Source of the DNA: Octopus sinensis
Lineage: Eukaryota
Assembly (NCBI RefSeq): GCF_006345805.1
Contig: NC_043025.1
Location: forward strand, 8,742,001-8,806,000
DNA: 64,000 bases
Reading direction: 5' to 3'
Shown piece after piece: positions 1 through 64,000 of the stretch. The notes below the pieces were generated by a model, which was given only the letters and a program-made list of their open reading frames with translations, was not told the DNA's origin and did no database searches. A program made the translations under genes and the position numbers. Numbering within the stretch: the first letter of the stretch is position 1; every line of letters begins with the position of its first letter.

Positions 1-376
1 GCTTTCCGTTAGTGTCGTAATCTAGGTGCCCCCAATTAGTGGCGGTCTAATTCCGTATCAGCCCTTCTACCCTTGGCCCAGCAAGGGAGGGAGAGCTTTG
101 TTTATAGAAACCCCAGAAGCAGGACCGTCTTAGCAACATTGTTAGGCCCCGGAGAAATCAATGCACGAGGTTTGTAGTATTTACTTATTGACAGTAAAAC
201 CACAGCATACTTAGATCAGAACAGGGGCCCCCTAGAGCTATGAGGGCCCGAGGCTATTACTCTGTGTACCCATGATTTAAGACAGCATTGCCCAGAAGAA
301 AAGTTAAACTCGGAATATAGAGCAGGAGCAAATACGGTCGGGTTACACACACCAAACCACAAATATTTATCTGTGC

Positions 377-425
<49 letters not shown>

Positions 426-530
426 TATACATACATACACACATATAGCCGTTTAGTAGTACGAACAGGATAAGAAAACTTATATTTCTTTTTTTATTCG
501 TTGAAACATATATATATGTGTGTATATATA

Positions 531-565
<35 letters not shown>

Positions 566-775
566 CAAAGTAAGATAGGGGTTATGAGGGTAACCCACTA
601 TGGGATATCAGTTATCCAATATACTGGTGGTGAAGTATCCAAATACTAAATGCTTATAATTGCAATGCAATTAATTCATTTATTGTATTGAATGGGTGAA
701 GGTAAAAAATATAAATAATATATATATATAAATCCTTAAAAATGTTTTAGCCCGAAGGCCGCGGCTATGCTGGGG

Positions 776-827
<52 letters not shown>

Positions 828-1110
828 GAGTTTCAAGTGTGTTGAAATTGATTATAGCCAAATGGGATGTCGATGAAAAGAATCATAACATTGAAGAATG
901 ACAAGGCAAGCATTTCCTCTTAGCATGGGACTTCTAAAACGAAAACCAGGCGCGAATAAACCTAACGAAATCACGAAATTTACGATGTGCTAACGAAATA
1001 AAGCTAACATTTAAACAATTATTATCGGAGTTTTAAAATGAGAAACATCCATCATTCTTTGGGGTTTTTTTTTTTAAGTAGTTGATTGTAATAAAGCTAA
1101 TAAAACCTAC

Positions 1111-1237
1111 CAATGGTTTCAAAGCCCTTTTTTAAAGAAAACATGCGACCCCAAATCTTGGGTTCCATCTCATCGTCAACATCATCGCCGTCCGACATAA
1201 CAAATTCAGGAATTTCTTGGGTGGCTAGAGTCGCCAT
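1111..1237 (-). CDS. CHEK2: First coding exon of a checkpoint kinase 2 (Chk2)-like gene; the gene continues off the left edge
   Basis: ATG at 1237 gives MATLATQEIPEFVMSDGDDVDDEMEPKIWGRMFSLKKGFETI followed by a phase-1 donor G|GTAGGT (1110-1105). TQE site, acidic tract and WGRMFSLKKGF mirror Chk2 STQEL...PWARLWALQDGF at the start of the FHA domain (recognised from memory, no search run). Confidence 0.7.
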
Positions 1238-1554
1238 GCTTGCCAAGTGCGAGGTGCGAGTCGCAGTGGCAGGCAGGCAATGTGTGGTGGTAGCAGTATG
1301 TATAGCAGATAGAGAGGGAAACACTAAATTGATAAAATTAATTAGTTGGGCAAACTATCTCCTTTTGGTGGCCGATCAATGATTTCTGAGCGATATTGGT
1401 GGACAAACTGGGTAGATTGGCTGTATACATGCTACCCATCATACATTAGGCCTCTGACTCACTAACGTAGAGTTTCAACGAATAAAAAAAGAAATATTTA
1501 TTCTAATTTATGTATTAAGTTTTCTTATCCTGTTCGGACTACTAAACGGCTATA

Positions 1555-1602
<48 letters not shown>

Positions 1603-1631
1603 AATATATATAAGTATATATATATATATAA

Positions 1632-1690
<59 letters not shown>

Positions 1691-1730
1691 TATATAAGTA
1701 TATATATATATATTATATATATATATATAA

Positions 1731-1781
<51 letters not shown>

Positions 1782-2501
1782 ATATATATATAAGTATATA
1801 TATATATATTATATATATATATAATATATATATGTATATATATATGTATATATATTTCTTTACTACCCACAAGGGGCATGCCGGTGTGTTACGTCCCCGT
1901 CACTTAGCGGTTCGGCAAAAGTGACCGATAGAATAAGTACTGGGCTTACAAAGAATAAGTACCGGAGTCGATTTGCTCGACTAAAGGCGGTGCTCCAGCA
2001 TGGCCGCAGTCAAATGACTGAAACAAATAAAAGAGTAAAGAGTATATATATATATATATGTATACATACATATATATGTATACATACATATATATGCATA
2101 TATATATGTATACATACATATATATGTATATATATATGTATACATACATATATGTGTATATATACATATATGTATATATATGTGTGTGTGGAGGCGCAAT
2201 GGCCAGTGGTTAGGGCACCGGACTCGCGGTCGTAGGATCGCGGTTTCGATTCCCATATCGGGCGTTGTGAGTCTTTATGAGCGAAAACACCTAAAGCTCC
2301 ACGGGGCTCCGGCAGGGGTGGTGGCGATGCCTGCTCTACTCTTTCGTCACAACTTTCTCTCACTCTTTCTTCTGTTGGCCTGCTTGCTCAGCCAGCGGGG
2401 TGGGGTGGCGTCATTTGAAGGCTAAAACAATGCGAAGCGCATTGTGACCAGCGATGCGTAGCAACATCTGATAGCCTGGTCGGTAACGATGATATATATA
2501 T

Positions 2502-2919
2502 GGATCTTTTTGGTTTGAACGGCAGATTTTTAAAATAATTTCCACGTAATTAAACACTTTTAAACTTCGTATACTGGTAGAATGTGTTTATAAAACATCT
2601 TTTTCTCTTGGCTTTATTGAGAAAATTCTATAATTTGTAAGATATTTGTTGTTTTTTTTCTTCAATTTCTGCAATTTCAACCAATCAATGACGTCTATTG
2701 AGGTGAAAAACATTCTGTGCCGTATGAATATGTCCCTTGTTTAAGAAACAGATTGGGTTTATTTACATTTGTGAAGAAAAAAAGATACCCTTCCCCCCAC
2801 CCCTAACCCTAACCCTAAAACATATTGAAATGCAATAGATCGATACTAGGGTCATAATTATGGGTGACAATTTCATATGACACCGCTACAAAAAACTGCC
2901 GTTCAAACCGAAAAGATCC
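2502..2919. mobile_element. Non-autonomous DNA transposon (MITE) with TIR GGATCTTTTCGGTTTGAACGGCAG and internal (CCCTAA)n; other copies 17072-17489, 25348-25780, 25934-26210 (partial), 27974-28379, 45007-45426; ends at 14756-14791, 20271-20339; variant 3379-3830
   Basis: Terminal inverted repeats and near-identical internal sequence in all copies; superfamily not assignable. Confidence 0.85.
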
Positions 2920-3864
2920 ATAGGTTGTATATATAATGTGTATGTGTGTGTGTATGTGTTAAGTAGCTAGTTTACCAACCACATGGTTCTGGGTTCAGTC
3001 CCACTGCGCAGCAACTTGGGCAAGTGTCTTCTACTATAGCCACGATCTGACCGAAGCCTTGTGAGTGGATTTGGTAGATGGAAACTGAAAGAAGCCTGTA
3101 GTATGTGTGTGTGTGTGTTTGTCCCCCAACCATAGCTTAACTTGTGTTGGTGTGTTTACATCCACGTAACTTAGCGGTTTGACAAAAAGGACCGATGTAA
3201 TAAGTACCAGGATTTTTGAAAAAATTGATACTGGGGCGATACATATGACAAAAAATTCTTCAAAGCAGTGCCGCAGTCTAACAAAAGAGGTATAGAGGAA
3301 AAAAATGTGTGTGAAGGCTTGTTGCCTAGTTGATAGGGTGCTGAGCTCACGATTGTGAGACCGTGGTTTCAATTCCCGGATCTTTTCCGTTTGAACGGCA
3401 GATGTCAACACAATTTCTAGTTAACTAAACACTTTTAAACTTCGTATACTGGTAGAATGTGTTTATAAAACATCATTTTCTCTTGGTTTTATTGAGAAAA
3501 TTCTATAGTTTGTAAGATATTTCGTCTGAAAATCCGAGCATTTCAGCAATTTTATCCAATTTTAACCTCCATTCAACTAAAATCATTTGCTGCGTCTTAA
3601 ACTGAGAAACATCCTGTAACTAACCCTAAACTTCCCCCCTAACCCTAATCCTAAATTTTTTTTTCTTAATTGTTAAATTAATTTAATTCCATTGCTTTAG
3701 TTTTTTTTTACACGCGTAACAATTAAGTTACAGGATATTGTCTCAGTTTTAGACGCAGCAAATGATTTTAGCTCAAAAGAGAGCATAGGATTGGTTAAAA
3801 TTCGAAAAATTAAACTACGTTAAACAAACAAATTACAATTTTCTCAAGAAAGCCAACATACAAA

Positions 3865-4290
3865 GGCGGCGAGCTGGCAGAATCGTTAGCACAACGGGCG
3901 AAATGCTTAGCGGTTTTTCGTCTGCCGTTACATTCTGAGTTCAAATTTCGCCGAGGTCGACTTTGCCTTTCATCTTTTCAGGGTTGATTAAATAAGTACC
4001 AGTTACACACTGGGGTCGATATAATCGACTTAATCCGTTTGTCTGTCCTTGTTTGTCCCCTCTATGTTTAGCCCCTTGTGGGTAGTAAAGAAATAAGAAA
4101 CGTTAACACGCTGGGCGAAATGCTTAGCAGTATTTTGTCTGTCTTTACGTTCTGAGTTCGAATTCCGCCGAAGTCGACTTTGCCTTCCATCCTTTCGGAG
4201 GTCGATAAATTAAGTACCAGTTGCGTACTGGGGTCGATCAAATCGACTGGCCCCCTCGCCAAAAATTTTGGGCCTTGTGCCTAGAGTAGA
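3865..4290 (+). mobile_element. tRNA-derived SINE family 2, tandem pair; also 24160-24540 (pair) and 33708-33790
   Basis: GGCGGCGAGCTGGCAGAATCG head, GAGTTCAAAT B box, conserved GAGGTCGACTTTGCCTTTCATCC central block. Confidence 0.85.
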
Positions 4291-4477
4291 AAGAACTATA
4301 ACAACATACAATAGTCTGGTGGATATGTGTGTTTGTGTATGCAGTCACAAGGAAGGGCACAAGGCCTGAAGGGAATACAATTCTGAAAGTAGAATTGAAA
4401 ATTTACCCTTATTTTTTTTTTTAATCCTGGTACTCACACACCACCACCAGTGGGGAACAAACACAGACATATAGACA

Positions 4478-4944
4478 TCATCATCATCATTGTTCGACCG
4501 TGGTCGAGACAATGGAATTTACCATGTTGCGCCAGACTTCACGGTCCATCATAGCATTACGGAGGTCCTGTTGCTGGATGCCTGTATCCCTGGAGATTAC
4601 ATCAGGGTAGGAGAGTGTGCGCCCTCTGGTATTGCGAGCAGATGGCTTCCAGAGGAGAAGAGTAGAAATTACCTCGTTTTCAGCTCTACAACAATGTCCA
4701 GCAAACTGGACTCTCCTACCTTTCACAAGAGATGACACAGGTGGTAATTTCCCATATATTTGCATTTTAGTTGGATGGCACCTCCACGAGAGATTTTGAG
4801 CTCTCATAAGGAGGCGAGTGTAGGTTCCATCCAACCGCCTCTCAAGCTTCTTTGATAACGTCCAGGTTTCTGAGCCATATAGTAGGATTGGTTCGACTGT
4901 GGCTTTGAATATTTCAAGTTTGAAGTCTCTACTTAGATTTGATG
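4478..4944 (-). mobile_element. RTE-clade LINE, 3' fragment of ORF2
   Basis: KLEIFKATVEPILLYGSETWTLSKKLERRLDGTYTRLL...GRRVQFAGHCCR...RGRTLSYPDVI..DTG; (GAT)n-like tail. Confidence 0.85.
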
Positions 4945-5260
4945 ACACACACATATAGACACACACACACACACATTATTTAGAAGGGTGCATGTCCTTT
5001 CTTGAAGGGGACACGTGCCGATCAGCCTCCCCCATTGGGTCCACCCATGTGTATGTATATGCGTGTGTATGTGTACATGAAAACTGAAAAAATAGTGCAC
5101 CTCTTTTCTCTAGCACAGCTAAAGTGTGTACCCGCCAGGGGGCTTCCATTTGCTGCCGTTGGACGCAAAATTTTTTTCCCACGAGAGTTCAGGACCCTAG
5201 TTATGAACTTATTTGCATACAGCCAATCAGAGCTCAACTATCAAACTAATTTATAAGCAC

Positions 5261-5691
5261 ACTAGCAGCATAGCCCAGCGTTTCCTGGGTATGTAAGAGC
5301 CCCTAGTAGGCAACGACTAATCCCAATCTAGTCCTTTCCCTCTAGGGAATGAAGGCGCATGTGTAGGTTGCAATGTCTTCTCTTCACTCAAATACTTCTG
5401 TGTATACGATGTTCCTAGCTGTCCCTAGCTGTCGAGTTGTGTCCCCTAGACAGAAAATGTGTTGCATATAAAAAGCTTAGATTCTCGACCCCATGTCGAA
5501 TTTATCGATTTTTTTCAGAACTGGGGGAACTTTTCAAAATTTTCGCTGCGTTACTTTTGAATTATGGCATTGTGCTATGTGTGTGTCAAGTTTCATCAGA
5601 ATCAGTTGAAAGCCGTGGTCAGGGTGAGGGTACAACCTAACAGACACACAGAAACACGCACAGACAAACTGCCGTTTATATAGAGAGAGAT
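5261..5691 (+). mobile_element. Helentron-associated (HINE/DINE-1-like) non-autonomous element
   Basis: Starts ACTAGCAGCATAGCCCAGCG, ends with AAGTTTCATCAGAATC...(ACAG)-type microsatellite and TTTATATAGAG, the layout typical of HINEs; family call is inference. Confidence 0.4.
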
Positions 5692-5993
5692 TAAATATAA
5701 CTTTCGGCATTAATATTAAAAATTCTAATTTTCAGAGCTGTTCCAAACTTTAGCTCATAAATGGCCATGGGATTGCACTTAGAAACCCTCTTACTCTTTT
5801 ACTTGTTTCAGTCATTTGACTGCGGCCATGCTGGAGCAACGCCTTTAATCGAGCAAATTGACCCTGGGACTTATTCTCTGTAAGCTCAGTACTTATTCTA
5901 TCGGTCTCTTTTGCCGAACCACTAAGTGACGGGGACGTAAACACACCAGCATCGGGTGTCAAGCAATGCTAGGGGGCAAACACAGACACACAA

Positions 5994-6067
<74 letters not shown>

Positions 6068-6269
6068 CATATATATAATTGAATAGTTGAATGAATTATC
6101 TTATTATGGATAATTCAGTTAACCGATACCCGGGTAGCAAATTCACGTCAGAAAACACGGTTGAAGCTACATGCCAAGGGCAGAGATCATGTGCTTTCGT
6201 GTGGAAATTTGTGTGTTTTTTTTACTATAAATAAATGAAAGAATGGAGTCGAACGACGATTTAACAAAA

Positions 6270-6368
6270 TTCCTTTATTCTCGACATATGTTTCGAAGAC
6301 TGCATATTCCTAATTCCGAAGGAATAAAGGGTGCATTATACCGCCTTCTCATCAGGAAAGACAAGGAA
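6270..6368 (-). ncRNA. Dispersed type I hammerhead with extended stems
   Basis: UUCCUU GUC UUUC CUGAUGA GAAGGC...GUCUUC GAAA CAUAUG UC/GAGA AUA AAGGAA; GUC triplet, palindromic stem III, stem I with 3x3 internal loop, extra UGCA and AUUCCU:AGGAAU helices inside stem II. Confidence 0.8.
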
Positions 6369-6436
6369 CTTATGTCAGCATCATGACGAACAAAAACTTT
6401 GAGATGACTGCCCACACGGAGTCCATATACATATAT

Positions 6437-6795
6437 ACGACAGGCTTCTTTCAGTTTCCGTCTACCAAATCCACTCACAAGGCTTTGGTCGGCCCGAGGC
6501 TATTGTTAGAAGACACTACTTGCCCAAGGTGCCATGCAGTGGGACTGAACCCGGAACCATGTGATTGGTAAGCAAGCTACTTACCACACAACCACTCCTG
6601 TGCCTATTTATATATATATATATATATATATATGATGGGCTTCTTTCAGTTTCCGTCTACCAAATCCACTCACAAGGATTTGGTCGGCCCGAGGCTATAG
6701 TAGAAGACACTTGCCCAAGGTGCCACACAGTGGGACTGAACCCGGAACCATGTGGTTGGTAAGCAAGCTACTTACCACACAACCACTCCTGTGCC

Positions 6796-6834
<39 letters not shown>

Positions 6835-7020
6835 CATACGATGGGCATCTTTCAGTTTCCGTCTACCAAATCCACTCACAAGGCTTTGGTCGTCCCGAGG
6901 CTATTGTTAGAAGACACTACTTGCCCAAGGTGCCATGCAATGGGACTGAACCCGGAACCATGTGGTTGGTAAGTAAGCTACTTACCACACAACCACTCCT
7001 GTGCCTATTTATATATATAT

Positions 7021-7062
<42 letters not shown>

Positions 7063-7225
7063 AGACTTCTTTCAGTTTCCGTCTACCAATCCACTTACAA
7101 GGCTTTGGTTGGCCTGAGGCTATAGTTAGAAGATACTACTTGCCCAAGGTGCCACGCAGTGGGACTGAACCCGGAACCATGTGGTTGGTAAGCAAGCTAC
7201 TTACCACACAGCCACTCCTATGCAT
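6437..7225 (-). repeat. Four tandem copies of the SINE family 3 head, each separated by (TA)n
   Basis: Units ~6444-6605, 6638-6797, 6843-7007, 7064-7222. Confidence 0.9.
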
Positions 7226-7239
7226 ATATATATATATAT

Positions 7240-7399
7240 CATGGGAAAGTTTACGAAAATAAGCAAAAGACGAAGGCAGGTGGAGTACAAACAAACAAAT
7301 GTATTAGTATAACGCTCAGGAATAGAAATAGAACAAGTCTTTTACGTTTCGAGCCTACACTCTTCTACAGAAAGGGACACAGAAAAAAACAAGGAGAGA

Positions 7400-7468
<69 letters not shown>

Positions 7469-7635
7469 CGGCAAGGTTTACGAAAATAAACAAAAGACGA
7501 AGGCAGGTGGAGTACAAACAAACAATTGTATTAGTATGGCGCTCAGGAATAGAAATAGAACAAGTCTTTTACGTTTCGAGTCTACGCTCTTCAACAGAAA
7601 GATACACAGAAAAGAAACACGGAGAGAAAAAAAAT
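7240..7635 (-). repeat. Two copies of a dispersed repeat carrying a hammerhead-like variant motif; further copies at 14010-14215 (+) and 34630-34800
   Basis: Shared ACGAAAATAA...GAAAAGTCTTTTACGTTTCGAG(C/T)CTACGCTCTTC(T/A)ACAGAAAG block in all copies. Confidence 0.7.
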
Positions 7636-8079
7636 GCATGTAGAAGCTAACGATCTATCGTTATCATGATTGTGTAATGTCCATTTTCCATGCTGGTATG
7701 AGTTGGATTGTTTGAGAGGAGCTGCCCAGGATCCAGTTGTCTCTGTTTTGGAATGATTTCTATGGCTTGATGCCCTTCCTAATGCCAAACACTTTACAGA
7801 GTGTATTGGGTGCTTTTTACATGGCCCTGGCACTCACAGGCCAGCAAGATTAGGAATGCTCATCTGAAGAGGGTTGCAGGGGACACATGGCCTGTATGCA
7901 AGGACAACCACATATTTACTTAGCTTGATGTGTCTTCTCAAACCCAGCAAACTACCTGAAGCATCAGTCCTCTTTTGCCATCCTCTCTGTGAGTCTCAAC
8001 ATCTTCATCCCATGTCTTCTTGGATTTACCCCTTTCACACATTCCTTCTACAATTAGATCTCAGCACTTCCTGGTGTGT

Positions 8080-8661
8080 GGAGGCACATGGCCTAGTGGT
8101 TAGAGCAGCTGACTCGCGGTCGAAGGATCGCAGGTTCGAATCTCAGACCGGGCGATGTGTGTGTTTATGAGCGAAACACCTAAGCTCCACGCGGCTCCGG
8201 CAGAAGGTAATGGCGAAACGTCTGCTGACTCTTTTGCCACAACTTTCTCTCACTCTTTCCTCCTGCATCTTGCAGCTCACCTGCGATGGACCGGTGTCCT
8301 GTCCAGGTGGGGAACCTATACGCCAAGGAAACCGGGAAACCGGCCCTTATGAGCCAGGCAGGGCTCGAGAAGGAACAAACAAACAACAGTGGACATGCGG
8401 TCAAGGGATCACGGGTTCAAATCTCAGACCGGGCGATGTGTGTGTTTATGAGCGAAACACCTAAGCTCCACGCGGCTCCGGCAGAAGGTAATGGCGAACT
8501 TCAGCTGACTCTTTCGCCACAACTTTCTCTCACTCTTTCCTCTTGCATCTTGCAGCTCACCTGCGACGGACCAGCATCCCGTCCAGGTGGGGAACCTATA
8601 CGCCAAGGAAACCGGGAAACTGGCCCTTATGAACCAGGCATGGCCCGAGAAGGAACAAACT
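8080..8661 (+). mobile_element. tRNA-derived SINE, two tandem copies; full copies also 56211-56514 (+), 59671-59969 (-); related subfamily 2190-2490, 22248-22560, 48740-48935
   Basis: A box TGGCCTAGTGGTTAG, B box GGTTCGAATC, conserved body, (AAC)n tail. Confidence 0.85.
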
Positions 8662-9114
8662 TCTTGATGCAACTGTCTTTATTCACACACATCATCGTTG
8701 TCATGGTCATCTAAAGTCAGTTTTCCATGCTGGCAGAGGCTGGAGAGTTGGACAGGAGCTGACCAGTCAGAAAGCTGTTCAGGTTCCAATTGTCTGTTTT
8801 CATTCAGTTTCTATGGTTGGATGTCCTTCATAATGCCAACCATTTTATAAAATGTGCTGGATACCTTTCGTGTACCACTGGCACAGGTGCATTTACCAAC
8901 ACAAGCACATCATGTGTGGCACTGGCAAGAGTGCATTTGACTTGGCACTGGAACTTGCAAGACAAAGACCTCTCAGCTGGGAGAGAAAGTGGAGGTTTGG
9001 CCATAGAGGCCACACATGTATGATGTGGTATCAAAAAGTGCCCAGATTAGTTCTGCAGCACACCAACAGATAGCAGCACACAGTTGCATGTGCAGTGAGA
9101 GCTAGCAGTGACCT

Positions 9115-9496
9115 ACATGGGGCAGTGTGCCTCGTGACATTGCTGTGTTTACTTCGCAAGTTGTGAAATTTGTGTTTTTGTGATCACATCGAAAGAGCTG
9201 TTCTTCACTCCTGCTCCAGAGCGTCGGTTGCGGGGTCACTCCGAAAAGCTCTATCTGCAACGATTTCATCTCAATCAAAGGAGAGGGGCTTTCTCCGTCC
9301 AGATTGCGGATCCGTGGAATAAGCTGCCAGACGAGATGGTGAAGATGCCGACGACTGCTCGGTTCAAAGTCTCTCTTGACCAGAAATGGCCTGGACTCTT
9401 TGCATGAACACCCTCCCTGTACATAACTCCATGTCACCCTACATGGCCTTGCTTTTTGCATTTTGAGCCAAAAAATTAACTAACTAACTAACTAAC
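9115..9496 (+). mobile_element. CR1-clade LINE 3' end
   Basis: RLRGHSEKL...RRGAFSVQIADPWNKLP...FKVSLD; (TAAC)n tail at 9477-9496. Confidence 0.8.
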
Positions 9497-9926
9497 ATGT
9501 ATGATGGGTCTGTGATTTTTGTCACAGGTTGGCTTTCGAGACCCTCAAGTTCTCTCTGTGTTGTAGTCTTTCCTGAATCAAGGGATTAGCTTCCAAGACT
9601 CGCCAGTTCCCTCTGCGCAATACTGCACACATACAGTCAACCAGGTATTTGCTTCAGTTCATTCTTTGATGTCATCCAGGTATTTGCTTCAGTTCATTCT
9701 TTGATGTCATCCCACCACAAACTTCTTTCACAGTCTCTCATTCTTTTATCCCCAACACTTGCTGGTCAGGATGTTACCTTCTAGGCTCCATCAAACACAA
9801 AGTAAGAACTTTTGTGGATGGTGTTCACTTTTTTGTTTTCTGTTGTGATGCAAAACCCATTTTTGAACACCTGTAACAAAGCGCTGCAGAAATGACAGGC
9901 TGCTATTCCTGGTCAGAAGACTGCAA

Positions 9927-10728
9927 CAGATGGTGGACTGCTGTGCTCTGTTCCCATACATTAGCTCATGTGGCAGATGGTGGACTGTTGTGCTCCGTTC
10001 CCATGCATTAGCTCATGTGGCAGATGGTGGACTGTTGTGCTCTGTTCCCATACATTAGCTCATGTGGCAGATGGTTGACTGTTGTGCTCCGTTCCCATGC
10101 ATTAGCTCATGTGGCAGATGGTGGACTGTTGTGCTCCGTTCCCATGCATTAGCTCATGTGGCAGATGGTGGACTGTTGTGCTCAGTTCCCATGGATTAGC
10201 TCATGTGGCAGATTGTGGACTGTTGTGCTCCGTTCCCATGCATTAGCTCATGTGGCAGATGGTGGACTGTTTTGCTCCGTTCCCATGCATTAGCTCATGT
10301 GGCAGATGGTGGACTGTTTTGCTCCGTTCCCATGCATTAGCTCATGTGGCAGATGGTGGACTGTTGTGCTCAGTTCCCATGCATTAGCTCATATGGCAGA
10401 TGGTGGACTGTTGTGCTCCGTTCCCATGCATTAGTTCATGTGGCAGATGGTGGACTGTTGTGCTCCGTTCCCATGGATTAGCTCATGTGGCAGATTGTGG
10501 ACTGTTGTGCTCCGTTCCCATGCATTAGCTCATGTGGCAGATGGTGGACTGTTTTGCTCCGTTCCCATGCATTAGCTCATGTGGCAGATGGTGGACTGTT
10601 TTGCTCCGTTCCCATGCATTAGCTCATGTGGCAGATGGTGGACTGTTGTGCTCAGTTCCCATGCATTAGCTCATATGGCAGATGGTGGACTGTTGTGCTC
10701 CGTTCCCATGCATTAGCTCATGTGGCAG
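9927..10728. repeat. 47-bp minisatellite, ~17 units
   Basis: Unit TGGCAGATGGTGGACTGTTGTGCTCCGTTCCCATGCATTAGCTCATG. Confidence 0.95.
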
Positions 10729-11214
10729 TGTCTTAGAAGTGTTTCCACCAACTTGTGGTCTGCTAAAGTGGTAACCATCTCCTCCATTAACAAAAAGCTA
10801 GGGACATAGAAAAGCCTCATATTCTCAATGGGTTTCATTTATGAATCTGATGCTACTGTCACAATCACAATATTTCGAAACAATATCTCGTTTGCCACAT
10901 TCATCCCCAGCCATAACTGACACTTCTTTACACTCAAGAACATTACATTGATGGAAATGCACCCCAAAAGTTCAAGTACATTTGAAAGCAAACTAAAAGC
11001 TTCTGACAAGAATTTTTTTCCTGAAGTATTGCCTCTGACTTTGCACAATTCACTAATGCTTTGTACAGCTCACTAATGCCAACCAATTCAACATTACCAC
11101 CAAATGTTTCCCCCCAACTCATGTACCTTTGATTTCTTTGCTTAGTGCAGTCAAGAATAAAAGAATAAAAAAACCTCCAATTATTGCAGATGTGCTGTAT
11201 GCCTTCCTCTCAGA

Positions 11215-12445
11215 GAGATTGTGAGCTGCTCTCCGGCTTTATATAGCTATGGTAAGACCTCACCTGGAATTTGCATCACCGGTCTGGAACCCCTATCTTG
11301 CCCAGGATATTAATCGTCTGGAAGCCGTTCAGCGAAGTGCAACCAAACGAATACCCTCCATCAGGCATTTACCATATTCTGAACGCCTTACTTCCCTGGA
11401 CATGGACACATTAAAACTTCGACGTCTGGCAGCTGATTTGGCAGACACCCATAAAATTATTAACCATCTTACAAACAATAACTCTGAGCACCTTTTCAAA
11501 CTCCACCTGTCTAACACCCATGGACATATTTACAAAGTCAGAAAACAGCACAGCTCCCATGACTTTTGGAAACATAGCATGGAACAAACTGCCGGCATCA
11601 GTTGTTAATTGTCGGAGCACTGCATCCTTCAAAACTTCCCTGCTTCCTGAGATTCGCCAACACTACACCTGATTTTCTCCCCTCCATACACATGCAAGCA
11701 TGTATCTGACTCATGCATTGTTCGCTTTCCAGACATTTGTACATTACTGCATATACTTTATATACACTTTTGACAAGTTTTGGTGCACCTGAGCACTGTA
11801 TACAATAATTTCATTATTATTATTATTTAAAAACTCCACCTGTCTAACACCCGTGTTAGACAGGTTTACAAAGTCAGAAAACAGCACGGCTCCCATGACT
11901 TTCGGAAACATTTTTTCACGCTGAGAGTTGCTGAAGTATGGAACAAACTGCCGGCATCAGTTGTTAGTTGTCGGAGCACTGCATCCTTCAAAACTTCCAT
12001 GCTTCCTGAGAGATTCGCCAACACTACACACCTGATTTTCTCCCCTCCATACACACGCTGAGCATGGAACACACTGCTGGCATCAGTTGTTAGTTGTCGG
12101 AGCACTGCATCCTTCAAAACTTCCATGCTTTTTGAGATTCGCCAACACTACACTGATTTTCTCCCCTCCATACACAACGCTGAAGCATGGAACACACTGC
12201 CGGCATCAGTGTGTTAGTTGTCGGAGCACTGCATCCTTCAAAAATTTCTTGCTCCTGAGAGATTCCCAACACTACACCTGATTTTCTCCCCTCCATACAC
12301 ACGCTGAAGCATGGAACACACTGCCAGCATCAGTTGTTAGTTGTCGGAGCACTGCATCCTTCAAAACTTCCATGCTTTCGCACTTCTGACAAGTTGTGGT
12401 GCACCTGAGCACTGTATACAATAATTTCATCATTATTATTTTTAT
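11215..12445 (+). mobile_element. CR1-clade LINE 3' fragments, second copy with four tandem ~124-bp terminal units
   Basis: VRPHLEFASPVWNPYLAQDINRLEAVQRSATKRIP...YSERL...LKLRRLAADL; (ATT)n tails at ~11815 and ~12435. Confidence 0.9.
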
Positions 12446-13887
12446 TATTCGTTCTGTGACCGAGCAAGAGTGTGAAGCTTCTAAATAAGCAGTTCCCGTC
12501 TCCTGTGACTTTTACTATATAAAAAAGGTAAGATAATTTGATTTTCATCTTTTCTTGTTCCAGTTAATAGACTGCGGCCATGCTGGGGCACTGCTTGAAG
12601 AATTTTTAATCAAATGAATGACCCCGGGACTTATTTTTTGTTAAGCCTGGTACTTTTTTGAAAGGTCCACATACATGTGAAAGAAACAAGGAAGAAGAGG
12701 GATGAGAAAGGAAAACAAAGTAAAAGGGGAAAAAAAGAAACCCGGTGGCGGGAAGGTGTAGGGGGAAAGCGACCGAAGGAGAGGAGGGGCAAGAGACTAC
12801 ATATCCCAGAACAAGTAGGGTGCTCACTTGAGCCCTGCAGTAAAGAGAATGGGGGCATTGCCATGGAGAATGGCCAGTGACACTCGCTGCAGCGACCACC
12901 CCACCTGACAGGGCTCATTTCTCCAACAAGCCGCAGTTATCCCTATTTTGTGGAAGAAGTCGGCCATGCTGCAGCACTGCCCTAAAGGGTTTTTTTAGTT
13001 GAAGAAATCAACCCCAGAACTTATTCTGTCAGTCTCTTTTTGTTGAACCGCTAAGTTACAGGGGCATAAACACACCAACATTGGTTGCCAAGTGATGATG
13101 GGGGGACAAACCGACACACACACACACACACACACCACACACACACACAAACACACACATGTAGCAACATGATGCAGCACGAAGTTTTGTCAAGTGGACA
13201 GGTCGGGGTTTCAAACCAACGAAAATATTTTGACACAAATCAAAAATTTAACGGGGTATTTTTTTGTGTTTTTAAATGGCTTATAAATATCTTCCACGCT
13301 GCAATTGATTTTGTTTCAGCCCACGATCTCAGATCAAGTCACTCGCTATGCAAGTACATCTCCGTAATATATATATAATTTAAATTTTAAATTTTATATA
13401 TTTTGTATATTATATTAAATATTTTAATTTCTATGTTTTGGTTTATGTTTTTCACTGTTTGATTTGCCTAATAGGGGTTTTATCTCTAATTTAATTTATA
13501 TATATATATATGAGTTGCGACGTCACTGGTGCCAAGCTGTATCGACCTTTGTCTTTCCCTTGGATAACACTGGTGGCGTGGAGAGGGGAGGCCGGTATGC
13601 ATGGGCGACTGCTGGTCTTCCATAAAAAACAACCTTGCCCGGACTTGTGTCTAGGAGGGTAACTTTCTAGGTGCAATCCCATGGTCATTCATGACCGAAG
13701 GGGGTCTTTTATATATGTGTGTGTGTGGTGTGTGTGTAATATATATATATATATGTTAAGGTATGTAGAAAAATACAACATGGACAAGAACGTATAACTC
13801 ATAGAAGACGATACAATAAACATGGACAGGACATTCGAACCCCTCAGTCTTCAGTCAAGAACCGGATCATCGTAGTAATTTCGGCTG

Positions 13888-13961
<74 letters not shown>

Positions 13962-13968
13962 ATATATA

Positions 13969-14012
<44 letters not shown>

Positions 14013-14231
14013 GTATATGTATATGTATGTATGATAGATCGTTAGCCACTACAACAATTTTTTTTCTGTCCTTCTTTTTTTTTTTCTGTGTCCCTTTCTG
14101 TAGAAGAGTGTAGGCTCCAAACGTAAAAGACTTCTATTCCTGAGCGTTATACTAATACATCTGTTTGTTTTGTACAACACCTGTTTTCGTCTTTTGTTTT
14201 TTTTTTCCGTAAACTCTCTCTATATGTGTGA

Positions 14232-14266
<35 letters not shown>

Positions 14267-14897
14267 CACGACGGACTTCTTTCAGTTTCCGTCTAGCAAA
14301 CCCACTCACAAGGTGTTGGTCAGCCCTAGGCTATGTGCAATTCTCTGCAAAAAAATTTCGTTGACGATGTTTTTCCGGCGCTCTTTTAGAAACGCACTTC
14401 TCCAAGAAAATGACGCTTAATTGCAAAAAAAAGAAAGGAGTTTGGAAGATGGGAAATATATACAAAATAAATGAAGTATACAAAAAAAAAGTAGAAAGAT
14501 TCATCGGTTTTTAAATATTTTCTACTAAAAATGAAACAAACGGAAAACGGGCACTTGCGAATATAAAGCAAAATAACGATACAAGGGCGGTAACTTACTT
14601 TTACCAGTCAGATATTAATGATAGGAACTGTTAGTAGACCGTTTCAAAATCCGTTTCTTAGAATTCAGTTTATAACTAATATATACTATTATGTCAAATT
14701 TTGTGCCTGAACGTGGAATTTTTAATGCTATGTCCTTATTCCTATAAGGTCTTTTCGGTGTTGAAAACTGCCGTTCAAAAGGAAAAGATCCCTATGTTAC
14801 TAGACACAAGATTTTATAACATTTTTCTAACATAACGACTTAAATATATTCTTTAATCTTATAACATAAGCCTTCTGTAGTTTTTCACTCTTTTATC

Positions 14898-14960
<63 letters not shown>

Positions 14961-14961
<1 letters not shown>

Positions 14962-15444
14962 TATAGAGAGTGGTCACTATATGGCTCACTCTAGCACCAG
15001 TTAATCCAAAAGGTTTCAACCACAAAAATACATGTTCCCATGAAAGTCAGTACGATTGTTAGCTCACACGGACAGGGCAAATAAAAATAACAAAAATACA
15101 GATTATTTTGGACAATTGTTTCGCTATTAATGAATTAAATGTAATTTTACTTACCAAAAAAATCCACTTGTAGCTCGTCAGCCAAAACTATCTGGATGAA
15201 ATCCACTCAATCACACGCCAGATTTTACCATAACGATAAATACGCGTGTGGTTCAATTGATTACATCCGACGTTATAATTCAAACAATTGTCCCAAAATA
15301 ATCTGTATTTTTGTTATTTTTTATTTGCCCTGTCCGTGGTGCTAACAATCGTACTGACTTTCATGGGAAACATGTATTTTTGTGGTTGAAACCTTTTGGA
15401 TTAACTGGTGCTAGAGTGAGCCATATAGTGACCACTCTCTATAT
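14961..15444. mobile_element. Palindromic non-autonomous element with ~160-bp near-perfect arms and 160-bp spacer carrying a hammerhead (Penelope-like derivative inferred)
   Basis: Arms 14961-15121 and 15282-15444 are reverse complements; (TA)n on the left. Confidence 0.75.
15105..15188 (-). ncRNA. Dispersed type I hammerhead inside an inverted-repeat element
   Basis: GUUUUGG CUGACGA GCUA-(44 nt)-UAGC GAAA CAAUUG UC/CAAAAU; stem I is one C short here, but the mirrored arm (15282-15300) has GTCCCAAAAT, which gives a perfect 7-bp stem I. Confidence 0.65.
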
Positions 15445-15719
15445 TTATTTTGTAAAAATATTATAATATATTTAAAATATTATAATAATCCAGGTTTCTC
15501 GGAGCACTAGGCCCTTGGTGTTGAATAGATATACTATTAAATTAGTATCTAATTCTCTCACCCTTATTAATTAATTATATATATATATATATATATATTA
15601 CATACAAAATTTAAAGGACTGACCACTAAAAGTGGACGGTCAATATGCTAGATATAGACGTCAAAATCGCTATTTTCCACGAAGAATGTGTTCTCAAGAA
15701 AAAAACTCAGCACAAAACC

Positions 15720-15975
15720 AAACTTTGGAACAAATTGCTGGCATCAGTTGTTAGTTGTCGGAACACTGCATCCTTCAAAACTTCCATGCTTCCTGAGATT
15801 CACCAACACTACACCTGATCTTCTCCCCTCCATACACACAAGCAAGCATGTATCTGACTCATACACTGTTCACTTCCCAGACATTTCTACATTACTGCAT
15901 ATACTTTATACGCACTTTCTGACAAGTTGTGGTGCACGTGAGCACTGTATACAATAATTTCATTGTTATTATTAT
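15720..15975 (+). mobile_element. Same CR1 family, short 3' end with a single terminal unit
   Basis: TGGAACAAATTGCTGGCATCAG...ATAATTTCATTGTTATTATT matches 11580-11825. Confidence 0.85.
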
Positions 15976-16620
15976 ATAAAATCAAATCAAAATCGATCAA
16001 TGTCAATGGAAATTGTAGCTGTGATACCAGTGCTGGTGGCACATAAGAGAACCATCCGAACGTGGCCGTTGCCAGCGCCGCCCCGACTGGCTTCCGTGCT
16101 GGTGGCACATAAAAAGCACCATCCAATCGTAGCCGTTTGCCAGCCTTGCCTGGCCTCCGTGCCGGTGACACGAAAAAAGCACCATCCGATCGTGGCCGTT
16201 TGGCACCCTCCTCTGGCACCTGTGCCGGTGGCACGTAAAAAGCACCCACTACACTCATGGAGTGGTTGGCATTAGGAAGGGCATCCAGCCATAGAAACAT
16301 TGCCAGATCTGACTGGGCCTGGTGCAGCCTTCTGGCTTCCCAGACCCCAGTTGCACCGTCCAACCCATGCCAGCATGGAAAACGGACGCTAAACGATGAT
16401 GATGATGATGAAAATGAAGAAACAATTTAGGGATATTATAATGTTAGATTATTAACAGTTATCGCCAAGCTAATATGGCAGTCCATAAATATAAGACTAA
16501 AGCTGCCGTTGATTAGCTCCAAGAGGCCATCGCCTCTAGCTTGCTATATGACACACGAACCTGTGTCCATTATAACCTCCGAACAGGGGAGGTCAGCCGC
16601 TTCCCCTTGCTGGTCAGACA

Positions 16621-16663
16621 TCTGCAGACATGTTTCAGGGTATTTGCCCTTTATCAATGCAGA
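16621..16663 (-). ncRNA. Minimal type I hammerhead with U3-A8 covariant core
   Basis: UCUGCA UUGAUAA AGGG-CAAAUA-CCCU GAAA CAUG UC/UGCAGA: perfect 6-bp stem I, 4-bp stem II, palindromic stem III, GUC triplet, C3-G8 replaced by U3-A8. Confidence 0.75.
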
Positions 16664-17497
16664 GTAGCCAGACCCAGCAGGCGTCGCTACTAACCGTCTG
16701 TTCGAAGGATTATTTACCTAATTTCAGTGGAATACATCCACTGGTTTTCAAAGATAGAAATATTAAAATTTCTGTTAGATTATTTATTCATTTTACAAAT
16801 GAGAACCCATACACACACATGTATGTATATAGCTTTGTCGGGGCCTTAAATATAGAGGATATTTTATTTAGGAAAATTATATTTTTCAAACATACAGACG
16901 TTACAAATGAGCATCAATGGTTTGTTGCATGTCATATTACCTTCCATCACTTGAAGTAAATTGTTACCTGTCAATCTGTAGGCCTCTGGCCTTTCTCATT
17001 TCCACCTGTCCCACACTGACTTTTGCAGTTTTCTCTTTTTCTGTAGCCCCCCCCCCCCACTTACAAATTATGGATCTTTTCGGTTTGAATGGCAGTTTTT
17101 TCTAGAGGTGTCATGTGAAATTGTCACCCATAATTATGACCCTAGTATCGATCTGTTGCATTTCAATCTGTTTTAGGGTTAGGGTTAGGGGTGGGGGAAA
17201 GGGTATCTTTTTTTCTTCACAAATGTAAATAAACCCAATCTGTTTCTTAAATGAGGGACATATTCATATGGCACAGAATGCTTTTTACCTCAATAGACAT
17301 CATTGATTGGTTGAAATTGCAGAAATTGAAGAAAAAGAACAACAAATATCTTACAAACCATAGAATTTTCTCAATAAAGCCAAGAGAAAAAGATGTTTTA
17401 TAAACACATTCTACCAGTATACGAAGTTTAAAAGTGTTTAGTTTCGTAGAAATTATTTTAAAAAACTGCCGTTCAAACGGAAAAGATCCCCAATGTC

Positions 17498-17822
17498 TTA
17501 TGTCCACCGGTCCATTCCAATACACACGCCTTTCCCTGCATACCAAGCACCAAAGTCTTCATACCAGATTTGTTTCTTATCGTCTAAAGCATGGTGCAAC
17601 ATCGAACAAACATGACACCAAAGGTCGATATAGTAAAATTTTCCTGTTCCTTTCCATTTGAAATACTCATTATAAAGAGTATCATTTTTATCAAGTTTAT
17701 GCAGGTAAGCTGCTAATTCTTTCGCTGACTGGAAATCCTCGTAGTGGATGTATGAATTCTCAGGTGCTACTCTGCGGTAATCATCTGGATGGGCACCCAT
17801 TACAATTGGAATAACATTGTGT
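17498..17822 (-). CDS. Alpha-1,3-fucosyltransferase, coding exon 2 (C-terminal)
   Basis: Polypyrimidine acceptor ...TATTCCAG|A at 17823/17822 completes the CA|A codon: RNALQ-HNVIPIVMGAHPDDY...SYIHYEDF..AKELAAYL..LDKNDTLYNEYFKWK, stop TAA 17500-17498. Spliced product about 413 aa once the frameshift is repaired. Confidence 0.9.
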
Positions 17823-18099
17823 CTGGAATAGATAAAAATGTGAAAATATATTTTCTATAAAACATATTCAAAGGAGAAATAAAGGTTCACATGAGTAAAT
17901 TATAAATAAATCTTATATAACTTATAGGCACAGGAGTGGCTGTGTGGTAAGTAGCTTGTTTACCAACCACATGGTTCTGGGATCAGTCCCACTGTGTGGC
18001 ACCTTGGGCAAGTGTCTTCTACTATAGCCTTGGGCTGACCAAAGCCTTGTGAGTGGATTTGGTAGACGGAAACGGAAAGAAGCCGGTCGTATATATGTG

Positions 18100-18734
<635 letters not shown>

Positions 18735-18735
<1 letters not shown>

Positions 18736-19646
18736 GTGTATATTTGGAGGGCAAGCCACTATGTGGTCGACCGTATGCTAGAAGTAGATCACCCATGATC
18801 AAACTACAAAGAAAGAATGTTCTCTAGAGGAAAATTCAGCGGACACCAGAACGAAAATGCAGGCAAGACAGATGAAAATTATATAAAAACCCAGAATTAC
18901 TCGCAGACCGGCGGTTCGCCTATTAACGAATGAATCACTTATGTAATCCATTGTCCGTAGGCTCGTCAGTGTGATCGTTCCACAGGTAATGCAATTTGTA
19001 AAGTTAACCATCAGTATTCTGTATAAAAACAGACACGTGCTTAGCTTCACCGATTTCATTGGTGTTAATTTCAAATGTCTTAGTTCTGGCGCGCTAAAAT
19101 TCCGGAAACAAAAACCGCAGCAAATAATTTACTGCAGTTTGTTTCTTTATTGCCCACAAGGGGCTAACATAGATGGGGACAGCACAACATGATTGGGGTC
19201 ATGTTAAAACAATGATGAACGGCATAAAATGCTAGTGAAAATATAATAAATTTTACAAAAAAATCAAAAAATCGAATTTACACTTTTTACAACAAACAAC
19301 AAAAGGCGCATGAAGTGGAAAAGAAAAACAGGATTGCCGACCCCAAAAAAATTACTGCAGTTATGCCCCCTATTAGGGAACATATTTATATTATCATTTA
19401 AATAATGAGGGAGATAAATTGAATGTTAATTTAATTAACATCAATTTAAAACCAGTAGCCTAGCATACAAAAATGAGAATTCTACTACACGTGTATATTT
19501 GGAGGGGAGAACCACTATGTGGTCGACCGTATGCTAGAAGTAGATCACCAACGATCAAACTACAAAGAAAAGAATGTTCTCTAGAGGAAAATTCAGCGGA
19601 CACCAGAACGAAAATGCGGGCAAGACAGATGAAAATTATATAAAAA
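18735..19646. mobile_element. Element with ~155-bp direct repeats (18735-18889, 19491-19646) enclosing a hammerhead motif, flanked by (TA)n
   Basis: TGTGTATATTTGGAGGG...GAAAATTATATAAAA occurs twice; pseudo-LTR-like layout is inference. Confidence 0.55.
18901..18974 (-). ncRNA. Degenerate type I hammerhead (GAAA written as GAA)
   Basis: UCACA CUGACGA GCCUA-(35 nt)-UAGGC GAA CCGCCGG UC/UGCGA; one A missing from the core and one stem I mismatch. Confidence 0.5.
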
Positions 19647-19649
19647 TAC

Positions 19650-19700
<51 letters not shown>

Positions 19701-19808
19701 CGTGACCGACCAGGCTATCATATGTTGTTACACATTGCTGGTCGCAATGCGCTTCGCATTGTTTTAGCCTTCAAATGACGCCAACCCGCTGGCTAAGCGA
19801 GCAGGCCA

Positions 19809-19866
<58 letters not shown>

Positions 19867-19944
19867 TATTATGTATATATATATATATATATAATATATA
19901 TTATATAGATATGTATATACTTATATATATATATATATGTATAT

Positions 19945-19978
<34 letters not shown>

Positions 19979-20094
19979 GTATATATTATATATATATATA
20001 ATATATATATATATATTATATATATATGTATATACTTATATATATATAATATATATATATTATATATATATAGTATATACTTAATATATATATA

Positions 20095-20134
<40 letters not shown>

Positions 20135-20137
20135 ATA

Positions 20138-20181
<44 letters not shown>

Positions 20182-20659
20182 TGTGTGTGTGTATGTTTGT
20201 GTGTCTGTGTTTGTCCCCCGACATCGCTTGACAACCGATGCTGTGTGTTTATGTCCCCGTAACTTAGCGGTCATAATTATGGGTGACAATTTCATTTGAC
20301 ACCGCTAGAAAAAAGCTGCCGTTCAAACCGAAAAGATCCAAATTAAAATAAATTACAAAAAAAAAGGACAAAGACAAAGCCAATCTCAAAAGGATGGGGG
20401 GTGTTCAGGGGAGAGCCATCCGGGGCAGAATAAAACCAAGGAGTTGCTTATTGTTAAGGGTTTATTACCGGTATTTGAGTAGAGTGATTTGCAAGGGGTT
20501 ATATCGTACGTCGAAACATTTAAAAGAATAAATACAAGGCCATTGATCTCGACCTGTCTAGGTCAATCCACAGGACGCCTCATTTAAACAGTTACATTTC
20601 TTCCCTTTTCACGTTTAACCAGTTAAATTTCTCTCCCTCTCTCTTTCTTTGTCTCTCAT

Positions 20660-22020
20660 AATAATAATAATAATGATGAAATTATTGTATACAGTGCTCA
20701 GGTGCACCACAACTTGTCAGAAAGTGCGCATAAAGTATATGCAGTAATGTAGAAATGTCTGGGAAGTGAACAGTGTATGAGTCAGATACATGCTTGCTTG
20801 TGTGTATGGAGGGGAGAAAATCAGGTGTAGTGTTGGCGAATCTCAGGAAGCATGGGAGTTTTGAAGGATGCAGTGCTCCGACAACTAACAACTGATGCCG
20901 GCAGTTTGTTCCATGCTTCAGCGTGTGTATGGAGGGGAAGAGAAAATCAGGTTAGTGTTGGCGAATCTCAGAAAGCATGGAAGTTTTGAAGGATGCAGTG
21001 CTCCGACGACTAACAACTGATGCCGGCAGTTTGTTCCATGCTTCAGCGTGTGTATGGAGGGGAGAAAATCAGGTGTAGTGTTGGCGAATCTCTCAGGAGC
21101 ATGGAAGTTTTGAAGGATGCAGTGCTCCGACAACTAACAACTGATGCCGGCAGTGTGTTCCATGCTTCAGCGTGTGTATGGAGGGGAGAAAATCCGGTGT
21201 AGTGTTGGCGAATCTCAGGAAGCATGGAAGTTTTGAAGGATGCAGTGCTCCGACAAGTAACAACTGATGCCGGCTGTTTGTTCCATGCTTCAGCGTGTGT
21301 ATTGAGGGGAGAAAATCAGGTGTAGTGTTGGCGAATCTCTCAGGAAGCATGGAGTTTTGAAGGATGCAGTGCTCCGACAACTAACAACTGATGCCGGCAG
21401 TTTGTTCATGCTTCAGCGTGTGTATGGAGGGAAGAAAATCAGGTGTAGTGTTGCCGAATCTCAGGAAGCATGGAAGTTTTGAAGATGCAGTGCTCCGACA
21501 ACTAACAACTGATGCCGGCAGTTTGTTCCATGCTTCAGCGTGTGTATGGAGGGGAAGAGAAAATCAGGTGTAGTGTTGGCGAATCTCAGAAAGCATGGAA
21601 GTTTTGAAGGATGGAGTGCTCCGACAACTAACAACTGATGCCGGCAGTTTGTTCCATGCTTCAGCGTGTGTATAGAGGGGAGAAAATCAGGTGTAGTGTT
21701 GGCGAATCTCTCAGGAAGCAGGGAAGTTTTGAAGGATGCAGTGCTCTGACAACTAACAACTGATGCCGGCAGTTTGTTCCATGCTTCAGCAACTCTAAGC
21801 GTGAAAAATTGTTTCCTAAAGTCATGGAAGGAGCTGTGCTGTTTTCTGACTTTGTAAATATGTCCACGGGTGTTAGACGGGTGGAGTTTGAAAAGTTATT
21901 GCTTCTAAGATGGTTGATAATTTTATGGGTGTCTGCCAAGTCAGCTGCCAGACGTCGGAGTTTTAATGTGTCCATGCCCAAGGAAGTAAGGCGTTCAGAA
22001 TATGGCAAATGCCTGACGAT
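20660..22020 (-). mobile_element. Same CR1 family, 3' fragment with eight tandem ~124-bp units
   Basis: PYSERLTSLGMDTLKLRRLAADL at 22008-21940; GGATGCAGTGCTC recurs near 20866, 20991, 21115, 21238, 21362, 21484, 21609, 21734. Confidence 0.9.
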
Positions 22021-22559
22021 CTATCTCCCTTTCTCCTCTCTCTCTCTCTCTGTAAATTTAATTAAGGACAGTTCCATACAAATTGAAATATATCCTAGAA
22101 TAAAAATGCTACCTTCATTTTTGTACATACATGTTAAAACATGCAAAATACAAACATATCATTGCTGGTGATTCATAAATATTAAAAATCACTCCAGGGA
22201 ATTTTGCAAAGCTGAAAGCCATTTTTAAAAGCCCTGCTTAATCTCAGTGGCGGCGCAATGGCCCAGTGGTTAGGGAAGCAGACTCGCGGTCGTAGGATTG
22301 TGGTTTTGATTCCCAAACCAGGCATTGTGAGTGTTTATTGAGCAAAAACATTTAAAGCTCCATGAGGCTCCGACGGGGTGTAGTGGTGAACCCTGCTGTA
22401 CTCTCACCACAACTTTCTCTCACTCTTTCTTCCTGTTTCTGTTGTGCCTGTATTTCAAAGGGCTAGCCTTGTCACACTCTGTGTCACGCTGAATCTCCCC
22501 GAGAACTACATTAAGGGTACACATGTCTGTAGAGTGCTCAGCCACTTGAACGTTAATAA

Positions 22560-22915
22560 ATGAGCTGCGACGTCACTGGTGCCAAGCTGTATCGGCCCCT
22601 TTGCCTTTCCCTTGGGTAACATCGTTGGCGTGGAGAGGGGAGCCTGGTATGCATGGGCGACTGCTGGTCTTCCATAAACAACCTTGCCCAGACTTGTGCC
22701 TCAGAGGGTAACTCTCTAGGTACAATCCCATGGTCAGCTATGACTGAAGGGGGTCTTTACCCTTTACCCTATGTACATATAAGGGTGTGGAGAGGGGAGG
22801 CCGGTATGCATGGGTGACAGCTGGTCTTCCATAAACAACCTTGCTTGGACTTGTGCCTCGGAGGGTAACTTTCTAGGAGCAACCCCACGGTCATTCATGA
22901 CCGAAGGGGGTCACA
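22560..22915 (+). mobile_element. SINE-like 3' repeat, locally duplicated; also 13510-13710 and 58420-58520
   Basis: GCGACGTCACTGGTGCCAAGCTGTATCG...GGTCATTCATGACCGAAGGGGGTC. Confidence 0.7.
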
Positions 22916-22981
22916 ACACAACTTAATCTCATTAATTCAAATACAAAGAAACTTATACAGATTTAAAATCCAAGTACTTAC

Positions 22982-23899
22982 TGCAAAGCGTTGCGCAAGA
23001 GTTTCTCAGTAATATAATCTCTACAGTTGGAATTTTCAAATGCCAAGTAAAATTTATATTCTTTTTCTAACATTTCGAAACATATCGAATTTTTTGTACA
23101 GGTTTTTGCACCACAAACACCATAAATATCCACCTGGATATATTTTCCAAGTTCCTCAGCATAGCCCCTTCGATCATTGCTAGGACAGCAATTGGAAGTG
23201 AACCAAGCAACCTTCTTTGTTTTTCCCTTGGCATAATTTAAGTATTGTTTTCTCTGCCTTACTGAATCGATAAAATATTCATATTTCTGGAAGGGATATG
23301 CAATCGTACTGTCCTGACGATATGTGATCGTCCAATTGATTCTGTTCCCCAAGTGTCTAACTGACGGGTTGAAATTAGGAGACTCCTGTCATGTATATCC
23401 ATATCTGATTTGAGTTCTTTGGTTTCTCGGATATTCCTACTGTCTCATAAAAGAAAATAGCATCCACGCTGTCACGCTTTGTTTTGTCATATGTAACCAG
23501 GCATTCATTGACTGGGCAGTTCTGTGCCAAGAAAGTCCCTTGATTTTCTTTCAATGGTCGCAGATACTTTAAATTGTGTATTAATAATGTTTTAAACTTT
23601 CGTCGAATCGGTTTTGACTTGACATTTTCATCAGCATCTGACTGATTTGGGGACACATTCCGTTCATCATTTCCCCGTCTTTTCTTTGCCGATAAGGTAT
23701 ATCTTAGTTGAGCTTTCATTCGATCATTACCTGATTGTTTACCCGGAACTAGTAGAGACGAATAGCTTGTGTAGGAAACAGGTTGCTGTATCCCTATGAC
23801 AACATTTTGTTTGAATTTACAAAAATAGAAGTAATAAATGAATGCGATTATTGTTACGAAAAAGAGAAATACAAAATATTTTCGCCTGCAGGTTCTCAT
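22982..23899 (-). CDS. Alpha-1,3-fucosyltransferase (GT10, FucTA-like), coding exon 1, with one frameshift near 23383-23389
   Basis: ATG 23899 MRTCRRKYFVFLFFVTIIAFIYYFYF (type II membrane anchor), then NCPVNEC, WIYMT(G)ESP, NWTITYRQDS, VAWFTSNC and the GT10 motif YKFYLAFENSNCRDYITEKL. Donor CA|GTAAGT at 22981-22976. The two ORFs 23375-24091 and 22978-23352 join by a 1-nt shift. Confidence 0.9.
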
Positions 23900-24904
23900 T
23901 GCCTTTTGAGTGTTGTAAATATTGTGAATTACCTGTTTATGTAGTAGGTAGCATTTGTTGATTGTGAGAGAGAGACGGAGTGGGAGGCAGAAAGAAAGAG
24001 AGAGCGCAACAACTATGTGAAACAGGTTGGATAGAATAATACAAAATATGTATACGTGTATATATGTATATATATGTATACATGTATACATGAGAGAAAA
24101 TAAAGAGTAAAGGCTTTCAGGTGCTGAATATTAAAGTTCAGATATATTAATCCAGAGATTCCGTCTGTCGCTACGTTCTGAGTTCAAATTCCGCCGAAGT
24201 CGACTTTACCTTTCATCCTCTCGGGATCGATAATGAAGTACCAATTTCGTAATGGGTCGATATAAGTGACTTAATCTGTTTGTCTGTCCTTGTTTGTCCC
24301 CTCAATGTTTAACCCTTTGTGGGTAGTAAAGAAATAAGAAACGTTAGCACGCTGGGCGAAATGCTTTGCGGTATTTTGTCTGTCATTGCGTTCTGAGTTC
24401 AAATTCTGCCGAGGTCGACTTTGCCTTTCATCCTCTTGGGGTCGATAATAAAGTAGCAGTTTCGTACTGGGTCGATATAATCGACTTAATCCCTTTGTTT
24501 GTCCCCACTATGTTTAGCCCTTTGTGGGTAGTAAAGAAATATATATTAATATAGAGATCCAGTTTACACAGAATACAAAGGCAGAGAAAATTAAAGGAGA
24601 GGAAATAAGGTGTTGTAAGTCCAGCAGCTGTCTTTAGGGGCTTCGAGGTCCATCATGATGCTAGTAGATGTCACAATATGCAGACTGTAAAGGACGCAAT
24701 CAACAGTGGATGAGACGATCCTCCATTATCAGGTAGGAAATATCTTACATTTCGGACCACAGTACAATGAGGTTCAAAAGTAGAATGATTAAATGTGGAG
24801 AGCAAGTAGTGGGGGGTCAATAGGGTTGTGGGGAGTGGTAAGATGGAATGACGGGGAAGATAAGGGAGCTAGTTCATGAAAGAGGGGGCACTAATAATGA
24901 GGGT

Positions 24905-25265
24905 TTTGTCTTCTTCTTCCTCCCCTTCTTCTTCTTCTTCTTCTTCTTCTTCTCCTTCTTCTTCTTCTCCTCCCCCTCCTCCTTCTTCTTCTTCTCCTCC
25001 TTCTCCTTCTTCTTCTTCTTCTCCTCCTCCCCCTCCTGCTCGTTCTTCTTCTCCTCCTCCTTCTTCTTTTCTTCTTCTTCTCCTTCTCCTCTTCCTCCTC
25101 CTTCTTCTTCTCCTCCTCCTCCTCCTTCTTCTCCTTCACCTTCTTCTTCCCCTCCTCCTCCTCCTCCTCCTCCTTCATACCCTCTCGTTCTGGTTCTCCT
25201 CCTCCTTCTTCTTCCCCCTCTTCTCCTTCTTCTCCTTCACCGTCTTCTCCTCCTCCTCCTCCTCC
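24905..25265. repeat. (CTT)n/(CTC)n trinucleotide repeat
   Basis: Direct inspection. Confidence 0.95.
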
Positions 25266-26660
25266 TCTGCGGGCGAAGGCGGGCAAAGGCGGGCAAAGGC
25301 GGGCATCGATCGCGCCTACGTCCACATGTAGGGTTAGGGTTAGTTAGGGATCTTTTCGGTTTGAACGGCAGTTTTAACATAATTTCTACGTAACTAGACA
25401 CTTTTAAACTTCGTATACTGGCAGAATGTGTTTATAAAACATTTTTTTTCTCTTGGCTTTATTGAGAAAATTCTATGGTTTGTAAGATATTTGTTGTTTT
25501 TTTCTTCTTCAATTTCAGCAATTTCAACCAATCAATGACGTCTATTGAGGTAAAAAAACATTCTGTGCCGTATGAATATGTGCCTCGTTTAAGAAACAGA
25601 TTCGGTTTATTTACATTTGTGAAGAAAAAAAAGATACTCTTCCCCCTACCCCTAACCCTAACCCTAACTGTAACCCTAAAACAGATTGAAATGCAATAGA
25701 TCGATACTAGGGTCATAATTATGGGTGACAATTTCATATGACACCGCTAGAAAAAACTGCCATTCAAACCAAAAAGATCCCCTAACCCTAACCCTAAAAC
25801 AGATTGAAATGCAATAGATCGATTCTAGGGTCATAATTATGGGTGACAATTACATATGACACCGCTAATTATGTCATCCATAATTATGACCTTAGAATCG
25901 ATCTATTGCATTTCAATCTGGGTTAGGGTTAGGGGATCTTTTTGGTTTGAATGGCAGTTTTTTCTAGCGGTGTCATATGAAATTGTCACCCATAATTATG
26001 ACCCTAGTATCGATCTATTGCATTTCAATCTGATTTAGGTTAGGGGGAAGGGTATCTTTTTTTCTTCACAAATATAAATAAACCCAATCTGTTTCTTAAA
26101 CGAGGGACATATTCATATGGCACAGAATGCTTTTACCTCAATAGACGTCATTGATTGGTTGAAATTGCAGAAATTGAAAAAAAAACCCAAATATCTTACA
26201 AACTATAGAAAAAGCACCAACCGATCGTGACCATTGCCAGCCTCCCCTGGCACCTAAAATGCACCATCCGTACGTGGCCGTTGACTGGCTTCCGTGTTGG
26301 TGGTACGTAAAAAGCACCCACTACACCCATGGAGTGGTTGGCGTTAGGAAGGGCATCCAACTGTATAAACACTGCCAGATCAGACCAGAGCCTGGTGCAG
26401 CCTCCTGGCTTCCCAGACCCCGGTCGAACTGTCCAACCCGTGCTAGCACGGAAAACGGATATTAAACGATGATGAAGATGATGATGATGATGTATATGTG
26501 CATAGCTTTAGTTTAAATGTCTCCGTGTGTAATTATACTGTCGTGCTTATGTATGTGTGTGTGTGTGCACTGGTTTATCTAAATACCTGTGTGTGTGTGT
26601 ATATTGTAATGTATGTATGTGGGTGTGTATTTTGCATTATGAATGTGTGTGACTGTTTAA

Positions 26661-27348
26661 CCCTTTTGTTACCATATTTCTGTTGAGATGTTCTGTGTTT
26701 TGTTCAATTAATTTTAAATATAACAAAGAATTTAGTAAAATAACTTAGTTATCATTCAGCTAGTGTTAGGAACATAAATTGTGACTAAGGTTTAGTGGAA
26801 GATTTTAATTCAGGACTTATTTTTACAACAAAGCCAGAGATGCTTTCAGCCAAGTTGGTATCAGAAGGGTTAAAAATATCATGGTGACTTTAACCCTTTT
26901 GTTACCATATTTCTGTTGAGATGTTCTGTGTTTTGTTCAATTAATTTTAAATATAACAAAGAATTTAGTAAAATAACTTAGTTATCATTCAGCTAGTGTT
27001 AGGAACATAAATTGTGACTAAGGTTTAGTGGAAGATTTTAATTCAGGACTTATTTTTACAACAAAGCCAGAGATGCTTTCAGCCAAGTTGGTATCAAAAG
27101 GGTTAAAAATATCATGGTGACTTTAACCCTTTTGTTACCATATTTCTGTTGAGATGTTCTGTGTTTCTTTCAATTACTTTAAATATAACAAAGAATTTAG
27201 TAAAATAACTTTCTTATCCTTAAGCTAGTGTTAGGAACATAAATTGTGACTAAGGTTTAGTGGAAGATTTTAATTCAAAACATATGAAAACAAAGACATT
27301 TGTACTCAAGAGCCAGAGCCGGTTTCAGCCGGGTTAGTGACGAAAGGG
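26661..27348. mobile_element. Three tandem piggyBac-type MITEs (26661-26869, 26894-27102, 27127-27348)
   Basis: Each unit is TTAA|CCCTTT...AAGGG|TTAA (piggyBac TSD and CCC/GGG termini), separated by AAATATCATGGTGACT. Confidence 0.8.
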
Positions 27349-29294
27349 TTAAAGTTACCTGGGTGTTGTAGTGTGTAATGCATGAGTAAGCCAGCCAGGA
27401 TCCTTACACACAGTGTGAAATCACATATATTCTTCCCTTCTCGACCACTACTTCCTTTCATTCTTCACATTTTTCCCTTCCTCTTACTGATTACGTTGAC
27501 CCCTAAAGTCACCCCCAACGCTTCATAACTTCACCAATAAACAATTGTAATAAATATGTCCCCCTCCCCCCGAATTTCAATCCAGCATTTCGAGATCTGT
27601 AATTTTTAGCTGGTGTAGACACACAACCGGGTTTCTTTTATCGAATTGTAGGTCACCACCTGCTCCACATTTAGTTGCTGACTTGCACACCATCATGTAT
27701 TTTCTTGTTATTTCGTTCTTAAGCAATTCTATTTAACGAGCTTTCTGTAATCAGGGAGGAACAAGGAGCATCGTTTTCTTAATTTTATTTCTTCTCTCAT
27801 TCTATTTTTCACACCATACTTCATTTTCCCCCACATTCTCTCTCTCTGTATTAATATATATACAGTAACACCTCGCCATATCACGGTTCATCTACCGTGC
27901 TTTATTCAGCTTACATCTGGGAGTGTTGTTTTGCATTTATAATAAAATAGATACATACAAATTATAAAAATAAGGATCTTTTCGGTTTGAACAGCAGTTT
28001 TTAAGAATAATTTCCACGTAACTAAACACTTTTAAACTTCGTATACTGGTAGAATGTGTTTATAAAACATCTTTTTCTCTTGGCTTTATTGAGAAAATTC
28101 TATAGTTTGTAAGATATTTGTTGTTTTTTTTTCTTCAATTTCTGCAATTTCAACCAATCAATGAGGTCTATTGAGGTGAAAACATTCTGTGCCATATGAA
28201 TATGACCCTCGTTTAAGAAACAGTTTGGGTTTATTTATATTTGTGAAGAAAAAAACGATACTCTAACCCTAAACCCTAAAACAGATTGAAATGCAATAGA
28301 TCGATACTAGGGTCATAATTATGGGTGACAATTTCATATGACACCGCTAGAAAAAACTGCCGTTCAAACCGAAAAGATCTGAAATTTTTTTATAATTCTA
28401 TAATTTTTAGACCCAAATTTATATTTACTTATCATGAGAATATCTATCAATGACTCGTGTTTAATGTCAGGTGAAGTAAAGATCAAGTTATTGGACAAAA
28501 ATTATATTATTAACAAAACTTTTATGAAATTATGGGTTTTATTATAGATTTAAGAAAATGCTATTATTTATCCTTATATGATAATTTATAATTATTAATT
28601 AGTAATTATAAATGTTTTTTACTTATTTATTTATAATTCATTTATATAAAACTATCTGATACATAGGGTAATCATAGGATGGAAAAGCATACTCTTTACT
28701 CTTTACTCTTTTACTTGTTTCAGTCATTTGACTGCGGCCATGCTGGAGCACCGCCTTTAGTCAAGCAAATCAACCCCAGGACTTATTCTTTTGTAAGCCC
28801 AGTACTTATTCTACCAGTCTCTTTTGCCGAACCGCTAAGTAACGGGGACATAAACACACCAGCATCGGTTGTCAAGCAATGCTAGGGGGTCAAACACAGA
28901 AACACAAATACACACGCATATATATATATATATACATATATACGATGGGCTTCTTTCAGTTTCCGTCAACCAAATCCACTTACAAGGCTTTGGTCGGCCT
29001 GAGGCTATAGTAGAATACACTTGACCAAGGTGCCACGCAGTGGGACTGAACCCGGAACCATGTGGTTGGTAAACAAGCTACTTACCACACAGCCACTCCT
29101 GCGTAATATTTTATACATAAAATATTACAATTTAGCTGTCACTTGATGATATGCGGCCAGCTGTTATACATACATATATATGTGTGTGTGTGTGTGTGTG
29201 TATATATGTGTAAATATATATATATATATATATACATACATACACATACATATATATATATATATTATATATATATATATATATACATACATGC

Positions 29295-29692
29295 CCAAAC
29301 GACCTTAACATTAGCTTCAAGGTTCATCCAAGACTGGGACCATGGGTCATACGTCCCCTGCCCAATTCAAGATCACAGCATACATGTACACTGCAACATA
29401 ATTTCTTTTCCTCAACAAGCCCTGCCCTATTTAACATTGTCCCGAGGGAGATCAAAGAGGAAAAGGATCCCATCAACTTTAAACGGAGTCTGGATAGATT
29501 CCTTCAAGGAATACCAGATAAGCCACCTATAATTGGATACAACTCACCCAACAAAAACTCACTACTTGAATGGACCATAAACAAAACTTGACTTAAACTG
29601 GATTTAGATTATCCTATCATGTGGTGCTATTAAGTTAGACATGGCCTGGACCAATCTTTGGTCGAAACATATCTAAGTTTATCTAAGTTTAT
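29295..29692 (+). mobile_element. LINE (CR1/L2 group) 3' end
   Basis: FNIVPREIKEEKDPINFKRSLDRFLQGIPDKPPIIGY...NSLLEW; short tandem ATCTAAGTTT tail. Confidence 0.65.
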
Positions 29693-29855
29693 ATATATAT
29701 ATATACGGTTTAAGTAATTGAGATTCAAGTCAGTTCTAATGAATTCACATGAATATGGTCCTTAACTAGGATGCACCGGAAATCTATATGGTGTTAACCA
29801 TACGACAAAGTGGGGTGATTACAAATAGGAAAAAAGCAACAAGAATGGATTAAAA

Positions 29856-29943
29856 TATCGGTACAATTGTTTCGTACGAGGACATCTTTAATAAGCTACA
29901 AAAAATGCAGTAAATATAGGTGGCTCGTACTCATCAGCCGAAA
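29856..29943 (-). ncRNA. Dispersed type I hammerhead, canonical core
   Basis: UUUCGG CUGAUGA GUACGAG-(43 nt)-CUCGUAC GAAA CAAUUG UA/CCGAUA: 7-bp stem II, palindromic CAAUUG stem III, GUA triplet. Confidence 0.8.
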
Positions 29944-30061
29944 AAAATCAGAGATTCCCAAACATCAAAGGGGGTAATGTTATCCAAATTCTTCACATAG
30001 CTTGATTATGTCCGATATAGTGTGTTGGGGTTGCCATCACTGATACAGCCCAGATCGGCCA

Positions 30062-30179
<118 letters not shown>

Positions 30180-30339
30180 ATATATATATAATATAATATA
30201 TATATATATATTTGCTGTTATGTAATGGTGTAATAAAGTATTGATTGGGTATCATCTGATGGTTGATGATTGATTAAGTATGTTTCTCCATTTTCTAATT
30301 TTGTTATATTTATATATATATATATTATAATATATATAT

Positions 30340-30382
<43 letters not shown>

Positions 30383-30386
30383 ATAT

Positions 30387-30418
<32 letters not shown>

Positions 30419-30895
30419 TTATTTAATATATATATATTAATTTATATATATATATTAATTTATATATATATATATATTTATTTATAATATATATATTATA
30501 TATATATATATATTTATATATATATTTATTTATATATATAATATTTATCTATATATATATATTATATATATATATATTTATTTATATTATATAATATATA
30601 TATATATATATTTATTATATATATTATATATTATATATATATATATTATAATATATATATAATATATATATATTATATTTATTTATTTATTTATATATAT
30701 ATATTTATATATATATATTGATATAAGTTTATATATAAAGTTTAAAGTCTCGTATGCTGTTGTAATTTTAACCAATAGGAAGCCTCCATTGTCGACAGAG
30801 CGGGTACCCCATATTTTTTATCTTTAGTATGCCACGCCTTCGTAAGAGAATTGCATGAGTTAAAAAAACAAACAAAACGAAATAATTAAACGATC

Positions 30896-31231
30896 ATGAT
30901 TATATATATATTATCACTAGCCGGCGTGGCATTGGGTGTTTATTTCTCATCATGCGTAATATACCATTGTAAAACATTAAAATATGAGAGCCAAGCTAGG
31001 ATGGATGGTAAAACCGTACTAATTACAGGTGCTTCTTCGGGGATCGGAAAGGCAACGGTTGAACATCTTCTCTCGCGAGGAGCCAGAGTCATCTTAGCAT
31101 GCCGTAACTTAACGAAGACGAAGACGGCAGTTGATGAAATACTTTCTTCAACTGGTGTTGATCGATAAATGGTCAGTATTGTCCATTTGGATCTATCTGA
31201 CCTGGACAGTGTTCGAAAATGTGCAAAAGAG
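30896..31231 (+). pseudogene. Retinol dehydrogenase 11/12/13-like SDR, exon 1, with in-frame stop and apparently mutated donor
   Basis: Hydrophobic N-terminus, GKTVLITGASSGIGKAT (Rossmann TGxxxGIG), GARVILACRN; TAA at 31166-31168 followed in frame by MVSIVHLDLSDLDSVRKCAKE; exon end reads GAG|ATAAGT instead of GTAAGT. Confidence 0.8.
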
Positions 31232-31298
31232 ATAAGTTTTGTTGTATAGCACTAGTTTCGCCTCTTCATGTTTGCTTTCTTCATTCTGTACGCACCTG

Positions 31299-31987
31299 CC
31301 GTATATACTCGGCTATAAGTCGCACTTTGCCCCTAAAATTTTCACCTAAATTTTGGGGTGCGAATTATAAGTGCATCCTAGAAAGAAAAAAAAATCTACA
31401 GATATTTTCCAGGTACAAGCCACCTCTGAACTTTCGACACTTGGAATAACCGGAAAAAAAAACGCAAATCGCTAATTCCGAAGCGAAGAAGTACACGGAA
31501 GATAATCTCCAGATATTTCTTTATATATTTCTTTACTTCTCTTAGTATGAAATAAACAATTTTCGAAAAGCGAGTTTAATGTTTGTTTGTTTTTGTATCG
31601 TACCTGTCTTTTAATTGTTAACAAGAAGAGAAAGAAGAATTCGTATGAAAGTTGATGAATATACGATGTCTCATTCGAATCGAACTGCAGAAAGAGAATT
31701 TGGGGTCTCAGAAAAATGGTCAGGGATTGGCGTTTGAAAGAGGATAAAAGTTTACATTATAAACAACGGTTTCTAAAATGCATGGATTTAATGGGACAAC
31801 GGTTGCTTTAAGAGATCTGCAGCTTACTGAAAGCACGGTTGCCAAACAGCAACTATGTTGGTTCGATTCCTAATCGAACCTTGCCTCCAACATCAAAAAC
31901 GTTTCTGTGATTTATAGTCGGGCCAACGATAAAATTCCCGATTTGAACCTTGTAAGTCGGGAGTGTTTTATAGTCGGGTATATACGG
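31299..31987 (+). mobile_element. Internally deleted pogo/Tc1-mariner DNA transposon in the RDH intron
   Basis: TIRs CCGTATATACTCGGCTATAA / TTATAGTCGGGTATATACGG followed by TA; transposase HTH remnant MKVDEYTMSHSNRTAEREFGVSEK-VRDWR at ~31645-31735. Confidence 0.75.
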
Positions 31988-33259
31988 TACGCATCGCGAG
32001 TAGAGTAAGTGGAAGTAACTCTGGTTAACGTACAAGGAGTATGTTGCCGCTAGACACGGGTTAACATGAAGCAAAAGCAATAATGAATGATATCCAGGTT
32101 ATAGTGGGGAAGGCAAACCCTTGGATTTGTTTTAAAAGAAACGACGTACAATGCCTAGCTTAGATTTTCAGTTGATTTAGCAAGTGGTGATGTGGGTCTC
32201 TTCTCGGTGAAGGAAGGCGGGCGGTGCGCAATGGGTGCTTTTCAAGTACCCGGTAGAAAGCAGTCCGACGACGTCAGGGGTCACTCTCAAAAGTTATCTT
32301 TTCAACTAATACCGAGTTTCAGCCCTGATCATAGTAAACTAAAGAAGCTAATTTTTGAGCTCTTAAATTATTACTCTTTACTCTCTTTTACTCTTTTGAC
32401 TGTGGCCATGCTGGAGCACCACTTTAGTCGAGCAAATCGACCCCAGGACTTATTCTTTGTAAGCCTAGTACTTATTCTATCGGTCTCTTTTGCTGAACCG
32501 CTAAGTGACGGGGACGTAAACACACCAGCATCGGTTATCAATCGATGTTGGGTAGACAAACACAGACGCAAACATATACACACACATACATATATACGAC
32601 AGGCTTCTTTCAGTTTCCATCTACCAAATCCACTCACAAGGCTTTGGTTGGCCTGAGGCTATATATATATAGGCGTAGGAGTGGCTGTGTGGTAAGTAGC
32701 TTGTTTACCAACCATATGGTTCCGGGTTCAGTCCTGCATGGCCGCAGTCAAATGACTGAAACAAGTAAAAGAGTAAAAAAGTATCCCTTTGCAATTTTCT
32801 TTTTCCTCCCTCTATTGTGGTAAAAAAAACTTGGTATATACTCAAAATATTCAAAAAAGTGGTATCCTTTTTGTTAAAATTCTCATTCTTAATAATCTTC
32901 TTGATTTGCTAAACTAGTCAACTAGTCTATAAATTAAAACTGACCCCATAAAAAAACAAAATGACAGAAAAATCAGTGACAGGCAGTGTCTTCTTGAAAA
33001 AAATTTCAGTTACAACTATGATGTTGTTGGTAAAACATGTTCTTTGTCTATCTCCTTATCCTCTTGGAGATTATAGGTAAAATTATACTAATGTGTCCTA
33101 ATTTAATTAAATTCTAGGTCTTTGTGCAGCTGAAGATTGCTCTACATTTTAAATTGATGTAATAATTGCATTGTTCAATTAAATAGAGTTGCATGAAACA
33201 ATCGTACTGCATTACCTCTGGATATCCTTGTTGCTTATTTTGATTATATATATATATAT

Positions 33260-33620
33260 CATCATCATCATCAGCAGCATCTTCGTTTAGCGTCCGCTTT
33301 CCATGGGTTGGACGGTTCAACTGGGGTCTGGGAAGCCAGAATGCTGCACCAGGCCCAGTCTGATCTGGCAGTGTTTCTACAGCTGGATGCCCTTCCTAAC
33401 GCCAACCACTCCGTGAGTGTAGTGGGTGCTTTTTACGTGCCAGACGAGGCTGGCAAACAGCCACGATCGGATGGTACTTTTTACGTGCCACCGACACGGG
33501 GTCCAGACGAGGCTGGCAATGGCCACAATTGGATAGTGCATTTTACGTGCCACCAGCACAGAGGCCAGTTGGGGCGGCGCTGGCAACGGCCACATTTGGA
33601 TGGTTCTCTTACGTGCATTA
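33260..33620. mobile_element. Dispersed retroposon-like repeat with (CAT)n end; also 7660-7830, 8690-8900, 16000-16410, 26210-26490
   Basis: CATCATC...GTCCGCTTTCCATG...GGATGCCCTTCCTAACGCCAACC and internal ~40-bp sub-repeats. Confidence 0.75.
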
Positions 33621-33645
33621 CCTCTGGATATCCTTGTTGCTTATT

Positions 33646-33676
<31 letters not shown>

Positions 33677-34197
33677 AATGTTTTGCAGCATTTCTTCGGC
33701 CTTTATGGCCTGAGTTCAAATTCTGCTGAGGTCAACTTTGCCTTTAATCCTTTCGGGGTCGATAAAAGAAGTACCAGTGAAACATTGGGTAGAAAGTATT
33801 ATTATTTATTTATTGATTGATTGATCTGGGTCCAAGTGTTCAAGTTGCTCTCAGACAGAATCAGCAAGACTCGGTTTAGAACAAGTAGAATTCACTTGAC
33901 AAGCTTCTCTACAGTTTCCATCTATTCAGTCTCACTTCAAGGTATTGGTCAATAGAAAATGACATTTGCCCCCCCCCCCCAGATGCTCTGCAGTGAGACT
34001 GAATGCGGGACCTTGTGATTGCAAAGTGGACCTGTTGACCATTTGGCCATACTGTGCCAACCATTCCTGCCTCTGACTTTGGTGTTGTTGTTCTATCGAG
34101 GGGTTGTTTTGTTCTTTGGTCAGAATTTAAACTTTGGCTGTATTGACATAGAACTTACGTCTCTCAGAGATTTTTTTTTAAAAATGCAACATGAATA

Positions 34198-34600
34198 GGC
34201 ACAGGAGGTGGCTGTGTGGTAAGTAGCTTGCTAACCAACCACATGGTTCCGGGTTCAGTCCCACTGCGTGGCATCTTGGGCAAGTGTCTTCTGCTATAGC
34301 CCCGGGCCGACCAATGCCTTGTGAGTGGATTTGGTAGATGGAAACTGAAAGAAGCCTATCGTATATATATATGTATATATATATATATGCGTGTGTCTGT
34401 GTTTGTCCCCCTAGCATTGCTTGACAACCGATGCTGGTGTGTTTACGTCCCCGTCACTTAACGGTTCAGCAAAAGAGACCGATAGAATAAGTACTGGGCT
34501 TACAAAGAATAAGTCCCGGGGTCGAGTTGCTCGACTAAAGGTGGTGCTCCAGCATGGCCGCAGTCAAATGACTGAAACAAGTAAAAAAGAAAAAAGAAAG
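34198..34600 (+). mobile_element. tRNA-derived SINE family 3 with internal (TA)n, full-length example; many copies (2958-3290, 5790-5995, 17928-18090, 28690-29100, 32370-32660, 41535-41930, 45495-45792, 54200-54610)
   Basis: GGAGTGGCTGTGTGGTAAG A box, GGGTTCAGTCCC B box, CCTTGGGCAAGT block, 3' GCAGTCAAATGACTGAAAC and (AAAGAGT)n tail. Confidence 0.85.
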
Positions 34601-37600
34601 AAAGAAAGAATATATAAAATCAAAAATAAGCAACAAGGATATAGGGAGAGTTTACGAAAAAAACAAAAGACGAAGACAGGTGGTGTAGACAACAAACAGA
34701 TGTATTAGTATAACGCTCAGGAATAGAAAAAGTCTTTTACGTTTCGAGCCTACGCTCTTCTACAGAAAGGGACACAGAAAAAACAAGGAGACAAAAATAT
34801 GTGTGTAGTGGCTAATAGATGAGTGTATTTTCCCCTTGTTAACAATTAACACGGAAAAAAATAGATAAATAGTTACCAGGGCAGCAAAAAATCACACAAG
34901 TAAAGAGGTTATAACTCCTTGTTTTTAAAGGTAAAAACTTCGGGTTTATGTGGAATTTTTTGTATAATATATATATATAATAAATGGAGTTTAACACAGG
35001 TATAATTCAAATTATTCCAAAGAAATAAATGGTAAAAACAATGTAATCTTCTCTTCAGGGAGTGAAGCAATGAAACTTGTCAATGAGACATTTTAACAGA
35101 AAATGACGGATATGTATAGTGATTACTGAACGCTATTAATATTGTTTGAAAAAATGTTATATGATATAACGTCAGAAGTAGCCTATGAAAGAGGGGGGGA
35201 TATTTTTTTTAGTGAATGTAAATATAAAAAGAAAATTAATGTTTAAATTATATATAATGGTAGAGATTACTTATATGAACTAAAGGTGTGTTTTTGCCAA
35301 TGTTTACAACAATAATGATCTCTTGTATTGCTAACTCTTGTTTAGTGGAGTTATGAACCGACATTTCCTGTCATGTCCCCTTGTAGACAACCTTCTTCCT
35401 CAGCAGAGTTAACACACACCATCCTAACAGCACTAAGAATTCTCCTGTCTTGCTACTAGTTATTGATGGATACTTGCCAAGAGGCTGCCACATGAATCTA
35501 ACATGAACTCATAGAATTCATAGGGTAGTCAATATCTCTCTCCATCGCTCAGTCGAAGTCGACTCTCGGTCACTCATTGGATCAGTGTCCTCCAGTCAGT
35601 TCTATCTGGACTGCTCCTTCAGATTGGCTATGTCCATTCCGGTACACTCTTGATGGTCAAGCCAGCGGGTTCTGGTCGGCCTCTTCCTCTCTTGCCACTG
35701 ACAATTCCGTATATATTATATATATAGATATATATATCTATATATGTTATAGGGGCATTATTACACATAAATGCTCACACTAGGAGGGACAAAGTCATAC
35801 TACCAAAATTATACTAATCATACCCAAATGCAGTTTTTCAAAGCAAGACATTTAAAAATGAATTATGTTCTGTATCACCGTGATTTCACATAACAACTTG
35901 CGTCTAATGATCGTCAGCAGGAACTGATTCTGAATACATCATAAATAAACTACCAACCTTACGTAGCGGAGACGAACAGACAATGCTCACTCCGGCCAAG
36001 CACATGGAATGTTTATAAATATATCCGGTAAATGGCGGGCTTTTTACGAAACTGCCTGTCGGGTAATGAAAAGTATTTCGGAATAAGTTTAACAATTAAG
36101 GATAATCTCTTAATAAGGGATCTTAACAAGAATTATATCGGGTAGCTAGCGTGGAAACCTCATAAAAGAAAAGAATCCGAAAATAATTTTTTTCTTTTGA
36201 ACAAATTATTATATCTATATGTATAGAGGCATTATTACACATAAATGCCTCACACTAGGAGGGACAAAGTCATATTACTACAAAAATTATACTAATCATA
36301 CCCAATGCAGTTTTTCAAAGCAAGACATTTAAAAATGAATTATGTTCTGTATCACCGGGATTACATACAACTTGCGTCTAATGATCGTCAGCAGAACTGA
36401 TTCTGAATAACATCATAAAAAAACTACCAACCCAACGTAGCGGAGACGAACAGAAAGCTCACTCGGCCAAGCACATGGAATGTTTATAAATCATATATCC
36501 GGTAATGGCGGGCTTTTTACGAACTGCATGTCGGGTAATGAAAAGTATTTCGGAATAAGTTTAACAATTAAGGATATCTTAATAAGGGATCTTAACAAGA
36601 ATTATCGGGTAGCTAGCGTGAAAACCTCATAAAAGAAAAGAATCCGAAAATAATTTTTTTCTTTTGAACAAATTAATTATATCTATATTGTATAGAGGCA
36701 TATTACACAAATATGCCTCACACTAGGAGGGACAAAGTCATTACTACCAAAAATTATACTAATCATACCCAAATGCAGTTTTTCAAAGCAAGACATTTAA
36801 AATGAATTATGTCTGTATCACCGTGATTTCACATACAACTTGCGTCTAATGATCGTCAGCAGAACTGATTCTGAATACATCATAAATAAACTACCAACCT
36901 ACGTAGCGGAGACGAACAGACAACTGCTCACTCCGGCCAAGCCATGGAATGCTTATAAATCATATATCCGGTAAATGGCGGGCTTTTACGAACTGCATGT
37001 CGGGTAATGAAAAGTATTTCGGAATAAGTTAACAATTAAGGATAATCTCTTAATAGGGATCTTAACAGAGAAATTATCGGGTAGCTAGCGTGAAAAACCT
37101 CATAAAAGAAAAGAATCCGAAAATAATTTTTTTCTTTTGAACAAATTAATTATATCTATATTGTATAGAGGGCATTATTACACATAAATGCCTCACACTA
37201 GGAGGGACAAAGTCATTACTACCAAAATTATACTAATCATACCCAAATGCAGTTTTTCAAAGCAAGACATTTAAAATGAATTATGTTCTGTATCACCGTG
37301 ATTTCACATACAACTTGCGTCTAATGATCGTCAGCAGACTGATTCTGATACATCATAAATAAACTACCAACCTTACGTAGCGGAGACGAACAGACAACGG
37401 CTCACTCCGGCCAAGCACATGGAATTGCTTATAAATCATATATCCGGTAAATGGCGGGCTTTTTACGAACTGCATGTCGGGTAATGAAAAGTATTTGGAA
37501 TAAGTTTAACAATAAGGATAATCTCTAATAAGGGATCTTAACAAGAAATTATCGGGTAGCTAGCGTGAAAACCTCATAAAAGAAAAGAATCCGAAAATTA

Positions 37601-37759
37601 ATTTTTTTTCTTTTGAACAAATTAATTATATCTATATTGTATAGAGGGCATTATTACACATAAATGCCTCACACTAGGTAGGACAAGTCATTACTACAAA
37701 AATTATACTAATCATACCCAAATGCAGTTTTCAAAGCAAGACATTTAAAAATGAATTAT

Positions 37760-37815
37760 GTTCTGTATCACCGTGATTTCACATACAACTTGCGTCTAAT
37801 GATCGTCAGCAGAAC
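37760..37815 (-). ncRNA. Type I hammerhead ribozyme of the 473-bp monomer (representative intact copy; others at 35867-35924, 36344-36397 core damaged, 36811-36865, 37285-37339, 38236-38291, 38702-38757, 39177-39232)
   Basis: Minus strand reads GUUCUG CUGACGA UCAUUAGACGCAAGUUGUAUGU GAAA UCACGGUGA UA/CAGAAC: 6-bp stem I, canonical CUGANGA and GAAA core, stem II with GCAA loop, near-palindromic stem III, AUA triplet. Confidence 0.85.
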
Positions 37816-39995
37816 TGATTCTGAATACATCATAAATAAACTACCAACCTTACGTAGCGGAGACGAACAGACAATGCTCATCTCGGCAAAGCACATGGAA
37901 TGCTATAAATCATATATCCGGTAAATGGCGGGCTTTTTACGAAATGCATGTCGGGTAATGAAAAGTATTTCGGAATAAGTTTAACAATTAAGGATAATCT
38001 CTTAATAAGGGATCTTAACAAGAAATTATCGGGTAGCTAGCGTGAAAACCTCATAAAAGAAAAGAATCGAAAATAATTTTTTTCTTTTGAACAAATTAAT
38101 TATATCTATATTGTATGAGGGCATTATTACACATAAATGCCTCACACTAGGAGGGACAAAGTCATTACTACCAAAAATTATACTAATCATACCCAAATGC
38201 AGGTTTTCAAAGCAAGACATTTAAAAATGAATTATGTTCTGTATCACCGTGATTTCACATACAACTTGCGTCTAATGATCGTCAGCAGAACTGATTCTGA
38301 ATACATCATAAAAACTACCAACCTACGTAGCGGAGACGAAAGACAACTGCTCACTCCGGCCAAGCACATGGAATGTTTATAAATCATATATCCGGTAAAT
38401 GGCGGGCTTTTACGAACTGCATGTCGGGTAATGAAAAGTATTCGGAATAAGTTTAACAATAAGGATAATCTCTTAATAAGGGATCTTAACAAGAAATTAT
38501 CGGTAGCTAGCGTGAAACCTCATAAAAGAAAAGAATCCGAAAATAATTTTTTTTGAACAAATTAATTATATCTATATTGTATAGAGGGCATTATTACAAT
38601 AAATGCCTCACCTAGGAGGGACAAAGTCATTACTACCAAAAATTATAACTAATCATACCCAAATGCAGTTTTTCAAAGCAAGACATTTAAAAATGAATTA
38701 TGTTCTGTATCACCGTGATTTCACATACAACTTGCGTCTAATGATCGTCAGCAGAACTGATTCTGAATACATCATAAATAAACTACCAACCTTACGTAGC
38801 GGAGACGAACAGACAACTGCTCACTCCGGCCAAGCACATGGAATGTTTATAATCATATATCCGGTAAATGGCGGGCTTTTACGAACTGCATGTCGGGTAA
38901 TGAAAAGTATTTCGGAATAAGTTTAACAATTAAGGATAATCTCTTAATAAGGGATCTTAACAAGAAATTATCGGGTAGCTAGCGTGAAACCTCATAAAAG
39001 AAAAGATCCGAAAATAATTTTTTTCTTTTGAACAAATTAACTATATCTATATTGTATAGAGGGCATTATTACACATAAATGCCTCACACTAGGAGGGACA
39101 AAGTCATTACTACCAAAATTATACTAATCATACCCAAATGCAGTTTTTCAAAGCAAGACATTTAAACAGGAATTATGTTCTGTATCACCGTGATTTCACA
39201 TACAACTTGCGTCTAATGATCGTCAGCAGAACTGATTCTGAATACATCATAAATAAACTACCAACCTTACGTAGCGGAGACGAACAGACAACTGCTCACT
39301 CCGGCCAAGCACATGGAATGTTTATAAATCATATATCCGGTAAATGGCGGGCTTTTTACGAACTGCATGTCGGGTAATGAAAAGTATTTCGGAATAAGTT
39401 TAACAATAAGGATAATCTCTTAATAAGGGATCTTAACAAGAAATTATCGGGTAGCTAGCGTGAAAACCTCATAAAAGAAAAGAATCCGAAAATAATTTTT
39501 TTCTTTTGAACAATTAATATATCTATATTGTATAGAGGGCATTATTACACATAAATGCCTCACACTAGGAGGGACCAAGTCATTACTACCAAAATGTCTT
39601 GCTTTGAAAAACTGCATTTGGGTATGATTAGTATTTTTGGTAAGTAATGACTTGTCCCTCCTAGTGTGAGGCATTTATGTGTAATAATGCCTCTATACAT
39701 ATATAGATATAATTAATTTGTTCAAAAGAAAAAAATTATTTTCGGATTCTTTTCTTTATGAGGTTTTCACGCTAGCTACCCGATAATTTCTTGTAAGATC
39801 CCTTATTAAGAGATTATCCTTAATTGTTAAACTTATTCCGAAATACTTTTCATTACCCGACATGCAGTTCGTAAAAAGCCCGCCATTACCGGATATATGA
39901 TTTATAAACATTCCATGTGCTTGGCCGGAGTGAGCAGTTGTCTGTTCGTCTCCGCTACGTAAGGTTGGTAGTTATTTATGATGTATTCAGAATCA

Positions 39996-40050
39996 GTTCT
40001 GCTGACGATCATTAGACGCAAGTTGTAGTGAAATCACGGTGATACAGAAC
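39996..40050 (+). ncRNA. Type I hammerhead copy in the inverted part of the array
   Basis: GTTCTG CTGACGA TCATTAGACGCAAGTTGTAGT GAAA TCACGGTGA TA CAGAAC on the + strand (one base missing in stem II relative to consensus). Confidence 0.75.
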
Positions 40051-40549
40051 ATAATTCATTTTTAAATGTCTTGCTTTGAAAAACTGCATTTGGGTATGAT
40101 TAGTATAATTTTTGGTAGTAATGACTTTGTCCCTCCTAGTGTGAGGCATTATGTGTAATAATGCCCTCTATACAATATAGATATAATTAATTTGTTCAAA
40201 AGAAAAAAATATTTTCGGATTCTTTTCTTTATGAGGTTTTCACGCTAGCTACCCGATAATTTCTTGTTAAGATCCCTTATTAAGAGATTATCCTTAATTG
40301 TTAAACTTATATTATATATAATATATATAGATATATATATATATATTTATATATATATATATCCGCTCAGTCGAAGTTGACTCTCGGTTACTCGTTGGAT
40401 CAGTGTCTCCAGTCAGTTCTATCCTGGGCCACTTCTTTCAGATTGGCTATGTCCATTCCAGTATCCCTCTTGATGGTGTCAAGCCAGTGGGTCTTGGTCG
40501 GCCTCTCCTCTCTTGCCACTGACCATTCCGTATATATATATATATATAT

Positions 40550-40830
40550 CCGCTCAGTCGAAGTTGACTCTCGGTTACTCGTTGGATCACTGTCCTCCAG
40601 TCAGTTCTATCCGGGGGCCGCTTCTTTCAGATTGGCTATGTCCATTCCAGTATCACTCTTGATGGTGTCAAGCCAGCGGGTTCTTGGTCGGCCTCTTCCT
40701 CTCTTGCCACTGACCATTCCGAGCATGATGTCCTTCTCCAGGGATTTTCTCTGCATAATATGACCGAAATATGCCAATCTATGCTTGGTGATCCCAGCTT
40801 CTAGCGACATTTTTGGCCCTATCTGCAATA
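40550..40830 (-). mobile_element. RTE (BovB-like) LINE 3' end; its terminal ~165 bp are repeated at 35546-35709 and 40363-40530
   Basis: RLAYFGHIMQRKSLEKDIMLGMVSGKRGRGRPRTRWLDTIK. Confidence 0.85.
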
Positions 40831-41089
40831 TTGCGACTTGTTCAATCACTCATCACTTCCCATATTCCCAGAGGCCATCATTGGCTTTTTGTAGAACCTC
40901 ACATCTACTGCTGATAGCTACAGCAGGCTGTCCAGTTTCAACTAAAGTCTACAACCATCATTGATTCATTGCACACCTAAAACAGCAGTGCAAAAGGCTG
41001 CAAGGAAGCTGCATGTAGTGTGATGGAGGAAAAGGGTGACAGAAAAAAGAAGTAAATGGGAGTGAGAAATACAAAAGGCCTTACCTGTT

Positions 41090-41500
41090 GACCTCGGCGG
41101 AATAAGCAATCACTCTCAAGGAATAAACACGTCTTTGCTCACTGCCATCTCTGCTCGAACTGACCACATGTGCTTCCTTTTACTCCAGAGATAAAGTCAG
41201 GACCATTCTCGATGCTAGCATGTTGGTTATAACAACACTTTTACTAATTGCCTCTTCTAGATTGCAAACTAGTTTTCCCTCTAATCTATGTTTTTCTGTT
41301 GCAAGCTCTTTGCTAAACACTATCAATTCTACTCTAATCGCCCTTTTTAGGACAATCCAACGCTGGTTGTTGGTGATAGCCCCCATCAACTGCCACTTAA
41401 CTAATACATTAATCCTCTGTCTTGGTCTTAGCCTGCTTGTAAGGATGTGTTAAAGCTCCTGTAACTGGGTCCTTCTCTACATGTCCTATCTAAAGCAACT
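41090..41500 (-). mobile_element. Decayed L1/Tx1-like ORF2 linker fragment
   Basis: RWIVLKRAIRVELIVFSKELATEKHRLEGKL...*KEAHVVSS resembles the endonuclease-RT linker of Tx1-type LINEs. Confidence 0.4.
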
Positions 41501-41693
41501 GTGCCAATCACAATTTGTGGTCAGTGTGGCCAACCAGGAGTGGCTATGTGGCAATAAGTTTACTTGCAACCACATGGTTCCATGTTCAGTCCCACTGCGT
41601 GGCACCTTGGGCAAATGTCTTCTACTATAGCCTTGGGCTGACCAAAGCCTTTGAGTGGATTGGTAGACGAAAACTCAAAGAAGCCTGTCATTT

Positions 41694-41759
<66 letters not shown>

Positions 41760-41994
41760 ATGTATTTGTGTGTCTGTGTTTGTCCTCTCTCACCTTCGCT
41801 TGACAACCGATGTTGGTGTGCTTTTCAGCAAAAGAGAACAATAGAATAAGTCCTGCGGTTGATTTGTTCAACTAAAGGTGGTGCTCCAGCATGCCCACAG
41901 TCAAGTGACTGAAGTAAAAGAATAAAAGAAAACCTATTCTACCCCTATCCACTCACCTAACGAAGACTCTATTTAGATACGATACATTAATAAT

Positions 41995-42258
41995 GGAGAT
42001 GTACTTGCATAGCAAGTGATTTGATCTGAAATTGTGTGCTGAAACAAAAACAATTGCAGCATGGAAGGTGTTTATAAGCCATTTAAGAAACAAACAAAGG
42101 CCGTTCGATTCACTTCAACATTCAATTCAAGTTTAATTTGTCAAAATATTTTCGTCGCTTTAAGACCGTGACGAAATATTTTGACAAATTAAACTTAAAG
42201 TTGAAGTGAATCGAACGGCTTTGTGTGTTTCTTAAATGGCTTACAAACACCTTCCACA
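41995..42258. repeat. Dispersed repeat folded into a ~195-bp near-perfect hairpin (42062-42256); related piece at 13190-13372
   Basis: TGGAAGGTGTTTATAAGCCATTTAAGAAAC...GTCAAAATATTT mirrored by AAATATTTTGAC...GTTTCTTAAATGGCTTACAAACACCTTCCA. Confidence 0.85.
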
Positions 42259-42343
42259 TTAATAATGATAATAATAAAGTTGTAATGCTCTGTATTTTTC
42301 CTTATAATTTATGGTTTACACCATTTTCTTGTTTCCGTTATAG

Positions 42344-43017
42344 ATTATAGATACAGAAAAACAACTGGATGTCCTGATCAACAATGCCGGTCTTGGCACA
42401 GACCTGAGGAAGACAACAAAACAAGATATGAAATAATTTTTGGCGTCAACTTCACAGGGCCATTCCTTCTGACCTACCTGCTTTTAGATTTGCTCAAGAA
42501 ATCTGCTCCAAGCCGCATAATTAATGTAAGCTCTTTGGCGCATGCTTCAGTAAGAGAATCAATCATTTCTTTTCAACCAAAGATTCATCGTCCTCAACTG
42601 GTGTTAAATATCCCAAATTGGCAAACTATCATCTTAGTAAACTTGCTCAGATCTGGCACACAAATGTACTGGCTGAGAAGCTATCTGCAGACAATGTAAC
42701 AGCCAATAGCATGAATCCTGGTTATGTTTATTCTGGTATATGGTATGCTGACTCCAACCCAATGAAACAAATACTTTTGCGATTTTCTGGTTGGTTATCC
42801 TCAAAGATTGGTCGTTACGTCCAAGAATGCAGCGTTAACTGTTGTATACATGGCTGTTGATCCAAGTTTGGAGAAGGTCAGTGGCTGTTATTTCGAAAAT
42901 GTTGAGATTTCAAAGAATATGTCTGCATGTGCTAAGAATAAAACTTTGGCCCAGAAAATGTGGGATTTTCTATGGATATGTGCGAACTTTCAAAAAAATT
43001 TGAATAAAATTACTTAG
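42344..43017 (+). pseudogene. RDH-like SDR, exon 2, three frameshifts
   Basis: Acceptor TTTCCGTTATAG|; [16 protein letters not shown], (shift ~42425) [39 protein letters not shown], (shift ~42557) catalytic YHLSK, NSMNPG, (shift ~42815) AALTVVYMAVDPSLEKVSGCYF; stop 43015-43017. Confidence 0.8.
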
Positions 43018-43547
43018 AGATATGAGTTGAGACTTTTCCCAGGTAAACTTAACCTTCTAGTTCTACCACCAGGTAATAAAAGATCAGATCACAAAACGAA
43101 CTGTGATTTAATATTGTCTGAATAAGATGATCAGAAGGATTGAAAATCAACTCCAACTTGTTTGTGAAAAATGATGCCAATCAAAAGCTGTGCACACCTG
43201 AGATGCCTGCCGGCTTCAAAGGTTCATCAGCAGAATGACCACCGATGACCCCTCTAACCTACAGGTCTCAGGTATACTGATATGTATGAAATTTAAAAAA
43301 AAATTTGAATAAAATTATTTGGAGATCTGATTTAAATAAATAAAAGGATAGAGATCCAAATCTATATTTATTTATTTTTTTCTTGTGGATATATTCTGGA
43401 TTTTGCTTTTGTTATTTGTTTTACCGGTTTCAGTCATTGGACAGCAACCACAATGGGCCCCTACTCTCAAGGGTTTTAGTTGATCGGATTTAAATTCCTG
43501 TACTTATTTCAAGCTGGTATTTGTATTATTGACCTCAATTTACTGAG

Positions 43548-43850
43548 TGCACCCGAGAGAATACCCTCCATAGGCATTTGCCATATTCTGGACACCTTAA
43601 CGTGAATCCTCGAGTATATTCCGCCCTTGAGTATAATACGCAGGGGATTTTTAAGGGGGCTGTACCTCTGTAAAACCTAAACTTTGTGTATAATACGCAC
43701 CCTTTTTCTAACATGAGTCAAGGAGGTCTATATAACGTCCTTGGTTTGTAAACATTTATACAGTAACGTCCTTTATTATTATTGTATACATAACATAATG
43801 CAAACGTGTAGCTTTTTTGTGCATTTTGTCATCCAGTGCAGACGACATAC
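43548..43850. mobile_element. CR1 fragment fused to a Tc1-mariner-type MITE (CCGTAAATCCTCGAGTATA end); same chimera at 45880-46210, further MITE copy 46257-46530
   Basis: Identical junction C(A/G)CCTTA|(A/G)CGT(G/A)AAT(C/T)CTCGAGTATA at both loci. Confidence 0.6.
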
Positions 43851-44109
43851 AACATTTGATGCAGACGACATACAACATTTGATAAAACTTTCCTAACGCC
43901 AACCCACTCAGCAGAATGGACTGAGTGGTTTTTATGTGGCACCAAGACCGGCAGGGGTCACCAAATAACTTGGAAGACAGGGAACTCTGAGAGGGGGAGG
44001 GGACATTGGAGAAGGGCATCTTGTGTCGGATGATGAAAGGTTAGAGTGAGATAGAAAGACAGAAACAGGTGTCTGTCTTGCTGTAGGGGAGGTGAAAGGT
44101 TACTCAGCC

Positions 44110-44790
44110 ACATAGAGAGTGGAGGTTGAGAGAGAGGGGAAAGAGGAATACGGAGGGAGGGAGGGGTGTCAGTAAGAGGAGGAGAGGGTGGGGGAGATGG
44201 AGAAAGGGGGAAGGGGCAGGGCGGAAGTAAGAGTGAGATATGGTGGGTAGAGAGAGAGAGGGAGAGGGTAGGAAAGTGAATGAGAGGGATAGAGTGAGAG
44301 GTTTAGGGCAGAGAGAAAGATTGGTGAGATAGAAGTAGAGGCAGAGAGGTTGAGAGAGAGGAGAGATGGAAAGAGTGGGGGACGGAGAGAGAGTGAGGGA
44401 GAAAAAGCGGAGAGGGGGAGAGGAGAGAGGGCGAGAGACAGAGGGAGAGAGGAGGAAAGACAGAGGGAGACAGAAGGAAAGATGGAGAGGGAGAGAGAGA
44501 GATGGAAAGAGATGAAGAGAGAAGTGATAGGGAGAAGCAGGAGTGACGATGGTAAAGCGTCCGGGGGGGGGGGGCAGAACATAGAAAGGGTGATAGAGAA
44601 AAGGAAGAGAGAGAGAGAGAGAGATAAATGGCAACGATTGACAGGAGAATAGCGTCGAGGGTAGAGGGAGGCTACGATATAAGTGGCAGGACATTGCCAG
44701 GGAACGCGAAGTAGGTAGCGGGAGGCAGAGATTAGTGAGTACATGGGTATATAGAAGGAGGGAGGGGTAGGAATGATAGAGAGCAGAGCA
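44110..44790. repeat. Purine-rich (GA)-type low-complexity tract
   Basis: Direct inspection. Confidence 0.9.
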
Positions 44791-46654
44791 GGGAGGACAG
44801 CATCGTCACTCGGCTCCTAACAAATTTGCCTCACGGACCGGTCAAAGGGAGAATACTCGAGTTTGCCGACCAACAAGGTTTATTATTTGCTTACTATTAC
44901 CTGCCCCTAATGGATTTCTACAGCCGACTTCAGTAGTATATGCCCCCCCCCTCGTCATTAAGGGTGCTGAGTCGTTCATAGGGTTAAGTGTCTTAAATAT
45001 ACGAATGGATCTTTTCGGTTTGACCGGCAGTTTTTTCTAGCGGTGTCATACGAAATTGTCACCCATAATTATGACCCTAGAATCGATCTATTGCATTTCA
45101 ATCTGTTTTAGGGCTAGAGTTAGGGGGAAAGGTATCTTTTTTAATTCAGAAATGTAAATAAACCCAATCTGTTTCTTAAACGAGGGACATATTCATACGG
45201 CAAAGAATGTTTTTTTTTTTACCTCAATAGACGTCAGTGATTGGTTGATATTGCTGAAATTGAAGAAAAAAAAAAACAACAAATATCTTAGAAACTATAG
45301 AATTTTCTCAATAAAGCCAAGAAAAAAAGATGTTTTATTTTACACATTCTACCAGTATACGAAGTTTAAAAGTGTTTAGTTACATGGAATCATTTTAAAA
45401 AAACTGCCTTTCAAACCGAAAGATCCCACTCTATGACTGGACATATACTTAACTACATATAAATATATATATATATATGTTGATATGTTTTGCCGATCCG
45501 CTAAGTTACGGTCACGTAAAACACCCAGCATCGGTTGTCAAGCGATGTTGGACACACACACAGACACACAAGCACTTACACACACATACATATATATAAT
45601 ATATATATATATATATATACATATATATACGAGGGCTTCTTTCAGTTTCCTTCTCTACCAAATCCACTCACAAGGCATTTGTGGGCCCGAGACTATCGTA
45701 GAAGACACTTGACCTAGGTGCCATGTAGTGGGACTGACCCTGAACCATGTGTGGTCCGTAAGCAAGCTACTTACCACACAGCCACTCCTACCTTCATCTT
45801 TATTCCAGTTGTTGGGCCGTGGTAATGCTGGAGCAACACCTCGAACAAATTCAGTCGATTTATTCGACTGAAAACCAGCTGGAAACCGTTCAGCGACGTG
45901 CAACCGGGAGAATACCTTCCATAGGCATTAGCCGTATTCTGGACGCCTTAGCGTAAATTCTCGAGTATATTCCGCCCTTGATTATAATACGCAGGGGAAT
46001 TTTAGGGGGCTGTATCTCTGTAAAACCTAATCCTTGTGTATAATACGCACCCCTTCTCTGACTTGAGTCAAGGAGGTCTATAAAATGTCCTTGCTTTGTA
46101 AAAATGTATATGGTCACGTCCTTTATTATTATTGTATATCTAACATAATGCAAACGTGAAGCTTTTTTGTGCATGTTTTTGTTTGCAGAAAATAAAGAAA
46201 TAACAGTAATAACGTTTAATAAATGTTATTATTATTATTATTATTATATATACATGCCGTAAATCCTCGAGTATAGTCAGCCCCTGAGTATAATACGCAG
46301 GGGATTTTTAAGGGGGCTGTACCTCTGTAAAACCTAAAGCGTGTGTATAATACGCACCCCTTCTCTAACTTGAGTTAAGGAGGTCGTATATAACGTCCTT
46401 GGTTTGTAAGAATGTATACGGTAACGTAATTTATTATTATTGTATACATAACATAATGCAAACCTTATCTTTTTTGTGCATTTTGTTTGCAGAAAATAAA
46501 GAAATAACAGTAATAACGTCAGTGAAAAATAAATATTAAGTAAATTGTCTTTACATATTTATCACTATCAGTTACAAAAGCAAAGCCATTTATTAAAATC
46601 CTTCAAATTCAACGTCTCTTTCAGCATCAAATAACTGTTCTATTTGTTCCTCCG

Positions 46655-47575
46655 TATGTATGTATGTATGTATGTATGTATGTATGTATGTATGTATGTA
46701 TGTATGTATGTATGTATGTATGTATGTATGTATGTATGTATGTGTTTTTGTATGTATGTATGTATGTATGTATGTATGTGTATGTATGTACGTATGTATG
46801 TATGTATGTATGTGTGTTTGTATGTATGTATGAATGTATGTATGTATGTGTGTTTGTATGTATGTATGTATGTATGTATGTATGTATGTATGTGTGTGTG
46901 TATGTATGTATGTATGTATTTATGTATGTATGTATGTATGTATGTATGTATGTATGTATGTGATTATGTATGTATGTACGTAGGTAGTACGTATGTATGT
47001 ATGTATGTATGCATGTATGTATGTTTGTACGTATGTATGTATGTAGGGTATGTGTGTTTGTTTTATGTATGTATGTATGATGTATGTATGTGTGGTTGGC
47101 ATGTGTGTATGTATGTATGTATGTATGTATGTAGGTATGTATGTATGTATGTGATGTATGTATGTATGTACGTTAGTAGTACGTATGTATGTATGTATGT
47201 ATGCATGTATGTGGTTTGTACGTATGTATGTATGTAGGGTATGTGTGTTTGTTTTATGTATGTATGTATGATGTATGTATGTGTGGTTGGCATGTGTGTA
47301 TGTATGTATGTATGTGATGTATGTATGTATGTATGTATGTATGTATGTATGTATGTATGTATGTGATGTATGTATGTATGTATGTATGTATGTGATGTAT
47401 GTATGTATGTATGTATGTATGTATGTATGTATGTATGTATGTACGTATGTATGTATGTACGTATGTATGTATGTTTGTATGTATGTATGTATGTATGTAT
47501 GTGTGTTTGCATGTATGTATGTATGTATGTATGTATGTGATGTATGTATCTATGTATGTATGTATGCATGTATGC

Positions 47576-47608
<33 letters not shown>

Positions 47609-47904
47609 TGTATGTATGTGATGTATGTATGTATGTATGTATGTGTGTTTGCATGTATGAATGTATGTATGTATGTATGTGATGTATGTATGTATGTATG
47701 TATGTATGTATGTATGTGGTGATTATGTATGTATGTATGTATGTATGTATGCATGTATGTATGTATGTATGTACGTGTATGTATGTTTGTGTATGTATGT
47801 ATTTTGTATGTATGTATGTATGTATGTATGTGTGTTTGCATGTATGTATGTATGTATGTATGTATGTATGTATGTGATGTATGTATGTATGTATGCATGT
47901 ATGC

Positions 47905-47936
<32 letters not shown>

Positions 47937-48035
47937 GTGTTTGCATGTATGTATGTATGTATGTATGTGATGTATGTATGTATGTATGTATGTGTGTTTG
48001 CATGTATGTATTATGTATGTATGATGTATGTGATG

Positions 48036-48067
<32 letters not shown>

Positions 48068-48275
48068 TGTATGTATGTATGTATGTACGTATGTATGTAT
48101 GTACGTATGTATGTAATGTTTGTATGTATGTTATGTATGTAGTATGGTGTAGTGTGTTTTGCATGTATGTATGTATGTATGTACGTATGTATGTATGATG
48201 TATGTATGTATGTGTATGTATGTATGTATGTATGTATGTATGTATGTATGTACGTATGTATGTATGTATGTGTAT
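46655..48275. repeat. (TATG)n tetranucleotide satellite, ~1.6 kb
   Basis: Direct inspection. Confidence 0.98.
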
Positions 48276-49589
48276 GCATACATGCTCACACCTTCACACG
48301 TATATACACAAATGCATTTGCATTGAAGCGGGCGGAGACAATTATTCTGGATAAAAGAAAATATTCTAAGACGATAGGCACATAGGTTACAAGAACAGAC
48401 ACATATGGAGACACAGATCCACACATATAAAGATGCACATCCATACATACAAACATGGTCCATAGTTGCATAACACACACACACACGCATGCATACACAA
48501 AGAGACGGAGGTGCATACATATACAAACACATGCTCACACACACATACATAGAAAATACACAAACACGGACATACAAGCACGTAAATATGCAGGATACGT
48601 ACATATAGAATGACACACATCCATATATACATATACACACATATATACATACATACACATGGAAACGCACACATACAAACACACGTACATGCATGCATGT
48701 ATAGGCACACACCCATATTTTTTTTCTAAGTTTCGGCCCAGAGTTGTGGCCATGCTGATGCACCGCCGTTTGGCGAAAGAGTACAACAGGGGTCTCCACC
48801 ATCCTCTTCCGGAGCCTCGCGGGGCTTTTAGGTGTTTTCGCTGAAATAAACACACACAGCGCCCGGTCTGGGAATCGAAGCCGCGGTCCTCCGATCGCGA
48901 GTCCGCTGCCCTAACCACTGGGCCATTGCGCCTCCATATGCGCACCAACAAACAAAAGGGAACGCAGTTTAAATAACGGACAGAGTGAAGACTATTGAAA
49001 AGGTTGCAAGACGCAACGAAAATTTTAGGAAAGTAAGAAAAAAAGTGGGAAGTCAAGGGAAATTACTCTGAATGTACATTGTTACATATTAACAATTATC
49101 TCCCTTGACAAGGAAAATAAATGACGTTTGTGAAAGGCTTCAGACGTAGGAATTAACAACTGCAGACAATATCGAACTACTGTAGGCATGCAGACACGTT
49201 TATATACATTTGCATATGTCCAAGCATATATATATATATGTCTACATCCTGTGATCGTGATCACGTGACTGACCGGAAAATCGAATGTTCGTATTTATCG
49301 TCCGGCCACAATGTACTTGGCGTCGTTTTAACTTTCGAATGCTGCAACTCCGCCGGATGCGCGAGGGAGCCACCATCTCACCCTCATTGGAAGGCTATTC
49401 CATCGCAGGGTGGATATTTTACGGCTGAGTGGACTGGAGCAACGTAAAATATAGGGCCTTGCTCGTCTATACTTGCATGAGTGAGTGTGTATATACGTGT
49501 GTGTGTGTGGGTGTGTATGTATAAATATATATGAATATATATATATATGTATATATGTATGTATGTATATATGTATATATGTATATATG

Positions 49590-49623
<34 letters not shown>

Positions 49624-52203
49624 CATACACACAGTACACACCCATAACAATTATAAGTGCCCACTTCATTCGTTGTACTTGGGTTTGCATGTGAGCCTCA
49701 GCATATGCACCTAACGGCCACTCCAGCCCCATATGGATAAATAAACACATACATCCCCTAAAAATAATAATAAAAAAAAAATAAAAATAAAAAAAAAAAA
49801 AAAAAATAAATAAATAAATAAATAAAAAAAAAAAAAAAAAAAAATGGGAGTAATCCCATTCACACCAATTATATGTATACAATTATACACACTTGAATAA
49901 TACATACTAGCCCTAATATATAGAACATACTAATAATCACCAACTAACCACCAACACAAATGAAACCCACACCCATTAATGACAAAACTCCCCCATACCC
50001 TATTTACACCTACATAGTAATCCCAATATATTCTTCCATACATGGACGCAAGTGCGTGAAGCACATGAACATAATTAGTACGTACAACCCCTAATACACA
50101 CTAATATATATGTATCAAGCTCGACCTCCACAGTGATAAGTTTACACACAATCACACCCAGATGGGTGAATTGCACAACCAGTGAATGCTCACACATACG
50201 GGCGCGATTACATTGTTGCATATATCGAGCCAAAATAGTATGCATATGTACATGTGAGGGGTACACGTAAATGAAGTGAGCGTGTACCCCCTGTATTTAT
50301 ACCCGTGCGTGAATATACACATGGAGACTACCACACAGGTACAAATGTGTTTAGAAATGGGAGCCCCATCACTACACACTTAATTATACTCTCACCCATC
50401 CGCACGGATGTGTAAGTGTATCTCCGGTGTATATGTTGAGGCTTATATGTAGAGTTGTTGAGGGAACGTCGTTGAAATTGTGAATGAATGGGTAGAGTTG
50501 GGAATTGTAACCGGGTGGTGGACTAGTGTTGCTTGGAATTGTGAATGGATTAGGGTGGTAATGAGGTAGGCATTGAGTATGGGTTACTGTAAGTTGTTTG
50601 TTAGAGTTACTAGGGTGAGCTAAAGCTCATAAATGTATATAATTGATTTTTCATGATATTTTTAAAGAATCCATTCATAATAATAATTTTTTTAAGTAGC
50701 GTTGGTTTGCTACGTGGAAATAGTTTTTAGTTCCATTTATTATATTTCTCCATTCATACTATGAATGACGTTTACTTTCTATGGCGCGTATTCTTTTTTT
50801 ACATTGTTATTTCCATGGTAACGTAATATTGTTTGGTTTTTTAACGGCTAAGAATCTAATTTCACTTCATAATTTGTAACTGAATTGTAAGTATGTATTT
50901 GATTTATCCTTATGTCATAATGTTATTTTTGATATTCTGGTTAATTACGATGTATTTATTGTTGTTTTCATAAGAGTGTTTATGTATATGAGATTGGTTG
51001 TGAGTTTTTAATTGTATAATTAATTTATTTATCTGTATGAGTGTGGGTGTAAATATTGTTGTATATATCGAGTTTTAGTGAGTATGTATATGCGTATATG
51101 TGAGGGAGCATATGTATCTGTTGTGTGTGTGTGTTTTGCGTGTGTGTGTGTTTGTGTGTGAATGTGTATTTGGGTTTGTTATTTAGGATTTGGGATGTAT
51201 GTGTTAATTTGTCTGTGTGGGGAGGGAGTGGTTTTTGGTGTATATTGAGGTTTATAAGTTAGTATAGGTTTGTGTATAAGTCTTGGGTCTGTGGTTTACG
51301 TGTGGTTTTTTTGTGTGTGAATTTTTAGGTTAGGGGATTGCTATATAAGTTTGTTATAGGGTTTAGCAAAGGGAGATTTTATAGTTATATGCTTTTATGA
51401 TTTTGGTTTATCATGGTTTTTTTAGTATTCGTGGTATTTTGTCTATTTTAGGTGTTGGTTATTTTTTTACATTGTTTCATTCATAATTTTTGAGTGGTGT
51501 TCGTTTTGCCACGTGAAAACCGGGTGGTGGACTAGCGTTGCTTGGAATGTGAATGGAATAGTGTAGTAGTGAGGTAGGCATAGAGATTGGGATTGGGTTA
51601 CTGCAAGTTGTTTGTTAGAGATGCTAAGGTGAGTTAAAGCTCATAAATGTATATAATGTTTTTTGTGTGTGTAAGTATTGTTGTATATGTCGAGTTTAGT
51701 GAGTATGTATAGGCGTATATGTGAGGGAGTATATGTATCTTTTGTGTGTGAGTGTTTTGCGTGTGAGTGTGTGTTTGGTGTGTGAATGTGTATATGGGTT
51801 TGTTATTTAGGTTTTGGGATGTATGTGTTAATTTGTCTGTGTGGGGAGGGAGTGGGTTTTGGTGTATATTGAGGTTTATAAGTTAGTATAGGTATGTGTA
51901 CAAGTCGTGAGTCTGTGGTTTACGTGTGTGTATTTGTGTGTGAATGTTTAGGTTAGGGGGTTTACTTTATAGGTTTGTTATAGAGTTTAGCAAAGGGATA
52001 GATTTTATCGTTATATATTTTTAGTGTTTTGTTTTATCATGGTGTTTTTTTTTTTTTAGGGAATTCGTGATAATTAGTCTATATTTTCGATATGGATTAT
52101 ATATAGGTTATATATGGATTATATACTTATATTTTTCATTTATACTTTAATTATTTAAAAGTATTATTTTTATATTTTAAATTTTGATTTTTAGATTGGA
52201 AGT

Positions 52204-52246
52204 CCACCTGAAGATTGTCGATCAAGACAAAAAACGATTGTAGTGG
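52204..52246 (+). ncRNA. Degenerate hammerhead (G12 to A)
   Basis: CCAC CUGAAGA UUGUC-GAUCAA-GACAA AAAA CGAUUG UA/GUGG; all three stems present but GAAA reads AAAA. Confidence 0.45.
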
Positions 52247-52330
52247 CGGTTTTTGACTATTTATTAAATTTTATGTATTGATTAAGTCTTTCCTTGTTTG
52301 TTTTGCAAAATAGTGGTTTTGTCTCAAATA

Positions 52331-52360
<30 letters not shown>

Positions 52361-52363
<3 letters not shown>

Positions 52364-53125
52364 CAATTAAGGACAACTACTTAATAAGGAAAACTTAACA
52401 AGAAATTGTCAGGTAGATAGCGTAAAAACCTCAAGAGAAAAAATTTCGAAATAATTATTCTTATTGAACATATTAATTTATATATAGAGGCATTATACAT
52501 ACATGCCAGACGGCATTATACATACATGCCAAACGCTAAGAGGGACAATCAGTCATTTCTACCAAAATCAGTCATTTCTGCCAAAAGCGTTTGGCATGTA
52601 TGTATAATGCCGTCTGGCATGTATGTATAATGCCCTCTATATATAAATTAATATGTTCAATAAGAAATAATTATTTTCGAAATTTTTTCTCTTATGAGGT
52701 TTTTACGCTATCTACCTGACAATTTCTTGTTAAGTTTTCCTTATTAAGTAGTTGTCCTTAATTGCTAAATTTTTATTCCGAAAAAACTTTTCCTCTCCCG
52801 AAATGCAATTCGTAAAAATGCCATTTACCCGGATGTAATATATGTAAACTCACCCATGTGCTTCGTGATGTTGATCAGTTAGCTGATCGGCTTAAGCGGG
52901 CAGGGTCGTTGTTTATTTATAATACATTCAGGCCTGCTGATGATTACGTAAGTATGAAATCACTGTGATACAGGTCTATATTTTTAAATGTCTTACTTTG
53001 AAAAATTGCATTCGGTGGGATTAGTAATATTTTTGGTAGAAATGACTGATTGTCCCTCTTAGTGTTTGGCATGTATGTATAATGCCGTCTGGCATGTATG
53101 TATAATGCCCTCTATATATAAATTA
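52361..53125. repeat. Diverged relative of the 473-bp family: one ~475-bp monomer plus partial copy and a head-to-head inversion, in (TA)n
   Basis: Colinear similarity to the 35.7-40.3 kb monomer along its length; ATGCCCTCTATAT recurs at 52630 and 53105 (475 bp apart); arms 52361-52567 and 52587 onward are inverted. Confidence 0.9.
52931..52976 (+). ncRNA. Type I hammerhead ribozyme, second family
   Basis: GGCCUG CUGAUGA UUACGUAAGUAU GAAA UCACUGUGA UA/CAGGUC: stem I GGCCUG:CAGGUC, stem II UAC-GUAA-GUA closed by U.U, stem III AUCAC-U-GUGAU. Confidence 0.85.
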
Positions 53126-53401
53126 TATATATATATATATAAATTAAATTAGAGATAAAACCACTATTAGGCAACTCAAACAGTGATAGACTTAAACCAA
53201 AACATAAAAAATTAAAAATTAAATATAATTAATATAATATATAATGTATATATAATAATATATAATTTAAAATTTGAATTAAAATTTAAAATTTTTTAAT
53301 TTGTATTTTTAAATTTTGATATTTAAAATTTTTTAATTTAAATCTTTTTTAAAAATAACTAACCAAAAAGTATGAAAAAGCTAAATTAAATATAATAAGT
53401 A

Positions 53402-53461
<60 letters not shown>

Positions 53462-53978
53462 TATATTATATATACACATATATATATATATACATATATA
53501 TAATATATAATATATATATATATACATATATAATATATATATATATATATATTATATATAATATTATATATATATACATATATATATACACATATATATA
53601 TGTATATTCTTTTATTCTACTACCTGTTTCAGTCATTTGACTGCGGCCATACTGGAGTACCGCCTTCAATGGATTTAGTCGAACAAATCATCCCCAAGTG
53701 TTATTTTTTAAGCCTAGTAACTTATTCGATAGATTTCTCTATTGATGAAATGCTAATATACGGGGATGTAACCGACCCAACAGCGGCTGCCAAGTGGTTG
53801 TGGGGCGACAAACACGGACACAAACGCACACAAACGTATGTATGTGGGTGTAAGTGAGTGTGTTAAATTATAAAGCACTAAAAGTAAATGACTCTCCCCA
53901 GACACAACAGAATATGCTTCAACACACAAACTCATATAAAGAATCTTGCAAACCAAATCTCAAAACGAAATATATATG

Positions 53979-54013
<35 letters not shown>

Positions 54014-54014
54014 G

Positions 54015-54181
<167 letters not shown>

Positions 54182-54738
54182 ACACATGCTTATACATAGG
54201 TGAAGGAGGGTTCAGTCCAACTGCGTAGCACCTTGGGCAAGTGTCTTCTTGTATAGCCTCCGGCTATCGTAGAAGACCAAGGCCTTGTGAGTGGATTTGG
54301 TAGACGGAAAGTGAACGTGGCCCGTCGTATATACATATACATGTGTGTGTGTGTGTGTGTGTGTGCATGTGTGTGTAGGGTGTGTGTGTGTGTATGTGCG
54401 TGTGTTTGTGCGTCTGTGTTTGTTCCCCCCAATATCGCTTGACAACCGATGCTGGTGTGTTTACATCCACGTAATAAGCGGTTCGAAAAAAGAGACCGAT
54501 ACAATAAGTACTAGGATTACAAAGAATAAGATCTGGGATCGATTTGCTCGACTATAGGCAGTGCTCCAGTATGGTCAGGGTCAAATGACTGAGACAAATA
54601 AAACTATAAAAAATACGTGTGTGTGTGGACGACAGGCTTCTCTCAGTTTCTGCCTACCAAACCCACTCACAAGGCTTCAGGAGGCTTTGGTTGGGCCGAG
54701 GCTATAATATAAAGCACATGCCTAAGTTTATTTTATTT

Positions 54739-54990
54739 TCATTTTTTTGTGTTTGTGTAATGTATAATTTGTGTATATATGAATTGATTGTCTAAGTATG
54801 CATCTGAGAGTAGGTTGTCACCAAATGACCCTGGTTGGAGGCTATTTATGTGGAAAATATTCCCGGTTCGAGTATATTTCATCATCTGTACCTTACGACC
54901 CATTAATGACTCCGGATAGTCTAGATTGTTTATGGGTATATGACCCTTTCTCCCATATAGTGGTATAAACCCAAAAATAAAAATGGTCAT
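54739..54990 (-). other. Possible terminal coding exon of unknown protein (weak)
   Basis: Non-repetitive open frame GFIPLYGRKGHIPINNLDYPESLMGRKVQMMKY...TKK* followed by AATAAA; GRKGHIP loosely resembles an SH3 C-terminal motif. No clear acceptor. Confidence 0.25.
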
Positions 54991-55889
54991 GAGCGCAAAA
55001 AGGGTTATAAGCCCCCAAAATAAAAACAAGAGTAAACTTGGGCACGAGACTCCTACCACTATAGACTCGGGTCGACCAAAGCCTTGTGAGTGGATTTGGT
55101 AGATGGAAACTAAATGAAGCCTGTCGAATATTGTGGGTGTAGGTGTCTCTGTGTGCGCGCGTACGCATGCATGTGTGTGTGTGTGTGTGTGCAGGCGCGT
55201 ATCTGCAGGTGTGTGTGTTTTTGTTTCTGTGTCTATCTATCCGTCCTCCCCATCAACACCCGACAACCGGTGTTGGTGTTCAGCAAAGTGACTCATGCAA
55301 TAATTACTAGATTAAAAAAAATGTCCTGGGGTTGATTGATCTATAAACGGATTATACATTTTAATAATCAGGGTTTACTTGTCACCATTCATTCTGTAAT
55401 AAGCAGAGTAATCTAGATAACCAAGAGACAAAACACGATGACTATTGTTGGTCTTATTAGTGCCAGGAAGAACATTCAGTTATAAAAATACTTTAGAGGA
55501 ACTGAATTTTCCAATATTTATATTAATTTACGCAAGTTTTTGAACCAATTTCTTCTGTATATTGTTGTTTACCTCATTTTATAAGTTTTTTAGGAATTAT
55601 ATCAATTTCTTTCTTTTTCTAGCAAATTTCATTTAAAAGACATGGCCTTTGATAAGAATATAAGTAAAATTATGCTCGGTGACATTCAATATTTTAAAGA
55701 ATTTATTCGTAAAAATTCACATAAGGTAAGTTGTTCCTTTTATTACTTTCTCAAAGTTACTTATTTGTTTATTATTTCATACAGAATATTAAATGTTCCT
55801 AAGTAACCACGTGTATTCGTCCCTGATATTTCATTTCTTTCTCCACAACTTTCTTCTAATCCTCATTATCATTAGATTTTATAAATATT

Positions 55890-56130
55890 TAACCCAATCA
55901 TGAAGCATGTCAGAGTTGATGGAATGTGAGTGAGAGAGAAGCCTGTCATCACACACTGCAACGGAGTATTCTGGCAGGAAATATTCAGTCGTCCAAGAGA
56001 TGAGGGACAGATGGAGCCAGTAGATGGATGGTGACTTTGTCATGACGTTCTCTTGCTACAAACGGTTGAAGGTTTTACGGACATCAAGGGCTACACCATT
56101 TCTTTTGCAGAAGTTGCCAAACTCATGGAA
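55890..56130 (-). mobile_element. Decayed LINE reverse-transcriptase fragment
   Basis: GVALDVRKTFNRL*...SLISWTTEYF...SHSINSDMLHDWV matches the (A)LDxxKAFDRV...INSGVPQGS RT segment. Confidence 0.7.
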
Positions 56131-57201
56131 ATACTAATGTGTCACATAGAAATTAAATCCTCACTTGATCTGGCTTTATAGTATTGTACTTCTTCTAATC
56201 ATTGAAGACTGGAGGCACATGGCCTAGTTGTTAGAGCAGCGGACTCGCGGTCGAGGGATCGCGGGTTCAAATCTCAGACCGGACGATGTGTGTGTTTATG
56301 AGCGAAAACACCTAAGCTCCACGCGGCTCCGGCAGAAGGTAATGGCGAAATTTCTGCTGACTCTTTCGCCACAACTTTCCCTCACTCTTTCCTCCTGCAT
56401 CTAGCAGCTCACCTGCGATGAACCGGTGTCCCGTCCAGGTGGGGAACCTATAAGCCAAGAAACTGGGAAACCGGCCCTAATGAGCCAGGCATGACTCGAG
56501 AAGGAACAAACAACATTGGTGCATTTGAGACAACAGACAGCTATAAATAAAGAATTAGCTCTGAGCCAACACAGAGAAAAGAGTTCTGTCAACAGAGGCC
56601 TTTGACACAATGCTTGCTTTCTTTTTCCTACGCCCCTCATTATGTACAAACTTCATGAGACACCATTGTTGTTTTGCTAACAGTATTATTCATGTTGTAC
56701 CAGTTTGCTGTATATTCTATTAGTGTGGAAATAAACCTGTGTCTTCATATTTCTTGGTGATCTTCGTCATGGCTCTTTTGGAATGAGAAGATTATAATTT
56801 CACTGGGGCCGTAGTCACATCACTTTTACCACTAAAGTCTCCTTTAATTAAATTAACAGCTTCAAAAGATGTCCTTAAGTATTTCACCTTGTCTTTTGTG
56901 TGAAAAGGGTTCTCAACAGATTGCTTCTGAACACTGAAGGATTCCAATATCCTTTCAGGGCGATTCTATTGGCTTACTGCTATAAAAGGAATGCCTTGAA
57001 TGTCCGTAGGCTTCATACATTCAGGGACCAAACAACCCTTTCCAAACAAAGCCGACAGGTCTTCTTTGAATATTTTTCAAAGTAAAACTAAATCCATCAG
57101 ATTTTCTCTTTTCCCTGCAAAATCTTATCATACACGGGGAGAAGGGGTTACTTATTCGGGAATTCATGATACTCCTTCAAGTCTTTGACTCTCCTCAGTT
57201 G

Positions 57202-57297
57202 CATCATCATCATCATCATCATCATCATCACTAACATCACCATCATCGTCACCACCATCATCATCCCCACCACCATCATCATCATCACCATCATCAC

Positions 57298-57335
<38 letters not shown>

Positions 57336-57405
57336 CCATCAACACCATCATCATCATCATCATCATCACCATCATCACCATCATCGTCACCACCATCATC
57401 ACCAC

Positions 57406-57464
<59 letters not shown>

Positions 57465-57466
57465 CC

Positions 57467-57514
<48 letters not shown>
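57202..57514. repeat. (CAT)n/(CAC)n trinucleotide repeat
   Basis: Direct inspection. Confidence 0.95.
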
Positions 57515-58527
57515 TGTGCTTTCCATACTTTGATGAATTCAACCATTTATCTATGGGTAACATGTTTTTTTTTCTTGGGTTGTAATTAAAAAATTAAAAT
57601 TACTGTGACAATGTCTGAGCCAACCTAAGATGAAAGAAACTGATTTGGGGATCATCACAGTTCCAGGTTTTCTCTTGAAGTTTTCTAGGGTCAGTCGAAG
57701 AGTTATAGTTTCTCAATTTTACAAAAACTAACACTTTTATAAATAGGTTTATTGCTTCACATTAAATTTAAACAAAATATGTTCCAAATAATTCATTAAA
57801 ACAGTAATTTATGCTTTTGTATGACTTTGAGGAAGAAAAATTAAGTTTGTTATCTGCTGTAGTATATTTTACATTGCATATAATGTGTGTGAATATAATT
57901 TCATCCCACCCAGTTAATGTGGCTAAAAATCAATTAGATATTACGTTATCAATTTATTTAGAATAAGTTTATAAAAAGTTTCATACGAAATAATTTGTTT
58001 TAATAAAAATGATTTTTAATAGTAATTACATATTAATTTCGGAATAAAGAGTTTTGATCTAATTTAAATATTTTTTTATCTAATTTCAAAACAACCAAGT
58101 TTGTTTACGCTTATCACAAGAAAACTACAATAATAAGTCTTCCCATTTTGTTTCGCTTGATTTTGCTGAGAAGAGTTTCCTGTCACATAAATTTATTGCC
58201 AAAGGAAGTCCTTCTCGAAGTGTCTTGTGTTTTACTTAGAATTCCGTCTTAGTTGATGATGTAAAAATCTTGATATTTAATTGTGAACTAAAATGCAATA
58301 AAAATTGAGTTGTATGAAGTATGGTAGGGAAAACGAATTAATTTTCATTATCTGAAGTTATTTGGAATGAAGCGGGGTCGCTGTGGGTTTTCCACAAACG
58401 GTAAAGATCCCCTTCAGCCATGAATGACCTTGGGATTAAGTCAAGAAATTATCCTCCAAGGAATAAGTCCGAGCAGGGTTTTTTATAGAAGACCAGCAGT
58501 CACCCGTGCATACCAGCTTCCCCCACC

Positions 58528-58576
<49 letters not shown>

Positions 58577-59000
58577 ATATATATCAGTTATTCTACTCTA
58601 AGCTAGAAATGAAGGGAGATAACTACCATAGGATATTAAAACTGTCTTTATAGCAACAGAAGTGTTTAGGAAGGTGTTTAGACATACAACAATAGCAACA
58701 ACAACAACAACAAATGAACATTTCAAAAGTTTATCTTTATTTCAAAACTTAATCTCTAACAAGGGAACTAAACAAGTAAAGAGGTCTCTATGTGACGGTT
58801 AGATCTGCTAGAAGCAGTAGCCAAATCCACATCAATTTACAAATTATCATCTTAAAGAAGAATAAACTTGACAATATGTTTCTGGCTCCTTTACATTAAG
58901 GATAAAGACAGGGTGGTCATGGCTGGAATGCCATCCCCACCCTATCACAGATCTCTGTCTGGATGACCTGGGACTAAATAAACAGTATTTACACAGAAAT

Positions 59001-59203
59001 TCACTCTGTCTGAGGTAGACATTCGAGTACGTCCAAGCACTCAGCTTCCAGAAGAGCTTCTCTGAGTGTTGCGAATGTGAATTCTTCTGGAGCACAAGTT
59101 GCAAACCATTTGCGGAGCATCTGGAAGCTCTGTTCTGTACTGTTATTTGAATTTTCAAGCTTGATCTTGTTCAAGTGGAAACTGCCAATTCCTAAATTCG
59201 CAC
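59001..59203 (-). CDS. Death-domain-encoding exon (C-terminal part of a death domain)
   Basis: Acceptor TGTTTTGCAG|GT at 59204/59203; GANLGIGSFHLNKIKLENSNNSTEQSFQMLRKW...TFATLREALLEAECLDVLECL matches the death-domain pattern LG...I..I..EN....EQ..QML..W....T...L..AL. Ends in TGA or a GTGAAT donor. Confidence 0.6.
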
Positions 59204-59974
59204 CTGCAAAACATACAACAATAAGAAATAATTGCAACAACATCAACAATAAAATAAAAGATGCGTTCTGTAGTTTGTAATAAATTATAACAAAGAAATT
59301 ATACCAGTTGAGAAATTTTAACAATAATTAAGAAACATGAATAATATAAGACAGTGTTCTCAATTTCTCGGAATCCTGATTAAAAGTTAACAAAGAAGTT
59401 GAAATAAAAGATAAAGATGGAGAAGAAATTAAAGGAAATTAATTGAAAATTACTCTTGAAGAAATTTATGGGAAACAGATGGCAGGAAAATGGTTTGCAT
59501 AGGCAAAAGTGTCACCAACTTTGACACCATTTCATCCATCGTTGCATTTTCTCTGCCTTCTATTTCTGGGAGGGTACTCAGGCCCCTCCTACATAGGCTC
59601 CTATCAAAAGCAATTATCATTAGTCTTCGTGGCAAGATTCCCAAGTATAATCAACAGACACTATTTTTTTTTGTTCCTTATCGAGCCATGCCTGGTTCAT
59701 AAGGGCCGGTTTCCCGGTTTCTTGGCGTATAGGTTCCCCACCTGGACGGGACGACGGTCGATCTCAGGTGAGCTGCAAGATGCAGGAGGAAAGAGTGAGA
59801 GAAAGTTTTGGCGAAAGATTCAGCAGAATTTTCGCCATTACCCTCTGCCGGAGCCGCGTGGAGCTTAGGGGTTTTCGCTCATAAACACACACATCGCCTG
59901 GTCTGAGATTCGAACCCGCGATCCCTCGACCGCGAGTCTGCTGCTCTAACCACTAGTCCATGTGCCTCCACAAC

Positions 59975-60220
59975 AGATACTATGGATATTATCCAACCAT
60001 CTCATTCTTGATCTGCTGCTAAGTCTTCTGCCATTTGGTTCAGCTTGAAGAATCCATCTTGCAGTTCTTTTCTGCAACATTCTAATCTGATATCTGTAGA
60101 AGCAGAACCGTGGAGATTTAGTGGCTCAACCTGCGTTTTGTGCATCCTTTAGAGCACCAGAGACCCTTTAGAGGAATCCCATTTCGGCTGCTTGGTCTCA
60201 TCACATGATCAGCACCTGAA
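59975..60220 (-). mobile_element. Decayed RTE-clade LINE C-terminal fragment
   Basis: RMLQKRTARWILQAEPNGRRLSSRSRMRWLDNI. Confidence 0.6.
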
Positions 60221-62097
60221 ATAGTCATTTGTGATGCTACTCCTACTCTCACTAATTAGTAATTACAACACATCAACATTTAGGAACAGCTACAAAGTGG
60301 AGGCCGAACTATCAAGGAATACCAGTCATATTAGGTACACCTGGACCAATTAATATACAAATAGATATGATACCAGAATGATTTCAACTACGCAGAGTAC
60401 AAAATATACGTTATATATTTTAGAAGACACCAGCTTAACCGTTCTGGGTTCATGATTCGTAATAAGGATTACTTTTAGTGGACCAATAGGGGAAGGTAGA
60501 TGGGGTTAATAGGGATTCTATACTGCGTACTCAATGCACACAATAGATAATGTGGGGTCAGATGTAGGTTGATAGAGAGGAAGGAGTTTGTGAGTTGTAG
60601 ATATACAGGAATATTTAGTTGTAAGAACAACTGTGAAAGGCATGGACGACAGTCTCTGTAACCTAGGTGACATAATTAGGGGTGGAGAAGACTATTCTGA
60701 AAGCAATGGGATTAGAGAAAAGAATGAGGTGGCAAACTGTACGGGGAGCTGTTATCCCTACTGACAAATAACATGTCACACAAACTGCCCACTCTTGGGT
60801 TAACGACGTTGCATTTGATAATGTGGTCCTCTTCTCCTAAGGGAAAGAATGATGTCACACCTGGAACACTTTTCTTCTGAAGATGTCTGCCAGATTAAGG
60901 CAGATATCTGCCTCAACAACAACAACAACAACCTATCAGTGAACTTAGTAAAAATCTAAAGAAACAAAATCATTGATATTAACTCATCTGTTTGTACATA
61001 AACAACATATTTTAGATCCCTACTTTAAAAGAGAATATTAAATCTTTTGTGTCTTCTAATTAATCCATTTTACCAACCATGCAAACCTCGATTTTATGAA
61101 GTTTCTTCAATAGAATTACTTTACAGCTAAACTTTCAATTGGAAATTAAAAGAATGGAAACAGTTCTCAATCATTCTAACAAACAAAAGCTTAAGTGAAG
61201 GCAAAATTTATAAAAATCAATTAGGCATTATATACTCACCAACATTTTGCCATTTACTCCCTAACTTATTTGCCACCACTTTAAGATGTATCTCCTTCAG
61301 TTTTAGGGACCCTGAAATAAATATTTCCAAATTTTATGCATCATGCTATAATTTATTTGTCTCTATTAAAATATCAGCGATAATCATATAATGTAGAAAT
61401 TATCACATTTAATTATAACTTGATAACACTGTTCTTAGTTTTATCTTTCCTTTCTTATATCTGTGCCAAATCAATGGCATGGCATTTTCCTCACATCTCT
61501 ACACTTCACTAACCAACATTCTTCTCATTTTCTGCTTAATTCCAATGATGATGATGATGGTGATGGTGATAGAACTTTCTTCGACTGTCAAAAGGCTTCA
61601 GTGACAGAAACAGTGTTTCTGATGTTATTGTTAATATAAGAACAAATTCACAAGGAATATGTAACCCTACCCACACCCCGTTCCACCACCACTATTATAC
61701 CACATTTGTCAATAAGGCTAATTATAATGAGATAATAAATGAATTTCATTATTAGACTTTAGAAATTATATCTAATTAGTATCGCATAAATATAACAAAA
61801 TATTTCACTTTTTGTTCCATGTGAAATGATGCCAAGACACAATAACATCTGGACATCACTGGACTATAAGGGTCAATGAACCCAGTTTGTAGGGATGCGG
61901 TACTGGACCCAAATAAAACAATATATTTACATGGATTAAAATGTTAGGTGAGGGAACAAGGTGATGTTATGACAAAATAAGGTTACGTTTCAGACATACA
62001 AATGTAAGACTATCAATCAATAATAGCTAATTAATTATCATGTTAATGAGGTATACGGCTAGTACAATAGCACATTGCCTGGCATTGCAATACTTGA

Positions 62098-62565
62098 TAT
62101 CTATGGAGATTGTATATAACATGACAAAAGGATATCTAACCATCGTTATAATGATATCTATATAGATTATATATAATCTGACTGAGGGATACGTGACTCC
62201 CATTATAATGTTATCTATAGATTATATATAACCTGACAAAAAGATACCTGATCATCGTAATAATGATATCTATATAGATTTTATATACCTTGACAAAGGG
62301 ATATTTGACCATCATTATAATGATATCTATATAGATTATATATAATCTGACTGAGGGATACGTGACTCCCATTATAATGTTATCTATAGATTATATATAA
62401 CCTGACAAAGGGATATCTGACCATCGTTATAATGATATCTATATAGATTTTATATACCCTGACAAAGGGATATCTGACCATCATTATAATGATATCAATA
62501 CAGATTGTATATAAGCTGAGAAAGGGGTATGTAATTATCATTATAAAGATATCTCTATAGATTGT
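62098..62565. repeat. ~56-bp minisatellite, ~8 units
   Basis: CTATATAGATTATATATAA(C/T)CTGAC...CATTATAATG(A/T)TAT repeated; AATCTGACTGAGGG recurs at 62175 and 62344. Confidence 0.85.
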
Positions 62566-64000
62566 GAAGGTGTGTGGCTTAATGCTTAGGGCATTCGGCT
62601 CGTGGCCATAAGGTTGTAATTTCAATTCCTGGTGGTATGTCATGTCCTTGAGCAGGACCCTATATTTCCACACTCCTCCCCTCCATTCAGCTGACAAAAA
62701 TGAGTTCTACCAGTAATTCAAAAGGTTCGCCTTTTCACATTCTGTGTTATGATGAATCTCCCTGAGTATTAGATTAACGGTTCATATATCTGTGGAGTAC
62801 TCAGCCACTTTCACGTTACTTTCATGAGCAGCCTGTTTCCTTGATTAGCAAACTGGTTCTCTCATCGTCCTAACCGATGGAGTGCCAGTTTTCTATATAG
62901 ATTGTATCTGAGAACAGTTGATATTATAGTAGTTCCATGAGCAATCACAGAAAAATGGCACCAGGGCCAGTACCAAATACTAACAATAATTTCTTTCACC
63001 AGTCAAATAACAACGACCAGGTTCCAAGATTCAATTTAAACGTAAGAACGGAAATAAAACCAACAGTTAATAAACACAGAAAAGTGTGTTTATATTAACA
63101 TTAATATAATCTAAAAACCAATAAGAATGAGCATAAATATGGATGGGAAATGTTATTCAGATCATGTAGCAAGTGTTGATTATATATGGTTACAAACAAG
63201 GAGTTGTGTGTTCAAATCACATTAGGAATTCCTATTTTATTCCTCTTTGTATATTTTATACGTGAACATAAATACTTTGTTTATATGTAAACATATGTTC
63301 ACAGTTCATTACAGTCAAGACATTCAGTGAAATTAATTTAACGATCAATTCTCTTAGTATTAATATTGTAATTTTTATTTTATTTATCACAACAATATAT
63401 GTCCTAACCTGAGACATTCCGGGTACGTACCCTAACAAGAGATGACATCTCAGATCAAACAGTGGACTAATATTATTGTTTAGCATTTTCATAACATGAT
63501 AAATCATGAAGAATTTCTGGAGGATAACTTTGCAAAATATGTTGAAACTATCGATGCCATCTTTCACCAAATAAACATTCACAGCAACACAAAACAATTC
63601 ATTAAGCAAAACAATTAATTAAGCAATCAAAGCCTCTAATGTTGTTCTTTAATCGCTCAATTGAGATTTTCTCATTGAATCTTTTATTTTACCAAAAATC
63701 ATTCTCATGTTCTTGTAAGTAACATTGTCTTTATCAGATACTGATAAATCATTAATCAACTCTAATCACTCGCAATTGACTGTAAAAACATGATATTTAC
63801 TGAGGGAATCTGGCAGCTTTATTAATATTTCTGTTAGTCGCCGTTTAACTTGCTGTATCACTCATTAGTCTTATCTTGCAAACAGTATCATCTTGAAGTG
63901 TAGCAAACCTTGTATTTGGACGAAGACGAAGTTTGGTGGATGTGGTGATTGATAAAGTATCAATAAGGAAAGATACTTGGAAAAGTTTTTATCATAAATC

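What the first reader, a model, noticed from the sequence alone, without database searches (positions are those of the whole stretch)
52361..53125. Second, diverged family conserves the ribozyme by covariation, including a non-canonical U.U pair and AUA site
Seen: this ~475-bp relative is clearly diverged overall and its linker next to the ribozyme is rewritten, yet the HHR fold is kept: stem I GUUCUG:CAGAAC becomes GGCCUG:CAGGUC (U-A to C-G and U-A to G.U), stem II shortens but keeps a GNRA loop (GCAA to GUAA), stem III changes only its central base, and the core stays CUGAYGA/GAAA. Both families close stem II with U10.1.U11.1 instead of the usual G-C and use AUA. Inference: selection acts on RNA structure, and these two families define a distinct hammerhead variant. 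This is the strongest in-window evidence that the motif is functional.
Basis: partly seen in the sequence, partly recalled or inferred. Interest (0 to 1): 0.88.

Follow-up and report, generated by a model that had tools for sequence, protein, structure and literature searches.

The report
Hammerhead-ribozyme retrozyme, second subfamily insertion
This is one insertion of a second, diverged subfamily of a ~475-nt non-coding mobile repeat whose RNA carries a self-cleaving hammerhead ribozyme kept intact by compensating mutations; it belongs to a known class (animal "retrozymes" linked to Penelope-like retroelements), and its unusual ribozyme features have been seen before.

Summary
At 52931-52976 (+) lies a complete type I hammerhead: helix I GGCCUG/CAGGUC, CUGAUGA, helix II U.U+UAC-GUAA-GUA, GAAA, palindromic helix III AUCAcugUGAU, with cleavage after A52970. 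It is homologous to the hammerhead of the 475-nt array at 35733-40310. The two families are about 72% identical. All core bases are kept, and two of six helix I pairs changed on both sides with none broken.

Chance gives about 0.003 such motifs per window. Neutral drift at the element's own rate keeps the fold in about 0.2% of simulations.

The "distinct new variant" claim is weaker. U.U at the base of helix II is published for axolotl retrozymes. AUA sites are known in viroid and satellite hammerheads.

The locus is a composite insertion in a (TA)n microsatellite, not a plain monomer. It has an inverted 5'-truncated arm (52361-52567) joined head-to-head to 1.1 sense copies (52586-53125). Family 1 has the same plan, which is the signature of Penelope-like-element insertion.

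Helix III is too weak alone. Two copies are predicted to fold as a double hammerhead, so this single-ribozyme copy is probably inert.

Verdict: new member of the known non-LTR retrozyme class. No Rfam hammerhead match; no outside homologues retrievable.

The parts
52931..52976 (+). Family 2 type I hammerhead ribozyme. Helix I 52931-36/52971-76; core CUGAUGA 52937-43; helix II U.U + 3 bp + GUAA 52944-55; GAAA 52956-59; helix III 52959-69. Predicted cleavage between A52970 and C52971.
   Evidence: Direct reading; pattern and descriptor hits; pair counts.
52586..53125 (+). Family 2 sense arm, 1.1 monomers (period 475). It runs from about consensus position 93 through 478 and on to about 146. Its 3' end abuts (TA)n.
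   Evidence: Direct repeat 52586-52650 = 53061-53125 at 98%; BLAST to consensus; end mapping.
52361..52567 (-). Family 2 inverted, 5'-truncated arm (consensus 64 to 261). It has no ribozyme. Its 3' end abuts the left (TA)n and its 5' end meets the sense arm head-to-head.
   Evidence: Inverted repeats I1, I3, I5; BLAST 96% to the F2 monomer; end mapping.
52547..52584 (.). 19-nt tandem duplication (AATCAGTCATTTCTRCCAA x2) at the head-to-head junction.
   Evidence: TRF; direct repeat D5.
52337..52362 (.). (TA)13 microsatellite, left side of the target site. The matching right side is 53125-53140.
   Evidence: TRF; sequence.
35733..39595 (-). Family 1 array, 8.2 tandem 475-nt monomers with the ribozyme on the minus strand. 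It runs from consensus 64 at 39595 to consensus 141 at 35733. Four copies pass the strict hammerhead descriptor, for example 39177-39232.
   Evidence: TRF period 475, 94% matches; BLAST; descriptor.
39592..40310 (+). Family 1 inverted partner arm, 1.5 monomers (consensus 20 to 478, then 1 to 268). Its hammerhead at 39996-40050 carries a 1-nt deletion in helix II. A 4-nt overlap AAAT lies at the junction.
52282..52336 (.). Left half of a 55-nt imperfect palindrome in the host flank. Its partner is 53141-53195 (78% complementary). The (TA)n target sat at the centre of this older palindromic repeat.
   Evidence: Inverted repeat I4; BLAST.

Best explanation
The interval is one genomic insertion of a second subfamily (F2) of a ~475-nt, AT-rich (33-34% G+C), non-coding retroelement. 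It belongs to the 'non-LTR retrozyme' type, the small hammerhead-bearing tandem repeats of animals regarded as non-autonomous partners of Penelope-like elements (PLEs).

Proposed cycle:
1. Multimeric sense transcripts of tandem copies fold so that two neighbouring ribozymes pair through the palindromic helix III (AUCACnGUGAU). This forms a double hammerhead.
2. Each ribozyme cleaves after A17 of AUA and releases 475-nt monomers.
3. The monomers are circularised by a host tRNA ligase into highly self-paired circles.
4. A PLE reverse transcriptase/GIY-YIG endonuclease acting in trans cuts a (TA)n microsatellite on both strands. It primes cDNA synthesis from both 3' ends at internal, A/U-rich sites of the RNA.
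5. This leaves two arms with their 3' ends outward and their 5'-truncated ends joined head-to-head. Rolling-circle copying gives tandem units.

Shown here:
- the motif, its homology between families and its compensated evolution
- the predicted double-hammerhead fold
- the strong sense-strand fold
- the tandem/inverted architecture and the (TA)n target

Inferred, not shown: self-cleavage, circular RNA, and the involvement of a PLE enzyme.

The F2 copy at this locus has a single ribozyme and is therefore most likely a dead-end insertion. Its intact ribozyme would reflect selection on active F2 source copies elsewhere in the genome.
For: - All 11 core bases plus H17 and three helices are present in both families.
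- The chance expectation for the motif is 0.003 per shuffled window.
- In helix I, 2 of 6 pairs changed on both sides and none is broken.
- Every other ribozyme difference lies at a free position: N7, the GNRA second base, the loop-3 centre. The helix II length change is symmetric, 5+5 nt.
- Under simulated neutral drift the fold survives with P=0.0018.
- The helix III hairpin alone is about -0.2 kcal/mol (F1) and -1.0 kcal/mol (F2). The cofold MFE of two copies is exactly the double hammerhead, at -29.3 kcal/mol (F1) and -25.1 kcal/mol (F2), against -9.1 and -8.7 per monomer. This matches the published architecture of metazoan type I hammerheads (PMC4209133).
- The circular sense monomers fold far better than shuffles (z=-6.3 for F1, z=-4.8 for F2). 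They are also much more stable than the antisense strands.
- Substitutions between the families preserve the predicted fold outside the ribozyme as well.
- Both loci show the same plan: (TA)n, then a minus arm, then a head-to-head junction, then a plus arm, then (TA)n.
- PLE insertions are described as partial tandems with an adjacent inverted 5'-truncated copy and a (TA)n/microsatellite bias (PMC8557442).
- A purified PLE protein cleaves and extends both DNA strands, prefers AT-rich DNA and initiates internally on the RNA (PMC11167929).
- Non-LTR retrozymes are described as 150-450-bp, low-GC, ORF-less tandem repeats with type I hammerheads, found in molluscs among others and related to PLE pLTRs (PMC7229834; bioRxiv 10.64898/2026.07.22.740005).
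- No ORF in the array has any database relative.
Against: - No Rfam hammerhead model matches either family. This holds at gathering score and at E<=10 in 141-151-nt slices.
- The hammerhead fold is not the monomer MFE, and monomer folding z-scores are insignificant.
- G10.1-C11.1, which is highly conserved in natural hammerheads including PLE ones (PMC4209133), is replaced by U.U. AUA is a catalytically sub-optimal site (PMC1636495).
- The covariation evidence rests on two lineages only.
- No PLE reverse transcriptase is present in the window.
- No homologous monomers from other genomes could be retrieved.
- Several F1 copies carry single-base indels that break helix I or II. These may be assembly errors or decay.
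- The monomer length of 475 nt is slightly above the published 150-450 range.
Confidence: 0.7

Rival explanations
1. The 475-nt units are pseudo-LTR (terminal repeat) fragments of an autonomous Penelope-like element, not an independent non-autonomous retrozyme family. The ribozyme would be selected as part of the PLE itself.
For: PLE pLTRs carry type I hammerheads, and PLE insertions are tandem/inverted and 5'-truncated (PMC4209133; PMC8557442). Retrozymes and pLTRs are sequence-related in Xenopus. The architecture seen here is the PLE one.
Against: Eight consecutive 475-nt units occur with no coding region between them. No reverse-transcriptase or GIY-YIG ORF lies in or near either locus. Helix sizes (I 6 bp, II 4 bp in F2, a real helix III) are those of 'canonical' metazoan retrozyme hammerheads. 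They differ from the minimal PLE type, which has a bulged base after A9 and G10.1-C11.1.
Confidence: 0.13
2. An ordinary satellite/repeat family carrying a decaying relic hammerhead. The two families share the motif only by descent, and the compensated changes are luck.
For: Only two lineages are compared. No Rfam hit. U.U and AUA are both sub-optimal. Several F1 copies have broken helices. The monomer MFE is not the hammerhead fold.
Against: The simulated probability of an intact fold at the observed divergence is 0.0018, and with two compensated helix I pairs about 1e-5 jointly. The ribozyme accumulates substitutions at about the same rate as the rest of the element, but only at tolerated or compensated positions. 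There is also structure-preserving substitution across the whole monomer and a strand-specific folding excess.
Confidence: 0.1
3. A DNA-level foldback or palindromic element (MITE-like, or a product of replication template switching at a (TA)n cruciform). The hammerhead-like motif would be irrelevant to its spread.
For: Both loci contain long inverted repeats centred between (TA)n tracts. The F2 target itself lies in an older palindrome (repeat I4).
Against: The outer ends of the two arms are not inverted copies of each other (consensus 141 against 268, and 261 against about 146). There are therefore no terminal inverted repeats. The arms are unequal (8.2 against 1.5 copies; 0.4 against 1.1 copies). 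Tandem more-than-unit copies and 5' truncation are retroelement features. A DNA-level model does not explain the RNA-level compensated changes.
Confidence: 0.04

Closest known systems
Metazoan non-LTR retrozymes (Cervera & de la Pena 2020, PMC7229834), e.g. the Mytilus 350-390-nt and axolotl Rtz_331/Rtz_353 repeats
   Same: - Type I hammerhead inside short, ORF-less, low-GC tandem repeats.
- Highly self-paired sense RNA.
- Weak, palindromic helix III that calls for a dimeric ribozyme.
- The axolotl HHR_Amex2 has the same U.U mismatch at the base of helix II.
   Different: - The monomer is 475 nt, slightly longer than the published 150-450 range.
- F1 has an unusually long, interrupted helix II (9 positions).
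- The site is AUA.
- Expression and circularity were not examined here.
- Explicit head-to-head inverted arms in (TA)n are documented at both loci.
Penelope-like elements and their pLTR hammerheads (PMC4209133; PMC8557442; PMC11167929)
   Same: - Insertion architecture: partial tandem plus an adjacent inverted 5'-truncated copy.
- (TA)n/AT-rich target preference.
- Variable internal 3' junctions, consistent with internal initiation and extension from both cleaved strands.
- Hammerhead with a palindromic helix III.
   Different: - No RT/GIY-YIG ORF here.
- The PLE minimal hammerheads have almost no helix III, a bulged base between A9 and 10.1, and a conserved G10.1-C11.1. None of these applies here.
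Newt satellite 2 / avocado sunblotch viroid double hammerheads (Forster 1988; Epstein & Gall 1987, as reviewed in PMC6155905)
   Same: Helix III is unstable in a single motif. An extended intermolecular helix III is predicted when two copies pair.
   Different: Different host and sequence. Here helix III has 4 bp with a triloop and forms a 10-bp duplex with one central mismatch (G.G in F1, U.U in F2).
Rfam Hammerhead_1 (RF00163) and related models
   Same: Same core consensus and type I topology on manual reading.
   Different: No match at any threshold tried. Rfam-based censuses would therefore miss this family, for example the 235 Hammerhead_1 hits reported for the giant squid genome (PMC6962438).

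Membership tests
Hammerhead ribozyme (type I) | Conserved core C3 U4 G5 A6 N7 G8 A9 / G12 A13 A14 / A15.1-U16.1 / H17 | tested here: met
   All are present in F2 (52937-52943, 52956-52959, 52969-52970) and in the F1 consensus.
Hammerhead ribozyme (type I) | Three helices around the core, with helix I open-ended | tested here: met
   Helix I has 6-7 bp. Helix II has 3 bp plus U.U (F2), or 3+3 bp with an internal loop (F1). Helix III has 4 bp with a triloop, and is stable only as a dimer.
Hammerhead ribozyme (type I) | G10.1-C11.1 closing pair of helix II (strongly conserved, not absolute) | tested here: not met
   Both families have U.U. The same exception is published for axolotl HHR_Amex2 (PMC7229834).
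Hammerhead ribozyme (type I) | Match to a curated covariance model (Rfam clan of hammerhead families) | tested here: not met
   No hammerhead hit at gathering score, nor at E<=10 in 19 kb or in 141-151-nt slices.
Hammerhead ribozyme (type I) | Site-specific self-cleavage giving 5'-OH and 2',3'-cyclic phosphate | not testable with these tools
   Needs in-vitro transcription of monomeric and dimeric constructs.
Hammerhead ribozyme (type I) | Helices supported by covariation | tested here: inconclusive
   In helix I, 2 of 6 pairs changed on both sides and none is broken. Simulation gives P about 1e-3. Only two independent lineages are available, and helix III never varies.
Non-LTR retrozyme | Type I hammerhead within short (150-450 bp) head-to-tail tandem repeats | tested here: met
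   F1 has 8.2+1.5 units of 475 nt. F2 has 1.1 units plus an inverted partial unit. The length is marginally above the published range.
Non-LTR retrozyme | Low G+C (<45-50%), no LTR/PBS/PPT, no coding capacity | tested here: met
   G+C is 34.1% (F1) and 33.3% (F2). The longest ORF is 105 aa and has no relatives. PBS/PPT were not specifically searched.
Non-LTR retrozyme | Highly self-paired sense RNA | tested here: met
   Circular MFE z-scores are -6.3 (F1) and -4.8 (F2), with 65-67% of bases paired. Sense is much more stable than antisense. Substitutions preserve the structure.
Non-LTR retrozyme | [quoted passage not shown] | not testable with these tools
   No transcriptome access.
PLE-mediated insertion | Partial tandem plus an adjacent inverted 5'-truncated copy | tested here: met
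   Both loci have a minus arm and a plus arm joined 5'-to-5'.
PLE-mediated insertion | Insertion bias for microsatellite/AT-rich DNA | tested here: met
   (TA)n lies on both sides of both loci. The F1 locus sits in the (TA)n between 189-nt repeat units.
PLE-mediated insertion | An autonomous PLE (RT + GIY-YIG) in the same genome, with termini related to the element | not testable with these tools
   There is none in the window, and no eukaryotic genome collection is available.

The most novel reading that the evidence does not exclude
Two independent insertions, of two subfamilies about 28% diverged, at unrelated target sites, share their internal junction positions.
- In both loci one arm starts at exactly consensus position 64.
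- In both loci the two outward 3' ends fall at about 141-146 and about 261-268, one of each per locus.

If this is not coincidence, retrozyme RNA carries conserved, structure- or sequence-defined sites where the mobilising PLE enzyme initiates and where it stops or switches template. Position 64 lies at the foot of the strongest long-range helix of the predicted circle. In that case the best-conserved part of the element (columns about 160-340, 80-87% identity) would be the enzyme-recognition module rather than the ribozyme.

A second, smaller point: the U.U/AUA hammerhead escapes all Rfam models. Ribozyme censuses of such genomes may therefore be missing whole retrozyme families.
Probability: 0.25. 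Interest if true: 0.55.

Novelty: new member of a known kind. Interest (0 to 1): 0.36.

Why it matters
Their comparison gives clean in-window evidence that the hammerhead and the rest of the RNA fold are under purifying selection.

The two loci are also textbook-quality natural examples of the architecture predicted by recent biochemistry of Penelope-like elements. That biochemistry shows cleavage and priming on both strands, internal initiation and AT-rich targets. This strengthens the still indirect link between animal retrozymes and PLEs.

The fact that Rfam models miss the ribozyme is a practical warning for automated ncRNA annotation.

It does not establish a new ribozyme class. The U.U closing mismatch and the AUA site both have published precedents.

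Tried and rejected
1. Rfam scans of the whole window, of 35-54 kb, and of two ~150-nt slices gave no hammerhead match. The only hits were low-complexity miRNA-like noise.

2. Homologous monomers were sought elsewhere, without success.
   - JGI metagenome contigs, searched with a ribozyme pattern, gave 25 hits. All lack helix I/II and are chance.
   - IMG/VR, searched with a conserved non-ribozyme segment, gave 0 hits.
   - GTDB genomes gave one cyanobacterial chance hit without helix I.
   - A protein search with the longest spurious ORF of the array, hoping that gene callers had 'translated' related arrays in other assemblies, found no candidates.

3. Identifying the source organism failed.
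   - A fucosyltransferase-like ORF gave no homologues.
   - An RTE-type RT fragment gave 291 unnamed ENA hits.
   - Two long ENA contigs carrying such hits (L026, L027) share no other repeat with the window and contain no retrozyme copy.
   - The 'cephalopod' attribution therefore could not be checked.

4. Monomer thermodynamic folding of the ribozyme was tried as evidence of function. It is uninformative (z about -0.1 to -0.7), because helix III is too weak alone.

5. I looked for a conserved extension of helix I that would give a loop 1 for tertiary contact with loop 2. It is present in F1 (GAAU/AUUC beyond a CA/AUA internal loop) but not conserved in F2. No claim is made about tertiary contacts.

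6. A structural alignment of helix II by MAFFT misplaced the F2 gap. Helix II was therefore compared by hand and left out of the tool-based pair count.

Full report
OBSERVATION

The sequence at 52361-53125 was read directly. At 52931-52976 on the + strand there is a complete type I hammerhead:
- helix I 5' strand GGCCUG
- core CUGAUGA
- helix II U-UAC-GUAA-GUA-U
- GAAA
- helix III A-UCA-cug-UGA-U
- A17
- helix I 3' strand CAGGUC

Cleavage is predicted between A52970 and C52971.

The 475-nt tandem array at 35733-39595 (TRF: 8.2 copies, 94% matches) carries the homologous motif on the minus strand: GUUCUG CUGACGA UCAUUAGAC-GCAA-GUUGUAUGU GAAA UCAcggUGA UA CAGAAC.

A global alignment of the family 1 (F1) consensus with the family 2 (F2) monomer gives 72% identical columns. 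The stretch just upstream of the ribozyme is the least conserved part, at 52-65%. Outside the ribozyme, 19.4% of aligned positions are substituted.

- In helix I, U-A becomes G.U and U-A becomes C-G.
- N7 changes from C to U.
- GCAA becomes GUAA.
- Only the central base of loop 3 differs.
- U10.1.U11.1 and AUA are present in both families.

The pair-counting tool, applied to an alignment of four F1 copies and F2, reports for helix I six pairs, two changed on both sides and none broken. Helix III never varies.

IS IT MORE THAN CHANCE?

- A hammerhead descriptor that leaves 10.1/11.1 free finds only F1 and F2 copies in the real window.
- It finds 0.003 hits per dinucleotide-shuffled window, on both strands.
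- I mutated the F1 ribozyme in silico at the element's own substitution rate and transition/transversion ratio. This left core plus three helices intact in 0.18% of 200,000 trials.
- It produced an intact helix I with at least two double-sided changes in 0.1% of trials.
- The ribozyme has diverged about as fast as the rest of the element. All its substitutions sit at free positions or are compensated, and the helix II length change is symmetric at 5+5 nt.

This is good evidence for selection on the fold. It rests on one pairwise comparison of two lineages.

WHAT THE LOCUS REALLY IS

The interval is not a single monomer.
- 52361-52567 is a minus-orientation, 5'-truncated piece (consensus 64 to 261) without a ribozyme.
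- A 19-nt duplication follows it at the junction.
- 52586-53125 is a plus-orientation piece of 1.1 monomers (consensus about 93, through 478, to about 146) with the one ribozyme.
- The two pieces meet 5'-end to 5'-end.
- Their 3' ends abut (TA)n on both sides.

Family 1 has the same plan.
- The minus array runs from consensus 64 (39595) to 141 (35733).
- It is joined, with a 4-nt overlap, to a plus arm running from consensus 20 (39592) to 268 (40310).
- This locus too lies between (TA)n tracts.

The target sites are unrelated.
- F1 sits in the (TA)n between 189-nt repeat units.
- F2 sits in the (TA)n at the centre of an older 55-nt palindrome (repeat I4).

These are therefore independent insertions.

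HOW THE RIBOZYME WOULD WORK

As a single motif, helix III is essentially unstable. The hairpin is worth -0.2 kcal/mol in F1 and -1.0 kcal/mol in F2. The monomer MFE is not the hammerhead fold.

The helix III sequence AUCACnGUGAU is a palindrome. The cofold MFE of two copies is exactly a double hammerhead, with a 10-bp intermolecular helix III and one central mismatch (G.G in F1, U.U in F2). Its energy is -29.3 kcal/mol for F1 and -25.1 kcal/mol for F2. The corresponding monomer MFEs are -9.1 and -8.7 kcal/mol.

This is the published architecture of metazoan type I hammerheads: helix I 6 bp, helix II 4 bp, and a short helix III with a palindromic loop, active as dimers in tandem transcripts (PMC4209133; PMC6155905). 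It also explains why the only loop-3 change is the central, unpaired base.

A corollary follows. The F2 locus has only one ribozyme, so it cannot form the dimer in cis and is probably a dead-end copy. Its intact ribozyme reflects selection on source copies elsewhere in the genome.

THE WHOLE RNA

- Folded as circles, the sense monomers are far more stable than shuffles. F1 gives -126.6 kcal/mol (z=-6.3) and F2 gives -116.7 kcal/mol (z=-4.8).
- They are also more stable than their antisense strands, at -100.0 and -94.5 kcal/mol.
- I took the structure predicted from one family alone and asked how the other family's substitutions treat it. There are 12-13 double-sided changes against about 5 expected, and 26-35 broken pairs against 44-46 expected (P<=0.007).
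- The signal persists with the ribozyme excluded: P=0.04 and 0.0075 for double-sided changes.
- The 'rewritten linker' upstream of the ribozyme keeps a hairpin with a different stem sequence in each family.

Selection on RNA structure is therefore a property of the whole element, on the ribozyme-sense strand. Caveats: the structures are MFE predictions for 475-nt RNAs, and there are only two sequences.

COMPARISON WITH WHAT IS KNOWN

Non-LTR retrozymes are defined as short (150-450 bp), low-GC, ORF-less tandem repeats with type I hammerheads. They are expressed as highly self-paired circular RNAs in cnidarians, molluscs (mussel), amphibians and others (PMC7229834). A 2026 preprint shows their relatedness to PLE pLTRs.

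PLE insertions are partial tandems, often with an adjacent inverted 5'-truncated copy, and show a microsatellite/(TA)n bias (PMC8557442). A purified PLE protein cleaves and extends both DNA strands, prefers AT-rich DNA and initiates reverse transcription internally on the RNA (PMC11167929).

Priming from both cleaved strands predicts the geometry seen at both loci:
- a left arm that is antisense
- a right arm that is sense
- 3' ends facing outward
- truncated 5' ends joined in the middle

I therefore file the element as a non-LTR retrozyme inserted by a PLE-type mechanism. Self-cleavage, circular RNA and the PLE enzyme itself are inferred. No RT/GIY-YIG ORF lies in the window.

THE 'DISTINCT VARIANT' CLAIM

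- A U.U mismatch at the base of helix II is described for the about 60,000 HHR_Amex2 ribozymes of axolotl retrozymes. These cleave weakly as monomers and efficiently as dimers (PMC7229834).
- AUA precedes the cleavage site in ELVd(+), sCYDV-RPV(+) and cscRNA(-), and is catalytically sub-optimal (PMC1636495).
- Here AUA follows from the U15.2-A16.2 pair of the palindromic helix III.

The combination is therefore a variation within known natural diversity, not a new class.

One feature is real and practically relevant. No Rfam hammerhead model detects either family at any threshold tried. Rfam-based counts would therefore miss it, for example the 235 Hammerhead_1 loci reported for the giant squid (PMC6962438).

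UNEXPLAINED BUT INTERESTING

The two independent insertions share junction positions.
- One arm starts at exactly consensus 64 in both loci.
- Each locus has one 3' end at about 141-146, within the TA-like AUAUAGAUAUA segment.
- Each locus has the other 3' end at about 261-268.

By my own rough calculation the chance probability of this is of the order of 1e-3 to 1e-2; this figure is not a tool result. It suggests preferred initiation and stop sites on the RNA, but two loci cannot establish that.

LIMITS

- No homologous monomers could be obtained from any available collection.
- The source organism could not be identified.
- Several F1 copies carry single-base indels in helices. These may be long-read assembly errors or decay.

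VERDICT

The feature is a new member of a known kind.

Noticed in passing
window 35546-35726 and 40363-40721: The family 1 retrozyme block is inserted in the (TA)n between copies of a 189-nt tandem repeat. The left flank is 89% identical to the units on the right. This gives a clean 'filled site' with recognisable pre-insertion context.
   Followed up: partly
window 6425-7239, with further copies near 2955, 14270, 17901, 28948, 32598, 34191, 41535, 45634, 54208 and 55058: An abundant ~190-nt SINE-like repeat with at least 15 copies in 64 kb. In the tandem block 6425-7239 each unit begins with (TA)n, and several of the dispersed copies I compared (near 14270, 17901, 41535, 45634) lie next to (TA)n microsatellites. 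TA microsatellites appear to be general insertion or tail sites in this genome.
   Followed up: partly
window 52282-52336 / 53141-53195; related copy at 13379-13497: The host flanks of the family 2 insertion form a 55-nt imperfect palindrome (78%) around the (TA)n target. The right flank has an 82% relative elsewhere in the window. The target was therefore itself inside an older palindromic repeat.
   Followed up: partly
window 11576-12378, 15726-15839 (+) and 20800-21790 (-): A 124/247-nt tandem repeat family is present as arrays in opposite orientations about 8 kb apart.
   Followed up: no
window 9927-10728: A 47-nt minisatellite, 17 copies at 95% identity.
   Followed up: no
window 46654-48271: (GTAT)n of about 405 units. 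It causes many spurious mir-297/mir-466-like covariance-model hits below gathering score.
   Followed up: no
window 25644-25679: A short interstitial (CCCTAA)6 telomere-type repeat, next to a long CT-rich/TCT tract at 24909-25267.
   Followed up: no
window 23375-24091 (-): An ORF whose C-terminal part weakly resembles the N-terminal domain of fucosyltransferases (Pfam PF17039, E=1e-4, below cut-off). It may be an exon. No homologues were found by the word-indexed protein search.
   Followed up: partly
window 4487-4972 (-): The C-terminal fragment of an RTE-type LINE reverse transcriptase. It has 291 unnamed relatives in ENA assemblies, the best at 94% identity. Two long ENA contigs carrying relatives share nothing else with the window.
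   Followed up: partly
window 8116-8660: A 280-nt tandem duplication containing a tRNA-like B-box segment (GGTTCAAATC). It is probably a tRNA-derived SINE.
   Followed up: no
window 35733-40310: Differences among family 1 copies are dominated by single-base indels, often in homopolymers (4% indels by TRF). This pattern suggests uncorrected long-read assembly errors. Apparent ribozyme defects in individual copies should be read with caution.
   Followed up: no
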